From: Lama guanicoe | Taxonomy: Eukaryota | Length of the DNA: 64,000 nucleotides | Direction of reading: 5' to 3' | Assembly (NCBI GenBank): GCA_013239625.1 | Contig: MU054823.1 | Span: 152,305-216,304, forward strand | Part shown: positions 1-64,000 of the stretch, one piece after another | How positions within the stretch are numbered: the first letter of the stretch is position 1 | Layout of the letters: each line of letters opens with the position of its first letter | Position numbers and translations under genes: made by a program | The notes under the pieces: model-generated | Databases searched by the model: none | The model's input: the letters and a program-made list of their open reading frames with translations, nothing else | What the model was told of the DNA's origin: nothing

Positions 1-1030
1 GCCAGGGCTGGGCCTGCCCAGAGGACCCCTGTTCTTTGGCCCCATCTCAGGGGCCTCTCCCTGTTGCCTGTTGCTCAGCTTAACACCGTGCTTGCTGGGG
101 AGTTGATGGAAATGCCTGTGGACGCCTGTCTGCTCCCGTCTGCCTGGGAATGGCATCCTTGTCTCCAGGCCCGCTCCGCAGGTGTCCTGAGCCTGTCCAC
201 TGCAGGCTTCTGAGCGTTTGGCTGCTCTGGTTCAGTTGTCTGGGCTCCTGCCCGTAGACGGAGGGGTTTTCTCTTAGCCTGGTTGGTGCGCTCGCCTTGG
301 TGGCCTTGTACTGAGCCACCTCGTAAGTGTCCCTGTCTCACCGCCCAAGTGGCCCCTGCAGCACCTGTGACAGGAGAGCCCTGTGGAGGCGGCAGTAAGC
401 ACCCCGCATTTCAGCGCGGTTTCGCTACCACGTCCCTGAAGCTTTTGTCTAAATGGGCACGTGCCCAGGGGCCAGCGGGGCCTTGTTTAACCAGCTGCTC
501 TGCTCAGCAGTCAGGACCAAGGGCCCCGTCTCAGCCCGCGGCTCCGTCGTCCCTCAACAGCTGTTGCTGCCGCTTCTACTACTCTGAGGAAGGGTCTCTG
601 CCCTTGGAGGTTGGGGCGTCCAGGGAGTCTGGGCCACAGTGTCATCTCGGGGAGCCCGGGCCTGCGCCTCCCATACCTCTGCTTCAATTTCTTCCTGCTC
701 TGCCGCCAACTAGCTTTCTCTGTGTTCCAGGCGATAAAGCTGAGCTGGGGAGTCCCCAGGGCCTGGGGGTTGGTCTCCCCTACTCCCGCGGTCAGGCAGG
801 CTGAGATGGAGGCTTGGGCCTTTTCTGGAGTCACAGGGCAGGACCCTGACCAGCTCTCCTCCAGTCCTCGTCCACTCCTGGGCCCCTGGGTGTGAGGAGC
901 GGGGGACAGGACGGCAGGCATCTGCTGCACGTGGACTCTGCTCCCGTCGTCACCGCCGCCCTCCAGTGGCGCCTCACGTTGCTGACGGTGCTGTGCTCTC
1001 TGAGTCATGCGTCTCTGCCATCTCTTCCAG

Positions 1031-2136
1031 CGTTCCTGACATGGGCACCGGGGGGCGGCCAGGCCCCCAGCTGTGCTGCAACAGCTGCTGAGCAAGGTGC
1101 TCAGAGCACGGGGCTGATCCCAAGGCGGGCAGCTCTGGAGGAAGGTGGAAGCCGTGGAGAGGCTGGGCTGGGACTGCCACAGGGGCCTCCCCTGGCACTG
1201 GGGGTTCTGGACCCTCGTGGGAATGAGGATGCTGGAGAGGGGCCCAGGGGCTCCCCTTGGGGACCAGCTGTTTACGAGGAAACTGGAGGGCAGAAGGGCC
1301 ACAAGACCAGCACATCCAGGTCAGAGGTCACCCTGGACACACGCTCTGCGGCCTGTGGGAGAGGCCCCTGGAAAAGACGGCCTTATCAGTGTGGCTCCTG
1401 TGACAGGAGCTTCCAGTGCTACTCGGACATGGTGAAGCACCGGAGCATTCACTCCGGGGAGAAGCCCTACGAGTGCAGCGAGTGCGGGAAGGCCTTCATC
1501 CACAGCTCGCACGTACTCCGGCACCAGCGCACCCACAGCGGAGAGAAGCCTTATGTTTGTCCAGAGTGTGGGAAGGCCTTCAGCCAGAGCTTCAACCTCA
1601 TCAGACACCAGAGAACGCACACCGGAGAGAGGCCGTATGAGTGCGCCGAGTGCGGCCGGTCCTTCAGCCAGAGGTCGGACGCGGCGAAGCACCGGAGGAT
1701 CCACACCGGGGAGAGGCTGTATGCGTGCAGCGAGTGCGGGAAGGCCTTCATCCACAGCTCAAACGTGGTCCGGCACCAGCGGACTCACCACGGGGAGAAC
1801 CCCTACGCGTGTCCAGAGTGTGGGAAGGCCTTCAGCCAGAGCTCCAACCTCATCCAGCACCAGCGGGTCCACACTGGCGAGAAGCCCTACTCCTGCCAGG
1901 AGTGCGGGCGCGCCTTCAGCCGCAGCTCCTTCCTCAGTGAGCACCGGCGCATCCACACCGGGGAGAAGCCCTACGAGTGCGGGGAGTGTGGCCGCGCCTT
2001 CAGGGCCCTGTCAGGCTTCTTCCGGCACCAGAGGATCCACACCGGGGAGAAGCCTTTCCGCTGTGCCGAGTGCGGCAGGGCCTTCCGCCTGAGCTTCCAC
2101 CTCATCCAGCACCAGCGGGTCCACGGCCCAGAGTGA
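1031..2136 (+). CDS. ZNF696: Zinc finger protein 696, last coding exon (9 C2H2 fingers); upstream exon(s) probably outside the window
   Basis: Acceptor tctcttccag ends at 1030. The ORF has 9 tandem CxxC-x12-HxxxH fingers with TGEKP-type linkers and ends in [19 protein letters not shown]. Motifs SDAAKH, HHGENPY and RALSGFFRH match human ZNF696 as recalled, and the position next to TOP1MT fits synteny. Confidence 0.92.
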
Positions 2137-2439
2137 GCCTGGGCGGTCTAGCGGGACAGAAGATTCCGGAAGCAAGATGGGTGGGGAGGTATTGGCGAGG
2201 CCCCTCGTTTTTTGGCCACAGCCCTGGGTCTGTGTGCTTACTGCTGCAAGAAGATAGACAGTAAAGCCTTCCAGTGGTCAACACCACAGCCCATGTTGGG
2301 GGCACTCCTGCCTTCGTCCCCTACCACCTGGCCAGGAGCACCAGGAGAGGAACAGGAGCCTGGGGGAAGGCAGCGCCATAGAGGGGACGCAGGTGTTCCC
2401 AAGGGAAAGACGTCATGGTGCCAGGTGCCACTGCGTTTC

Positions 2440-2790
2440 ATTCATTTCCATAGCAGTGGCTTTTCTCCTGAAATACAATTTACACACGGTAAAATGCAGC
2501 TCTTGAAGTGTTGGCTTTGAGTTCTGACAACTATAACCTGCTTTGACCCTGATGAGCACCACGCTGTCAGGACGCAGCCAGCGTCCAGCACTCCAGGAAG
2601 CTTCCCCCCGCGCCTTCGGGTCAGCCCCTCACCCTCGGAGGCAGCCAGTGCTCCCGTTTGTTTCTATAGCTTTGCTTTTTCTAGGACTTTATATAAGTGG
2701 AGCAACGTAACATACTCTTTTTTGTCTTTTTCCCTTAATGTTTTTGAAGTTTATCCATTATTAGTATTGGGTTTTTTGTTTTTGTTTTTA
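2440..2790 (-). mobile_element. Ancient LINE-1 3' fragment (L1M-type)
   Basis: T-rich degenerate sequence (aaatacaatttacacac...ggactttatataagtggagc...tttatccat) resembling an antisense L1M 3' end; boundaries approximate. Confidence 0.5.
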
Positions 2791-3849
2791 GCTTCATAGC
2801 ACTTTGAAAAGGCAAGAGTCATCTTCTGCCTTGTATCAGAGTTGTATGTTTATGTCTGTGTCGTCCTACCAAAGCAATGCTCCTGCAGTGAGAATTCCTT
2901 AGCCCGGCCCGGATGCTCCTCTGTGGCGGGCACACCCGTAAGTCCACGAGACGCGCAGGGCCTGGCCAGGGAGGAGGTCCTCGGTCACTGGTTTTCACCC
3001 CGCTCTGGAGGATGCAGAACTCTGCTCGGCCTCAGGGAAGCAGGACGAGACAGCAAGTCTGAGACGCTCGTACTCTGAACAGATGTCCCTGAGCCACGCA
3101 GGCCCTATGGCCCTGCTGCAGGGGAGGCCGCACCAGTCAAGAGGGCAGGACGGACAAGCGGAGCAGCCAGCAGCAGCACACACGGGGACCAGCAGCACAG
3201 GAGAGCGGTGGGCAAGACAGGGCAGGAGGCAGACTGGAAGGAGCGCCTGCAGAGGGCGTTCCTGAGCTGCTCTCAGCAGGCGGACGGCACATGCAGCGCA
3301 AAGGCCAGGGCACGCTCGGGGTGTGATGAGGGTAAGAAAAGAGCCTGCTAACAGGGCTGTGCACCTGGCCACGAGCCCCGGGGTCCAGCCCAGGACCCAA
3401 ATCTGTCTTGGGCCAGCTGTGGTCTGCTGTGGTCATGAGACGTGTCTGCTCCAGCTTCACTCCTGACTGAATTGTCTGGGTCTGGTAGGCAGCTGGGACT
3501 TCCAAAAGAGTAGCTCAGTTCTAGGGCTCGTTTCAAGATGTAAGCTCAGGCCACAGGGTTGTGCAGCCTGTAGGGGCAGAGCTACCCTTTGAGTGGATTT
3601 AGTGGCACCACAGCTGTTGGGCTGCTGACTCATGGGCCAAGGTGAGGTGGAGGGCAGAGCCTGGGACCCCCATGCTGAGCCAGGATCCTTGGGGGCTAAA
3701 GGGCCCCAGATTTGTGGTGCCTCCCAGGTAGCTCTTTGGAGCGAAGATCCCCCTTAGACCCTGCAGTGTCCCTCTCGTGAGATGAAGCAGTGAGTGTGCA
3801 GAAATCACCAGGTACACAGGACGGTAAGGCTCACTGCATGAGAGTCAGA

Positions 3850-5700
3850 GAGCAAAGGAGGATGTAAACCACAAGAAACTGCAGGCAAGGGGGCAGATGT
3901 ATGTGAAGTGTTTGAACAAGACAGACAGACTTGGGGACAAGAAAGCAGTGAGAGGCTATCAGACACAAAAGGCACGGCTTTTGAAGAACTTTCAGAACTG
4001 AAAAATAAAACCATTGAGTTAGAACTCACCAGGCAGGTTCAGTAGCAGGTGTATCGGCTGAAGAAAGCGTCAGTGTGGTAGGAGAAAGATCCAAAGCCCA
4101 GGATCCCTCGGGAACAAGGAGAGGGGAAACGTGAAGGGAACGTTCAGAGACGTGTGGGTGTCACAGGAGTCCCCGGAGGAGGAGGGGAGACACAGCAAAG
4201 CCCTACACGGACCCCCGTGATGATGCAGGTCGGTTCCCACAGGCCAAGGCTGGTTTCCTGCAGGGTTGAGGGTGGGAGTGGAGGTAGGTCAGGCAGGGGG
4301 ACAGCAGCGAGCCCATCTGGGGAAGCTGAGTGTCTGCATCCACAGTTTAAACCTCGCTCAGTCTCCCCGTATGCAGGCCAGTGAAACAAGGAGAGAAGGT
4401 TGAAGTTGTTACCATGCCCTGGAAGTTCCAGCCATTCTCGAGACCCAGAATCATCGCCTTCAGTGTCTAAGCCAGAGTAGACCACTGCCAACAAGCAGTG
4501 CCCGCCTACAGCTGACGCCCAGCCTGGATCAACTCCCATGGCTTCCGGTGGCATCGGTGCCACAACCACAGTGATGTGACTGCACTTTACCCCCTTCAAG
4601 TGCTCCAGCAAGCCTTCTCTTTAGTGAAAAGCAAATTCACAGATCCAAGAAGTACAATGTATATGAAGCAGCATAAATTAAGAGAAGTCCACACTTGAGA
4701 CGCAACAGGGTGAGAGCACTGACCATCAAGACCTTGAGAAGCCAGAGAAAGGCCCCGTCAGTCACACTGTAAGCCCCCTGCTCAAAGCCACCATCAGACG
4801 GGACAGCAGTCATGCCTTTGGCATGCTGAGAAAATACCTGTCCACCAAGAACTGGAGGCCCAGCAAAATTATTTTCTATAGATAAAGTAAAAAGCACATT
4901 TATAAATAAGTCAAATCTGAGATAGTTTATCCTTAAGTGACTTTCACTGAAAAGACTTCCTAAGTCTGTGATACGGAAGGAGAGTGACTGCAGGATGGTC
5001 TTCGACACAAGACGGAGGATCAGTGAGAGCGTGGCCCGAATGCAGCATGAGAGCACGTGGCTAGAAGGGACTTTGATGGTCTGAGAGCCTCCTGTGCTGG
5101 GAAGATGCTTTAATTCTAGTCTTTAAATATGCACAGTATAGTTTAACCTTAATTACTAAACGGTGCGTACCTTTCCAACCCAATAGAAAAAATATATATA
5201 TAGTAGTTTTAAATGAACAAAAACATAACAATTTTAAAAGTAAGAAAAGAGAAGAATCCAGGAAGAAATTGGGCAAATAATCAGAGCAAGATGGCAGAAA
5301 CCACCCAAACAGGTCCGTAATCACAGTCAACTCAACTAGATGAAATTTCCAGTTAAGACAGTCAGGTGGCAGAGGAGCCTGTGACTCAGAAGCACAGTGT
5401 GTGTGAAGATGAAGTAGGCAGAGGCCTGAGGCCATGGGACCCAGGCGCCTCGGGAGATGGACAGGGAATTTGTCCATCAGAAGATAAAACATGTTTCCAC
5501 AGGAGCAATTCAAAAGTAAGCATCTCAGATACTAAACGTGATCACCAGTTAAAACAAGTTAATAAGAGCGCTGAGAAAATCTTTTTAAATAACCAGCAAC
5601 ACAAGGAGGCGGACAGTAAGGCAGACTAAGACTACCAGGGGTTCTTGGGGAAACAGAAAGCCGAGAATGGTGGGATGGAAAGTACTGGAGAACAGTTTTC
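3850..5700 (+). mobile_element. Highly degenerate LINE-1 ORF1/ORF2-region fragments
   Basis: A-rich segments with L1 ORF1-like (agaactggaggcccagcaaaattattt) and endonuclease-start-like phrases; no intact ORF; boundaries approximate. Confidence 0.45.
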
Positions 5701-7121
5701 CCACAGAACTGAGATGTGAGTCACCAGGGCAGCAGCACCTGCCAGAATCCTCGAGATCAGGAAGGAAGACGGGCTGGGGCAGAGGCGGAGACCTTAGTCG
5801 GAGGGAGGGAGAGGGCAGATGCAGAGGACTAGGGGTCGGACCCCAGGGAGCTGATCAGCTGCACCCCAAGCTGGAAGACAAGGGACAGCACTCTGAAAGT
5901 GATGTCACCTCAAAGTTTACACGTGTTGAAGTCAGCAGTCCCACGTGGTGGGGTTAACGCTTTCAGACATGCAGACTCACTAAGTGTTCCCCACTGCTGT
6001 TTGTGAAACTTCCAGAGGCTGCAAGAAGAGGGGCCAGGGAGCCCCAGGGACGGACAAGGAGATGCAGAACCTGGTGGAGGTGCTGCGGTGACTGCCCGCT
6101 TTCCTTCTCCCTCCTCCACCCACAGCCGCAGCCACTCACTCTCCTTCCTCACGCAAAACATGCTCCCTGAAGGTGCCCCAAGTCCTGTGCAATTGCTGTA
6201 GCCCCTCAAAGGTTCTTCTCCTGTATTCTACCTGGTCTGTGTGGACAGGTGCCTCTTAAGCCAGAAACCTGTGCTATAAAGAGAAATGATCTGCCCCCAA
6301 CCTAGAATTCTTATAACTTTCCCATCCCCTGCCCTCCTCCAGCTCCAGGAACCCTCGGGCAGGCCAGGGGCCAGCTGTGACAGGGACGTCCCTCCGACCC
6401 ATGTCTGTGATGGTCCCAGTGTGTCCTCAGCCAGGCCTGCATGTCCCCAGCCACTGGGCAGTGCACACCCACCCGACCTTTCCCGGTGGCCCTGTCAAGC
6501 CCAGCCTGTGTGCAGTACCGAGGTGGCCTGCCACCACAGCTACCACAGCTCCTGCCTGCCAGGAACTCAGGATGGCCCCACATGCTGCCACTGCTCACTC
6601 GGGGACACATGGACTCTTCCTACCCCAGTGGGCCACCGCCTCCCCACTGGGAGGTCAGAGCCTGGAGGGAGAGCCCGGCTGTGGGCATTCGGGCGGCCCA
6701 TCCCCAGGGACAGGCTCAGATGGTCATTGGGGCCCTGCTATCCCATGTGTTCAGAGAAAGAGGTTCAGCATGTCTGAGGGGTCCCTGCCCAGTGCTGGGA
6801 CAGAGTGGGAGTGAGGGACAGTGCAACCCTTCCCCAAGTCAGGGCCTGGGATCTGGGATCCCGCCCGCTGGCCCTGCAGCCCAATGCAGTGAGCCGGGCT
6901 CTACGGACAGGCACAGGCAGGCACACAGCCACACCAGCTCCCAGCCAGGCCGAGTGGGCACAGCCTCCAGCCCGTCCCTCTGCAGAAACCCTGAAAAAGG
7001 GCACCAGGTGGGGGAGGGGACACATTTCAAAGCACAGGGCATGGGCATCAGCCACCTCCTGTGCAATGACACAGAACACACTTGCAGTGAAATTTTCTTA
7101 AAACAAAATTCCCCAATCTGC

Positions 7122-7127
7122 TTTAAT
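7122..7127 (-). terminator. Probable TOP1MT polyadenylation signal ATTAAA
   Basis: ATTAAA on the minus strand about 40 nt past the TOP1MT stop at 7169. Confidence 0.55.
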
Positions 7128-7168
7128 AGTGAAAAAAAAAAAGTTCCAACGAGGCAGAGAGATGCTTG

Positions 7169-7268
7169 TTAGAATTCAAAGTCTTCATCTGCCATGTCGA
7201 GAGCCCAGGTGAACTTCTCCCTCTGCGTCTTGTTGTAAATCTCCACGGGCACCCCAAACCTCTTACAC
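7169..7268 (-). pseudogene. TOP1MT: TOP1MT exon 14
   Basis: [32 protein letters not shown]; the expected acceptor reads caa instead of cag; one codon lost (EKI->EI). Confidence 0.9.
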
Positions 7269-7681
7269 TTGCCGGGAGGGGCAGGAAGGCGGCCAGGACA
7301 TGGCCAAAAGCCCAGGGGCATCAGGGAGGGGGCAGCTTCCCCCAGCGCAGCCCTGTGTCCTCCCAGTGGGGCTCGCAGGGAACACTGACTGGGCACACAG
7401 GCAGCCCAGCTACCGCACCCCCAGGGGGTGGGCAGCTTGGGAACAGCTCTGGGTCACCACACCACACTGGGCTGTGGTCCCCGCCCCACCCCAGCCCTCC
7501 TCTTACCCCAGGCTCTCAGGCAGAGAGGACTGACAACACAGGGCTTGGCCTCAGATGTGCCAGCCAGTTGTGTTCCTGTCACGGGAGAACCTGCACTGCA
7601 CAGGACTGGACTGGGGCCACCTGGGGAGTCCAGACCCCTCCTCAAGACTGCGAGCAGGCAGGGTGACCTGGGTCCACGCAC

Positions 7682-7830
7682 CAGGCAATGCTGATCTGAG
7701 GGTCTAGGCAGTTGAGCTTGGACGTGCCCAGGGCCACCTACTGCTCTCCTTCTTGTCCGTGGCCTGTGTGCTCAGCCTCAGGAGCCGCTCCTCCAGTCTC
7801 TCCAGCAGCCGCCCCCTCTTCTCCAGGAAG
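7682..7830 (-). pseudogene. TOP1MT: TOP1MT exon 13 (catalytic Tyr exon)
   Basis: FLEKRGRLLERLEERLLRLSTQATDKKES/-1/*VALGTSKLNCLDPQISIAW; 149 nt; TAG at 7738-7740; the catalytic Tyr codon is TGC (7708-7710). Confidence 0.92.
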
Positions 7831-8229
7831 CTAGGGAAGGAGAGGTGCTGGCACCACAGCTCTCCCTCATCCCCTAGGCAAGTTCCAGGAGGCCAGGACA
7901 CAGGGAAGGCTGCCCTCAGCATGAAGGGACCGTCCAGCCTTGACGTCACAGGAAATCACGTATGAAACACACACAGGCTACAACCAAAGAGAGCAGAGCA
8001 CAGAACCAAGCAGAAGAGCTGCCCTGTGTCAGAAAGATGCTCAGCCCTCATTCCTGATGTTTCACAGAAAAGCCGGTTTATTAAAGCCAGACCCTCCCTC
8101 CACCCTCCACGCTGGATACAGTGCCCCGCCCACAGACCCCAAGCCCACATGCACATGAACTGCAACCTTGGTCCTTCTCCCGGGAACTCGGGCTCCAAAT
8201 CCACCTGGACACAGGTAGAAGGCCTGGAG

Positions 8230-9430
8230 CAGCCCCAGCGGACATGCAGCAGAGCGCAGGGGACTCACGCGTCCTGACTTCAGCTTAGCGGAATCGAGAC
8301 CAGCGTGAGGACTGACAGACCAACAGAACAGAGCCCGGGAATAAACCAAAACATCTACCATCAGCTCACTTTTCACGGGGCCAGGACCATTCGATGCCCA
8401 AAGGATGGTCCTTTCAGCAAATGATGCTGGGAACACTGGCTGGCCACACACAAACGGACACATTCAGGCCCTTACCTTACACCATGTACAAAAACTGGCT
8501 CAAAAGGGATCAGCTTCCTAAATGCAAAAGTTGAAATGATAAAACTCTTACGAGAAGACCTAAGAATGTATCTTTACAATGTTGGGTCAGACAAGGCAGC
8601 AACAACAAAAACTAGACTCATCGAGAGTTTTACGTTTTGCGCTTGGAGGGATACCACCAAGGAAGTAAAAGGACAACACGGGACGGGAAAACGCACCTTC
8701 AGATCAGCATCTGAAAAGGTATTTGTGTCTGGGATGAATAATGGGCTCTTACAACTCAGCAGTAAAAAGACAGGGACACAAGTGAAAAACAGACAAGGGG
8801 CGGAACAGACATCTCTCCAGAGAAGACCCACAAGTGGCCAGCAAGCACAGGTCACCAGCCATCGGGGAAGCGCAAACTCCGCCCGCACTGAGACGCTGCC
8901 TCACACGCCGCCTCACACCAGCAGGGCTATAGCCAGAGAGGGAAAGGGGAAGGGAGACATGGGAACCTCTGTGCACGGCCGGCGAGACGAGCGCTGGTAC
9001 ACCCACCGCGGAGAACAGCCTGGCGCTACCAAGTGACCCAACAATTCCACTCCTTGAAAACCACAAAAATCACCGAAGCCACAAAAGTCATGCACAAAGA
9101 AAGTCACCAAAAACCCCCAAAACCCCACAAAAGTCACAAAGGGGAAACACCAGATGTCCAGATACAGGGACAGTAAAAGGTGGTCTAGCCACACGACAGG
9201 ATAGCTGACAGTCAAAAGGAGTGACGTCTGGACAGGCTGCATTACGGGGACCTTGGTGGCATCACACTAACAAAAGCCGAAGTCCACAGACGGTGGGTCC
9301 CATCTGGGTCAGGCACTGCAGGTGTTCAAGGCTGAGGGCACGGGAGGTCTGAGTCAGGACACAGGGTTTGTCGCAGGTGATGGAGAGGCTCTAAAATCGG
9401 GAGCAGCCATGGCCGCACAGCCACTCGCCC
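8230..9430 (+). mobile_element. Degenerate LINE-1 ORF2 3' part and 3'UTR in TOP1MT intron 12
   Basis: L1 phrases: cctttcagcaaatgatgctgggaacactgg, ccttaccttacaccatgtacaaaaa, gacccaacaattccactcctt. Confidence 0.75.
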
Positions 9431-9666
9431 ACAGGCTGTAAACAGTGTCCACCAGCCCTGGAGCTCGGCCACCAGGCACAGGCTGACCACCCGGTGAGGC
9501 CCACATTTGTCTCGTGCACTTCACAGTGCTCTGCTCTTTGACTCAAATGAGGCGGTCTGTATTTTTTTCAATCACAAAATATGACTAAGAAAACCAGAGA
9601 ACTGGTGAAGGAAAAGCAGGTTCACAGCCACCCCAACTGGGACGGGCTGGGCTCTCCGACACTCGC

Positions 9667-9760
9667 CTCCTGGATCTGCTGTCCCCGCTGGCTCTGTGGT
9701 CAGCCCTTGCCTTCTCCAGCTCTGCCTTGGCCTCCCCACCTGCTGCTTCTTTGCCTCGAT
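9667..9760 (-). pseudogene. TOP1MT: TOP1MT exon 12
   Basis: IEAKKQQV/-1/EAKAELEKARADHRASGDSRSR; 94 nt; donor is GC (gcgagt). Confidence 0.88.
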
Positions 9761-10097
9761 CTGCAGAGGGGGCCCAGTCAGGGCTGCTCCTGCCCCACCC
9801 AGTCAGGGTGCTGAGTGCTAGCCCTGATCGGCCACTCCTTGGCCAGGGGACAGGGTGAGGCCAAGAGGTCCCAGACATACCCCCTGCTCCACTGACCTCC
9901 TTCCTGGACTAGAGGCCTTTGCTCACCAGAAAGGCACATCCTTACCCACTCCCTCCCCTCAGGGAAACCGCCTCCCAGCCAGCACCTGGCCTGGGCAGCC
10001 CTGATTGCTCAAGCACCTCTGAGGGCCATGTAGCCCCAGCGAGGCTGGCACCCAGAGGCCCTCCCACTGTGAGCAGCTGGCCAGGCCAACTGTGCAC

Positions 10098-10223
10098 CTT
10101 CAACCAGAGTCTGCACTGACTTCTTGAAGGTCTTGGGAGTTGCCCGCTGATGGTTGCAGAGAACAGCAACAGCCCGGTTCGCACGGTTATAAGACAGGAT
10201 CTTATGGGCTACGCTGTCTTCAG
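10098..10223 (-). pseudogene. TOP1MT: TOP1MT exon 11
   Basis: [40 protein letters not shown]/-2/K; 126 nt; catalytic His (CNHQ) retained. Confidence 0.9.
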
Positions 10224-10781
10224 CTGAGAAGCAGGGGTGTGTTGGGAGCAGCAGGCACTGGGCAAGTCACTGCGGGAGCCCCGCCCCGTGTCAGGAGGGG
10301 CCTCGGTCAGTACCCGGTCCAAGGAGTCCACACAGGGCAGAGCTGGGGCCTCCCCAGAACCCCCCCACCCTGGCACGAGCTCAGTAGGACAGCGTCAAGG
10401 GGCCCAGAGGTCGGGTGAGCTTGGGCAGCTGGGCAGTGGTGAGGAGGGTCCCGCACATGAGGAGGGACACGCAGAGCTGGGTTGGTGCTTCACAGATGAC
10501 TGCAGAGGAGAAGACACAGCCTGGGCAGGGGCCTGACTGACTGCGGGGCTGACGCGTGGAGAAGGGGGTGCTCAGCAGGGGTGGCCGAGCAAGGAGCAGC
10601 AAGCCCTGGGGGAAGGCTCAGCCTCGGGTCCTGAGGGCCCCTCCCCCTTCCTGCTGGGCTCAAACCTGGACCGTCCCTTTTGGGCCAGGCAAGCCCCACT
10701 CTGCCCCTAGACACCGGCCACAATACATCCTCCGACCAACCAAGCAGCCAGGCACCAGCCCCAGGCTGGGGACCCACTCAC

Positions 10782-10897
10782 CTCTGGTCAGTGCCCGCAG
10801 CTGCCCCTGCAAGGTTGACGCTGGCATTGTAGGTCCGGAACACCTTGGCCGTCAGGCCGTCCATCAGGTCCTGCAGGTGCTTGTTCAGGCTGGCAGT
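10782..10897 (-). pseudogene. TOP1MT: TOP1MT exon 10
   Basis: [27 protein letters not shown]/+1/[11 protein letters not shown]; acceptor position reads cgt (no AG); 1-nt insertion at about 10815. Confidence 0.9.
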
Positions 10898-11154
10898 ACG
10901 CACACGCCGGGAAGATGGGTCTCAAAACGTGTTCCTTTAGGGCAGCTCCACAACACTTCCCAGCACCCTGACCACGCCACCAGAGGGGCTTTAGCCGGTG
11001 GTCAGACAGATGGCCCTCAGCCTTCCTATTGCAGACTCAACGCTCACACTCGCCCCAGCTCATCTGACTGACCATTCTGGACACAAATGGGCTGAGCTGC
11101 GCTGGCAGTCCCTGGGTCACCCCATCAGCACTGCCCTGAGGCCCCGGGGCTTAC

Positions 11155-11223
11155 AGTCAGTCTGTCGAAGAGCTCATCCCCAGGCTCCTTGTTCTCCACG
11201 AACAGCTGCAGATTCTTGTACAC
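11155..11223 (-). pseudogene. TOP1MT: TOP1MT exon 9 (intact)
   Basis: cag|VYKNLQLFVENKEPGDELFDRLT|gtaagc; 69 nt. Confidence 0.92.
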
Positions 11224-12429
11224 CTGTGGCAGGAAGAGGAACCCCTTAGAAAGACATGACTGGCCCACAGGCAGAAGCAGCCTCTCCTGGGCGCCCAAGG
11301 GGCGTCTGCATTCGGAGGACAGGGATCAGGCTCCTCCCAGGGAGGTGGTCTGCACACCTCGGAGTGTCCAGGCTGTGGAGAAGAGGCTGCACCCTCTCCC
11401 CCTGCACACCTGCCCCTTCCTCCAGGTGACCCCAAGTCTGCAGTCAGACCTGCCTGACACTGCAGGGCCTCAGAGGACCCTCCCCTGACCTGCACAGGCC
11501 AGTCCTACTGCGAGAAGGCTCTCGGCGGCCATGCTGCACATCCACTTTCAAGTCAGTCCTTTGAGGGGAGCACAAACGTCCTCCCGGCTCCCCTCTGCCT
11601 GGGCCCCTCTTGGCAGCCAGCTCCGCATGTGCCCCACCAGGCTGGACACCAAGTGCCCAGCTACAGAGTGACCAGCATAGCTCCTTCAGCACCATGTCCC
11701 CTAACTTTCCTGAACCGAGTGGCTTAGTGCCTTAGGAAAGTGCTCCACCATCCTCTGCCCAGTGAGGACAGCGAGGAGGCCCGGCCACCCCAGGGAGGGG
11801 CCTCACCTGCTCACAGCCCTGTGGTTCCCTGACCCCAGCCTCCAGCCTCCAGCCTCCAGCCTGAGACATAAGTGCCCATTTGTGAGGCTCCCAGTCTGAG
11901 CAGCCAAAACTCAGACACCTGACAAGGCTCCTCTGCTACTCAACTCCTCCCGCCCCGCAGCAGGCCCAGCGGCTCCCTACTCATTCACACCCTTGATCAG
12001 ATTTCAGAGGCCCAGGCACGCTGGGCACTCTGGGGCGCAGGGTGCTCCCGCCTGAGTGGATGTTTCTGTCACCTTCGACAGTCTCCCTAAACTTCCCGTT
12101 CTGTGTTCCGGAGGCCATGTCTGCCTATGAAGTGCATGTAAGTTGCCAGCAGTCAATACTGGGCCCACCCTCACTGCTGTGACATGGTGCCCACCCAGAC
12201 TGGGGCTGGGAGACTGTCATTCTGGGGCTCACCACTCCAGAAGGGGGGTGTTCCCCAAATTCTGATTTCCCTTCAGACCCCTCTGCAAACCAACGGGGGC
12301 CAGGTAGGTGTCAGCACAGCAGCCAGCCAGCAGGCTTGACCCCGAACCTCACCATTCAGAGACCCGGGACACCGCCAGAGTTACCACTGCGAGCCGCGTG
12401 CCCAGTGGGCCAGAAGACCCTTTCCAGGT

Positions 12430-12795
12430 GTGCTGGGGTGAAGAGTGTCCCCCTAAATTCACATCTTTCCCAGAACCTCAGAAGGTGACTTTTGGAAATA
12501 GTCTTTGCAGATGCCATTAACTAAGACCAGGTCGCCGTTGGGTAGGGTGGGACCTAATCCAATACAACTGAATCCTTGTGAGAGACAGACACACGGAGGA
12601 AGATGGCCAGTGGGGAGCAGACACCGTGGTGATGCAGCCTCAAGCCCAGAGACTGAGGGTCACCACCACCTCCAGACACCTGGAAGGGTTCTCCCCAGAA
12701 CTGCAGAGGGCGCACGGCCCTGTCACCTCCTGCTCTCGGAATCCAGGCCTCCAGAAGGACATGTTGTGGCCCAATTACAGCAGCCACCCTAACCC
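12430..12795 (+). mobile_element. MaLR solo LTR (MLT1-like)
   Basis: tgtcccc..aaattcac..cagaacctcagaaggtgacttttggaaatagtctttgcagatg...agggtgggacctaatccaat...ttacagcagcc, typical MLT1 LTR phrases. Confidence 0.75.
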
Positions 12796-13018
12796 ACCAG
12801 GAGAGCAGTGACGCTGGTGCCTAGGAAGGCGGGTTCAGTCCAGCCTAGGGGCGTGACTCCCCATGCACACTGACTCACCCCAGCAAGGCCTCCCTCCCTG
12901 CCACACAGGATGGGACAGACAGTGAGCTGGGACAGACAGGCTACAAGTCTCTGCCCACAGCTACCACGGGAAGACTACAGAAACCACTACCACCTTCACC
13001 ACCCACACCGGCACTGAC

Positions 13019-13204
13019 AGGCTTCCCTACTGGCACTCAGTTGTGGTAGTGGATCGAGTCCTTCCCCAGGAAGTCGAACATCACAACGTATGGGCAGCTG
13101 TCAGCCTCCAGGTGCAGCTGGACGTGCTCCACGCGGAGGGAGCAGCAGCCCACCGCGTCCGCCATCTCGCCCTCCTCCTTCTCGTGCCTGGCTCACAGCG
13201 GCAG
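13019..13204 (-). pseudogene. TOP1MT: TOP1MT exon 8 (catalytic Arg/Lys exon)
   Basis: [60 protein letters not shown]; 186 nt; TGA at 13193-13195 (the LALR catalytic Arg) and at 13037-13039; acceptor reads cgg. Confidence 0.93.
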
Positions 13205-13425
13205 CCGGGGGGCAGGGCCGGGCACACACGGCAGGTGCACAGGCAGGCAAGTACCACACGCACACATGCATATGGATACATACACACATGTAACTGGCGT
13301 GCACACACAGGCCCTTTCACCTGCCCAAGGCTCTGGCTGGGGACACAGAAGCCCCGCCGTCCCCTCCGCTGCCCTGCCTGCCCAACCAGGTCTGTGCAAC
13401 CGACAGAGCCTCTGGGACCCCACAC

Positions 13426-13567
13426 CTTGTCGATGAAATAAAGGGCCACGGCACGTCTCGCTTTCATCTCGTGAGACTTCCAGTCGGCCCAGTAGTGAGA
13501 ACGGATCTTGCCCACCACCCCTTTCAGGCGCCGAGCCACCTCGTACTTTTCCCAGTCTCTCTCCCTC
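13426..13567 (-). pseudogene. TOP1MT: TOP1MT exon 7
   Basis: [46 protein letters not shown]; 142 nt between tag and gtgtgg (one extra nt at the start, one codon lost). Confidence 0.9.
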
Positions 13568-13869
13568 CTAAGTGAAGAGAACAAGTAGCAAAGAAATGCA
13601 CAGCACTCCTGCCAACAGGGAACTGCCGACCCTCGGCCCAGCCCGCTCTCACCTTCGCGGCCCAGGGCCGGGAGCAGACACCAAACTCAGTGAGGCTTAC
13701 GGTGGATGTAAATGTAATTCCTTGCTTTTAAAGACAAATGGCCACTGGACACAATATGATTTCAAAATTGGCTTGTTCACGCCTACGATCTGAGAGAACC
13801 CCTGCCAAAGCGCCCGGCCTGAGCTGAGGGAGGGGCTCCCGGGGGCAGCACAGGCCGAGCTGGGCTCAC

Positions 13870-13994
13870 CTTCAGCTTGGAGCTGGGTTTCAGCATGATG
13901 TACTTGGTGGAGTTCTGGACGTTCTCCGTCCACGCCGCCAGCCACGTGACCGTGCGGTTGGTGACCTGCCGGGGGCTTGGGTATTCTTGAGTCC
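13870..13994 (-). pseudogene. TOP1MT: TOP1MT exon 6
   Basis: DSRIPKPPAGHQ/-20/TVTWLAAWTENVQNSTKYIMLKPSSKLK; 125 nt; the WKEVRSDN segment is deleted. Confidence 0.9.
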
Positions 13995-14650
13995 CTGCAG
14001 CAGGAAAGTGACCCAAACCCAGCAGTTCAAGACCCTGCTCCCTGAAACGTGAGCCAGGCGCCCCCACCTCCCATGCTGTGCTGGCCTAGGCACAGGGGCC
14101 CAGCGTTGGCCAGGGTCAGCCCGAGTCTGTTCGAGCACTGCCTCCTCGCCTCTTAGCTCCTGCTTCGCAGGCATGACAGGCCTGTTCAGGGCGGCCCCCA
14201 TGTGTGGAGGCCAGGGTGGCCATCCCCAGGGCCACATGCATCTCAGGAGTCTCAGCAGCTCCTGGGACACCTCCGCTGACCCCGCCAGGCAGCATCCACG
14301 CAGCAGAGGGACAGAAGCTCCTGCTGGAGCACAGCCCGCCAGCACAAGCGGGAACTCTCTTCCCACACGTTCCAGACACTCGCGTGTTACTAGATTATCC
14401 CAGGAACTTGAAATGCGGAAAACTGTCGAGAGCATGCAGACACTCTCCTGCTGGGGTAAAACTCCAGCCGGGGGCAGAGTGGTGAGGGCTGGTTCAGCTA
14501 ACAGCACACAGGCTGCAGCACAGGCGTCCACCCTGGGGAGAGGCGCCCTCCCGCCCAGCCCTCAGAGCCCTGCGTAACAGCAACACACTCGGCAACAGGC
14601 CCCCCGCCCCCGGTGAGGAGCAGGGTTGCACGCGAGTGGCCTGCACACAC

Positions 14651-14832
14651 CCACTGCAGCTGATGGTCACGCCCTCCAGCATGACCCTCCTCTTCAGCAT
14701 CCCCATCTCAGGGTGGTTGCCACGGCCCCGGAACAGCCCTGGGGGCTCAGTCTTAAAACTGCCCATCTTCTCTCGGTGCCTAAAATACAGTAGCCAAACT
14801 CTGGCTGAAGCTCCTCAGCCTCTTCTTTGAGC
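14651..14832 (-). pseudogene. TOP1MT: TOP1MT exon 5
   Basis: [17 protein letters not shown]/-4/[42 protein letters not shown]; the acceptor AG and first bases are missing. Confidence 0.9.
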
Positions 14833-15264
14833 CACAGATGTTAGTGGTAGGGGGACAGGGTGGGCCTGATGCCCCAGTGTGCTGGGTTAGCCGGGCTCGG
14901 GAGCCCCGTGAGGACCAGCAGGCCAAGGGCTGGGCAGGTGCCCAGTCCCTGTGGTCTGGGCACTTACACCACGGAGAGTGAACTGATCCTCCCACTGTAT
15001 CACACGGCAGGTTCCCTTCCCACGTGCCCTGGGTAGACCCAGCATTTTTAAACACATTGAGATGCACGTAACTTGGAAGTGTCCGAGACCACGATGGGGC
15101 CAGATCAGAGGCCCCTCCACCACATCTCCGCGGCTCAACCAGAAGAATCCCACAGGGATGGCGATCCTGACAGGATGGGGTCTTCGGCTCCGGCCCCACG
15201 CACACCAGCAGCCTCCCACTGCGGCCCAGGAGCCCAGGCCAGACTGGGCCCTGCACAGCCTGAC

Positions 15265-15387
15265 CTGCTTCTCCTCCCTGGACAGGGCTTTCCGGGCGGC
15301 GGTCCTGTCCGCAAAGTACCTGTGGATCTCAGTGAAGTCACAGTTGTCCAGGCGCTGGATTACTTTCCTCTCTTATGCCGTCATCTC
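15265..15387 (-). pseudogene. TOP1MT: TOP1MT exon 4
   Basis: [40 protein letters not shown]; 123 nt; first premature stop TAA at 15373-15375. Confidence 0.93.
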
Positions 15388-16186
15388 CTGCACCAGAGCC
15401 AGACATGCCTCTCAGCATCTATTGTGGGCATTGGGGACCTCCCCACCACAGCCAGGCCCTCCACGGGACACGGTGACATCGCAGAAGCCAGAGGAACAGA
15501 ACTGAGTGCACCAAGTCCGTCCAGTCCAGCAGCCTTTGTAGTTGTCTCCCAGAGGATGGCCTTTCCAGCAGGTGGCCAGGTCCCAGTGGCCTTCTGAGTT
15601 GGGCCACACAGCCACATCTGAAGACCAGCCCCACTGGCTGCCGTGGGGCCTGCAGACCATGTCCAGCACCGAGGGGTCCTCAGTCACTCTTCAGGAAGAT
15701 GACCTGCCACTCCCCACACAGTAGGAGCGCACACGACAGCCACACTGCAGAATTGCTGGGTGGTCCCCAACCCAGCCATACGTGTAGCCCATGACCCCAC
15801 CATCCTGCCCTCAGTCCCTGCAGAGGGGTGGGCACACAGCCACATGACCCCTTGTCAGAACCCTAGTGCCCGTCAGCTGAGAAGTGGACACGTGCTGTGC
15901 TGGCGTCCTGCTGAGAGCAGCCCTGAAGGGGCCTGGGGCATGCCTTCTCCAGCCAAGTCCACAGGTATAGACAAGGTGGGTGCAGATGCGCACATAACCC
16001 AGTTTTTTTAAATGAGAAAAAACTAGTTAACTATAACCTTATCTTCAAAGAGCTTCCCAACAAATGTTTGTTTCCTGGGAGCCTAAAATTACCCCTCCCG
16101 GCCCCCTATGGCAGGCAGGCGACTGCCAGCCCCAGGCCAAGCTGTGAAATGGGGCCACTGAGAAACTGAGGCCATGTAGCACTCAC

Positions 16187-16308
16187 CTTCCGCCAGCCAC
16201 TGAAGAAGTTGTTCTGGAAAACTTCCTTTGCTGTGCACTCGTGATCCAACATTTTCCCATAAAACGTGGTGACCTCCTCTGCTGCTAAACTCAACTTGAC
16301 AGGCTTTC
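16187..16308 (-). pseudogene. TOP1MT: TOP1MT exon 3 (frame intact)
   Basis: cag|[41 protein letters not shown]|gtgagt; 122 nt. Confidence 0.93.
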
Positions 16309-17838
16309 CTGGAGGCATCAGGAGACACATGGTTCAGGGAGCTGGCACGGTTTGCCCTCCAGCACACAGAATTCTGCTCTTTAAATCACAGTTACACATG
16401 CTGCCAAGAGCAAGGAATTCTGGCTTTAATCAAGAAGCACGTTCTCAATTTAAGAAAACGACTACACTTGCGAACACTTGCTACACAGGTGTTCACCCCA
16501 GATTATGGGCTGGGCCCCGTGGAAAGTGCCAGCGGCCACAACTGCTCACACGTGTCCTGCTTTAACACTGTTTTGCTAGTGTGCTCATGTGGAAGCTTAC
16601 AGCTCAACAACACGTGCAGTTTTAGAACACGCATCACCACATAATTATAGAAGCAGAACAACAGTTAAGGTTTTAAAGCAAAAACGTGTGAACTGTAGGA
16701 GCTGCGCCCTCGTTTGCCCAGCTGCTTTCAACATTTCATTCCAAGGATCGGCGTGTATTAGAGGCGGCTCAACGGAGAGCAGGTGGTCCAGCAAAGCAGG
16801 GTGAAAGCCGATGTGGGTGAGGGGGGTTCACCATGGAGTGCTCTCAACTGCTGTGTTTGAAAATATTCGTAACAAAATGTTGGAAACGTAACTATGCAGT
16901 CGTTTGGTAACAAGGAAAAGGGCATTTGTGATAAAACAGCAGTTCTTCCCAAAACTAGCTTCTCGGGAGAACAGAGAACTGGGGCAGCAGCCAAGGCCCG
17001 AGGGGCTCAGCTCCTGCCCTGTGAGCCCCTCCCCACGCAGGGCCACCCAGGCCGCCCACTCCCCACTCCTGTCCCAGGCCGCGAGCTGCCCTCTGGAGCG
17101 GCGGAGGCAGTGGGGCCTGTGCCTACCAGGCACCCATGCAGCGCAGGGCACCTTCAGAAGCCTTGCTCAAGCACGGACGCAGCAAGTGGGGGGAAACGGG
17201 CCAAACTAGCAGCACAAAACCAAGCAGAAGCTCCTGCCCAAGGGGTGGAGAGGATGAGGGCCGAGGCAGGGCAGTGAGGGCAGGTGATTTGGCACCCACA
17301 GGCCCGCAGTAACCCGCTCAGTTGCTTGTTAGGAAGTGAATGTGGGAGCCCACAGGCAACGTGCTCCAATACCCAGGGGCCCAGAGACTCAGGCCCTCAC
17401 CCAGAGGGCCAGTCCCCAAGGCAGGGCCACGGGGGCACAGCAGGAAGGCAAGGGTGGAAGAACCCAGCTGGGTAAGTTGGAGCACACCACCTGGTCCGTC
17501 TTGCGCTGCATGCATCCCCGCCCCCAGCAGCCCTTGGAAACTCCGCACTCCCAGGGTTCTGGGGGGCGCCAGGCTGCAGCTGCTGGAGCACAGAGGCCCC
17601 GTGATCTCTCCAGGAACCTCGGGACTGCAGACTTGGAGGCTGCCTAGCCTGGATCCTGAGCAAAGGTCAACTGTCCCCCAGGTGCACAGGCCTCCCAGAC
17701 TTCCGTGGGCCAGCTCCCCCAGGGCGCCGAGGTGGGAGAGCCTCCGAGGGAGCAGGAGGCCCAGGGGACCACTAGTCACGGGGTGCAGAGGCGGCTCCTT
17801 GGCCCCTGGTCCCTCGGGCCTCGGGGAGCTGTTCTCAC

Positions 17839-17951
17839 CGCTGTAGTAGAAGCGAACTCCAGCAGGAAGGGGCTCGGACGGGGACGCAAAGCACGGTCCT
17901 CTGTGCTCCAACTGCATCCACTTCATGCCGCCTGGTCTATTCTCTTCCCAC
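17839..17951 (-). pseudogene. TOP1MT: TOP1MT exon 2 (frame intact, phase-2 start)
   Basis: cctccag|G-WEENRPGGMKWMQLEHRGPCFASPSEPLPAGVRFYYSG|gtgaga; 113 nt; conserved GPYFAPPYEPLP is degraded to GPCFASPSEPLP. Confidence 0.93.
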
Positions 17952-20549
17952 CTGGAGGACCCACAAGAAGGCTTCCTCTCTCACTCCGCACCTGCGCACC
18001 GCAGGCCTTCGAGCACGAGTCCCTAGTGGAGGCCTGTGACTCCACCTCCTAGCTAAGCCAGTGAGAAGCAGGCGGGGTCATCCACGAGGGGCGGGGCGCC
18101 AGGACTAACCTGCCCAAGCTCAAACCACACCTCCTGGGCAGGGAGTCTCCCCAAGCTGGGTGCCTTCAGGGCTGCTCCAGAGCCCCCGCCTGTCTCTAGA
18201 GGACACCCCCTACCCAGCCCTTCCAGGAGCCAGAGACGTGTGCCCTGTGACCATTTTTTTCCTAAACAAAGGCCTAGCTGCAGCCCTACCTCCCAGGAGC
18301 CAGGCTGAATGGGAGGTGGGCAGAGCTGCCTATGAGGAGAGGGGTGGCCAGGACCACAGGGGCCCGGGTCAGCCCACAGAGGACAGGGACGGAGCAGACA
18401 TAGCAGCAGAGAGGAGGCCCAGGGGTGCGAGTCTTGGGGACCCTAGGGAGGGATTTGGTATTGGTTGTAGGTCTTGTGTGGCCCCACATCCCCATGAGCC
18501 TGGCCAAGATCCCCGCCCCTACCTGTCCCCAGAGCTTCCTGAGGCAGCACAGGAAGGCCTGACTCCCCGTGACCCTGTCACCTACCCCCTGGCCCCAGAG
18601 CTCTCCCAAGGGGCTGCCCTGGACCAGTGCTTGCTGGGTCCTGGGACACAGATGACCATCAAGCCCCTTCCCAAGGAACTGAGGCGAGTGAGGAGGTGAG
18701 TTCAGACAGACGCTTGTCTTGGCAAAGATGGAAGGGTAGAGGGGTGGCTGGCAGTGGGGCGGGCAGGGTTTCTGCCGGTTAAGTTCTACTGGTAGAGCCA
18801 GGAGAAAAGCAACTCCCAGCAGAAGGAAAAGCAGGTGCAGAGGCCCTGGGACGGCAAAGGCCTCGGCCTGGCAGAGCTGCCAGCACGGGGAGCCTGCTGG
18901 GCCTTCCCCAACCGCCAGGCACTGCTCTCGGCATCGGCACCATGAGGCAGGAGACCTGCCGGGCTCAGGCTGCCTGGGCAAGGTGGGCCCCGGAGACTCA
19001 CTTCAGCCTGTGCTACTCAGGTGAGTACCCTAGAGCTACAGGAAGCCCCCCAGGGCTTGAGGAAGGAAGGGACAAGCGAGACAGACATCTATGAGAAGAC
19101 CCTGCCAGCTGTTTCTGCAAGGAGGGTTGGGGCCACACAGGAACAGGAGCAGAGGGGCTGCATTTAGGTGGAGCCCGTGACTGGGGGGAAGTCAAGTAGT
19201 TTAAGAATGTTCTGGGGTGGAATCAAGGGGCTCTGGTGATAAGGCGGGAGCACCCCGCAGCAGAGGCGGAGGGGGCAGGAGGGCCTGTGCCCAACGTGGA
19301 GCAGGCACCATGCATCTCACTGGTTTTAGGACGTCATCCTGCTGAACTGTTCCAGCAGACCTAGGGTAGTGCTAACGGTAGGGTGAGTGATTAATAACAA
19401 GAACGTAAACTACAACAGTACTTTCTTTCTGAATCAAGGGAAGACACATCCTGTTTTAGATGTCAGAAATGTGACAAAACACAGATCTCAGGTCTGACTG
19501 GCGGTCAGTAGGTGCTGGGCAGCGGGCTGAGCTTCTCACCAAAACCTCTGGCAGATGCTACCATCATCCCTACTACAGACAAGGAGCTGAGGTCAAGGTC
19601 TAGCAACTCACCGGCCACTAGCTGACCTGGGCCTGCCGTGGCGCTCAGCAGAGCCCTGCATGTTGCAGGGAGCCCCGCCCCTCAGCATCAGCCCCGCCCC
19701 TTCATGATCTGCCCCCAGCCCTCACCGCAGGGCCGGGGGGTCCAGAAGGCCCCAACCCTGCGCACTTGGCCTGTTGTCCCTCCACAGATCGCGATACCAA
19801 GCACTGCCATCAGAGGCAAGCTGGCTTTCTAAGGGAGACCTTGCTCCAAACTACTTGCCCAACCTCGTGCAACTGCAGCTCACAGCTCTTTATGGATCGT
19901 GTCTACCAAGGATGCCCCAGTTCTATGTGTGGGCCCGACCCCCCGTTCCCAGAATGCCATCCTACCCACCCTGCTGGTGCTGTCTCCTCACCCCAAGCAG
20001 GGCCAGAGCCCCCAGAGGCAGACAAGACCCTTCCGCTGTGTGACCATGCCCAGTTTCTGGCTCCTGGCTGTAAAGTGGATGTACTGACAGCACTTGGGTC
20101 ACAGGATGGTGGCCCTTCAGGCCACAGTGTCACCATCCCGTAGGCACTAAGTTAATGACATTAGAGCTCCAACAGGAGCTCCTGAGCACAGCCCTGTGGG
20201 GGTGTGAGCCCACCCAGGTCTTTGGAAATGTTAACAACTCATGCACAAGAGAACCCCACCTCCCTCCAGCTATCCCACACCCCCTCACAACTCACCCCCG
20301 ACATGACCACATCCCCCACGAAACAGCTTGGAGCACTGTGGGCAGAAGCCAGCCTCAGCTCAGAGCACAATGGCCACTAAGGGGCGACTGGACACGTGGT
20401 ACGTGCCCATGATGAGAATGAAGGAGCTGCAACTCCTGGAAAGGAGTAACTGAGAATCCCGCACAGATGAAACAGCCAGCGTCAGACCACAGACATACCA
20501 AGTTCAGACCAAACACTGCAGGACTCACGCTAGCACAGCTCCCTAAGCA

Positions 20550-21020
20550 ACAAAGGGAAAAACCGCGGGGAAGAAACCCCCGCGTGGGGGCCCGGGGGAG
20601 CTGGGGTGAGACGGGGCGGGGCTCGCACGCCCTGGGTCAGGAAACGGCAAGTGCTGCGTCTGCGGTCTCAGGCCACACCCCGAGAGCAAGGCCAGCGCTC
20701 CCGGTGCGCTCCCATCCCGCCCGGCGCCCTCGGCCACCTTACCCAGCTGGGCTGACGACCCTCCCCCGGGGCTGGGGGCTTTGGGGGCGTCGGCGCTCAT
20801 CCGCTCTCCCGCCTCAGGAGCCCGGGGAGCCAGAACCTGCCCCCCACCAGCAAAGCGCCCCGCCCCCAGCCCTCACCGCAGGGCCAGCCCCGCCCCGAAG
20901 GCCCCGCCCCCGAAGGCCCCACGTGGATGCGGACGCGGCTGGCCGCGAGGAGAGCCGGTCGGGGCCGCCGGGCAGGGGCTCCTCGGTGGGGGCGTCTTCC
21001 AGGCGGCACACGGAGGCACA
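20550..21020. promoter_or_regulatory. CpG island / GC-box promoter, probable proximal (mitochondrial isoform) TOP1MT promoter
   Basis: High CpG density and several ccccgcccc GC boxes, about 2.8 kb upstream of exon 2. Confidence 0.65.
20743..20853 (-). pseudogene. TOP1MT: Probable decayed TOP1MT exon 1 (mitochondrial targeting peptide)
   Basis: Strong donor TGG|gtaagg at 20742. The phase-2 frame ends ERRRPQSPQPRGRVVSPAG but has an upstream TGA; LLVGGRFWLPGLLRR (presequence-like) lies in another frame starting at TTG. The only ATG (20800) is out of phase with exon 2. Confidence 0.45.
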
Positions 21021-22199
21021 AGGCAGGGCCAGGGAGGCTCTTGGCGCTGTCCCTTGTCCCCGCCTGGCTCCTCCGCCCACTTCCCTGTGCTCTTGGTCCA
21101 GCCTCCTGACGCTGTGGACGGACAAGCCCAGGAGCCAGTCCAGTCCAGCCGGCCCCTCGTCATCAGGCCCTGGCCCAGAGCAGCGGGATGCTCACGACCG
21201 GTATGAGGCTCCTCCCGGAAGGCAGCCTGGGAACAGCGCGGGCCTCACTCGGTAGGCGTTGCCGGAACACCCAGGAGCACATCTTCGGTACTGCCCACCT
21301 CCCTACTCCCCCACCTCCCGCTCCAGCTCCGAAGGGCAGCTGGTAGGTCCTCTGTAATCTCACGCTCCCAGGCCAGACATGGGAGACAGGCACCTCCAGG
21401 CTGTCAGGGGCCCTACAGTGCCACAGGCAGGTGAGGCTGTGTAAGGGCACAGAGTGTGAATGCCAGCGTGGCCTTCCTTTCAGCCCCCATGCAGCCTCTC
21501 AGAAGAGGTGCCTTTTGGTAACTGTCCCTACAAGTACTGCAACACAATCACTGAGGACCAGCCCTTCACCTCTCACCTCTGTGCAGCTGAACCCTCCCCC
21601 AACACTCACTGTCCCGGAACCCGACACCTACTTTCGCCCTGGGCAGCCTGGCCCAGCTGCAAGCCCTCTAGGGCTGGTCCTGGTGGGCAGAGGGACACAG
21701 GGTGCTCATCTGTGGGCCGGGAGCCAGCAGCAGGTCACACTGCTCCACCACCTGTCAACCTTGGGCAGGTGCTTGACTTTCCCGCATCTGTAAAATGGGC
21801 TTAGGGACTGGGGGAAGTGTCCACCCACAGAGCACACACCAGGCCCAGGCTCACTTGCTGTGATCACCCAGGGGGAATTCAACAGAGACAAGGCCACCCC
21901 ACACCCTCACTAACCCCCACCACTGCCACCAATTCCTCAGTCCCCACTGACATCTAGTGGCTGAAGCACTGGCCCAGAGCTACGCACCCAGGCCGGCCAC
22001 AGTGGTCACCACCATTTTGAAAAGGGCCACGCAGCTGCTGGCTGGACACACACCGGGACGGCAGCAGTGGATGCTCCATAAGGCCTGCTCCATGCCAGGC
22101 ATGCTTAGAGCCCTCACATGTGATCTCTCTTGTAACCTTCTAAGATCAGGCAGTACAGCCCAGCACAGGCTCACCATGCCTTCAACACAATCCTGAGGC

Positions 22200-23710
22200 C
22201 ACCGTGCTTTCAAATTCAAACAAACAGGGACATGTCAGGACAGAAACCATAAGATCTCTCAACAGATGCTGAAAAGGCACCTGAAAAAAATCCAACACCT
22301 TTTCATGATAAAAACAAACAACCCACACTCAACAAAGTAGGAAGAGGAACCCCTTGAACCTGAGACAGAGCAGCTGAAGCCCCACAGTGACGTCACACTC
22401 AGAGGTGGGAGAACGCCATGTCCCCTGAGAGCAGGATCGGCACTGCTGTCCACCATGGTCCGGGAGGCTCTAAGCAGAGCCCACGGGCAAGAAAACAGCA
22501 TAAAAGGCATCCAGGTTTGACAGGAAGAAGTCAGCTGTCTTCACCTGCAGATGGTATGATCTTGTGTATAGAAAACCCAGGAAGATTCCACAAAGAAAAA
22601 TTAGAGCTAATAAATTAATTCAACAAAGTTGCAGGGTACAACATCAGTACACAAAAATCAGTTTTCTTTGCACCTGCAGTGAATAACCCAAGAATGAAAT
22701 TAAGAAAGGAGTCTACTCACAGTAGCACCAGAAAAAAAAATACATAGGAATAAATTTATCTAAGTGAGCAAAAGACTTGCACACTTTAAAGTACAAAACA
22801 TGCTGAAAGAAATTAAAGAAGATGTAAATAAACGGAAAGTCAGCCCGTGTTCACAGATGAGAAGACTTCACTTCACTGAGATGGCAGTATTCCCTAAAGT
22901 GATCTACAGACAAAACTCAATCCGCACCAAAAGGATGGCTTCTTTGCAGAAACTGACAACCAATTCAATCCTAATTCATATGGAAATATGAGACATCCAG
23001 AATAGTCAAAACAATCTTGAAAGAGAATAACAAAGTTAGAGGACTCATACTCTGATTTAAAAGCTCACAATAAAGCATCAGTAATTAAGACAGCGGTGGT
23101 ATTGGCATAAAGATAAACATATAGGTCAACGGAGTAGAACTGAGAGTACAGAAATAAACCCGTATTTCTATGGCCACCTGACTTTCCACAGGGGTACCAA
23201 GACCATTCAACAGGGAAAGAAGTCTTTTCAACAAATGGTGCTGGACTTTCCACATGCAAAAAATAAAATTAGACACCATTCTCAAAAGTTAACTTAAAAC
23301 TGATCAAAGACCTAAAACTAAAACTGAAAAACTCTAAGAGAAAAAAAAAAGTGAATCTTCATGACTCTGGATTAGATACTAGTTTTTAAATATGATTCCA
23401 AAAGCATAAGCAAAAACAAAACAGCCAAAATGGACTCATCAAAATCAAACTCTGCTGCTTCAAAGGACACCATCAAGAACGTGAGAAGACAACCCAGAGA
23501 AAATGTTTGCAAGTCATGTATCTGACAACAGCCTAGTCATCTCAACATATAAAGAACTCTTACATCTCAAGAAAAGACAAATGAAAAAAAAAACAGGCAA
23601 AGGAACTGAACAGATATTTCTCAAAAGAAGAGACACAAATGGCCAGTAAGCACAGAAGACGCTCAATATCAGCCATAAAGGAGATGCTGATCGCACCCAC
23701 CCACTTCGTA
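22200..23710 (+). mobile_element. LINE-1 ORF2 fragment (reverse transcriptase to C-terminal region)
   Basis: Clear L1 ORF2 phrases (agatgctgaaaaggcacctgaaaaaaatccaacacctttcatgataaaaac; gcagatggtatgatcttgtgtatagaaaaccc; aagtcttttcaacaaatggtgctgg); multiple stops. Confidence 0.9.
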
Positions 23711-23914
23711 GGCCTTTCCGTGTCTCCTCATACTCAGCAACGCCACACAGCAGGTAAGAGAAACCCCGTGTTGCATACAAGAGAAACAAGGCTCAGGAAA
23801 CTTAACTCCCCCAGAATCACACCATTGCTGAATGCAGGAGCTGATGATACCAGTAAAGACTATTCTGACCCTGAAGCTGGCAACGCGATTTGTAGTCACC
23901 CCTTCACAAGGTAT

Positions 23915-24230
23915 GAAGCAGCACTGCCCAGCAGAAACGTGACACTAGCCACATGTGGATTTTAAGTTGTCTAAAAACCAGAAGAAACAGGTGAATTTGA
24001 GTTTTGATTTTTAACATATACTTAATCTCAATGAATACATCTGAAATACTGCCATTACAAAGTGACCAGTATAAAAAATTGGTGAGTTAGTGCACATTCT
24101 TTTTTCCTACTATTTGAAATCATCATACATTTTATACCCACAACATGTCACCACTGGGACCAGCCACATCTCAGGCACTCAAAGCCACATGTGGCTGGTG
24201 GCTGGTGGCTGCAAATGGGACAGCCCAGGG
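23915..24230. mobile_element. hAT-Charlie non-autonomous DNA transposon (MER33/MER3-like)
   Basis: cagcactgccca...agccacatgtgg...AT-rich core...agccacatgtggctggtggct...ggacagc. Confidence 0.65.
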
Positions 24231-24254
24231 GTAATGATTAAGATAACAGTGTCC

Positions 24255-24425
24255 AATGTCTGCTCCTCTGCTTAGTGGCTGTGTGACCATGGGCAAGTTA
24301 CTTAACTTCTCTGTGCCTTGGTTTCTCATCTGGAAAGTTTAGATAACAGCACCTGCCTCACCAGTGGCTGGCTAAAACGATGCAGACCAGAGCAAGCGCT
24401 TCATCATCTCAGGGGTGCTAGTGAA
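24255..24425 (+). mobile_element. MIR SINE
   Basis: gctgtgtgaccatgggcaagttacttaacttctctgtgccttggtttctcatctggaaa, the MIR core. Confidence 0.8.
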
Positions 24426-24645
24426 TACTGGTTCTCGACAGCACCTGGTGAAACCTACATTTCAGAGCTGCTCCTGCACTGCAGCGTTCAGGAGTTCCCC
24501 ACCAGCCCTTCCCAACAGGCCCACAGCCAGCATCCCAGGCCTGAAAGAGGCCAGAGACCCCTGCAGGCAGAGATGCACACGGGGCAGGGGCGGGGCCAAG
24601 GCTGCAGGGTGGTGCCGGTTGTGGGCGGGGCCGCAACGGACATAC

Positions 24646-25471
24646 CATCTCCACCTGCCTTCTCCCGTGTCCGGCCCTTTGGTGGCCTCGCGGTCCCTTT
24701 TCCCGTCTCTCTCTCCGGATGCTTCACCAGCCGGCTCCTCCTCCTCTTGGCCCCCGTCCTGCTCCGGCCCACACCAGCTCCTCTCCTCTTTCCATGGCTT
24801 CTCCCGCTGCACGTCCTTTCCAAGAGGGCCGTGTCCACACCGCGGGCATCCACACCGCACTGCCCTCTCTGCTTGTGCATCCGTCCCCGGCTCTCCATCC
24901 GGCTCTCCATCTCCTTGTCTCCATTCCTTTGCTTCTGGAGCTCCTGCCCCACCTGCGTTGTCCCTCTTCCTTCTTTTGTCTTTTCTGGAAACCGCAGTCT
25001 CTGCTGCGGACTCGTTACCTGCTCCGAATTTTTCATTTTCTTCTTTCTTAGTTTCTTCAGCCCACGTGTCTTCCCCCTCCTCATCTTCACCCTGTGACTG
25101 CCTCCTCGCCACCAAGCCTCCCACCCCTCCAGTGTGGCCAGCTTCCCTGTCGGGGGCGCTTCTCTGGCCACGGGCTGCGCACCCTCCCTGCTGGCTCCCA
25201 GCCCGCAGCCCCTCTGTGCAGCCGCCCTCCTGCCGCAGCCGTGCGGCCCCCTCCGGTCCCCGCCACCCTTCTGCAGCATCCATGTCCTGGTCTGTATCCC
25301 AGTGCCTTTCTTCTCAAGCCCTTCCTGCCTTTTCTCTTCCAATTTTCTCTCTTTATTTTTCTTCCGTCTGCCTTTCACTTTCACCCCGTCCTTTCCTTGG
25401 CTTGCATCCACGAGCTCCTCCTCTCCCACTCCCGGGGTGCTGGCCCGCATAGTCCTGTCCCCAGAGGACAC
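24646..25471 (-). pseudogene. Large upstream exon of a putative long TOP1MT isoform (charged N-terminal region ending GRWRW)
   Basis: Acceptor gttcaccag at 25472 and donor TG|gtatgt at 24645. Purine-rich and K/E/R-rich. The last codons GGC AGG TGG AGA TG join the leading G of exon 2. The 5' part reads best in a different frame, implying a frameshift or stops at 25353 and 25314. Confidence 0.7.
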
Positions 25472-25985
25472 CTGGTGAACACCAAGCGCCATCTTCCTCT
25501 GGTCTCCAGGGCCTCAGAACCGTGCACAGGAGAGAGAACACCATGAGTGGGCCACACGCCACAGGCAGTGCCCACAGGGTCACACACCCGCAGTGACCAC
25601 TTCACTCGCCACATCCTGCTCTGCCCTCCCCTGCAGGGGCTGCCATCAGAGGATCACCCACACCCAGACCCTGCATTTCTACTGCCTCTGATGGAGCTTT
25701 GGAAAACGGCTTGTCTCAGCCCTTGTGGCCATGGCAGGAGGGGAACCCAGGACAGTGCACTCGCCTCAGGGCACAAATACCTCTGGGGAAGGGCATGGGA
25801 GGAGGAGCTATTCCGATGCCACCCCCCCACCCCCGCTAGGCTCCTCAGACTCGTTTCACAATAAATTCCTATCAGACCATTAAGACATAAGGCCATTCGT
25901 TGTCTTCTCGTATTTTCAAGAACAAACATCACGCAAGCAAGAATGCCTACAGTCGGTCATGAACATCGCACCTGAGGATGCTTAC

Positions 25986-26052
25986 CTGGCCTTTTTTCTT
26001 GGATGTCTTTTCGTGGTTATTCGTCTTCACTGGCTTGGTGGTCTGTGCAGAT
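25986..26052 (-). pseudogene. Putative upstream exon (SAQTTKPVKTNNHEKTSKKKGQ)
   Basis: tttgtattctag|67 nt|CAG gtaagc; only the phase 2->0 frame is open, and it is Lys-rich. Confidence 0.55.
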
Positions 26053-26440
26053 CTAGAATACAAACTCATAAATATTTACATCTCCCGTCACTTAGAAAGC
26101 CTACCATTTTGAAATCAGAAGGAAAGATTCAAAATAGCCAACATTGGAGACTATGAAGTCTCCCACCTTTTTAAGGGGCTTTTTCCTATTCTTCATAATA
26201 TGCTTGGTAAACATAAGCATATTCACAGGACACCCGAGGGCAAGGGGTTAATGAGCACAGCTCCAGTCTGGCACTACTGAGCTGCTGGAAGTTATGAAAG
26301 CTGGCCCGTCTCCTGCCAGTGGGAGACCTCCTGAGGCTGTGGAAAGAGTGGCCGGTGGAGCCAGCCCCGTCACCCATCAGGCCTGCCCCATCCATACTAT
26401 GACTGCCTAGGAGTCATGAACTTAGAAAAACAGTCCTTCT

Positions 26441-26603
26441 GGAGGGAGGGTACAGCTCAGTGGCAGAGCGTATGCTTAGCATGCACAAGGTCCTGGGTTC
26501 AATCCCCCATACCTGTGTTTAAACGATAAATGAAAATGAATAAATAAATAAACTTAATTACCCTCCCCACAAAAAAGAAAAAGATTGGAAAAACAAAAAG
26601 GAA
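26441..26603 (+). mobile_element. tRNA-derived SINE, camelid Vic-1-like, with target-site duplication
   Basis: ggagggtacagctcagtggcagagcg (A box)...cctgggttcaatccc (B box), A-rich tail, flanked by aaaaa(c/g)agtccttc at 26426-26439 and 26604-26617. Confidence 0.85.
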
Positions 26604-26814
26604 AAAAAGAGTCCTTCAGAAGTAACCTTTAAGAAGTAGTAAGTGTGAGAAAACACATTCAGAAACAAAACCCAAGCTAAACCGAGAGAAGACCAGACAT
26701 AAGGCCTAGGCAGGAATGGGGCACAACCTCCGCTGCCCCCCCAAACAGTCGCATGGAAGGGCCCAGGGGTGGGGCAGGCACTAGGTTCTGAGGGCAAGGC
26801 CAGCTGACTGACCA

Positions 26815-27485
26815 CCCAAAACCAGCCTACTTCACACCCACTAGGATGGCTACAGCAACAAAGATGGAAAAGCACAAGTGTGGGCACAGGGGTGGGGGGG
26901 GAATCCAGTTCCTCACGCTGCTGGTGGGACCGTACAGTGGAGGAGACATCCCGGAAATCAGCGTCTCAGCTCCTGAACGAGGCGACAGAGAACCACCACG
27001 AGACCCAGCAACTCCATGCCCAGGTGTTCACACGCATACCGCGCATGACTGCTCACAGCAGCAATATTTACAAGCGACCAAAGGTGGAAATCACCCAAGA
27101 TGTCCATCAACAGATGAATGGACAAGCAAAAGGTAGTATATCCAAACAGTAAAACACCTTCAGCCATAAAAATGAATGAAGTACTGACATGCACTACAAT
27201 GTGGGTACATCTCAAAAACATGTTAAGTGAAAGAAGCCAGACACAAAAGGACAAATTCTGTATGAGCCACTTACACGAAATATCCAGCAAAGGCAAATCC
27301 ATAGAAACAAAAAGCTGATTAGTGGTTGTCAGGGGCTAGGGGGAAGGGGAAAACAGGGGCTTTCCCTTTGCGGTGATGAAAAATTCTGGACTTAGTGGTG
27401 ATGGTCACACAGGGCTGTGAATATACTTAATGCCACTGAACTGAACACTCTGAAATGGCTAAAACAATGAATTTTACATCACATG
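26815..27485 (+). mobile_element. LINE-1 3' end (L1M-type)
   Basis: cttcacacccactaggatggct...gatgtccatcaacagatgaatggac...aagtgaaagaagccagacacaaaagg...atatacttaatgccactgaactg. Confidence 0.88.
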
Positions 27486-28080
27486 ATTGTTATCACAATA
27501 AAAACAAACAGGAAAGGAAAGTCTCCCCAAATCTCTGACATCTCGCACAAGGGAAAGGCAAGAGCAGGAACAGAGCAGGAGGCGCAGCAGCAATCCCGCC
27601 TCCATCCATGGCTCGGGGGCCGCGCAAGGGCCCCGTGCCGCTCCTGGGCCACACGTTTCTGTCTGTCTGGCCAAGCACTTTTGTCAGATTTCAACAACGC
27701 TGGACACTTGAGACTTTTCACCGTAACAGTCCCAATTTTGGCTGCACGTGGGCCTGCGGACCCACGCGCCCACACAGCAGTGCGCCCACGGCTCACGGCA
27801 GGGCACACGGGAGGTAGGAGCGAGGGGCAGTCAGGAGAGGGAGCGGCCCATCTTCCCCGAGAGCAGATTACAGGGAACTAACAAACTCCGAGAAAACATC
27901 CAATTAGACTACTTCTGTTCTCCAAGGCCAAGTGATTCACCCCAAACTGGAAATACTACTTAGAGCAACACCGCTTGAACTAACTGTAGAGCTCAGACCC
28001 CGCTCCTCACCAACTGGCGCACAAGCCCTGCCAGGCAGCCGTGCAGTTTCCAGCACTGAAGCTCCCAAAGCAAAACCTAC

Positions 28081-28145
28081 CATGGTTTTTTCCATGAGGT
28101 TTTTCCTTTGTTCCACTGGACAAAGGGAGCTACTGACACTATCAC
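28081..28145 (-). pseudogene. Putative upstream exon (DSVSSSLCPVEQRKNLMEKTM)
   Basis: ttcttgtgtcag|65 nt|ATG gtaggt; phase 1->0, consistent with the preceding candidate exon. Confidence 0.4.
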
Positions 28146-28417
28146 CTGACACAAGAACGTGGTAGAAACCAGACAGGGGAGGTAAAGGGAGGTCAGCGAC
28201 AACTGTACGCCTAATGCCTTTTAAAATGTTTTTGGTTCTAGTCTTTGGACAAGATGTGGTTACACTGATTGTTACCTAGTTTACGATTACTTTTGATTTT
28301 TATTAAAAAGAAAAAGGAGGCAGCTAAGGCAGGGGCCGGTCCTCAGGACATAAGCCTTCTTCCTCTGCTCTCACAGAACATGCAAGAGATTGATTTCTGT
28401 GGCAGGCAGCAGCTCAC

Positions 28418-28476
28418 GTGACCAACTGCTCTATGGTTCTACTGGATTCTTAACTCTGCTTGAGTGAAAGCAAAGA
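28418..28476 (-). pseudogene. Putative upstream exon with an in-frame stop
   Basis: ctccctgtttttaaccag|59 nt|gtgagc; LCFHSSRVKNPVEP*SSWS; phase 2->1. Confidence 0.4.
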
Positions 28477-28624
28477 CTGGTTAAAAACAGGGAGTGCAGG
28501 TTCCAATTCTACTACCCAGGCCGGACTCTGGACAAAAGGTGGTGTCACTGCCGCTCCTGCAGCCCCATCCTCACTATCTCCACCTCACCTCCTGCACAGA
28601 GAAGGGACACAAAATGAACCTTAC

Positions 28625-28744
28625 CTGGTATCTTTTGAAACAGAGAATGTACTTTCTTCTTTCAGGTACAGCTACAAGTCCCAGGAAAATACAGAGTTCA
28701 CTTACTCAGGAACATCTCTGTGTGGCAATAAATGGTTAGAACTT
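28625..28744 (-). pseudogene. Putative upstream exon with two in-frame stops
   Basis: gtcttaacag|120 nt|CAG gtaagg; SSNHLLPHRDVPE*VNSVFSWDL*LYLKEESTFSVSKDT; phase 2->2. Confidence 0.45.
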
Positions 28745-29022
28745 CTGTTAAGACACTAAGCAGACCACCACCAATGTGTCCTGCACGTGACACCTGGGGA
28801 GAACATGACCTGTAGGAAGCGAGCAGGTCAGGTCCAGGCCTCCACGACACCCCCAGCCAGTGGCTGCCCATTCCTCAGAACTCAGCAGAAAGGTGGTGGC
28901 AGCCGAGTCAAAGGATTCCAATCAGTGCCTCACCAAACCCACCGCTCCTCAAACTGACTCTGAGCCCAGGCACAACACAGGAGGCAGCACACCTGCCGAA
29001 ACGGGGGGGAAATGTACTTTAC

Positions 29023-29069
29023 GTGAACACAGAATGCGTATTTTTAGAACTATCAGAATGACATGGAAA
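29023..29069 (-). pseudogene. Putative upstream exon (FPCHSDSSKNTHSVFT)
   Basis: cctttttcag|47 nt|gtaaag; phase 0->2. Confidence 0.45.
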
Positions 29070-29170
29070 CTGAAAAAGGCTTATGGGCAAAAAAGAAAAG
29101 AGAAAGCTGTAACACACCGAAGACTGTAAGTTTAAAAATGGAACGTTAACAGTAAATAAAAGGATCAAAC

Positions 29171-29270
29171 CTGGTCTTTCCCACATCTTCCCTGATTCTT
29201 TTGGTTTGGCTCCTTCACTTTCTGTTTCTTTGGGTTTTCCAGCTTCAGCTGGTCAGTATTCCCCCTCTTC
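29171..29270 (-). pseudogene. Putative upstream exon carrying an NLS (KRGNTDQLKLENPKKQKVKEPNQKNQGRCGKDQ)
   Basis: tttctttcactaaag|100 nt|CAG gtttga; phase 2->0, open, Lys-rich. Confidence 0.6.
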
Positions 29271-29618
29271 CTTTAGTGAAAGAAATATTTTTTATTGAAA
29301 TATAGCAATATTGTAATGTGATTACCAAGGGTGGAAATGCAAAGCCAACACAGATATGGTGTCTCTGACTTGAAGAAACACACACTGCACAGAAAAGTGA
29401 CAGGACCGCTGGCCTCTCTCCTCTCCAGCCCGACACCAGGCTCCTTGCTCCACTCCACCTGGCTCGTGTCCCTGTGCACACGCAACCCCCAGCGCATCTT
29501 CCACAAGTGCAGGGATGGGATCAGTTAGACCAGGCTGTTTCAAGACCTAGACCGGCTCATTAATACAAATCACGATTCGCCCAGCAAAGGTCACTTCTTC
29601 CCAAAACTATTCAGTTAC

Positions 29619-29717
29619 CTTGTGAGGGCAGTCTTATCCTTTACCAAGAACGCCTTCAAATCGGACACCTGACCGTCTCCCATCGCCTCTTCTTTATCTG
29701 TAGTTGTCTGTCTCCAA
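29619..29717 (-). pseudogene. Putative upstream exon with candidate start codon (MGDGQVSDLKAFLVKDKTALTR)
   Basis: tgctttcttacag|99 nt|AAG gtaact; ATG at 29683 in gcgATGg Kozak context; ends phase 2, in frame with the next exon. Confidence 0.6.
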
Positions 29718-30049
29718 CTGTAAGAAAGCACAGAGAGCTCAGATGCATCCCAGAGGACCTCAGACAAGTAGCAGTTCATTCCTAAAGGAGGTGAGCCTAG
29801 GCCCGTATGGCAGGGACAGTCTATGGCCCATCACACCTGTGGCTGGTGGTCCTGCTGGCAAAGCCGACATCTAAAACACACCAACAGCTAATTCACATCA
29901 ACCCACCACCAAGAAGGAGTAAATGCACACTGCTCACGAGGTCTCTGTTGAACAAGTGCACCAGTAGGTGCTAGTCATTCTTGACATTACTACAGAATTA
30001 CTCTCTCCAGGAACAGTTTAAAGGTATTTTTTATACATCATCTTTATAT

Positions 30050-30166
30050 ATATTGGAAGGGGAGGTAATTAAATTTATCCATTTTGATGGAGGTACTGGG
30101 GATTGAATCCAGGACCTCATGCATGATAAGTGCGCTCTCTACCACTGAGCTATAACCTCCCTCGCA
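30050..30166 (-). mobile_element. tRNA-derived SINE, camelid Vic-1-like, with a perfect 15-bp TSD
   Basis: Minus strand reads ggaggttatagctcagtggtagag...cctggattcaatccccagtacctcc; acatcatctttatat is repeated at 30035-30049 and 30167-30181. Confidence 0.88.
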
Positions 30167-30379
30167 ACATCATCTTTATATTTTTAAATATTACAATTAA
30201 GTATCTTGAATGTAGGCATAAACTCCACTAAAAATAACCTGTTTGCCAATTCTAGCTGAGTACTTATGGCTTTAGATACATCAGATCAAAAGGAAAACAA
30301 ACAAAAAAGCTGTAAACTCGCGGTGTTACAAGAGGAAGGCAGATGGAGCTCAGGAAAGGGGGCAGTGCCCCCACGACGA

Positions 30380-30960
30380 GGACGACCCAGGCCCTGGGGT
30401 AGGCCGGTGCGAGAGATTCGGGTTCCAGGGCGGCGCCCCGGCCGAGCCCGGGGACAGAGGGGTTCGCGCGCGTGTGAGCGCGGGTCCAGGCCCTTTTCCG
30501 AGGCGGCCGGCCAGGCCAGCGCCCGAGCAGGAGGCCCCGCGGGGCCCGAGCAGAGGAGGGGGCTTCGGGGAAACGACAGGCTCCGGACCCCGCCGCGCCG
30601 CCCTCGGGCCGCCAAGGCGGGTTCGCGCATGCGCGGGCGCGGCCAGCGAGGTCGGGGAAGGGACACCCTAACCCAGGCGGGGAGGCAGAGCTGGGCCCTC
30701 GCGGAGTGGCGAGGGCGGGTAGGGGGCGCCCAGGGCCAGGACACCCCCCTAGAGGGTCCCTCTCCGGGTCTGCGAAGCTTGGCTTCGTGGGCTCCCGCGG
30801 GCCGAGGCAGACCTCACTGGGCTGGGGTGCGCCCCAGACCCAGGCGTGGCGGTGCTCTGGGCGGCTTTGAATGCTGAATAGTGAAGTGTGAGAAACGCTC
30901 CCGTAGCAATCTGCTCAGCGTGGGCTGATCCGGGGTCCACGGGCCAGCTGACGAGCGCCC
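30380..30960. promoter_or_regulatory. CpG island promoter with NRF1 palindrome GCGCATGCGC (30625-30634)
   Basis: Dense CpG and a perfect NRF1 consensus, immediately upstream of the minus-strand exon chain. Confidence 0.75.
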
Positions 30961-31239
30961 ACTAGGGACGTTGGGTATGCGAGTGATTTCATTAAGCTGC
31001 GCTCTAGGCCGGAGGCTGGGGTGCGAGGCAAGCAAGGCATGTTCTTCGGTGTCCAGAAGGTGGGGAGCATCCTTAACACACAGGGCCTGTGCTAGAAGCA
31101 CGTTGGGGTCTGGGGAGGCGGTCGCAGGAGAAGACACTCAAGCTGAGTCTGGAAAGTTGAGTAGATGTTGGCCAGGACGGCCTGGTAGAGTGGACCCCAG
31201 ACAGAGAGTTGTGCGGACGGAGGCACGGCACAGCGTGTG

Positions 31240-31545
31240 TGCAAGCTCTGAGGTTGGGTTTCCTCAGAAGCAGACCCTTGGTGAAATACTTTATTTGGGC
31301 AGGGGGCCCAGGAAGCACAGGTAGGGGACTAGGGAAGGGAAAGAGGCCAACCCCAGGTGTGCTGAAGAGTAGGTTTGTGCTGTGGGCCCCCACGTGGGGC
31401 CTCTGGGAGAACACAACACACCTCCAGAGTGAGTTAGCTCCAGGCTCCTCCTGTGTGTCATTGCCTGGGGCTGCTTTGGGCCATCAGCTCCCAGGCACTT
31501 ACAGCAAGCCCTGGGCACAGGCCAGCACAGCTGGGCACTGAGAGG
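31240..31545. mobile_element. Ancient ERVL-class LTR fragment
   Basis: ggttgggtttcctcagaagcagaccct...tttatttggg...cccaggaagcac resembles old ERVL LTR termini; subfamily uncertain. Confidence 0.45.
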
Positions 31546-34500
31546 CGCCCACAGGGAGGAGGAGTGGAGTGCATGGAAACAGCCAGAGTCCAGGAGATGT
31601 GAGCTGGGTGCTGAGAGCGTTGGCCAAAGTGTGTGGGCTGGTGTTGGGGAAGGACCTGGCGGGGTGTGGATGGTGCAGGCTCTGGGGTGGGGCACTGTCA
31701 GGTTAGGAATGATGACAACCTGCTTCATTGCATTTCAGGCGATGAATGGGCAGGACAGGAGGGCCTGCAGAAAGCTCAACGCCTGGTCCGGTAGGAGATG
31801 GATGGAGTGAGGATGGTCATCTGAGGATGGTGGGAAAGAGAGGTGTTCAGGATGGCACCCAGGTTCCAGTTCACATGGCTGGGTGGGGCTGTCCCCTACC
31901 CCTAAAACCCATCACAAGGAAAACTGTCTAAAAACATACTTTTGCTGAAAATAGAGGAGGCTATTACAAACATGCTCCGCTTATTTTACAATTTGGTTAT
32001 TGTTTTACAGGTTCTGGTGCCTTTGTCTGAGGTTCTTAAAGATGCCATTTTTCCTGCCTGCTTAACAAATGGACGTTAGGTAAATAGCTGTTTTCCAGCT
32101 TTGGTGAATAATGGCCAGACGGAAGCCTTCTGTCGTGCCGACGGCCTCACACCGCCAGCCGACAGTGTGTGCCACGGAAGCTTTGCATAAAGATGGCATC
32201 TAATCTACAATTGTGCCTGGATTTGCTAGAGCCCCATAGAGGCTGAACTCATTTTATTCAGAACGCCACAGGAACGATAACCAAAAAAGGATACCATGAA
32301 GGCAACATCTATCATATGCTTCTTAAAAAACCCCATTGTCAGCATCAGTGACAATGGCATTACCGCTCAGTCACTGAGATTAAAAATTAGTCATACGTGG
32401 AAAATAGAAACAGGTTTCAGGGAGAGGGACGCTTTGGTTCCACTGAATTATGCCCCCCCTTTTTTTTCGCTTGGTTAATAAATGATGCATATTTTCTGAT
32501 GATACATACTTTCAAGGGTAGCTGTGTCTAGGTGGTCCCGGATTTGGGGTAAGAGCCTTGTCAGTTGACTGGCTGGGCACGTGTGAAAAATATTTTATAA
32601 ATTATATCCAAAACGGTCTGACAATGAAGTACTCAGTTGTGACATCAGTTATCTCCATCTAGAATCTGAATCTTTCTGGATTAGGTCACAGAAGAAAAAG
32701 AATTAAGGGTTTTTTCCTTCCCAGGATCCCAAGCTATCAGTGAGGCATGGTCATTTTCCAGAGCATCACTCAGCTGGCTGTCCGCGCCCTCTCACCGGCT
32801 CAAACCTTGGTGAAACCGTGCCCCCTGCCTTCTGAGCAGCCACATGCCAGCTGGGGCCCTGCACCACCAGGAAGGCCCGCTCCCTGTCCTGAGCCATCCT
32901 CCTCCCCTCCTGTGACCCCCAGCACCCCTCCTTGGCCCACTCCCAGCAGGGCCCCTGCTTCCTGTGTAGGAACAGCCCACAGGGAGCATCTGCATCCTCC
33001 CAACCCCGCCTGTGCCCTGCCTGTGGCCCCCACCCCTCTGCCCTCTCCTGTTCCTGTGGTTGGACTGTTCGTCCCTCTGTCAAAGGCCAGCCAGCCCCTC
33101 GGCCCTCCCCCGACCCCACAGCCAGGTGTCACGCCAGTTCTGTGCTCTCCCCCACCCTGGGCAAAACTCCCAGACACGTGTCCACTTCCTCTCCTCTGGC
33201 TCACTTTTGAGCCTCATCAAAGCAGCCCCTTGTCCCCACGTCCCACTGAGACTCCTTGCTCCCGGCAAGGTCTCCAGCAACCTCCACCACATTCCCTGGC
33301 TTCATTCTGCTGACCGCCAGCAGCATGAGGCGATGTCTTAGTCACCACTTCCCGTGGACCCAATTCCTCGCCAGGTTCCCGGGCAGCACCTGGCCCAACC
33401 CTGCTGCCCCAGTGGCTCTCTGTCTTCCTGACCATGATGCGCTGCCCAGCCCTCTGTGATTTCCAACTCACGTGGCTCTGTTGCAGCCTGCTCCCCGCCT
33501 GGCCTCCGCCCCTCCAGAGTCCAAGGATCTGACGCAGAGTGTTGTGGAGGGGGAGCCCCAGTGGGGAAGAACATGCTGGTGCTTCGGCTGTCTGCCTGAG
33601 ATCAGACCAGTAAATGCCAACTACCGACACCAGCGCTCTGGGCAGCCCAGGGCGTCCTCACCTCGTGCTGTGCTAGGATGAAACTAGTTCCCCAAAGTGG
33701 CCAGAGAAAGGCCATGGAGCCAGGCCACTCTGCCAAATTTACAAGGACAGTAATCTCCCCCGCTTTTCTTGGCCCTCGTCCCTGAAAAGTGCCATTTTCC
33801 CAGAAGCCACCTTCCTTGCTTGGAGCGAGACCTCTCCCTCCCTCCCAACATGTGCACTCAACACCTTTGTGTCCAGGAGGGACGAGAGTGTGGACCTGGC
33901 CTGGGAAGGTCCGGAGTGTGGTGATTGTTCAGGGCCCACAGAGCCCCTCCTGCCAGGGCCCTGGGCTGGGCACCCTGAAGAAGACAGCTCTCGGGAGCTC
34001 CCTCTGCCCCCAAGTGGCTTTTTTGAGGTGCCCTCTGCAAGCCGATGGTCTCAATGGCTCTTTTCTCCCCACAAATGACTCTCAACGTGCCTTCAAATAA
34101 GAATAAATATGCGTGTCTGCTCCCTGGGCTTTGACACCCCTGAGCTGGCCCCAGGACGAGGGTGGGATTGATGGTCCTGTCTCCCCGGGAAGCCAGGTGC
34201 ATCTTTTACTAAAGGTGGTTTCCAAATGATGAATGGGTTTCTCAGAAACACAGAACTGTTGATCGTATTTACAAACAATTCCTTTTTCAGGTCCTGTCCT
34301 CTGGCCTCCTCGTTCCCCGGTGACGCCCCATGGCTGATGCATTGCTGGCTGTTAGCACCATTGATTAAGGCTTCCTGTGGTTCCGAGGTGCCTGGGACTC
34401 CATTTGTCACAGACAAGTGGCTCACACACAGCAGTATATCATGTTCCGTTCCGGCTTTACGATTATTTATTCTTCAACTTATGTTGCGTGCCCTCTAAGT

Positions 34501-37029
34501 ACAGGCACATCCCCAAACTCCAAAATCCCAGCCTGCCACAAAGGTCAGCAAACACAGGAGTGAGGGAATTCTGTGCCAGTCCCGTGTTCCAGCACCTGAC
34601 CCCTCTGCCCCTCATTCTGAAAAAATGTGAAGGTAAATAAACAGTGTCAGTGCTGTCCCTAATTGACACTCAGGACCAGAGAGAAAGTCGACAGAAGTGC
34701 CACCACTTTTCACCAAGTCACCAAGCAGTTAGCCCTGAACCAAAAGACCCAAAACCCAAATTCTTCTGCACCTCCTGAGAAGGAGGCAGCATCAAAGTGG
34801 CCCAATCCCGGCCAGCAGGGGGGTCTTCCAGGACCAGCTGCTTTGTCCACGTCTCTGTCCAGACCGCCGCCATCTGATTGCATTTGCGGCTCACCCGTGG
34901 CATTCCTCGCCATCAGTCCTACAGGAGACCAGCTGGTATGCACTGCTGTGGGTCACTACATCCTGCCGATGTTTTTGGGATGCCCTGACATTACAGGCAT
35001 TTAACCTCCCCAGCTTCTGCCCTACAAGCCCCCACGTAGTTCCGACACGCTTTGGTTATTCACCAAGGTTCCCACCTTCTGGGGCCGACTTGCCGTCCTT
35101 CCCTGGAATAAGGATGGAGGCAGGGCAAGTGGACAGGACCCCACCAACAATGGGGTCTGCCACTTAGGTGTGTGGGTGAAATCCATGCAGTGTTTTCAGC
35201 CCGCTCTTCATGAAACATGGCGTCTCACCTGATCGGCTGCTGGTGTCCCTCCCCTTCACCAGCGTCTGTCCTTCGCAGATGAGAGGACTTGCTGCGTGAC
35301 TGTTAGAGTCCGGTGCCCCTTTCAGCAGTTTATTCTACAGTTACTGGTCTACTCTGGTTTTCCTCTCTTTCCAGGGTCAACTTTGATCATTTACGTTTTG
35401 GTCCAAGATCATGGTTTTCCCTGGCTCTTCCAGTTTACTCTCATGATGTTCCCTCACAGTTTGTCTTGGTTATTGCTCTGTTTTCCTTTCTTAATGTGGT
35501 GTGTTTGTGTTTTCACTCTGAGGCAGCCGCTACTCGTGGGGATCCACAGCCCTTCTGGTTCTCCTGAGAGACAGAACCCCAGTTAGTTTGGAACAGCATG
35601 TGCCAGCAGGGACAGTACATTCCTGGCCTCCCCTCCAGCCAGGTGTGGCTGTGTGACAAAGTTCTGGGGGACTCTGGGGGACATCTTGCTTTCCTCCTGA
35701 TGCTTCCTCCTCCCTGGAACCCAGACATGAGCCCAGAGGCAGAGTAACCTCGTCTCCACTGAAGGTGCACAGCAGACACCCCTGTGGCCGCACCCACGCC
35801 ACCACCGCCCACTTCTGAATGGTGACCTGGGGAAAATGCTACGCATCTCACTCCCGTGCTAGGCCACCACATCCCAGTCCCCTGCAGTCAGAGGTGGATC
35901 CTACATGATACAATCTTTTTTTCTCGAATGGGCCCTCTCGGGAATTCATCAACTTTTTTTTCCCTTAAATACTCAGGTTTTGTTTTGTTTTGTTTTCCCC
36001 TGTGTGACTGGTGTCAGCTTTTAATCTTCAGCTATTTCCCCCTGCCACTTTTTTTTAATTTGGTTAATTTATTTTATATATATATACGCATTATATATGT
36101 ATAGTAATCAACTCCCCTAAGTTTACAGACTTTCCTTTGGTTTATTCCGTACACTTTATATAATGTTATTTACTTTTTAGGTAACATGCAGTTTGTGTTC
36201 TTTCCTTTAATTCATACCTTATTTAGAAAAAGCTCTTGACTTCCAATGGTTACAGTCTATTTTGGATGTTTTTCGTTGTCAAATTCTAGACCTCCACACT
36301 TCAAAAGACAAGCTTTGGGATTCTCTTGTTACAGAAGATGTGGAGTTTCACCAACCTTAGCTCTATAATACCCACTTAGCCAGACAGGAGCCTCCCCCAG
36401 GGCCCCTCTGCCCTCCCCAGAGGCAACTTCTTGTAACTCTGAGCTGCTGATTTGGCACTGAATTCCAAAATTCCAAACCACATGCTTCTGCATCTGGAAT
36501 TCTGCTTTCTAATTTAGGCCTTATCTGTTGACTTAGCCTCAGGAGAAGGAAGCTTCACCTTTCCCCACCTAACAGAAACACGTTGCTTTGTCCTGGGGTG
36601 TGAGTGGGAGCATCTTCTAGGATTACTTTCAATTTTCCCTGGAGCTAAGAATAATTTTATTCTGTTGTTATTGTTGCCGATGGCCAGGGTGAGCCAAGGA
36701 GCTTAGCTTACAGGGTTTAGCTCTGGGGAAGGGCAGCATCAGGCAGGCATGTTGGGGGAGAGGAGCCCAGGGTTCTGCACCAAGGCAGAGGGTAAGGGTG
36801 GACAAGGCTGGATCTTTACAGGAACTTGATAAAGATTAGCTGTGGTTCCTGCTTATGCTCTGGTGTTGCTGCCCCTACAAACGGTGTTCTTAGGTGAGGG
36901 GAGCCCCACGTGAAGTCTGAGTGCGGTCCGTAGTCACCATACCTAGAGAAGTAATGAAAGGGAGCAGGCTGCGGAGAGTCCAACTCCGGAAGCAGGCCGG
37001 TTCCGCAGGCTGGCTGCTCCTGGATGCAA

Positions 37030-37165
37030 GTCGGTTCTGGAAGCAGGTTGTGGAGGCGAGTTCTAGAGGAGGGTTCTTGGGGGGTGGCTTTTGGAAGCGT
37101 TCTGGAGGAAGGTTCTGGGAAGTGGGCTCCACAGGTGGGTTCTGGAGGAAGGTTCTGGCGGCGTG
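37030..37165. repeat. Degenerate ~13-bp tandem repeat (GGTTCTGGARG core)
   Basis: ggttctggaagca, ggttgtggaggcg, agttctagaggag, cgttctggaggaa, ggttctgggaag, ggttctggaggaa, ggttctggcgg. Confidence 0.65.
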
Positions 37166-37920
37166 ACAATGGACTGCCAACCACCACACCGCTCTGAGGC
37201 CAGGCCGGAGCCCGGGTCCCCACCCAGAGAGAGGAAAACGGACCTCAAGCGCTGCACGGGCGCTCGCTCTAGCAAAACCGTTAAGCCCATCGCGAACGTT
37301 TTCGGACTCGTCCCGCAGAGGCCCAGCCGCCAGGGAGGATGAAACCCGCGCTGCCCTGGGCCCTGCGCTACGCCTTGTTTTTCACTTTTCTGCCGGCCGG
37401 CGGTTGCCAGGGGCGATCGCATTACCCCCACGGGACTCCGCGGGCACGGCGGGCGGGGCCTGTCTGCGGAGCCACCTCCCCCACGCTCTGGTTGGTTGAG
37501 GCTGCTGTCCGTCGGAGCCGCCGCCGCCGCCGATTGGGCAGCGGAAAGTTTCTCACGTTCGGTCCCCAGCACCCCGCCCCTCCCCTCCGGCCCTCTGGGT
37601 TGCCGCCACCGGGAGAGGGCGGTGCGGGATCCTGCGCGTCGGGAGAGCCTGCGCTGGCGTCGGCTTCCAGGCGGGTGCAGCCCGGGCAGGAGGCAGGAAT
37701 GGTTCCCGAGGAGAAGCTGAATGGTCCCGGCACCGGCGAGGAGAGAGCCCGGCTGCAGGCGGCCGGCAGCATCCGCAAGGTGGGCGCCCCCGAGGGCTGG
37801 GGGCACCGGGAGAAGGGCTCACTCCTGTCGCCATCTGCCGCAGGCGCGCACGAGGCTGCGGAGCCGGTGTTGGCTTCTCCCGTTCAAGCGCGCCGCTAGA
37901 CTCTGGGGCGGATCCCCGCA
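37150..37920. promoter_or_regulatory. RHPN1 CpG island promoter
   Basis: CpG-rich, with GC boxes, an inverted CCAAT (gattgg, about 37532) and a (GCC)n run; overlaps exon 1. Confidence 0.8.
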
Positions 37921-40900
37921 TCTTACCCCTAGAGGCAAACTGGGCTTCCCTCTGGGGAAACTGAGCCCGGCTGCCTGTCTGGACTGAGCTCCTTTCTCTC
38001 CCTTGGGGGGACCCATCCTGTACCGACCAGGAATGGGTGGGAGCGCAAATCCGGCTCGTGGTTTTCTCCGACTCTCTGAGACCCCTTTCTCTGGCAGGTG
38101 ATCGGCTCTGGTCAGTGACAGTTCGTGGCCCTCGTGTTTGTTCCTGGCCCCCGACATTCCTCCTCTCCTAGCTTTTCCTTCTCTCTTCCAGGCCTCAGGT
38201 TTGCACTGGGCACCCAGCTCTGTATTTCATGAAACTTTTAGCAACGGGTGGCTGAAACCTACTGGGTACAGGACATGGCTGGAGGACTTCCCAGCTGGAC
38301 AGTTTTGTCTATCCTCACTTCCCTGCACCTCTGCCTCCTTCTGAAGTCCCTGGCCCTGCGCACTGCGGACTGTGGATCATTTCCAGGAGCGCTGGGGAAG
38401 CTGGGAGTGAGAGAGGTGGGGACCTCGGAAGGAGGATCACTCAGGCTACTCCACTCTGTGGCCCAGAGCCCAGTTGTCCCCTGGGAATCAGCACGAGGCT
38501 GCCCCAGCGTTTTCAGTCCTGTGCCACCAAGCAGAGGTGGCACCTGCACCCACAAGGGTGTGGAACCGGCGCTGCTGACTAACTTGCTGTTTGTTCCCAG
38601 ACCTGTGCTGGCATAGTGGTCACCACACTTTGCCAGTTTGGGCCGCCATCCATGCCATTTCCTCCTGGGTTTCTTGAGGGGACCCGCTAGACCCTTGCCT
38701 GTCAGGGATGCAGCAGTGAGGGTGCTTGGGTGTCACTTCTCTGTTCTCCATCAAGGTGGGGGTTGTGGCACACGCGGGTAGATCCCTTTACCACCCAGCA
38801 CTGCAAACTGGGCTGCAGTCGCACCTCCCTCCCAGGCCCCAGGTCCTACAGCCAGCTGGCCTCCTGGAGGGAGCCTGAGGGTTGCAAGGCCATGAGGGGT
38901 GCTGGCTACAGAGCTCAGAGTGGATCCTGGCTCAGAACCTGCCATCTCCCACCTCCAACACATCTCTCTAGGAGCACTTGACTTTGGAGACCAAACGAAC
39001 TGTGTTGATGAGGACAGCCCTGCTGAGCTGGCTGCCCCTGCCCAGGCAGACAGTCATGCTGCTCACCCAGAACCCTTAGAACCTGCTTCTCTGCAGTCGA
39101 ACCATTGGAGGGAGAAGGATGTAGCTTCAGCTGTGGCCTTCCCTCCCTTCCCTCCCAGGATTCTCAGGCCTCCCGGAGGGAAGACAGCCCATGTCCTCTG
39201 CTCCTTCCCTCCTGTGCAGAGCGGGTGTGGGAGGCACCATGGAGAAGAGGCGCAAGCCAGTGGGAATACAGACACTCAACCAGCAGGGCAGGGAGAGGAG
39301 GGCCATGTGTTGTCTTGTTCCCTCCTGGTGCTTCCCCAACACCAGCACCCCGTCCCATCTGCAGAGGAGGGCCCACCCAGGACCCCACAGTGGGACGTCC
39401 TCCAAGTTGACTGCTCCTTCTCTCATTGCTCAGTGGGAACAAGTCCCCTCTCCCTAGTTACCTCAGGACCACTCGGAAGCCTTCTGTCCTTCAAGTCCCA
39501 GAAGAATGCCTCCTCCTACAGGAAGTCCTCCCTAACTGATCTCTCCTGAGAATGTTGGAGTCTGGAGGAGATGCTGGGCTGTAATCCAAGGTGGCCACGT
39601 GCCTTGTGTGTGCAAGGGTGTGAGGCCTTCTTCTGGGTGCCCCCTGTGCAGGGTTGGGACAAGCTAGAGCCCCCAGAGGGTCTGAAACTGCTCTATGTGT
39701 GATGATGGGGGGCACACTTCCTCAGGTATGTGGAAGACAGTGGACATTGCAGGGAGGCTGATGTCAGGCCTGCATGAATAAAACCTTTGCCTGTCCCTGC
39801 CATCAAGGCATGGTTCTGGGAGGCACTGTGTCCTCATCCCTGCTCTGGTCAGGGGCTGGGTGACCACAAGAGAACGTTGCCCAGGAAAGTGCATTCTGAG
39901 AAGCCCTTCTCAACTCTTGGGCTGGTGACTGACCCAGATGGGAGGTGTCTAAATGGCCAGCCATGCCAGGTGGTGGCCACAGCTGCATCAGTCCTACTGG
40001 GGCCGTGAAAGCCCCTCCCCTCAGTGGAGGCAGCCCCTCACCACCTCCCCCGCCCCCCCCCCCACCCCACCCCTGTGGCCCAAGCCACTGGTGACTGACC
40101 CAGATGGGAGGTGTCTAAATGGCCAGCCATGCCAGGTGGTGGCCACAGCTGCATCAGTCCTACTGGGGCCGTGAAAGCCCCTCCCCTCAGTGGAGGAAGC
40201 CTCTCACCACCTCCCCCGCCCCCCACCCCACCCCACCCCTGTGGCCAGAGCCCTCAAGTGGTTGCTGCTGCTTCAAGCTGCCTCACAGCTCCCTGCCTGG
40301 GGCCCCAAGACATGGGCGGGATGGTCCCCATGCAGTGCAAAACCCTCACTGAGGTGGGTGGGGCCGACAGGAGGGCCATTGGGAGGCCTGGCCTCCTGCC
40401 CATGAGCCGAGCAACCCTGGGCCTGTGGTTTGGGTACTTGTGGCAAGTAAGCAGCCGGCTGGGACAGAGCACGGCCAGGCTCATTGTGGCCCAGAGGAGC
40501 CCCAGCACCCTGCAGGCAGACCTTCTCCTTGAGCGCCTGGGCAGGAGCTGGGCTAGGGCACCCCCTACACCTAAATGCATGCAGGCCAAGTAATTGTGTG
40601 GGCGGATGGGTCTTGGGGTTACAGAAGGAATTCACGAGGGCAGGAGGACATGTGGTGAGTGATTGGCCATCTCCCGCCAGGGGCTGGGGGGTAGGTTCTG
40701 GGCTGGACTGCTGAGACCCAGAGTCCCAGCTTCTTCCCGGGACCCTGTCCCAGCCACGCCTCTACCCACCACGGCCTTCCGGGACTGGCCTCATGACCTG
40801 TGGCCTCTCTGCAGAGCCGCGACCTCCTGGCAGATTCGCAGGACAGCCGCCTGCAGAGCCGCAGGACCCGGATCCACCAGCAGATCAACAAGGAGCTGAG

Positions 40901-43900
40901 GATGCGGACTGGCGCCGAGAACCTGTACAGGTGAGTGCTGGGCACGTGGGGCACCTACTGCCATCCCTGACCCTTGACTCTTAGGAGAGTGGTGCCGTGT
41001 TCCCAGAGGCCCCTGCGAACCAGGCCCCCGGGTGATGGGGGCAGGGCAGTGACCCAGGTGGGTGCCTTCTCTTGTGTCCACATGTGAGTCCATGACTGTG
41101 GCCTCCGGTTGGGCTCCCAGGAGGCAGGGCTGCACCTCCCACCAGGGTCTAGGGTGGCCGTGCTGCTCAGCTGAGATCCTCACAGATAACCCAGGCCCCC
41201 ACCTTGGTGGCCCTCACTGGCAGGGGTCAGCTCAGGGCCAGCTGAGTTCCATGCTGGGCTGGACCCGGGCTGGAGGGGTGTCCACACCGGTGTGCAGTGT
41301 GGGAGCCTCTGATATGCTCATGGTGACCAGCAAGGGCACTTTCCACTGAGCTATGGAAGGTTACAGGCGTCCTGAGGTTGAGGACCTGGGAAATGGTCCT
41401 CCAGACGTGGAGGCAGCTCCACCTTAGAGCACGTGAGCAGCGTGTGTGCTCTGACCTCCACACGCACCCGTTCTATGGGTGATGGCCCGAGGCCCAGCCT
41501 GCTCCAGCCCCAGTCGGTGAGAGCAGAGCCAGCTCCAGGATGAGGCTCTGCTGGGCCCAGCAGGCCCCTCTTTCCCTTAGCAGCCCTGCCTTCCTGGAGG
41601 CCGCCGGCCCCTCTGGCAGGCACAGAGAGGGTCTGATCCCCGCGCCTCCAAGGAAGTGGGCTTCCAGTCGCTGTGGAGAGCAGGAGTGGGCTGTGTCCAG
41701 GGGGAGTGAGAGGTGGTGGAGGGCATTTATGTCCTGGAAGTCCTAGGTCTGAGGAGATGCACCTGGGCCAGAGTCACAGCGTACACGTGAGGACAGGAAT
41801 CTGCATGAACTACGGAGGGACACAGGAAAGGGGAAGTCATCTGGTGGGCCCTGGACCCTGCTGCTGTGCCCCACCCCAGGGGTCTGGGGTTGCAGTGAAG
41901 CCCAGGGGCCTGTGGTCCCCCAGCAGGGCTAGGGCTTCACTGCAGCCTGGCCTCCCCCAGAGCCACCAGCAATGCCCAGGTCAGGGAGACGGTGGCCCTG
42001 GAGCTGAGCTACGTCAACTCCAGCCTGCAGCTGCTAAAGGAGGAGCTGGAGGGACTGGATGGCAGCATGGATGCCGACCAACCCGAGAGGTGTGTGTCCA
42101 TGTGTGCATGTGCATGTGTGGGAGGACGCGACCCAGGACAGCATGGTGGGGGCCCCTGTGTACAAGGATGCCAGCCGGGCGGCCCCTGTGGGATGTGATG
42201 TGTGTGGGTGTGCGGGCACATGTATCAGAATCAGAGGAGTGGAGTGCCATACCTAGCAGGAGCAGTAGCGGGTGCACTCCTTGGCCGCTGGGGACGGCAG
42301 AGTCCATCCAGCCCGAGTCCGGACTCGATGCTTCTTGTTCTAGTGAAGGCGTCACCGTCCCCATGATCCCCCTGGGGCTGAAGGAGACCAAGCAGCTGGA
42401 CTGGGCCACACCCCTGAAGGTGAGTGCTGGCCTGTGAGCCCCCCGGGGTCGGGGGCATTTTAGAGGCTTCCTGGTCCAGGCGTCTCACCGAGCGGACGAA
42501 GACTCTGAGGCCCAGAGGGAAGAAGGGTCTGACTTGGAGCCGCCTGGCCTCCCCAGGCTGGAGGGGATTTTGATGGGGTGGACTTGGCAGAGGAGCACAC
42601 CGTAGAAGCCCCAAGATGGCTATAGGGTCCCCTGACTCTTGCTCTGAGGGTCCCGCTGGCTGGGGGCTGCCCCCTCCAGTCAGAACCTGTGCTGAGAAAA
42701 CCCACGGGTTCCTGGGGTCCCTGTGGGGTCTCACAAGCCAGGCCGCCCCGAGCAGCTTGCCACTGCCTGCCAGGTCGGGTGGAAAGGTGCTTTGACTCTT
42801 GGCTTCAGTGTCCCTTCCTGTGGAGTGACAGACAGCACTTGTTCGTGGGGATTATTAAGGGAAATCGGGTAGAAACGTTACCAAGCTTCTGGGCCCCACA
42901 TCTACGGTGCTGGCAGGGCCCACGTCAGGGTGCGTGCCGGCCCTTCTCCAGGGGCCCCGCGCCTGCCTCTGCTGTGGGTCTTCACCACTGCTGGGCTGGG
43001 AGGTCCCAGGGAAGCCCAGTGCCTGTCCCCCCGAACCAGGAGCTGATCTCGGGGCACTTCGGAGAGGATGGGACTTCCTATGAGGCTGAAATCAGGGAGC
43101 TGGAGGAGCTGCGGCAGGTGAGTGGGCTCCTCCCAGTCTGTAGGTGAGAGGCCGAGGCGCAGTCAGGGACGAAGCAAGGGAGCTGGGTGTTGACGTTCAC
43201 ACTGCAGCAGTCCCCACCTGGGACAGTAGGGAGACTGGCGCCCCAGGGCTCTGTGTACGCTGGGGAGTTCCATCCTCACGGGACGCTGCTGGCCCTTTGG
43301 GAGTGGCTGCTCCCTGCCTGTCCCCTCCCCAGGGATCCTGTCTGGGCCTTGCGCCCAGTGCCGACCCTCCCCTGGGCCCTACAGTCTCCTGGAGTGGCAT
43401 GTGTGGTCACAGCAGCCCTGGGGAGGGCAGGTGTGACCCTGTTGACCCCTAGACCCCGGAGTTCTCCCAGGGGGGCTCCAGGGTGGTGTGCATGCCGTGG
43501 GTGGGTTGGGGTGGTGGGACCCAGCGACTCCTGCCCAGCAGGCTGTGCGGACCCCCAGCCGGAGCGAGGCAGGCCTGGAGCTGCTCACGGCCTACTACAA
43601 CCAGCTCTGCTTCCTGGAGGCGCGCTTCGTCACCCCTGCCAGGAGCCTGGGGCTGCTTTTCCACTGGTAGGGCGGGGGTGGCCAGGTGCCCTGGGGCCAC
43701 CTTGGAGACCCCTGGCTTCTTGCTGTCGGAACTCTGCCCAGCCTGACCCCACCCCACAGGTATGACTCGCTGACAGGTGTTCCAGCCCAGCAGCAGGCCC
43801 TGGCCTTCGAGAAGGGCAGTGTGCTCTTCAACATCGGCGCTCTCCACACCCAGATTGGGGCTCGCCAGGACCGCTCCTGCCCCGGGGGCACCGGCCGTGC

Positions 43901-46900
43901 TGTCGAGGCCTTTCAGAGGGCTGCTGGTGAGGCTGCCCAGACCCCAGCCCCGCGGCTGTGCCAGCACACTCCTTGCTTCTAGGCCCGTGCAGCAGGGGCC
44001 CTTCTCTGTGGTCAGAGCTGAGGGGATGAGCAGGACGGCCCGCCACCCTTGGAGCTCAGCACGCACAGGCCCTCTCTGAGGCGTGCAGAGGGTGCTCCCC
44101 AACCATGGGTGGGGGGCACAGGTGGGGGCAGCCCTGCTGCACCACTGTGAGCTCCCCTCCCCCTCCGCAGGGGCCTTCGGCCTCCTGAGAGAGAACTTCT
44201 CCCATGCGCCCAGCCCCGACATGAGCCCCACTTCGCTCTCCATGCTGGAGCAGCTCATGACTGCCCAGGCCCAGGAGTGTGTCTTCGAGGGCCTCTCCTT
44301 GCAGGCCCCCACGGACCCCTACGACTGCCTGGCCCAGCTGCACCTGGCCCAGGAAGCCGCCCAGGTGAGCACGGGAGCCCCTGTCCCTGGGAGACAGACC
44401 AGGCTGCTGTGGCTCAGCAGGCAGCAGGGCCTGGGTTGGGGGTGCCAGCTGGAGCTGAGCGGGCAGAGCTGAGGTCTGGGCAAGGAGGGGCAGAGTGCTG
44501 TGGCCATGTCTCCTTCTGTTGACTCCCAAAGCCAGCTGTTGTCCTGTGCCTTGTGGGGTTGATCAGGACCCCAGGGTCCTGGGTCCCTGCTTCTGTGGCA
44601 ACACCCATCAAAGCAGTAGCTGGGGACCTCGACCCTAGAGCTCAGCTGAGTGTGAGGCGGAGCGGCTGGGACTTTGGCGGGGGTGGGTGGAGGCCCCACG
44701 GTGAGGAGAGGCTGGGGCCAAGGCTGCTGGGCTGGTCCTGGTGTCCCGCAAGAGGCCCCATGTCCCGCCATGTGCACCAGCAGGTGGCGGCCGAGTACCG
44801 GCTGGTGCACCAGACCATGGCCCAGCCGCCCGTCCAAGACTACGTGCCCTTCCCCTGGACCACCCTGGTGCACGTGAAGGCTGAGTACTTCCGCGCCCTG
44901 GCGCACTACCACGCAGCCCTGGCCCTGTGTGACGGCCCCTGTGAGTGCCGCGCCCACCTGCCCCTGTGCCGGCTGGGCCCGGCCAGTGGCTCATGGCTCT
45001 CTCTGACCCCTAGTGGTAGCCGAGGCGGAGCTCCCAGCCGTTGAGCAGGTCTTTCTCGGGCTCTCAGCCTCCTCTGCACCCAGGGGCCCGGCGCTGCCCC
45101 AGGAGCGGGAGGAGAGCAGGAAGCTGGGTGAGGCGCCGGGAGGAGGGTCCTGGGGCCCCTGCAGGGGTGGGAGGTGAATGACCCACCCCACCCTGTCATT
45201 CGCAGTCCTGGTGTCCCGGCACTGGTGGGCGATGCCCAGAGCAGGGGCCCAAGCCTTGTGGGCAGCGAGCGTTATAGGCAGGTGGGGGCACACCTGAGAA
45301 GCAGCTCTTCCCTGGCTCAGCTCTTCCCACTGGAAGCCCTCACCTGCTCTCCTCTTGCTGCACCTGGGGGCGGGGGGAGCTGGGGCCCCACACAGCGTGT
45401 GACAGCTTGGTCCCCTGCAGGCAAGGCCCACCTGAAGCGGGCCATCCTGGGTCAGGAGGAGGCACTGCGGCTGCATGCCGTGTGCCGGGCCCTGCGCAGG
45501 GTGGACCTGCTGCAAGCCGTGCTGGCCCAGGCGCTGCAGCGCTCACTGGCCAAGTACTCGGAGCTCGACCTCGAGGATGACTTTTTCGAGACCACTGAGG
45601 CCCCTGACATCCAGCGTGAGCAGCCAGGCCCCCAGGGGTGGGTGTGTCCTGGCCGGAGGGCTGACTGGGTGGAGGCCCCTGCCATCAGCTCCCAGGAGCT
45701 GCGGGCCCTGGAAGGAGGAGCAGGCCGGCTGGGGGAAGCCCAGGCCAACAGTGGGCTCGCTCCCTGGTCCCTCCATGCCGCCCCATCCCTGCACCTGTTT
45801 CCTGTCCCATGGGAAGCTGCCACCTGGGAGACAGACACCACAGGCCAGATGTCCAGGGGGAGCTGAGGGCCCAGGAACCACATGGGGCTCCTCCTGGTAG
45901 TGAGGGGGCAGTTGGGCCAAGGAGGTCTGCAGAGGGTCCGGTGTGCTCAGCCTGCACCTTGGGTCACCCAGTGTGCTCTGGCCAAGCTGCATCCAGCTGC
46001 GTCCCTGAGTTCTGGGGCATGAGCCTTGGGCTGAGCCCTGCCCTCCCTTCACCTTCACCCTTCCAGCTAAGACACATCAGAGGCCGAAGGCCAGGGCACC
46101 CAGCTTCTCTCGGGTGAAGGTGGCTGACATCTTCCACCGGCTGGTGAGCACCCCTCCCAGGCCACCCCCACCTCTCTCCGTGTTTTCAGCAGGCCCACGA
46201 CGGGTGGCCACGCCCCGCCCCTCTGCAGACCCCACTGGTTTCTGTCCCAGGGTGTACACTGGGGCGAGGGTGCTACGGGCCAGGGCTCCGCCAGATGGCG
46301 GCAGCCCAGCCAAGCCTCTGACCTCTGACCCTCCCAGGGGCCCCTGTCCGTGTTCTCAGCCAAGAACCGCTGGCGGCTGGTGGGGCCCATCCACGTGGCC
46401 CGCGGAGAGGGGGGCTTTGGCTTCACGCTGCGGGGAGACTCGCCCGTCCTCATTGCTGCGGTTGTGCCGGGGGGCCAGGCTGCGGTAAGGGCCCCCTGCC
46501 CAGGGCCGAATGCATGAAGGGGACGGTGGGTCTGCAGCTGGGGTGCAGGGGTGCCTGCAAGACCCCCGACTGACCTGTCTCCCTGCAGGCCGCCGGCCTG
46601 AAGGAGGGGGACTACATCGTGTCTGTAAATGGGCAGCCGTGCCGGTGGTGGAAGCACGCAGAGGTGGTGGCCCAGCTGAAGGGCATGGGTGACGAGGGCG
46701 TTAGCCTGCAGGTGGTGACGCTGCTGCCCAGTGTGGAGCCGCCCGGCCTGGTGAGCCCCAGGGCCCTGGGAGGGGGTACCCCCCTCCTGTCCCACCCCGG
46801 CCCTGGGCCTTCTGCCGGGCCCGAACATCCCCAGGTGCTAACAGGGCCTTGGGATGGCCTTCCAGGCAAGCAGCCACCTGTGCCACAGCCTCCACCAGGC

Positions 46901-47323
46901 GGCAATTCCTGCCCACCCCGCAGTGGCCTCCCCACTCCCGGAGGCCCCAGGCAGACGCTGCTGCAGGAACTCTGACCCCTGGCTTTCACCCACCCCAGCA
47001 TGGCAGACCCACTGGGGGCCCTGCTGCATGGCCGCCTTCACAGGAACCCCCAGAATCCACCGTATACCGACCACCTCATCCCCTCATGCTCGCCAGGCCG
47101 GCCCCAAGCAGGTCAGGCCAGGGGTGCTGACCGGTGCCTGTTTCCATTCCAAACACAGGGGGCCCGCCGGCCAGGCCTAGGAGCGCTTCTCAGGAGCCAG
47201 AAGGAGTGTGGCCGGGAGACACCAGGGCCTGCCCGAGCCAGCCCCAGGCCCCTCCTTGGCTGGAGCCGCAAGGCCAAGAGGGGCAAGACTGGAAGGAGGC
47301 TGTCCCCAGCCCCACAGCCCTGA
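37699..47323 (+). CDS. RHPN1: Rhophilin-1 (HR1/REM-1, BRO1 and PDZ domains), 15 coding exons, 660 aa
   Basis: Exons 37699-37779, 40815-40930, 41961-42089, 42344-42419, 43040-43117, 43542-43666, 43760-43926, 44171-44364, 44784-44940, 45014-45127, 45421-45615, 46067-46143, 46338-46484, 46589-46750, 47159-47323. All are GT-AG and phase-consistent, totalling 1983 nt. Motifs [43 protein letters not shown] and [12 protein letters not shown]. Confidence 0.95.
39922..40251. repeat. 166-bp tandem duplication (2 copies) in RHPN1 intron 1
   Basis: ctggtgactgacccagatggg... starts at 39922 and again at 40088; the copies differ at only a few bases. Confidence 0.95.
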
Positions 47324-47498
47324 GCTGCTCGCTGCTCTCACCCTCTGGGTTGCCCAGGGCAATGGTGAGGGGCTGGCTCCCCCCACACCTGGGCACAGGC
47401 TTCAGCTGGCTGGGAGTGAGGACCCCACTCATGCCTTCCCCACCCTAGAGGACCTTCAAGCCGGTTGGCTGCCCCCCGCCCAGTGTCCAGAGCTGCCC

Positions 47499-47504
47499 AT
47501 TAAA
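47499..47504 (+). terminator. RHPN1 proximal polyA signal ATTAAA
   Basis: About 175 nt after the stop codon. Confidence 0.6.
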
Positions 47505-49026
47505 GACAGTGTCGGATGAGCTGTGGGAGCCCAGTGCTGGCGGCCAGGCACTGCACTTGCACGCGGCAAGAGCCACAGTCGCTCTGGACCCTCAGTCCCA
47601 GGTGCCAGAGGCTGCCTCTGGGCTCCCCTGTCCTCATGCATCCCCAGTGCCCACTCGAGGAGGGCGGCTTCCCAGGTAGGGGTGTCCAGCCACTCCCCTT
47701 AGACCCTGAGGGAACCGTCCCCGGAGAGCCGGGTGGGCTGGCGATGTGCTCTGCAGCCCAGGTGCCCACTCCGCTGTGCTGGGCTCCCATCCCCCGCCCT
47801 CCAGCCTGTCCCTGTCCACACCCGCCCTCGGGACTAGGTCAACCCAAGCGAAGCTTCTGCCTGTCCCGTAGTGAGCCTTGCTGGGCACCCCTCCCACCAG
47901 CCCACCCAGCTCCCTACACGCTGGAGAAGGCTCAGCTCCCTTCCTGCCCTGCGCCTGCCTCCACACAGCAGCCTGGGGTGCCCACAGCACTACCAAGGCC
48001 AGCCGCTGTGACACCCTTTACTGTCCCTCTGTGCACAGAACGGGGACCCCTTCCTGCTTCTGTACTTCCAGTCACTTCATCCTCACAGGCCCCTCCCTTT
48101 CTGCATCCAGGGCAGACCCCAGACCCAAGCCTGCAGTGCAGTCATTGTGCCTGCTGCCTGCCCCATCCCGACTTCCCACTCTGCCAAGCTCGGCCCCCGC
48201 CTCACCCTGTCTCCGCCCCTGTCTCCCCCAGGCCCCGCCCCACGCATCCTCGCCCTGCAGTGGGGCTGGGGCACCCAAGGCCACTGCTCCAGCCCACAGG
48301 CAGGTATCTGTGGAGCCGTCTTATCCCCTTGCGCCGGGTGCCTCCAACGTGCTCTGGCCCCTTCGGACCCCATCCCTGCCGCTGTGGCACCAAACTGGGC
48401 TCCTTGGACCATGAGCCCTCAGTGTCCCCAAGCCGCACCTCCTGGAGACAGCCCCTTAGGTGCCACGGAGGGGACACTGCCCTGGTCCCGTGGAGATATG
48501 GCTCAGGACTTGGCCTCAGAGGGAGGAGTGAGAGGTGGGAGGGGTGCCCCCCGCGGCCCTAGGCAGGTTGGGGGTGGGGGTCCTCGTGGCCACCAGGGGG
48601 CAGCCGCTGCCTGCTCAAGTGGCTGCAGGAGGGGCGGGGTCTTTGGGCAGCAGCAGGTTTTGTGAAGGGCAGGCCACGGTACCCTGGAGAGCAAGGAAGA
48701 CCTCTGCAGGCCAAGCCCCACCCCCTCTCCAGGCACCGTCCCTGACCCTCCGTGGGGTCCCCAGGCAAGAGCAGCCCTGGGAGCCCAGCCCCTGTGACCT
48801 ATCGCCTGCGTCCTGACTTCAGCGCTCCTGGGGAGGGGGAACCTGTGGGGGTGCTAATGGGGGGTGCTGAGGGAGAGCAGCCTCCCAGGTGGAAGGGCAG
48901 GGCTCCCCCACCTGCCTGCGCCTGGGGACAGGGCGTCCAGGTGTGTCCCTCCCAGACCCACCTGCTCCGAGAATGCCCCTCTCAGCAGAACCGGCCAAGG
49001 TCACCTCAGCACTTATTAATTTGATT

Positions 49027-49032
49027 AATAAA
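49027..49032 (+). terminator. Candidate RHPN1 distal polyA signal AATAAA
   Basis: AATAAA in an isolated AT-rich patch, followed by ctgtgcgt. Confidence 0.5.
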
Positions 49033-51889
49033 ACTGTGCGTCAAGGAAGCCATTACCCACTAATCGGGGACGACAGGGCTGGCAGGTCCCATCCCAGATC
49101 CAGCAAGTCCCCCACGTCCTGCGGCCAGCCTGGCCCTGAGGGGGGTCAGGAGCTGCCACCTGCTTCTTGCTGCAGGCAGGGAGGCCCCTTCCCAAAGACC
49201 GCGCCCTCCCCACTCAGGCCCTGCCAGGGCTCTCCCAGCCCCTACCCAGACAAGCGGCCTCTTTCCTGTCCCTCAGGCAGGCCAGGGTCTTTGCTCCTCA
49301 GAGATGGGCTGGGCTGTGCATCCAGGGGAGCCCCAGCTCTCCAGGAAGCAATGAACCCCTTTTCCAGACGGGAAGGAAGTGTTGACTGAGGGCCACAGGC
49401 CAAGCAGCACCCCTCAGGGCCTGTGGGAGTCTCTGCCTGCACACCTCCTGCCACTTGAGGCACCTGTCCGCTGTCCCTGGGCCCTAAGAGAGGAATGCCA
49501 CCCTGTGTCCACCCACATCTCGGCACACGGGGACAGAGTGGCCTGTCCAGTTTTCCTGGCATCTCCCTAGTTCCCCGAGACTTCCCATCTGCCTGCCCGC
49601 AGCAGCGCTCCAGTCTCATTCTGCCTTCTGCCTTCCTCTGCCTTCCTCAGACTCAGCCACCTCTCATGTCTCGGCTTTAGACCCCCACTTTCAGGCTTAG
49701 CCACATCACATAGTCGCTGTGTCACAGATGGGCCATGGGTCACGGACAGGGATCACACCAGCTCATCCAGAAACTCCATGAATACCTGGGGAGATGCGAG
49801 CGTCCCACTTGTGTGTCACCTGGGGCAGGCCCAGGAGCTGCTGAGACAGCCCAGGACACTGCCCAGTGCGGGGAGGGCCCACGGAGGACGTGGGAGAGTG
49901 CGGGGCTGAGCACATTGTGCTGACTGGTTCCCAGGGACAGCACACAGGGAGGGCACGTGCACGCGGCCATGTGCCACTGCCCCCAACACCCCTCCCCACC
50001 CCCCAGCCCCATGCAGGGGCATCTCATTTTCCAGAGTGGTCCTCCCTGGGCGGGGAGGTTGGGGTGAGTGCGCGCTGTGATCCTTTTTGCTTTGCCAACA
50101 GAAAACTGCCGAGAGGGGAAAAGGCAAACTCCATTTCGCTTGGGTCAGCAGTGAGGCCGGTGCAGATTAATGTGAGGAGAGGAGCAGGCGGAAGGCGGTG
50201 GGGCCAGGGAGGGGGTGGGGCTCAGTGATCACAGGGGAGGGCCAGGCGGAGGGCAGGTGCTGGGGCCACAGGCTGGGGATGACCCTGGGCTCCCACTGCA
50301 CCCCACCCTGACCCTCACTGGCCTGGCCCAGGCCCCTCCACCTCAGCCTCCATCTACCTCTGATCCCCCAAGTGGCAGGGTGGCCCAGGAACCTCTGAAA
50401 CAGGGCCTGGATTAATGGCACACCGCGGCTGGAACCCCACTAGTGGTGTCCACCTGGTGCTCCCCAACTTCCACCCCACCAGACACTGACCTCTGGGCTG
50501 AGCCCACAGGAGTCAGCACTCGGGCCCAGAGCCAGTCTGAGAGGTGGTAAGAGGCACCAACGCCATGCAGCCATCTGGGGGCCAGCCAGGGTGGTCCCAG
50601 GGCCCTGAGGATCCAGGGTGTTGGGGGGGCAGTAAGTGGGAGGAGCAGCAGTTCCAGCCCCGCGTTCCTGGTGGGGCCGAGTTCCCAGGGCCCTGCCCAG
50701 GAGGTTGGGGTAGCAGTCTGTCAGCCCTTGTGGAGGCCAGGACGTAGGGGACAGCCCAGGGAACCCAAGCACACGCAGCTGCCACAGCAGAGCCACCTCT
50801 CAGTGGGTGCTCCTGGAACCCCTCGGCTGAATCCTGGCCAGCACATCTGCCTGGCCCGTCTCCTGGGGCAGAGGGTCCCTTGGCTCACAGCCCTGGAGGG
50901 ACAAGGAGGAGTGGAGAGGCGGTGACTGCCCTGAGTTCTCAGGGGCAGAGCGCACCCAGCGCTCAGCTGGCACGCTGGGGAAGGCCCTGTGCTTCTGACC
51001 GGACTCCTCACTCCCTCCTGACTGTGGGGCACCGGCCCCAGTCCTGCCCCTCCTGAAGCGGCTCCCCAACCCCCACCAGCGGTGCCATTGCCTGCTGACC
51101 TGTGGCCCTCCTCGTCCTCCCCCTCCTCCCCGCCTCCTCTCCTCCCCACCCTCTCTGCCCTCCCCTTCCCCCTCCCGGGAGTCCCCTCCCAAGGGGCCTG
51201 CAGTCTCTCAGTGGCGGAGGGCCTCGGGGCGGTAGGTGTGGAGTGGAGGCGGGGTGTGCGGGCTCTCGGGGCGGGGAAGGGCAGGGAAGAGTGGGGCAGA
51301 CCTGTTCAGCTGAAGCCTGAGGCTCCACTTGGGAGGCCTGGGGACATGGAGGGCGCCAGCTCCCAGACTGCAAAGAAGGCAGCTGGGTTTAAGTTTTTCT
51401 ATCTGTGAGCTCAGAGTCCTCAGAGGGACGGTACTGTCTGGGAGTCCCGCACTCCTCCTGGAGGGGATGCGCCCACGGTGACTCCCTCCTCTCGGAGCGT
51501 TGACCACTGACTCAGCCGGGGTTGGGGGTCAACCCAGAAATCAGGTGCTCACACTCACCCTCACGCTCACTGTCACACCCTCCCAGGCCTCGCAGACCCG
51601 AGTCAGACATGCTGCACTGGCACACACGCAGGAGGAAGCACGGCTGGCGGGGGGCAGAGTCAGCCCCGGAAAGGCAGGAAGGACCCTCCTCACTTCCTGT
51701 ATCCCCTCCCAGGCTCCTGAGAGGAGCCTCTGTCCACCTGCTGCCTTTCCCCTCCCCTTCCCTCCCCTCCCCCACCCCGCAAGACTCACCTTTGCTGCCC
51801 TCACCTGCTCCATCTGTCCCAACCCTCCATCAATGTTAAGACCAGTAACAGCTCCAGACAGTGGCCACGGCCAGTCAACAGCCCCTCCA

Positions 51890-52045
51890 CACCCCCATCC
51901 CCACAGCCATCAGCACCATCACCTCCACCACTGTCACCAATGTCCACGTCAGCATTTCCCCACCCTGCATCCCCATCACCCCTGTGGCCAACATCCACAG
52001 CAGTGTCACCACTAACTTGGTCTTAATCCCCTCAGCCACCACAAC
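51890..52045. repeat. Low-complexity (CAC/CAT)n-like tract
   Basis: ccatcagcaccatcacctccaccactgtcacc... Confidence 0.6.
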
Positions 52046-53457
52046 ACAGCAGCTTTATAAGCCCCTGGCCAGCCTCCCCTTCTCCATCATCCCTTCTTCT
52101 GGACAGGTCACCTCCGGCTGGGGCCAGTCCGTGCTGGGGTGATGGTGACGGGGCCAGAATCAGCCAGGGATTGGCTCTGGAGAGCCCCAGAGCCCAGCTC
52201 GACTGGCATCACTGAGCTGCACTCTGGGCACTAAGAGGTCAAGGCAGCCCCCATTCCCCGGGGGGCTGACCGACTGGGGGACCAGGGCAGGCGTTTTGGG
52301 GCAGTGGCAGGAGCAAGCACAGGGAGCTCTGGGAGCCCAAGGGGCCTTCACTGCCCCGCATTTCAGACTGGGCCCAGCAGGAGTGGGGGTGAGGAGAGTC
52401 TAAAGGGGCAAAGAGGCAGGACGGAGCCAGGCAGGGACAGGGTGCCTGGGGCGGTGGGGGACTCCTTCCATGGGCTTTTTCATGAGCTGGGCCCCTGCCT
52501 GTGGGGGGCATAGCTGCAGAGCTGCACCCCACTCCCAGAGGCGCCCAGGCAGCCTGGACGCTGAGGTCCAGGGTTTGCAGTCCCAGAAGCACAGCTCTGA
52601 GGACGCCGTGGGGGTGCCTGGGCCGGGTGTGGTGGGACTCTGGTTCCGAGAGGAGGAGCAGGTTAGCGTGGGCCAGCTCAGGATGGACCCACTGGGCCTG
52701 GGCTGCCAGTGGGCACGAGGGTGTGTCCGGGGAGCCGGGCATGGTCTAGAGCTGGAGGGAGAGGGTTGTTGGAGGGAACTGCAGGGCCACCTGCAGTCCT
52801 GGGAGAGGGTGGTCAGGCTGGAAGGGTCCGGGGGAGGGCTGAGAATCTCGAGGGGGAGTGGCGGGGAGGTCAGAGGGGAGCAGGGGCACAGCTGCTGAGG
52901 GGAGAGGACGCGGCCAGCACCCTCCTTGCCCCCAGGCCAGCCAGGCCAGCCCTGCTGAGGGTAAGTGGCTGGAGCTACAGGCCCCGGGGACTCTGAGGTC
53001 TCTCTGGAGGGTGGAGGGGGCGGAGTCCGGGAGGGGCGGGGCCCTGCCAGTCAGACAGCCCAGACCAGGCTGCGGGCAGGCCCTCCCGGGGTGGAGGGGG
53101 CCCTGAGCTGGTGGGAGGAGGGTGGACTAGAGGCCTGGGCAGGTCCCACCTGGGGTCAGCCCCTCTGGGGTCAGAGGGCTCACCTTGCCTTGACCAGGAG
53201 GAAGGCCGCAGTAGGCCACCCCTTCTGGGAGTGGGGGCTCGCTGCCTCGGTCTCCCTCATCCCCCACACACTCTGTCCCAGGTGTGGGCTATGCTCTCTT
53301 CTCAGCCGCCTGTGACCTACGGGGGTCCTGCCGGCAGAGGTCCACCCTGGAAGAGGGCCCATGCATAATGCAGTATTTACCTGGGGATGATTGGCAGGGG
53401 CCCCCCAGGCTCCACACTCCCCTCCCCCGCAGCCCCTGGATGGGCGAGCCAGACGTG

Positions 53458-53605
53458 NNNNNNNNNNNNNNNNNNNNNNNNNNNNNNNNNNNNNNNNNNN
53501 NNNNNNNNNNNNNNNNNNNNNNNNNNNNNNNNNNNNNNNNNNNNNNNNNNNNNNNNNNNNNNNNNNNNNNNNNNNNNNNNNNNNNNNNNNNNNNNNNNNN
53601 NNNNN
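53458..53605. other. Assembly gap (148 N)
   Basis: Run of N. Confidence 1.
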
Positions 53606-56600
53606 TGAGCCGCACAATCCAATAGCGGCTGTTAAATACTGCAGCCCCCCATTCATTACCCCACGGTGCTCACTTCTGAGAATGACACCTGCCACCCAAC
53701 TCCCGCCCCCAGGTCCAGCCTTGGCTGGTCCAGGCCTCCTACCCCAGAGCCCCTCCCAGGCCCCAGCCCTGGACCACTGTCTGGCTGAGTGGGCCACTGG
53801 CTGCCCCAGCACAGACCCAGGGCCCCAAAGACTGAGTGAGGTAGCAGCATGGTGAGGGGGGAGTAGACAGGGTGAGGGGTGCTGACGGGGGGCCTGCTGG
53901 TGATGGAGGAGTCCATGGAACTGGCCACACGGGCAGAAGGCTGGCAGTGGTGGTGGCTGAGGCAGCCAACCATTGGCCATGTGGCCATGAAGATCAGTGT
54001 TGCTGGCTGTGGAGACAGGCTGGTGCTAGGGTGAGGGGTCAGGGGGCCAGCCGCTGTGGGGACTGTGCAGAGCTGCTGATGGTGGAGGGTGCCGGGCCCT
54101 GGGGGAGCGGGCAGCTCTCTCCTGGGAGCTTGCTCCTACAGAAGTGCGCAACATGCCTGTCCCTCCCCTCCCCACCAACTGGGCGGGTGGCTGAGCCACA
54201 GGAGCCCTGAGGGTGTCCGGACTGGAGGCCCTCTGCCCACTGCCCTCACACACAGCCGCTTGTGGGGCGGGCAGGAGGCTGGGAAGCTGTCACTCTGTGG
54301 AGGCCACAGGAGCCAGGGGCTGGGGACAGCAAGAGGGTTCTGGGTGACCCTAGACACGGGCGCTGCCAAGGGGACTCCTTCCCTACTAAGAGGAGGAGGC
54401 CAGGCCCAAGAGTGGGCAGTCTGAGGTCCTCCGTGCCCAGCATGGGGTCTGCACCTGGCCGGGAGGCTGAATTGATTGATTTTCCATTAAACTGGCAAAT
54501 CTCGGTCTTTTTCTCCCCTCCCTCCTGGAGCCCCTCCTTAAAACTCCACTGCTCTGACAGCTGCATTCATCAGCAGCCCCTTTCCCGCTGACCCCTCTTG
54601 GGAGCTGTGGCCAACACACTTCCTGTCACCTTGCGCCTCACCTCCCTGAGGGGGCACCCTCCAGCCTGGCCTCAGACAGGCAGGACCCCAGGGAAAGCCC
54701 AGGGCCCAGAGGGCAGCCCCCTCACCTGGGTCCCTCTCCTCGGGGCCCCAGCCAGCCCGCTCCCGTGATGGCCCCTGGTCCATCTGCCCTGCGCCCCTAC
54801 CCTTCCCCGGCCTGTCCCCTTACGCCCCCACCCCACCCAGACTGCGTTTTACAGTCTCTCCTGGACCTGTGACTCTGAGCTGCTGAGCTACCACCCTCCT
54901 AAGTCCTCTCGGGGCTCCGCTCCCCTCATTTGTTCATTCATTCGCACGTCTCCTGAGTGTGTCCTGGAGTCCTGCCCTGACAGTGCTCGCTGCCTGGCCA
55001 GGGCTCAGTCCTGGTCCCTGCTCCCAAGAAGTGGGTGGGTTGCCAGAGGACAGACAGGTAAGAGGAGGGCCCCAGTGGGGTGGGGGGTGCAGATGGCCCC
55101 AGGTTGGGAAGAGACAGAGTGGGTGCCCAGCCAAGGGGTGCGCTTGGAGCAGGTGTGGTGCTGACGTGAGCATTGGGCCCAAGTCTGTGGGAAGTGGATG
55201 GAGCTGGGGCCTGGTTCTGGGGCAGGGCAGAGCCCAGGGTGCTGGGGCAGCTAGAGGAGCCCCGCAGGCCCTGCACAACCTCCTCATCCGCCCCTGGGGC
55301 TGCTGCAGGAGACCGCCTACAAGGAGCCCTGTGCCCAGAGGGGCGCACACTTGGGGTCCTCGTACCTGCATAGCCATAGGGATCCACAGCCCAAGGGGTG
55401 ACTGGCCCCAGGCCATGAGCATGTGGGACACTGGGCAGCATCAGCTCCCCAGCCCTGCAGTGCCTTGGCCAGCGGGCTCTGGGAAATGGCTCCACTGCCC
55501 GTCAACCCCTCACCCGGCCCTGCTGGAGCCAGATAGTCGCGGCTGTGGTGAGATGTGGTCTTGTGGATCAAATCCCAATTCATTAGCGGTGCAGGCTTGG
55601 GTGGGAGGGCGGGTGTGGGCGGGGGGCCGAGGCCCTGCCTGCGGTTTTCCGGGTGGCCTGGCTGCCTGGCTCCAGAGGCTCCCTGACCCCACCAAGAGAA
55701 CCTGCTTCCAATAATCAATCCAGGGACGGCACGTGCCAGCCATGAATCACTCAGACCACAGAGTGCGGCCCAAGGTGACTTGAGCCTGGTCCTACGGCTT
55801 AGGTGTGCCCAGGGCCAGTGGGGGCCCAGGTCCCAGCCCAGCCCTTTCTCTGACCTGATGCCTCTGTTGCTTCCACTTTGTCTCCGGGCCTCTTCTCGGG
55901 ATCTTTGCTCCCTGCTCCTCTCCTTCCTGGCCTGTCTCTCAGGTGCTGCCTCTTGTTCTGATTCTCAAGAGCCTCTCCTCCCAGAAACACCATCTCGTGG
56001 GTGAATGCACCTGTTTCTTCTAAGCATCAGCAACTCCTCACACCAGGAAGGGTCTGGAGTGCCTAGGACCAGCCAGTGCAGGAGGAAACCAGGCCATCCA
56101 GCAGGCCCCTTGGAACAGGCTGGCAGTATGCCCACTAAGATTCAGAGGTCACAGCAGAGTTCCCACTTTGCCTGGGGAAAGGGTCCCCCTGACCTGCAGG
56201 ATAGTGCGCCAGATGTGTCCTGATCCCCCGGCAGGGCCCGGGCTGTCCTGCTGCGGCCAGAGGAACTCCAGCTCCCACTGCAGGCTGGGCCTCTGCTCTG
56301 CCCAGTGGCACTGCCAGGCAGCATCAGGGATGCCCTGGCCCTCAGGGAGGACCAAGCAGAACACTGTCGGCAGGAGTCGGGGGGCGTGTTCCACCTCCAT
56401 GCGCAAACCCTGACCACGCTGCACAGGCAGCCCCCACCTCCCCCAGGGCCCGGCAAGACCAGCATCCACCTGATCAATAGCCAGGCACATTCCCACATCC
56501 TGAACTGGGACAGATCTGCTGACCCAGGCCGGCCTGCCCCATCCTGTTCTGTCAATAGCAGATCATCCATGCTGTGCTGCCTTCCGCCCCCCAGGGAGCC

Positions 56601-59244
56601 TCAGTAGGACAGTGGCCGGGCTCTGCAGCCACCCTGGGGTGTGGCCCTGGGAGCGAGGTGGGCAGGTGGGTAGTCAGCTGGAGGCTCCCGGGCCTCTCCA
56701 CCCCTCCTGTCTCCCTGGTGGCCTCCAAGGCCTGGCAGGATGGCCCTCAAAGCTGCCTGGGGGCCTCCACCGGGCCTCACTCCCAGGACTCCTGCAGGGC
56801 TCCGAGGCACTGCCCGTCGGGTGGAAAGGCCTGGTAAGACCTTAGAGTCCCACCAGGGCACTGGGAGGAATCCCTGGGCCTGACTACTCTCAGTTCGGAG
56901 GACTTTCTAAGAGGCAAAGCTGTCCCAGATAGTGAGGGGCATGGAGGAGTGAGCTCCTCATCACAGCGCTATCAAGGAAGAGGCCAAGTGTCCCTGACAG
57001 CAGGCAGCCAGGCCCCTGTCTGGTCAGAGGATCTGCCACCCACTGTCCCCAAGAAAAGGGGCCCGTGCTCCCCAAGCAACATGCGCACCATGTCCTGTGC
57101 CTCCCTGAGCAGCCCTGGCCACGCAGGCGGGGCTTCCTGCCTAGAGAACAGGGGCTCCAAGAGGAGACTGGCCAGCACAGGGGTAAGCCTGGCCCACGAG
57201 GAGTGGGGGCCAGAGAGGTGCAGGCCATGGCCGGTGGGGCAGTTGGCCAGGGCAACCACCGCCCCTGCCCCCACCTCTGGCCCCCACACCATGGCTTCTT
57301 ACAGGCCCTGGTTCCTGTTCCCCAGGCCCCTGCCTTCCCCCTGGCTCTTGACTCCCCAGGGAACATCCCAGGCCCTTCCCTGGAGTCTGGGGGAGGAGAG
57401 TCCAGTGCAGAAGTCCCATTTTAGCCCCAAGGCCTGAGCGTGGCCAGCCTCCACGCTCTGCCCGCTCACAGTCCCCACGTCCCCACAGCAGAGGTGTGCA
57501 GAGAGTGTGCAGGAGCGGGGACCCTGCTGCCCCTGTTGCAGTGTCTGGGTCTGTGTATTTCACAGTGTGTGTGATCTGTTGCTCAGTCACACAGGTAAAC
57601 ACGTGATAAATAAACTCACAAGTAAACACTCCTGGGCCCGGTTTACTGAGCCCCCTGGACAGCCTGGTGCTTCATTCATGGAGGGGCCTGGCCCCCAGCC
57701 ATCCACTCAGCAAGCACCTCAACCCAATGGGTGGGGCCAGGAGGCAGACGGGGGACATCTGGGGGCTCAGTGCTCAGGCACCTGGATGGAATCACAAAAG
57801 GGAGGTATATTTCTGCTTGGCAAGGGGCACTACAAAGGATTTTGAGGAGTGAATAGGAGTTCTCTAGGCTGACTAAAGAGGCTTGAAACAGCCTGGTATG
57901 GGGAGGGCAGAGGGAGTGAGGCAGCCAGGAGGGCCAGTTCAGGGGCCCCAGAGGAGGGCTTAGAGGGTCGGAGATGCAGTCAGAAGGTCGCTTGGCCACC
58001 GTGGGGATTGTGGGTTGAACGGGTAGTTGGGAGGTGTCCTGGGACCCTGTCACAGCCTCTCAGGCTGGTAGGGCTAGGCTTGAGCTTCCACTTTAGTGCC
58101 CAGAGAAGTTCAGAGACCTGTCCGGTGTCACACAGCATTTGGGCAGAGTTGGTGGACGCAGACACTCACCTCTGGGCCTGCTCAGAGCAGTTTGTTGGGG
58201 TTTGACAGGGAACCCCCAAAGGCAAGCCCAGCCTCCACCACCACATCCCCTGCCAGGGGTGACCCCTCACTACGTGCACAGTGCGGGTGGGAGGAGGCTG
58301 GTGGGCTCTGTGCTCTCTGCCCTTGAAGGAGGCTGGGTAGGGGCAGACTTCGCTTGGGGACTAGGATTTACCTGTTCTTGGAACTGGTGTTTATGAATAT
58401 TCCTAAAGAGGAAAATCAATCAATTATCCGAAACCGTGGCCATTTTTCTAACTGGGAGAACAAGCAGTTTTATACACCTCGGAATAGACACAGGGGTGGA
58501 TCGATGGCCGAGCGGGCGGCCCTCTAAATCCTCCCTGGGCTGGCAGCCACCCGACTGACCGGCTTCCTCGGGCAGACTTCCACCTCCCCGCCAGGCACCT
58601 CCGCGCCTCCGGCACTGCCAGGTCAGCAGCGCCACCGCCGGCTCATTGGCCCAGGAGCTGTGACCCCTCAGGGTGGCCGGCCTGGGACAGGATGCTCCTT
58701 TTGGTCAGTCTCAAATGCTCCTGCCAAGGTCTCCTCCCCAGGCATGAGGACCCCCCACCGACCCTGTAGACCCAGCTTGTGGGCAATGCGAGGATCCTGT
58801 GAGGAGCTCCCTGTGGGGTCGGGGCCTGCCCTGTCCTGACCCAGCAGGATGCCAGGCTGTCTCAGCATGGGGGTAGGTTAACGGCAGAGTTGAAAAAGTT
58901 CAATACACCAGCTAAAAACTGACCTGCTTTTTATCATCTATGACACACTAAGCACTGTCAATAAGAAAACACCCCACCCCCCGTGGACCCTCCCCTGCGC
59001 CCCCAGCCCTGAGCCTGGGCCTGGGGAAGGCCTGCCCTTGGGGAGCCCCAGCACCAACCTGGCCTGGAACCCAGCCATGCAACCCCCAGAGTCCCCTTGG
59101 CCACTGCTACCCCACCCAGGACAGCCCTGAGGTGGGCCTGGCCAGCATGGGAACAGAGTCTGTGAGACACAGTCACCCCTCCCCCGCCTCAGTCCGGTCT
59201 CCTGGGAGCCGGTGGTGAGGGCACAGAAACGGGACAGTTTGATT

Positions 59245-59420
59245 TTTTAAAAATTTCTATTGTGTTAAAATATAGTTAACATAAACTTCACCATCTTAGT
59301 CATTCTTACGTGCACAGTTCAGTGGCACACATTTACACTGCTGTGCAGCCTTCACCATCAGTTCTAGAACTTTTTCATCTTCCCAAACTGAGACTGCTTC
59401 CTTAAGCCCCAATCCCCTCC
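59245..59420 (-). mobile_element. LINE-1 3' end fragment
   Basis: taacataaacttcaccatcttagtcattctta..tgcacagttcagtggca...ctagaactttttcatcttcccaaactgagact. Confidence 0.75.
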
Positions 59421-62400
59421 CCCAGCGCCCGGCCCCGTTCCTCCCTGCTGTCTCTCTGGGCTTGGCTGCTGCAGGGATGCCCGGTGGGCTGAGCCCCGCG
59501 GAGCCGGGTGGGACTGGCCCCTCTGTGCCTGTGTCTTCCACTTAGCGACACGGCCTCCAGGCTCAGCCTGGTCGTGGCGTGTCCGGTGGTTCTGAAGGAG
59601 AGCGGGTATTCTGCCCAGGCCAGCCAGGGAAGGGTGGGAAAGCAGAGGGACACCACCATCCCCTCCCTGGGTGGAGGGTTGGACGGAGGAGGCACAGGGG
59701 AAGGGAAGGCGGCAGCCGTAACTACAGTCCAGCAGCAAATTGATGTCTCCAGGCGGCCGGCAGCCGAGAGGATTTTTAATGGTCCCTAAAGCCTTCGGCA
59801 GCTGGCAGCGCTGAGCTCAGCATGCCCCCGTGAGGCTGGGAGGGGCCCACCTCAGCACTCATCCCCCACCCCACTCCTCCTCCCCGAGGGCCACCAGAAC
59901 CAGCTGCCCAAGAACTCAGGGAGAGGCCAGTAGAGCCCTGTCCTGTGGGCCTTCAGACCCCAGTGCTGACCCCTGCCTGCCAGGCCGGAACTGCCCTGCT
60001 GGGGGGCAGGGACAGATCGGAAGCTCTCCTCATCCTATTTGTCAAGGGGCCCATTAGGTCCTGACAGCTGCTTCCCCATCTGCCCAGCGCAGGGCGGGCT
60101 GCGGCTCCCAAGCCCCCATCAATCATGGACCCTGGGATCTGCAGCCCCCTCCTCCTCGATCTGGGCTGGTGGACCCCAAGAGGACTGTTCATCTGGGAGG
60201 GACATCACGGAGGACTTGGGAGCATGTGGAGAGGAGGCAACTCCCTCAGGCCAGGAGGCACAGCAGCATGACCCCCCAGCACCACAGCCCAGCCCTGGCT
60301 GGCGGCCAGAGCCCACACCTGGGCCTTGAGGAGTCAGGGTCAGGCTGGCCGTTAACACCCCTCTCACGGCCTGCCCACCATAGGGGTCCTGAGGCTGACC
60401 CACTGGGTCTCTGGGCCTCTTTGGCCCATCACCTGGGCTAAAGGGTGCATAGGAGGCCAGCCAGACCTCAGGAGGCCTGGGTGCAGGTGATGGCCTGGCC
60501 GGGTCCAGCAGCTGCCCCTGGGTCAGGATTGCCTGGCAAGCTGGAGTTTATTTATATGATGAGGTTTATTTATTTATAGGACTCCCACTGGGCAGCGCCC
60601 AGCATGGACTGGGGACTCATGGCTGCTGGAGGAGCCTGAGCCCCCCAGATACTCAAGGCCCCACTGTGGAGGAACCCACTGCAAAGGTGGCCGATGTCCA
60701 GCACCTGCGCCGCCACAGGAAGCAGTCCCCAAGAACCCTCCCTGCTCCCGTTGTGTGGGGAAGCGGGGGCCACGCTGCTGAGGGTCACCTAGGGGTGTCA
60801 GGTCACAGCTGGGCTGGACCATGATTACAACAGCCCTCCAGGACCGAGTTCCTGCAGTGCTCATGCCCGGGGCCGGCTCCCAGACCCTGGGTGCCTGTCT
60901 GCTCATCGCCTTGGAGGCTGGTGGGGACGACTGGGCCCTGGGGCTGGGGGTGGCATGGGCCCCGCCAGGCTCAGCAGGCACAGAGCTTCCCTCCTGCTTC
61001 TCCTGTCCGCCCCTTCTCGCCAGGGCCTTCTGCTAAAGCACAGGGACAAGCACATTCTCCGCAGGTGATGAATACGTTTAGTGTAAGTCGTCCCCAGGTC
61101 AAGCGTGGGCACACTTCATCTCAGACTAAGCTGTTGACCTGAAATCTGAATGTGACTGGGCCTCTCGGGTTTTATGTGCTAAATCTGGCTGCCCTCCAAG
61201 CACTAGACAAGCAGCTGCTTGCGACCCCACCGAGGACAGAAGGAGACCCCACACCCTCCCTGCAGAGATGCCCCGCCTCCCCTCCCACAAGCCGGCCTGG
61301 TCAGACCTGTCCCTGTCCTGCCTTCTCCCCATATTTCAACCTCCAGCTTGCCCTGTGCCCTAACCCCTGCACCCAGATTAATTTGGGAAGGACAATGTTT
61401 ATATTAACCGTTCATTTATCGACGTCTGCCTGCTGGGTCAACGGCCAAATTTATTGTCTCACAAGATGGGCCTTATTGAGCCGTGTACGCCCAGCCCCCG
61501 CCCTCGCCCTCCAGCCCGGGGTGGGCAGACGCTGTCAAAACACAGACGGCTGACCTGGGGCCTGCTAGTCTTTGCTGGAGGCTGGGGTCTCCAGGGAGAG
61601 GCTGTGGGATCTGGGAGGGCAGTGGGGTTCACCCCCGCACCCCACCATCACCGCGGTCGCCTAAGAGGCCGCACCCTCCCTCACGGATTGAGAGGGCACT
61701 GCCCACAGGCCAGGGATTGGATTCAGGCAGGTAGGACCTGGAGAACATCAGCCCATAAGCCCACTAGGCACCTGCGCAGTGACGGGAGGCACGCAGCAGG
61801 CAGCCCCAGGCACCAGTGCAGAACAACATGTGGCAGTTGTGGGGGGAGCTTGGGGGGAGAGCCCCACCCCACATCACCTGGAGCAGAGGCGGGGCAGAGG
61901 AGCCAGGGGGCACAGAAGCCCTGAGAACTGGCTGCCCATCTTGGTGCCTGGCTGTATAGTCGGCCAGTGTAGACGCCTGTGTCAGCTCTGAGGCCCTGTG
62001 TTGTGCAGAGAGACTAGGGTGTGTGCGGGCCTCAGGGACATCTGCACCTCCAGGCTGGGCCCATAGTCGCCTGAAGGGGAGGACCAGGCCCCCTGGGGCC
62101 CTGAGGGCCGAGCTTTCCCGCAGCCCAGGTCCCAGAGGTCAAGTGGGCTCCTGTCCTTCCTCCCAAGGGGCTCACAGACAGGAGTGTTCTGGGCCAAGGG
62201 CCTGCCTGCGTCAGGGTCCTGAAGCAGGAGAGGGCAGCAAGCTGGGGGCCAGGCGCAGGCAGGTCCTGAAGAGGCAGAGACAAGCTGAGTCTGGAGGGAG
62301 GGGCGAAAAGGCAAGCTCTGGTGTCTTATGGAGGAAGGTCACGGGGTGTGAGGGGTCTGGCAGTTGGGGGTGGCATCCACGTGCTTCCAGGGCAGGGAGC

Positions 62401-62929
62401 TGGCCAGAGATGGGGCAGGGGTTTGGATGGGGAGCTGGCTCTGCTGGGGGTGCCCTCCCCTCACTGAGCCCCTCCCAGGTCCTCCCCTGGGCTTCCCCCT
62501 CAGTGCTGCCCCCATAGAGGTAAGCTGTGGACCTGGGGAGCCAAGGGGGCTGGTCAGTAGGCTCCTTTGTGGGCAGTAGGCGGCCCATGGGCTTGGGACA
62601 GTGTGGCAGTGGTTAAGATGCCACCCTTGAGTTAGAGCCTCCTGGGAACAGTGGTGAAGGAATGTCAGCTTGTCAGGGGAGCAGGGCCCAGAGGTAGGGA
62701 GAGACGGGGGAGGGGTGCATCCTGCCTCCCCCCCCATAAGGTCTTACCTGCCTCCAGCTTCCCCACCCGTGTCTTGGGGGCTGGGAGGATGGGTGGGTCC
62801 CCTGGGGGTAGGTGGACCCCTCAGGCCCTCCATCTCTTCCAACGGGTCTCGCCATCCCAGATCCCCCATCTTTTTCCTGTTTCCTTTGACAGATAAATAG
62901 ATAGACATAGATATAGATATAAAATTAAT

Positions 62930-63740
62930 AGATCTTTTTTGAGCATTTTTCTGTTTACAGAGAAATGAGCAGAAAGTACAGGTCCCATGTACCCACTCAA
63001 ATCCTTCCCAACATATTGCATTCATGTGATACCTTTGTTGTAACTGATGAGTCAATACTGATACATTATTATTAGTAGTATTAGCCTATAGTTGACCTTG
63101 GGTTTCTGATGTTGAACATTCTAGGAGTTTGACGAATGTATAATGACACGTATCCACAATCACAGGGTCACACAGGAGTTTCACTGCCCAAAAAAATCTC
63201 CTGCATCCACTCTATTCATCCCTGCCCACCACACACACCCCCGGCGACCACAGAGCCTTTTACTGTCTCCACAGTTTCCCCTTTTCCAAAACAGAGTCAT
63301 ACAGTCGGAATCGTACAGTAGGCAATCTTTTCAGACTGGCTGCTTTCACTTCAAGATGTGCATTTAAGGTTCTTCCACGTCTTCTCATGCCTGAGAGCCC
63401 CCTTGTTCTTAGTACGAGTTTCCATTGTCTGGATGAACCACAGCTTATCCACTGCCCGCTTAAGGGCATCGTGGTTACTTCCATGTGTTGGCAGTTATGA
63501 ATAAAGCTGCTGTAAACATGCATGTGCAGGCTGTGTGGGGATATACGTTTTCAGCTGCTTTGGGTAACAACAAGGAGCATGACTGCTGGCTCCTATGGTA
63601 AGAGCACGTTAATTTTTTAAGAAACCACCAAACTGCCTTCCAAACCATCAGCTGTACCGTTTTGCATTCCCTCCAGCAGTGAATGGGTGCCCCTGTTGCT
63701 CCACCTCCTCGCCAGCCCTCCCAGTTGTCAGTTTCTCCAT
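62930..63740 (-). mobile_element. LINE-1 3' end (L1MC-like)
   Basis: actgatgagtcaatactgatacattattat...tttcagactggctgctttcact...ttatgaataaagctgctgtaaacat...tttgcattccctccagcagtgaatg. Confidence 0.85.
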
Positions 63741-64000
63741 CCTTCCAAATAATCTGTGCCCGTGGATGTTTCTGGATTTTTTTCAGCTTTCGTCATCCTC
63801 GACTGCCTTCTTCCTCGGGATGGGGGGTCTCCGGCCCTGCACCTTGACTTGCTCTAGTCCCCATTAAGGCCAGCTATGGTTGGAGCCGTCTCTGGACAGT
63901 CATTCCTGTGGTCGTGTAGATCTGTCCATGGCTGACACTCCGTGTCCTACAGCCTACAGATTCCTGGAGCCAGTCCCCCTGCCACCTGAGGTTCAGGACT

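Follow-up and report, generated by a model that had tools for sequence, protein, structure and literature searches.

Vertebrates are distinguished by two type IB topoisomerases, one of which is TOP1MT (PMC10081982). Only two topoisomerases have been found in human mitochondria, and TOP1MT is the sole type IB enzyme among them, a class able to relax positive supercoils (PMC9638942, PMC8455175). Published work further describes the activation of cGAS-STING signalling in TOP1MT-deficient human cells and a link between TOP1MT variants and cardiomyopathy. Here we asked whether the TOP1MT locus in a 64-kb window (the whole stretch of DNA analysed) can still give rise to an active enzyme and, if not, what became of it and in which lineage.

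Identity and genomic position of the locus

Across the whole 64-kb window, TOP1MT exons 2 to 14 were mapped in order on the minus strand from 17951 to 7169, spread over 10.8 kb with their introns kept. The exon set is flanked by ZNF696 on one side and RHPN1 on the other, which is the ancestral syntenic slot; the gene order reported for cattle, RHPN1, TOP1MT, ZNF696 (PMC13542453), is identical to that of the window. The flanking features are as follows.

892..2136, plus strand: ZNF696 zinc-finger exon, intact, without an indel over 1.1 kb
37700..46972, plus strand: colinear RHPN1 exon pieces that match HR1, BRO1 and PDZ, without stops in the matched stretches

Ten RHPN1 exon pieces were undamaged. 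The ZNF696 protein is identical to that of Vicugna pacos at 367 of 368 positions and 95% identical to that of Camelus ferus. An earlier note on this DNA had called the lineage probably camelid and the neighbouring ZNF696 and RHPN1 coding sequences free of lesions; both statements hold, and the ZNF696 identity narrows the former to the alpaca/llama lineage.

Exons were searched singly and not as a joined spliced model, a merged row serving only for column counting. Ten exon pieces matched the Pfam families Topoisom_I_N (PF02919), Topoisom_I (PF01028) and Topo_C_assoc (PF14370) colinearly, the exon 2 piece aligning with positions 1-31 of Topoisom_I_N, and the exon 7 piece matched solved human TOP1 (PDB) with E = 9e-16. 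The readable exon pieces share 81-84% amino-acid identity with TOP1MT of pig and whale. For the exon 7 piece, identity was 81-83% to pig/whale TOP1MT versus about 65% to human TOP1 (counted from the alignment). On these pairwise identities of the exon 7 piece, which were used in place of a formal tree, the locus is closer to TOP1MT than to nuclear TOP1. The colinear Pfam matches, the identity to pig and whale and the synteny thus agree with the earlier identification of the gene as TOP1MT. No second TOP1MT-like copy was found within the 64-kb window, where a single exon set lies between ZNF696 and RHPN1. An exact look-up of four window ORFs in a protein collection found no record, and ten long ORFs between 20 and 54 kb, none with a Pfam match, are spurious G+C-rich ORFs.

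Exon structure and lesions

The exons and the upstream CpG island are listed below; expected lengths are derived from the residue counts of minke (P0185 in the analysis) and pig TOP1MT.

20501..21000, minus strand: CpG island, GC 0.74, observed/expected CpG 0.71, about 2.6 kb upstream of exon 2
17839..17951, minus strand: exon 2, frame intact, AG acceptor and GT donor present
16187..16308, minus strand: exon 3, intact, good splice sites
15265..15387, minus strand: exon 4, 123 nt (correct length), premature TAA at 15375-15373, where pig and whale have Glu
14654..14831, minus strand: exon 5, acceptor GG (14833-14832) and not AG, 4-nt deletion at 14780/14779
13870..13994, minus strand: exon 6, 20-nt deletion at 13959/13958, 125 nt versus 145 nt expected
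13426..13567, minus strand: exon 7, +1 at the 5′ end (13567-13561), 142 nt versus 144 nt, one Gln codon (-3) lost in frame at 13456/13455
13019..13204, minus strand: exon 8, 186 nt (correct length), acceptor GG (13206-13205), TGA at 13195-13193 and TGA at 13039-13037
11155..11223, minus strand: exon 9, 69 nt, intact, good splice sites
10782..10897, minus strand: exon 10, no preceding AG, +1 insertion near 10816-10811, 116 nt versus 115 nt
10098..10223, minus strand: exon 11, 2-nt deletion near 10104-10101, 126 nt versus 128 nt, catalytic His motif kept
9667..9760, minus strand: exon 12 (linker), 1-nt deletion near 9736-9734, 94 nt versus 95 nt
7678..7830, minus strand: exon 13, 1-nt deletion near 7742-7741, 153 nt versus 154 nt, TAG at 7740-7738
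7169..7264, minus strand: exon 14, acceptor GT (7266-7265) with the canonical AG lost, one Lys codon (-3) lost in frame at 7241/7240, natural TAA at 7171-7169

The premature stops that had previously been placed at 15373, 13193, 13037 and 7738 read TAA, TGA, TGA and TAG, respectively; the frameshifts attributed to exons 5, 6, 7, 10, 11, 12 and 13 are confirmed by the exon lengths compared with minke and pig; and the AG acceptors described as missing from exons 5, 8, 10 and 14 were found to be GG, GG, absent and GT. Several lesions had escaped the earlier note. At the exon 5/intron 5 junction, 3-4 more nucleotides are missing, a further blow to either the donor or the frame, and the exon 12 donor is GC instead of GT (9666-9665). 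In addition, the catalytic Tyr of the Ser-Lys-Leu-Asn-Tyr motif, present in all 24 reference proteins, is replaced by Cys (TGC at 7710-7708). The TAG of exon 13 shares its frame with the downstream Val-Ala-Leu-Gly-Thr-Ser motif, and an invariant Arg of the same exon has become Gln (7698-7696). A cryptic in-frame AG (7269-7268) lies 3 nt upstream of the lost exon 14 acceptor, and an ATTAAA stands at 7127-7122, beyond the natural TAA of that exon.

Altogether, the locus carries four premature stops and seven or eight frameshifts, it has lost four acceptors and exchanged the catalytic Tyr for Cys, and there are at least eleven breaks in its reading frame. It is impossible that so many lesions within about 1.7 kb of coding sequence arose by chance. 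No uninterrupted frame with usable splice sites was found at the locus. Judged from its sequence, the TOP1MT locus is thoroughly inactivated and an active type IB topoisomerase product would be impossible, because the frame is broken, acceptors are lost and the tyrosine that makes the covalent link is now a cysteine.

Exon 1 of TOP1MT encodes the mitochondrial targeting sequence. A tBLASTn search with the N-termini of 21 TOP1MT proteins revealed no significant match to exon 1 or to TOP1-like N-terminal exons upstream of exon 2; the best match, of the gray-whale N-terminus at 20601-20539, was weak (E = 0.33), and targeting sequences are poorly conserved. The CpG island at 20501-21000, in which this match falls, is likely the former promoter and exon 1 region.

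Relaxed constraint

At 22 of 199 vertebrate-invariant positions, defined as those constant across 24 vertebrate TOP1MT proteins, the residue is changed at this locus, compared with 0-8 in leave-one-out controls. With horse as the outgroup, 45 lineage-unique changes were counted over 451 sites, versus 18 in pig and 8 in minke. Neither count includes exon 10, and nor do the Pfam and protein searches. Constraint is relaxed beyond the disabling mutations themselves.

Alternative explanations

If the lesions were assembly or sequencing errors, the living animal would have an intact TOP1MT. We consider this extremely improbable. The region is indeed G+C-rich (about 60%), and one or two of the 1-nt indels fall in short G runs (exon 12). 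However, four nonsense substitutions, the replacement of Tyr by Cys, the changes at 22 invariant positions, the 4- and 20-nt deletions and the splice-site substitutions are atypical of assembly error, and the neighbouring exons of ZNF696 and RHPN1 show no damage. Moreover, 14 DNA runs from seven studies and with five organism labels, the probable source sample and 13 others, contained 0.93-0.97 of 602 31-mers sampled from 9500-15400, which supports the lesions indirectly, although the missing 3-7% could cover a few of them. The clean neighbours, the substitutions together with the 4- and 20-nt deletions, and the shared 31-mers thus bear out the earlier argument against sequencing error, in the sense that such error is unlikely.

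Two further possibilities accept that the syntenic coding sequence is damaged. In the one, a functional TOP1MT duplicate or retrocopy elsewhere in the genome would mean that the loss is not unitary. Retrocopies of this family do arise, given that human TOP1 has processed pseudogenes (PMC10081982), but we give this explanation only a small chance: the interval between ZNF696 and RHPN1 contains a single copy, and among the protein matches listed there was no camelid TOP1MT-like protein, whether annotated or derived from a transcript, the best match being 84% identical. In two protein searches, no camelid TOP1MT was among the best 120 matches, and camelid ZNF696 is present in the same database; this absence is consistent with a loss but carries little weight, because TOP1MT of ruminants, carnivores and bats was also absent from the matches listed, even though it is annotated in cattle. 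When metagenomes were scanned for camelid host DNA with the exon 8 piece, the matches were distant TOP1 genes of at most 69% identity, none of which was judged camelid. In the other, which is very unlikely, the locus would retain some function through its transcript or through a short N-terminal peptide encoded by the intact exons 2-3. Exons 2, 3 and 9 are intact and the upstream CpG island persists, but a few intact short exons are what chance would leave, and because the first stop lies only five codons into exon 4, the catalytic core would be missing from any peptide. Transcription of the locus may persist: six RNA-labelled runs contained 24-29% of the 31-mers of 9500-15400, shares that are also consistent with a relative about 4% diverged in which the whole stretch is present as DNA carry-over.

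Discussion

In this work, we found that introns are kept at the ancestral syntenic position, as in an unprocessed pseudogene. Very probably, the window contains the TOP1MT orthologue of a South American camelid of the alpaca/llama lineage, decayed into such a pseudogene, and on the evidence of this one locus alpaca/llama-type animals look like natural knockouts of TOP1MT, an enzyme regarded as vertebrate-wide. The lesion load, together with the excess of amino-acid change, suggests decay over tens of millions of years. The simplest explanation of the lesions is that selection on TOP1MT lapsed in a camelid ancestor, with neutral decay since then for something like 20-50 million years. That TOP1MT was lost before the camel-llama split, and that the whole family Camelidae has lacked a mitochondrial type IB enzyme for tens of millions of years, is a tentative extension to which we give somewhat less than an even chance. 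The sequence shows directly which gene this is, where it lies, its lesions and its relaxed constraint; we infer the fixation and age of the loss, the absence of another copy and the mode of compensation. Our literature search found no prior report of a camelid TOP1MT loss.

After such a loss, other enzymes would have to maintain mtDNA topology. The candidate compensator is TOP3A, since no topoisomerase other than it and TOP1MT has been shown in mammalian mitochondria; nuclear TOP1, if targeted to mitochondria, would be a second possibility. The reliance on TOP2B suggested in the earlier note fits badly with the work of Menger et al. (2022; PMC9638942), in which only TOP1MT and TOP3A were found in human mitochondria and knockout of TOP2B had no effect. 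If the loss is family-wide, the relaxation of positive supercoils in mtDNA would be fully transferable to a different enzyme, for instance TOP3A assisted by helpers, or re-targeted nuclear TOP1. A natural loss in a large, long-lived and metabolically hardy mammal would show that TOP1MT is dispensable over evolutionary time, and the cells and tissues of such a mammal would serve to find the compensating activity.

The camelid case may be one of several unrecognized natural losses in mammals. Ensembl orthologue counts are only 77 for TOP1MT versus 272 for TOP1 (PMC10081982), a difference that several mammalian losses, if true, would help to explain. Given a natural loss of this kind, missing TOP1MT annotations would need to be read with caution and not simply as fast evolution or assembly gaps.

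The functional TOP1MT genes of pig, peccary, minke and other whales have the 13-exon core, its order and its neighbours in common with the camelid locus. However, they have open frames and the full catalytic set, whereas the camelid frame is interrupted by stops and frameshifts, acceptors are lost and the catalytic Tyr has become Cys. The human pseudogenes psi1-hTOP1 and psi2-hTOP1 (PMC10081982) are likewise nonfunctional copies of a gene for a type IB topoisomerase. Those, however, derive from TOP1 mRNA as processed copies that lack introns and occupy new sites, and their parent gene is alive, whereas the camelid locus has introns, occupies the ancestral site and is the parent gene itself.

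Top1mt knockout mice are viable, but their mtDNA is more negatively supercoiled and their mitochondrial function is impaired under stress (PMC8455175). Like the proposed natural knockouts, they are mammals without mitochondrial topoisomerase I. The loss in the mouse is engineered, recent and confined to a laboratory strain, whereas the loss here would be natural, fixed and of long standing, in large and long-lived animals that have had time to evolve compensation. With its synteny, its introns, its many independent inactivating mutations and its relaxed constraint, the camelid locus resembles the lineage-specific unitary pseudogenes of other mammals. Unlike the sensory, dietary or skin genes of that class, however, the gene affected here encodes a core mtDNA-maintenance enzyme that is described as a hallmark of vertebrates.

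Results

With pig and minke whale TOP1MT (P0238 and P0185) as tBLASTn queries, thirteen colinear exon blocks were found, running from 17951 down to 7169, and the minus-strand translation of 7100–18100 contains topoisomerase-I-like peptides in three shifting frames. Ten stop-free exon pieces were colinear with Pfam models, matching positions 1–213 of Topoisom_I_N, 6–209 of Topoisom_I and 20–70 of Topo_C_assoc. The exon 7 piece matched solved human TOP1 structures (E = 9e-16) and is 81–83% identical to pig and whale TOP1MT versus about 65% to human TOP1, the latter being a hand count on the structure alignment. The order and strands of the genes in the window are ZNF696 (+), TOP1MT (−) and RHPN1 (+); on cattle chromosome 14 the order is RHPN1, TOP1MT, ZNF696 (PMC13542453). 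tBLASTn revealed no second set of TOP1MT-like exons within the 64-kb window. The copy in the window is the ancestral TOP1MT locus and not a dispersed copy.

The earlier note had described this locus as a unitary pseudogene with premature stops, frameshifts and lost splice acceptors. These lesions are all present when the sequence is checked base by base and exon lengths are compared with those of whale and pig.

TOP1MT exons and their lesions. Indels were scored from exon lengths against the residue counts of whale and pig TOP1MT, with bases read individually.
17951–17839 (−): exon 2, intact; AG and GT present
16308–16187 (−): exon 3, intact; AG and GT present
15387–15265 (−): exon 4, length correct; TAA at 15375–15373, Glu in relatives
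from 14831 (−): exon 5, GG at the acceptor site; 4 nt deleted at 14780/14779
13994–13870 (−): exon 6, 20 nt deleted at 13959/13958
13567–13426 (−): exon 7, one extra base at the 5′ end; one Gln codon missing
13204–13019 (−): exon 8, length correct; GG for acceptor AG; TGA at 13195–13193 and 13039–13037
11223–11155 (−): exon 9, intact; AG and GT present
10897–10782 (−): exon 10, preceding AG absent; one extra base near 10816–10811
10223–10098 (−): exon 11, 2 nt deleted
9760–9667 (−): exon 12, 1 nt deleted; GC donor
7830–7678 (−): exon 13, 1 nt deleted; TAG at 7740–7738
7264–7169 (−): exon 14, canonical AG lost, in-frame cryptic AG 3 nt upstream; one Lys codon missing

Where exon 5 meets intron 5 (14640–14665, minus strand), one lesion comes on top of those in the earlier list: relative to whale and pig, a further 3–4 nt are lost near 14654. 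This has either removed the GT donor, with the exon ending at 14654, or shortened the exon by 4 nt and left the donor in place, with the end at 14655. Exon 4 (15387–15355, minus strand) contains an AG 33 nt inside, a possible in-frame cryptic acceptor that would bypass its TAA (15375–15373) but is of no consequence because further lesions lie downstream. In exon 13 the catalytic Tyr is replaced by Cys (TGC at 7710–7708) and the invariant Arg four residues downstream of it by Gln. Exon 14 closes with the natural TAA at 7171–7169, followed by ATTAAA.

When the exon pieces, exon 10 excluded, were placed in a 24-protein alignment of vertebrate TOP1MT, the window was changed at 22 of the 199 reference-invariant columns (leave-one-out controls, 0–8), two of the 22 adjoining the exon 5 frameshift and possibly reflecting an alignment effect. 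With horse as the outgroup, lineage-unique changes at 451 sites numbered 45 in the window, 18 in pig and 8 in minke whale.

Among the lesions are substitutions, altered splice sites and deletions of 4 and 20 nt, types that are atypical of homopolymer errors. The neighbouring genes were also said to be free of lesions, and this holds for the exons compared. The zinc-finger exon of ZNF696 (892–2136, plus strand), 5 kb away, agrees without an indel at 367 of 368 residues with the RefSeq protein of Vicugna pacos, and the closest ZNF696 proteins are camelid (Vicugna pacos, 98% overall; Camelus ferus, 95%), which places the window in the alpaca/llama lineage. The plus-strand exon pieces of RHPN1 at about 37.7–47 kb are stop-free and colinear with HR1, BRO1 and PDZ (Pfam); we presumed them to be RHPN1, and Pfam subsequently confirmed the domains. 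The single difference in the ZNF696 exon, Leu in the window and Pro in both Vicugna pacos and Camelus ferus, may be a polymorphism or may separate closely related species of South American camelids.

Of 602 31-mers sampled from 9500–15400, fourteen DNA runs, drawn from seven studies and carrying five coded organism labels, contained 0.93–0.97 (0.97 in the probable source sample). Were every one of the roughly twelve lesions in this region false, about 6% of the 31-mers would be expected to be lost beyond baseline; these shares therefore support most of the lesions rather than each one singly. Near-identical sequence under five labels fits the four South American camelids, which are close relatives, together with their forms. 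Six RNA-labelled runs from four studies (X15–X20, labelled organism F and 'reproductive system metagenome') contained 0.24–0.29 of the 31-mers from the same region, independent of run size. Such a share fits a fixed pseudogene transcript covering the exons plus a few short introns; it also fits the whole stretch in a relative diverged by about 4%, possibly Camelus, and a comparison of camel with llama is expected to give just this share.

Several other features were observed. Long TOP1MT-labelled isoforms exist in birds, reptiles and frogs, some otherwise named (P0014, P0004, P0245, P0400, P0410, P0392), and their Lys/Glu-rich N-terminal region ends in a nuclear-TOP1-like Lys-Trp-Lys-Trp-Trp right before exon 2; these N-termini gave no significant tBLASTn match upstream of exon 2 in the window. 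A strong CpG island (30001–31000; GC 0.72, observed/expected CpG 0.79), to which no gene is assigned, has the TOP1MT upstream region on one side and the first RHPN1 exon, at about 37.7 kb, on the other. The G+C-rich segment at 24.3–25.5 kb, which takes in 24501–25500, holds long overlapping ORFs on both strands, none with a Pfam match, and no tandem repeats were found throughout 17.9–32 kb. Two weak tRNA matches, 26446–26517 (+) at 30.4 bits and 30088–30159 (−) at 31.7 bits, barely exceed the Rfam gathering score and are, at a guess, tRNA-derived SINE heads and not tRNA genes. An assembly gap or masked stretch of 148 N occupies 53458–53605.

Discussion

The exons carry roughly ten indel events, plus four nonsense changes, in approximately 1.65 kb. 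At neutral rates that we assumed for mammals, 1–2 × 10^-9 substitutions per site per year with an indel for about every eight to ten substitutions, this load would equal 25–50 million years of neutral decay. The amino-acid excess over pig would give about 20–40 million years for a functional dN/dS of about 0.2–0.3 (published value, 0.307; PMC10081982), a rough estimate since the whale rate yields no consistent solution. These figures point to a loss before the llama/alpaca radiation and, judging from the estimated age, probably before the split from camels.

A collection of 5.8 billion proteins was searched with degu and minke whale TOP1MT. The best 120 matches included TOP1MT from whales, pigs, peccary, horse, primates, rodents, marsupials, birds and reptiles, none from camelids, and likewise none from ruminants, carnivores, bats or hippo; the window exons were at most 84% identical to the retrieved proteins. 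The absence of a camelid protein is weak evidence because ruminants, carnivores and bats are also missing, although TOP1MT is annotated in cattle (PMC13542453). No report of TOP1MT loss in camelids or any other mammal was found in the literature searched. An evolutionary study failed to find one or both paralogues in some genomes, and explained why Ensembl has 77 orthologues of TOP1MT but 272 of TOP1 by rapid evolution and gaps in assemblies (PMC10081982). Further true losses of TOP1MT may be worth surveying.

Top1mt knockout mice are viable, with more negatively supercoiled mtDNA (PMC8455175). TOP1MT and TOP3A were the only topoisomerases found in human mitochondria, and knockout of TOP2B in human cells had no effect on mtDNA (PMC9638942); an earlier Pommier laboratory paper reported, by its title as cited in PMC8455175, that vertebrate mitochondria contain topoisomerases II-alpha and II-beta. 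Compensation by TOP3A plus some second activity would be likeliest. Dual localisation is known to arise through gene duplication as well as through alternative N-terminal isoforms (PMC11974929), which would make a nuclear TOP1 isoform with mitochondrial targeting an attractive candidate for the second activity.

Follow-up and report, generated by a model that had tools for sequence, protein, structure and literature searches.

A broken TOP1MT gene and its neighbours

The window, i.e. the whole stretch of 64,000 nucleotides of the Lama guanicoe assembly analysed here, carries on its minus strand a type IB topoisomerase gene with 13 core exons, framed by two genes on the plus strand:

850-2133, plus strand: C2H2 zinc-finger gene, the neighbour on one side
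7172..17951, minus strand: TOP1MT core, 13 exons, broken
41899-44469, plus strand: HR1/BRO1 (rhophilin-like / RHPN1-like) gene, the neighbour on the other side

This gene order fits ZNF696-TOP1MT-RHPN1, which we take to be the names of the three genes. The locus represents the TOP1MT orthologue: its core is nearest to TOP1MT and comprises 13 exons, the neighbours are conserved, and TOP1 lies elsewhere. Genome searches returned two topoisomerase IB loci in the guanaco, the one in the window and TOP1 on another contig. For one core exon, the best protein match among those listed is dromedary TOP1MT (85% identity), followed by whales and pigs. Compared with human TOP1MT (601 aa, 14 exons), the window gene is alike in its 13 core exons, in its nearest proteins, all of which are TOP1MT, and in its neighbours, but it has six additional exons upstream, serving a long charged N-terminal domain, and it is dead.

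The core is interrupted by three stops (at about 15375, 13195 and 13039) and five frameshifts (at about 14778, 13959, 10815, 9737 and 7737), six in total with the one in the upstream exon E, and the codon of the catalytic tyrosine reads cysteine near 7710. An active type IB topoisomerase, with open frame and catalytic tyrosine, is thus not encoded here, and the window TOP1MT is a pseudogene. It is a unitary one, with no intact copy found elsewhere in the searched assembly, which may itself be incomplete. The dromedary models have three in-frame deletions in common with the window, and their core exons are skipped or shifted, but they lack the window's exon-4 stop and exon-5 frameshift, and no shared stop could be shown. 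Shared deletions combined with private lesions indicate that the decay likely began before the guanaco and dromedary lineages split.

Upstream exons and the bipartite motif

The exons addressed by the initial annotation precede the core on the minus strand, and belong to the following set:

30268..30690, minus strand: exon 1 of the long transcript, in a CpG island, from an RNA contig, 5' end approximate
29619..29717, minus strand: exon A, 99 nt, phase 2 to 2, with an ATG at 29683-29681
29171..29270, minus strand: exon B, 100 nt, phase 2 to 0, carrying the whole bipartite motif
29219..29269, minus strand: predicted bipartite nuclear localisation signal (NLS), KR-x11-KKQK, within exon B
28625..28671, minus strand: exon C, 47 nt, open
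25986..26052, minus strand: exon D, 67 nt, open
24646..25519, minus strand: exon E, large and charged, in the long N-terminal domain, with a frameshift near 25136

The 55-residue peptide originally proposed for the two exons A and B could be reproduced from the ATG at 29683-29681, the donor after 29619, the acceptor before 29270 and the donor after 29171. The A-B splice itself, in which a 348-nt intron (29618-29271) with canonical ends is skipped, is borne out by RNA contigs in three of four runs (X1, X2, X8). This RNA stems from three studies of a related species that differs by ~4-5% in introns (likeness was set to 92), and the shorter side of the joint measures 26 letters, so that the joint taken by itself carries modest weight; the pig, donkey, colugo and tamandua proteins have a junction that agrees with it. 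That these were the first two exons, as had been assumed, does not hold. Exon A has its own acceptor at 29717, and because an RNA contig (X2 record 12, 100 letters on the short side) covering 30543-30268 plus ~156 further letters joins 29717 to the upstream exon ending at 30268, exons A and B are the second and third, behind an exon in a CpG island (o/e 0.79 at 30501-31000). The exon-1 donor (30267-30266) reads AT (ATAAGT) rather than GT in the window, while the relative's RNA splices there, and the AT is either a point change or an assembly error. The start codon in exon A stands in a strong context, with G at -3 and +4, and the donkey, colugo, rhino and beluga models begin at this methionine. 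Two minor features were noted in this region, a high-copy short repeat in intron 1 (about 30082-30161), very deep in all four RNA runs and presumably a tRNA-derived SINE, and a GC palindrome at 30625-30634 in the upstream CpG island, which fits an NRF1 site.

Alignment with the beluga long form (P0159, 974 aa) gave identities of 17/22 for exon A, 29/34 for B, 11/14 for C, 19/28 for D and 178/281 for E. For exon E, the splice-site listing holds no AG at the acceptor position inferred from the orthologues, and no Pfam domain was detected in the N-terminal domains of P0159 and P0110. These alignments identify exons A-E as the part of a long TOP1MT isoform that codes for its N-terminal domain.

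In two of the four runs of the relative's RNA, exon B is spliced to an acceptor at 28717, where the window letters give a stop after three codons; the orthologous B-to-C joint was seen in none of the runs, one of which (X9) is free of any joint, and contigs of this kind cannot show absence. One might accordingly ask whether camelid exons A and B have been selected as a 58-residue nuclear micropeptide ending at this stop. Exons A-D are free of stops and frameshifts, and A and B together are identical to the beluga protein at 45 of 55 positions, which, along with the use of the 28717 acceptor, would suit such a product. A lesion-free run of 95 codons is, however, expected by chance (P=0.36), and divergence from the relative does not differ significantly between exons and introns (5/199 versus about 37/789, Fisher P=0.24), so that neither statistic lends it support. 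The exon-1 donor is AT in the window, and a stop far upstream of many junctions makes a transcript a likely target of decay. The micropeptide is hence very improbable, and was rejected.

The claim that a bipartite NLS is formed across the splice junction had to be abandoned. Both basic clusters, KR (29269-29264) and KKQK (29230-29219), reside in exon B, which fits the consensus on its own, and the junction contributes a single split arginine codon, that of the first Arg in RKR. The fit to the nucleoplasmin-type consensus as such is sound, with two adjacent basic residues (KR), a spacer of 11 residues and KKQK as K(K/R)x(K/R). Nucleoplasmin-type signals work via importin-alpha, and the exon-B motif resembles them further in the proline preceding the second cluster; it differs in being predicted from sequence alone, and in a pseudogene. 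The strict pattern arose in 1.0% of 20,000 peptide shuffles and has three matches among the 127,996 residues of the window's six frames. That the motif matches by chance, in lysine-rich sequence and after a wrongly guessed splice, can be given next to no credence. The loose pattern does occur in 4.5% of shuffles, and two further AG acceptors follow 4 and 6 nt downstream of that of exon B, but the splice is present in RNA and in orthologue proteins and the motif is conserved at the same place, by which this reading is largely refuted.

Among nine therian orthologues the upstream cluster is basic in 8-9 of 9, and the pig, whose second cluster reads KKRN, misses the strict motif by one residue. 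Mean identity is 0.89 in the motif columns versus 0.56 in the others (P=0.004 on random columns), a figure obtained from nine related and hence not independent sequences, and the non-basic columns N26, G52 and Q55 are equally invariant. The exon-B motif can be taken as real and conserved and as a predicted NLS, encoded by a genuine upstream exon, albeit one that belongs to a pseudogene.

Long TOP1MT forms and their kinship with TOP1

Database models of long TOP1MT forms, about 930-1400 aa in length, extend from newt to beluga, and such proteins are already deposited in RefSeq and UniRef, labelled 'mitochondrial'. Long open N-terminal domains of about 330-840 aa were found in 32 tetrapod entries, mostly predicted models, from therians, monotremes, turtles, alligator, birds, lizards, frog and a newt cluster, the latter with four RNA-assembled sequences of about 1400 aa from Logan assemblies. 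A rhino model omits exon B and some horse models begin inside it, and the donkey N-terminus, used as a homologue query, gave four matches among 41 candidates. With regard to fishes, a 14-row tree built without jawed-vertebrate TOP1 did not place P0316 together with TOP1MT, and the search of 50% clusters was dominated by the core.

Such models raise the question of whether the upstream exons served mainly as a 5' leader for short, truncated TOP1MT products, with the long frame vestigial and rarely or never translated. None of 81 named primate and none of 32 named rodent entries has an N-terminal domain of more than 102 residues, yet in mouse podocytes and sperm upstream promoters are in use (bioRxiv 10.1101/2025.01.17.633678); many whale and pig models begin at internal Met codons, and the camelid transcript is still spliced despite the dead gene. 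On the other hand, frames of hundreds of codons stand open in every tetrapod class sampled, and the same exon E is broken in the window pseudogene, which makes a mere leader distinctly unlikely.

Sixteen of the 32 entries have the strict motif within their first 75 residues, and 18 have the loose one. The expectation that the basic clusters be conserved in orthologues came true for therians (strict motif in 9/11) and turtles (6/6), and the newt has the strict motif as well. It failed for birds (0/7), alligator and both monotreme models, and the strict motif is likewise absent from three of three lizards (one of them with a loose match), frog, pig and colugo (loose only). For beluga, three equids, tamandua, koala and devil, no strict match besides it exists in the whole domain of 410-580 residues; turtles have 2-4 strict matches per long domain. 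In birds, alligator and most lizards the long domain persists without the exon-B motif, mostly with other matches.

These last findings, taken together with the multiple turtle matches, would suit the view that the long isoform is nuclear but imported via other basic patches, with RKR preserved by splice signals and lysine richness. The RKR codons do overlap splice signals, the first Arg being the split donor codon and KR lying in the purine-rich flank of the acceptor. However, from newt to beluga the two clusters stay 11-12 residues apart and the second one, which lies 40 nt into the exon, is retained; in most therians, moreover, there is no strict match other than the exon-B motif. Import through other patches is therefore judged unlikely, if worth keeping in mind.

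The relation to nuclear TOP1 was assessed on the guanaco's own gene, in which the exons upstream of the core measure 96, 76 and 113 nt and presumably correspond to exons 6-8:

L001 8880-8975: TOP1 N-terminal exon
L001 9972 onward: TOP1 N-terminal exon
L002 to about 3234: TOP1 N-terminal exon

A profile built from the 55 residues that precede the core in nine non-mammal long forms scored 49.0 bits on these exons, a value reached by none of 1000 shuffles. The end of exon E in non-mammal TOP1MT is thus homologous to the NLS-bearing exons of TOP1, which argues that the long form keeps a TOP1-type N-terminus. The resemblance of exons A and B to TOP1 is marginal (profile 21.0 bits, 3% of shuffles; pairwise P=0.11); the phases agree with those of TOP1 exons 6 and 7 (2-2, 2-0), and the junction is placed differently relative to KR. 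In both proteins a charged domain meets the core at the same phase-2 junction, but its length is about 330-840 aa in the TOP1MT long form versus about 210 in TOP1. TOP1 has two strict KR-x10/11-KKxK matches, both straddling splice junctions, whereas the exon-B match of TOP1MT crosses none. Upon renumbering onto Table 3 of PMC10081982, the two TOP1 matches overlap NLS-II and NLS-III as tabulated there, and the 55-residue stretch before the core overlaps NLS-III of the same table.

Taken together, exons A and B are probably (at roughly 0.68) coding parts of an old, long isoform of TOP1MT, one that is likely nuclear, with the exon-B motif as its predicted importin-alpha signal, in a gene that is dead in the guanaco. 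Transcription would start from the upstream CpG-island promoter and yield exon 1-A-B-C-D-E-core, with the 1-A and A-B joints taken from the relative's RNA and the remaining joins from orthologue models. A presequence-core form would come from a second promoter, situated in the intron that precedes the core, as suggested by models of other species and the human TOP1MT literature. The long form would have retained a TOP1-type charged N-terminal domain since the TOP1/TOP1MT duplication. In therians, the TOP1-like motif at the end of this domain appears to have decayed, which would leave the exon-B motif, usually the sole strict match, as the likely carrier of import. The camelid lineage, as the lesions show, has lost the gene altogether. 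Translation of the long form, importin-alpha import via the exon-B motif, a nuclear role and, where both first exons remain, promoter choice are what we infer from this arrangement.

Published work bears on the nuclear role. In PMC2770673, TOP1 with an added presequence remained largely nuclear owing to its N-terminal NLSs, and human TOP1MT forced into the nucleus bound chromosomes weakly; the latter cuts against a strong nuclear role, although the construct was made without the long domain. Human TOP1MT-eGFP was exclusively mitochondrial for the construct expressed (PMC9638942). Where the upstream exons stay open, as in beluga, horses, marsupials, turtles and a newt, the gene probably has a nuclear product too, which studies of human and mouse would have overlooked. 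One step further, TOP1MT would be a two-compartment gene across tetrapods, with a second nuclear topoisomerase I of 930-1400 residues, mitochondrial only in primates and rodents, nuclear only in pig and beluga after cetartiodactyls lost the presequence exon, and absent from camelids, whose mitochondrial DNA would be left without a type IB topoisomerase. This wider scheme is tentative, and the odds are rather against it holding in full.

Proposed promoter choice and probable lineage-specific losses

The proposal that promoter choice switched TOP1MT between a presequence form and an NLS form fares differently by species. Both N-termini occur in database models of tamandua, platypus and the newt cluster, and their presence in one species is what a model of alternative first exons needs. 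In the guanaco the switch cannot operate, because the gene is dead and protein alignment gave no recognisable presequence exon, in that eight presequences aligned to the intron before the core all stayed within shuffle range. A probable remnant was nevertheless located:

20743..20850, minus strand: probable presequence first-exon relic, in a second CpG island (o/e 0.71, 20.5-21 kb)

The relic matches the N-terminus of the gray whale model P0255 with a score of 128 (shuffle maximum 67), contains an in-frame stop and has no ATG where the gray whale model has one. A presequence profile scored 1.2-6.1 bits in the window's three frames (P 0.15-0.76), whereas the whale model reached 11.9 bits, itself a weak resemblance at P=0.02. 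In both the window and the gray whale the relic frame reaches the usual donor out of phase; the gray whale model attains the core in frame via a later donor, which goes against a clean loss of the presequence. Among 59 cetartiodactyl entries listed in cluster look-ups, none combines a short presequence with the core, and six are long.

Dual targeting from a single gene by alternative promoters is known from UNG1/UNG2. For TOP3A it is achieved by alternative starts (PMC9638942). TOP1MT would resemble both in that a single catalytic core is preceded either by a presequence or by a nuclear N-terminus, but differ from them in that its forms appear to have been lost separately in different mammal lineages. 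In print, TOP1MT is short and exclusively mitochondrial (PMC10081982, PMC6514783), and it is treated as mitochondrial in PMC2770673, PMC6514783, PMC12718117 and PMC9638942. The literature searched, with the founding papers Zhang 2001, 2004 and 2007 outside its coverage, mentions neither a long or nuclear TOP1MT isoform nor a loss in camelids. In mouse podocytes and sperm cells, upstream Top1mt promoters replace the first coding exon, according to bioRxiv 10.1101/2025.01.17.633678, whose Supplementary Note 6 may bear on the novelty of the upstream exons.

What matters here is an overlooked long isoform along with its lineage-specific losses, and not the junction-spanning signal, which is the uninteresting part. 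If the main reading is true, the TOP1/TOP1MT duplication would have to be reread, in that TOP1MT would have held on to a nuclear-type N-terminus and either acquired or retained an alternative presequence exon, and the upstream Top1mt promoters in mouse sperm and podocytes could be explained as relics. Lineages with one form, both or none would then be natural experiments on the purpose of each form, with camelids as natural knock-outs.

Some observations on other lineages may be added. Ruminant, carnivoran, bat and afrotherian TOP1MT were absent among the 120 matches listed in either of two protein searches (cluster representatives), in which whales, pigs, horses, primates and rodents are present, and it is possible that this reflects a wider loss of the gene. 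The human, chimpanzee and macaque models (P0282, P0283, P0294) begin with a segment that may equal exon D in another frame (26011-25928), a weak match at 39% identity and E=2.9. Two Logan sequences ranking among Old World monkeys (P0189, P0192; 620 aa) carry homologues of exons B and C directly on the core, exon B aligning to window positions 29257-29171 and the first basic cluster being reduced to KG. Primates thus appear to transcribe relics of exons B and C.
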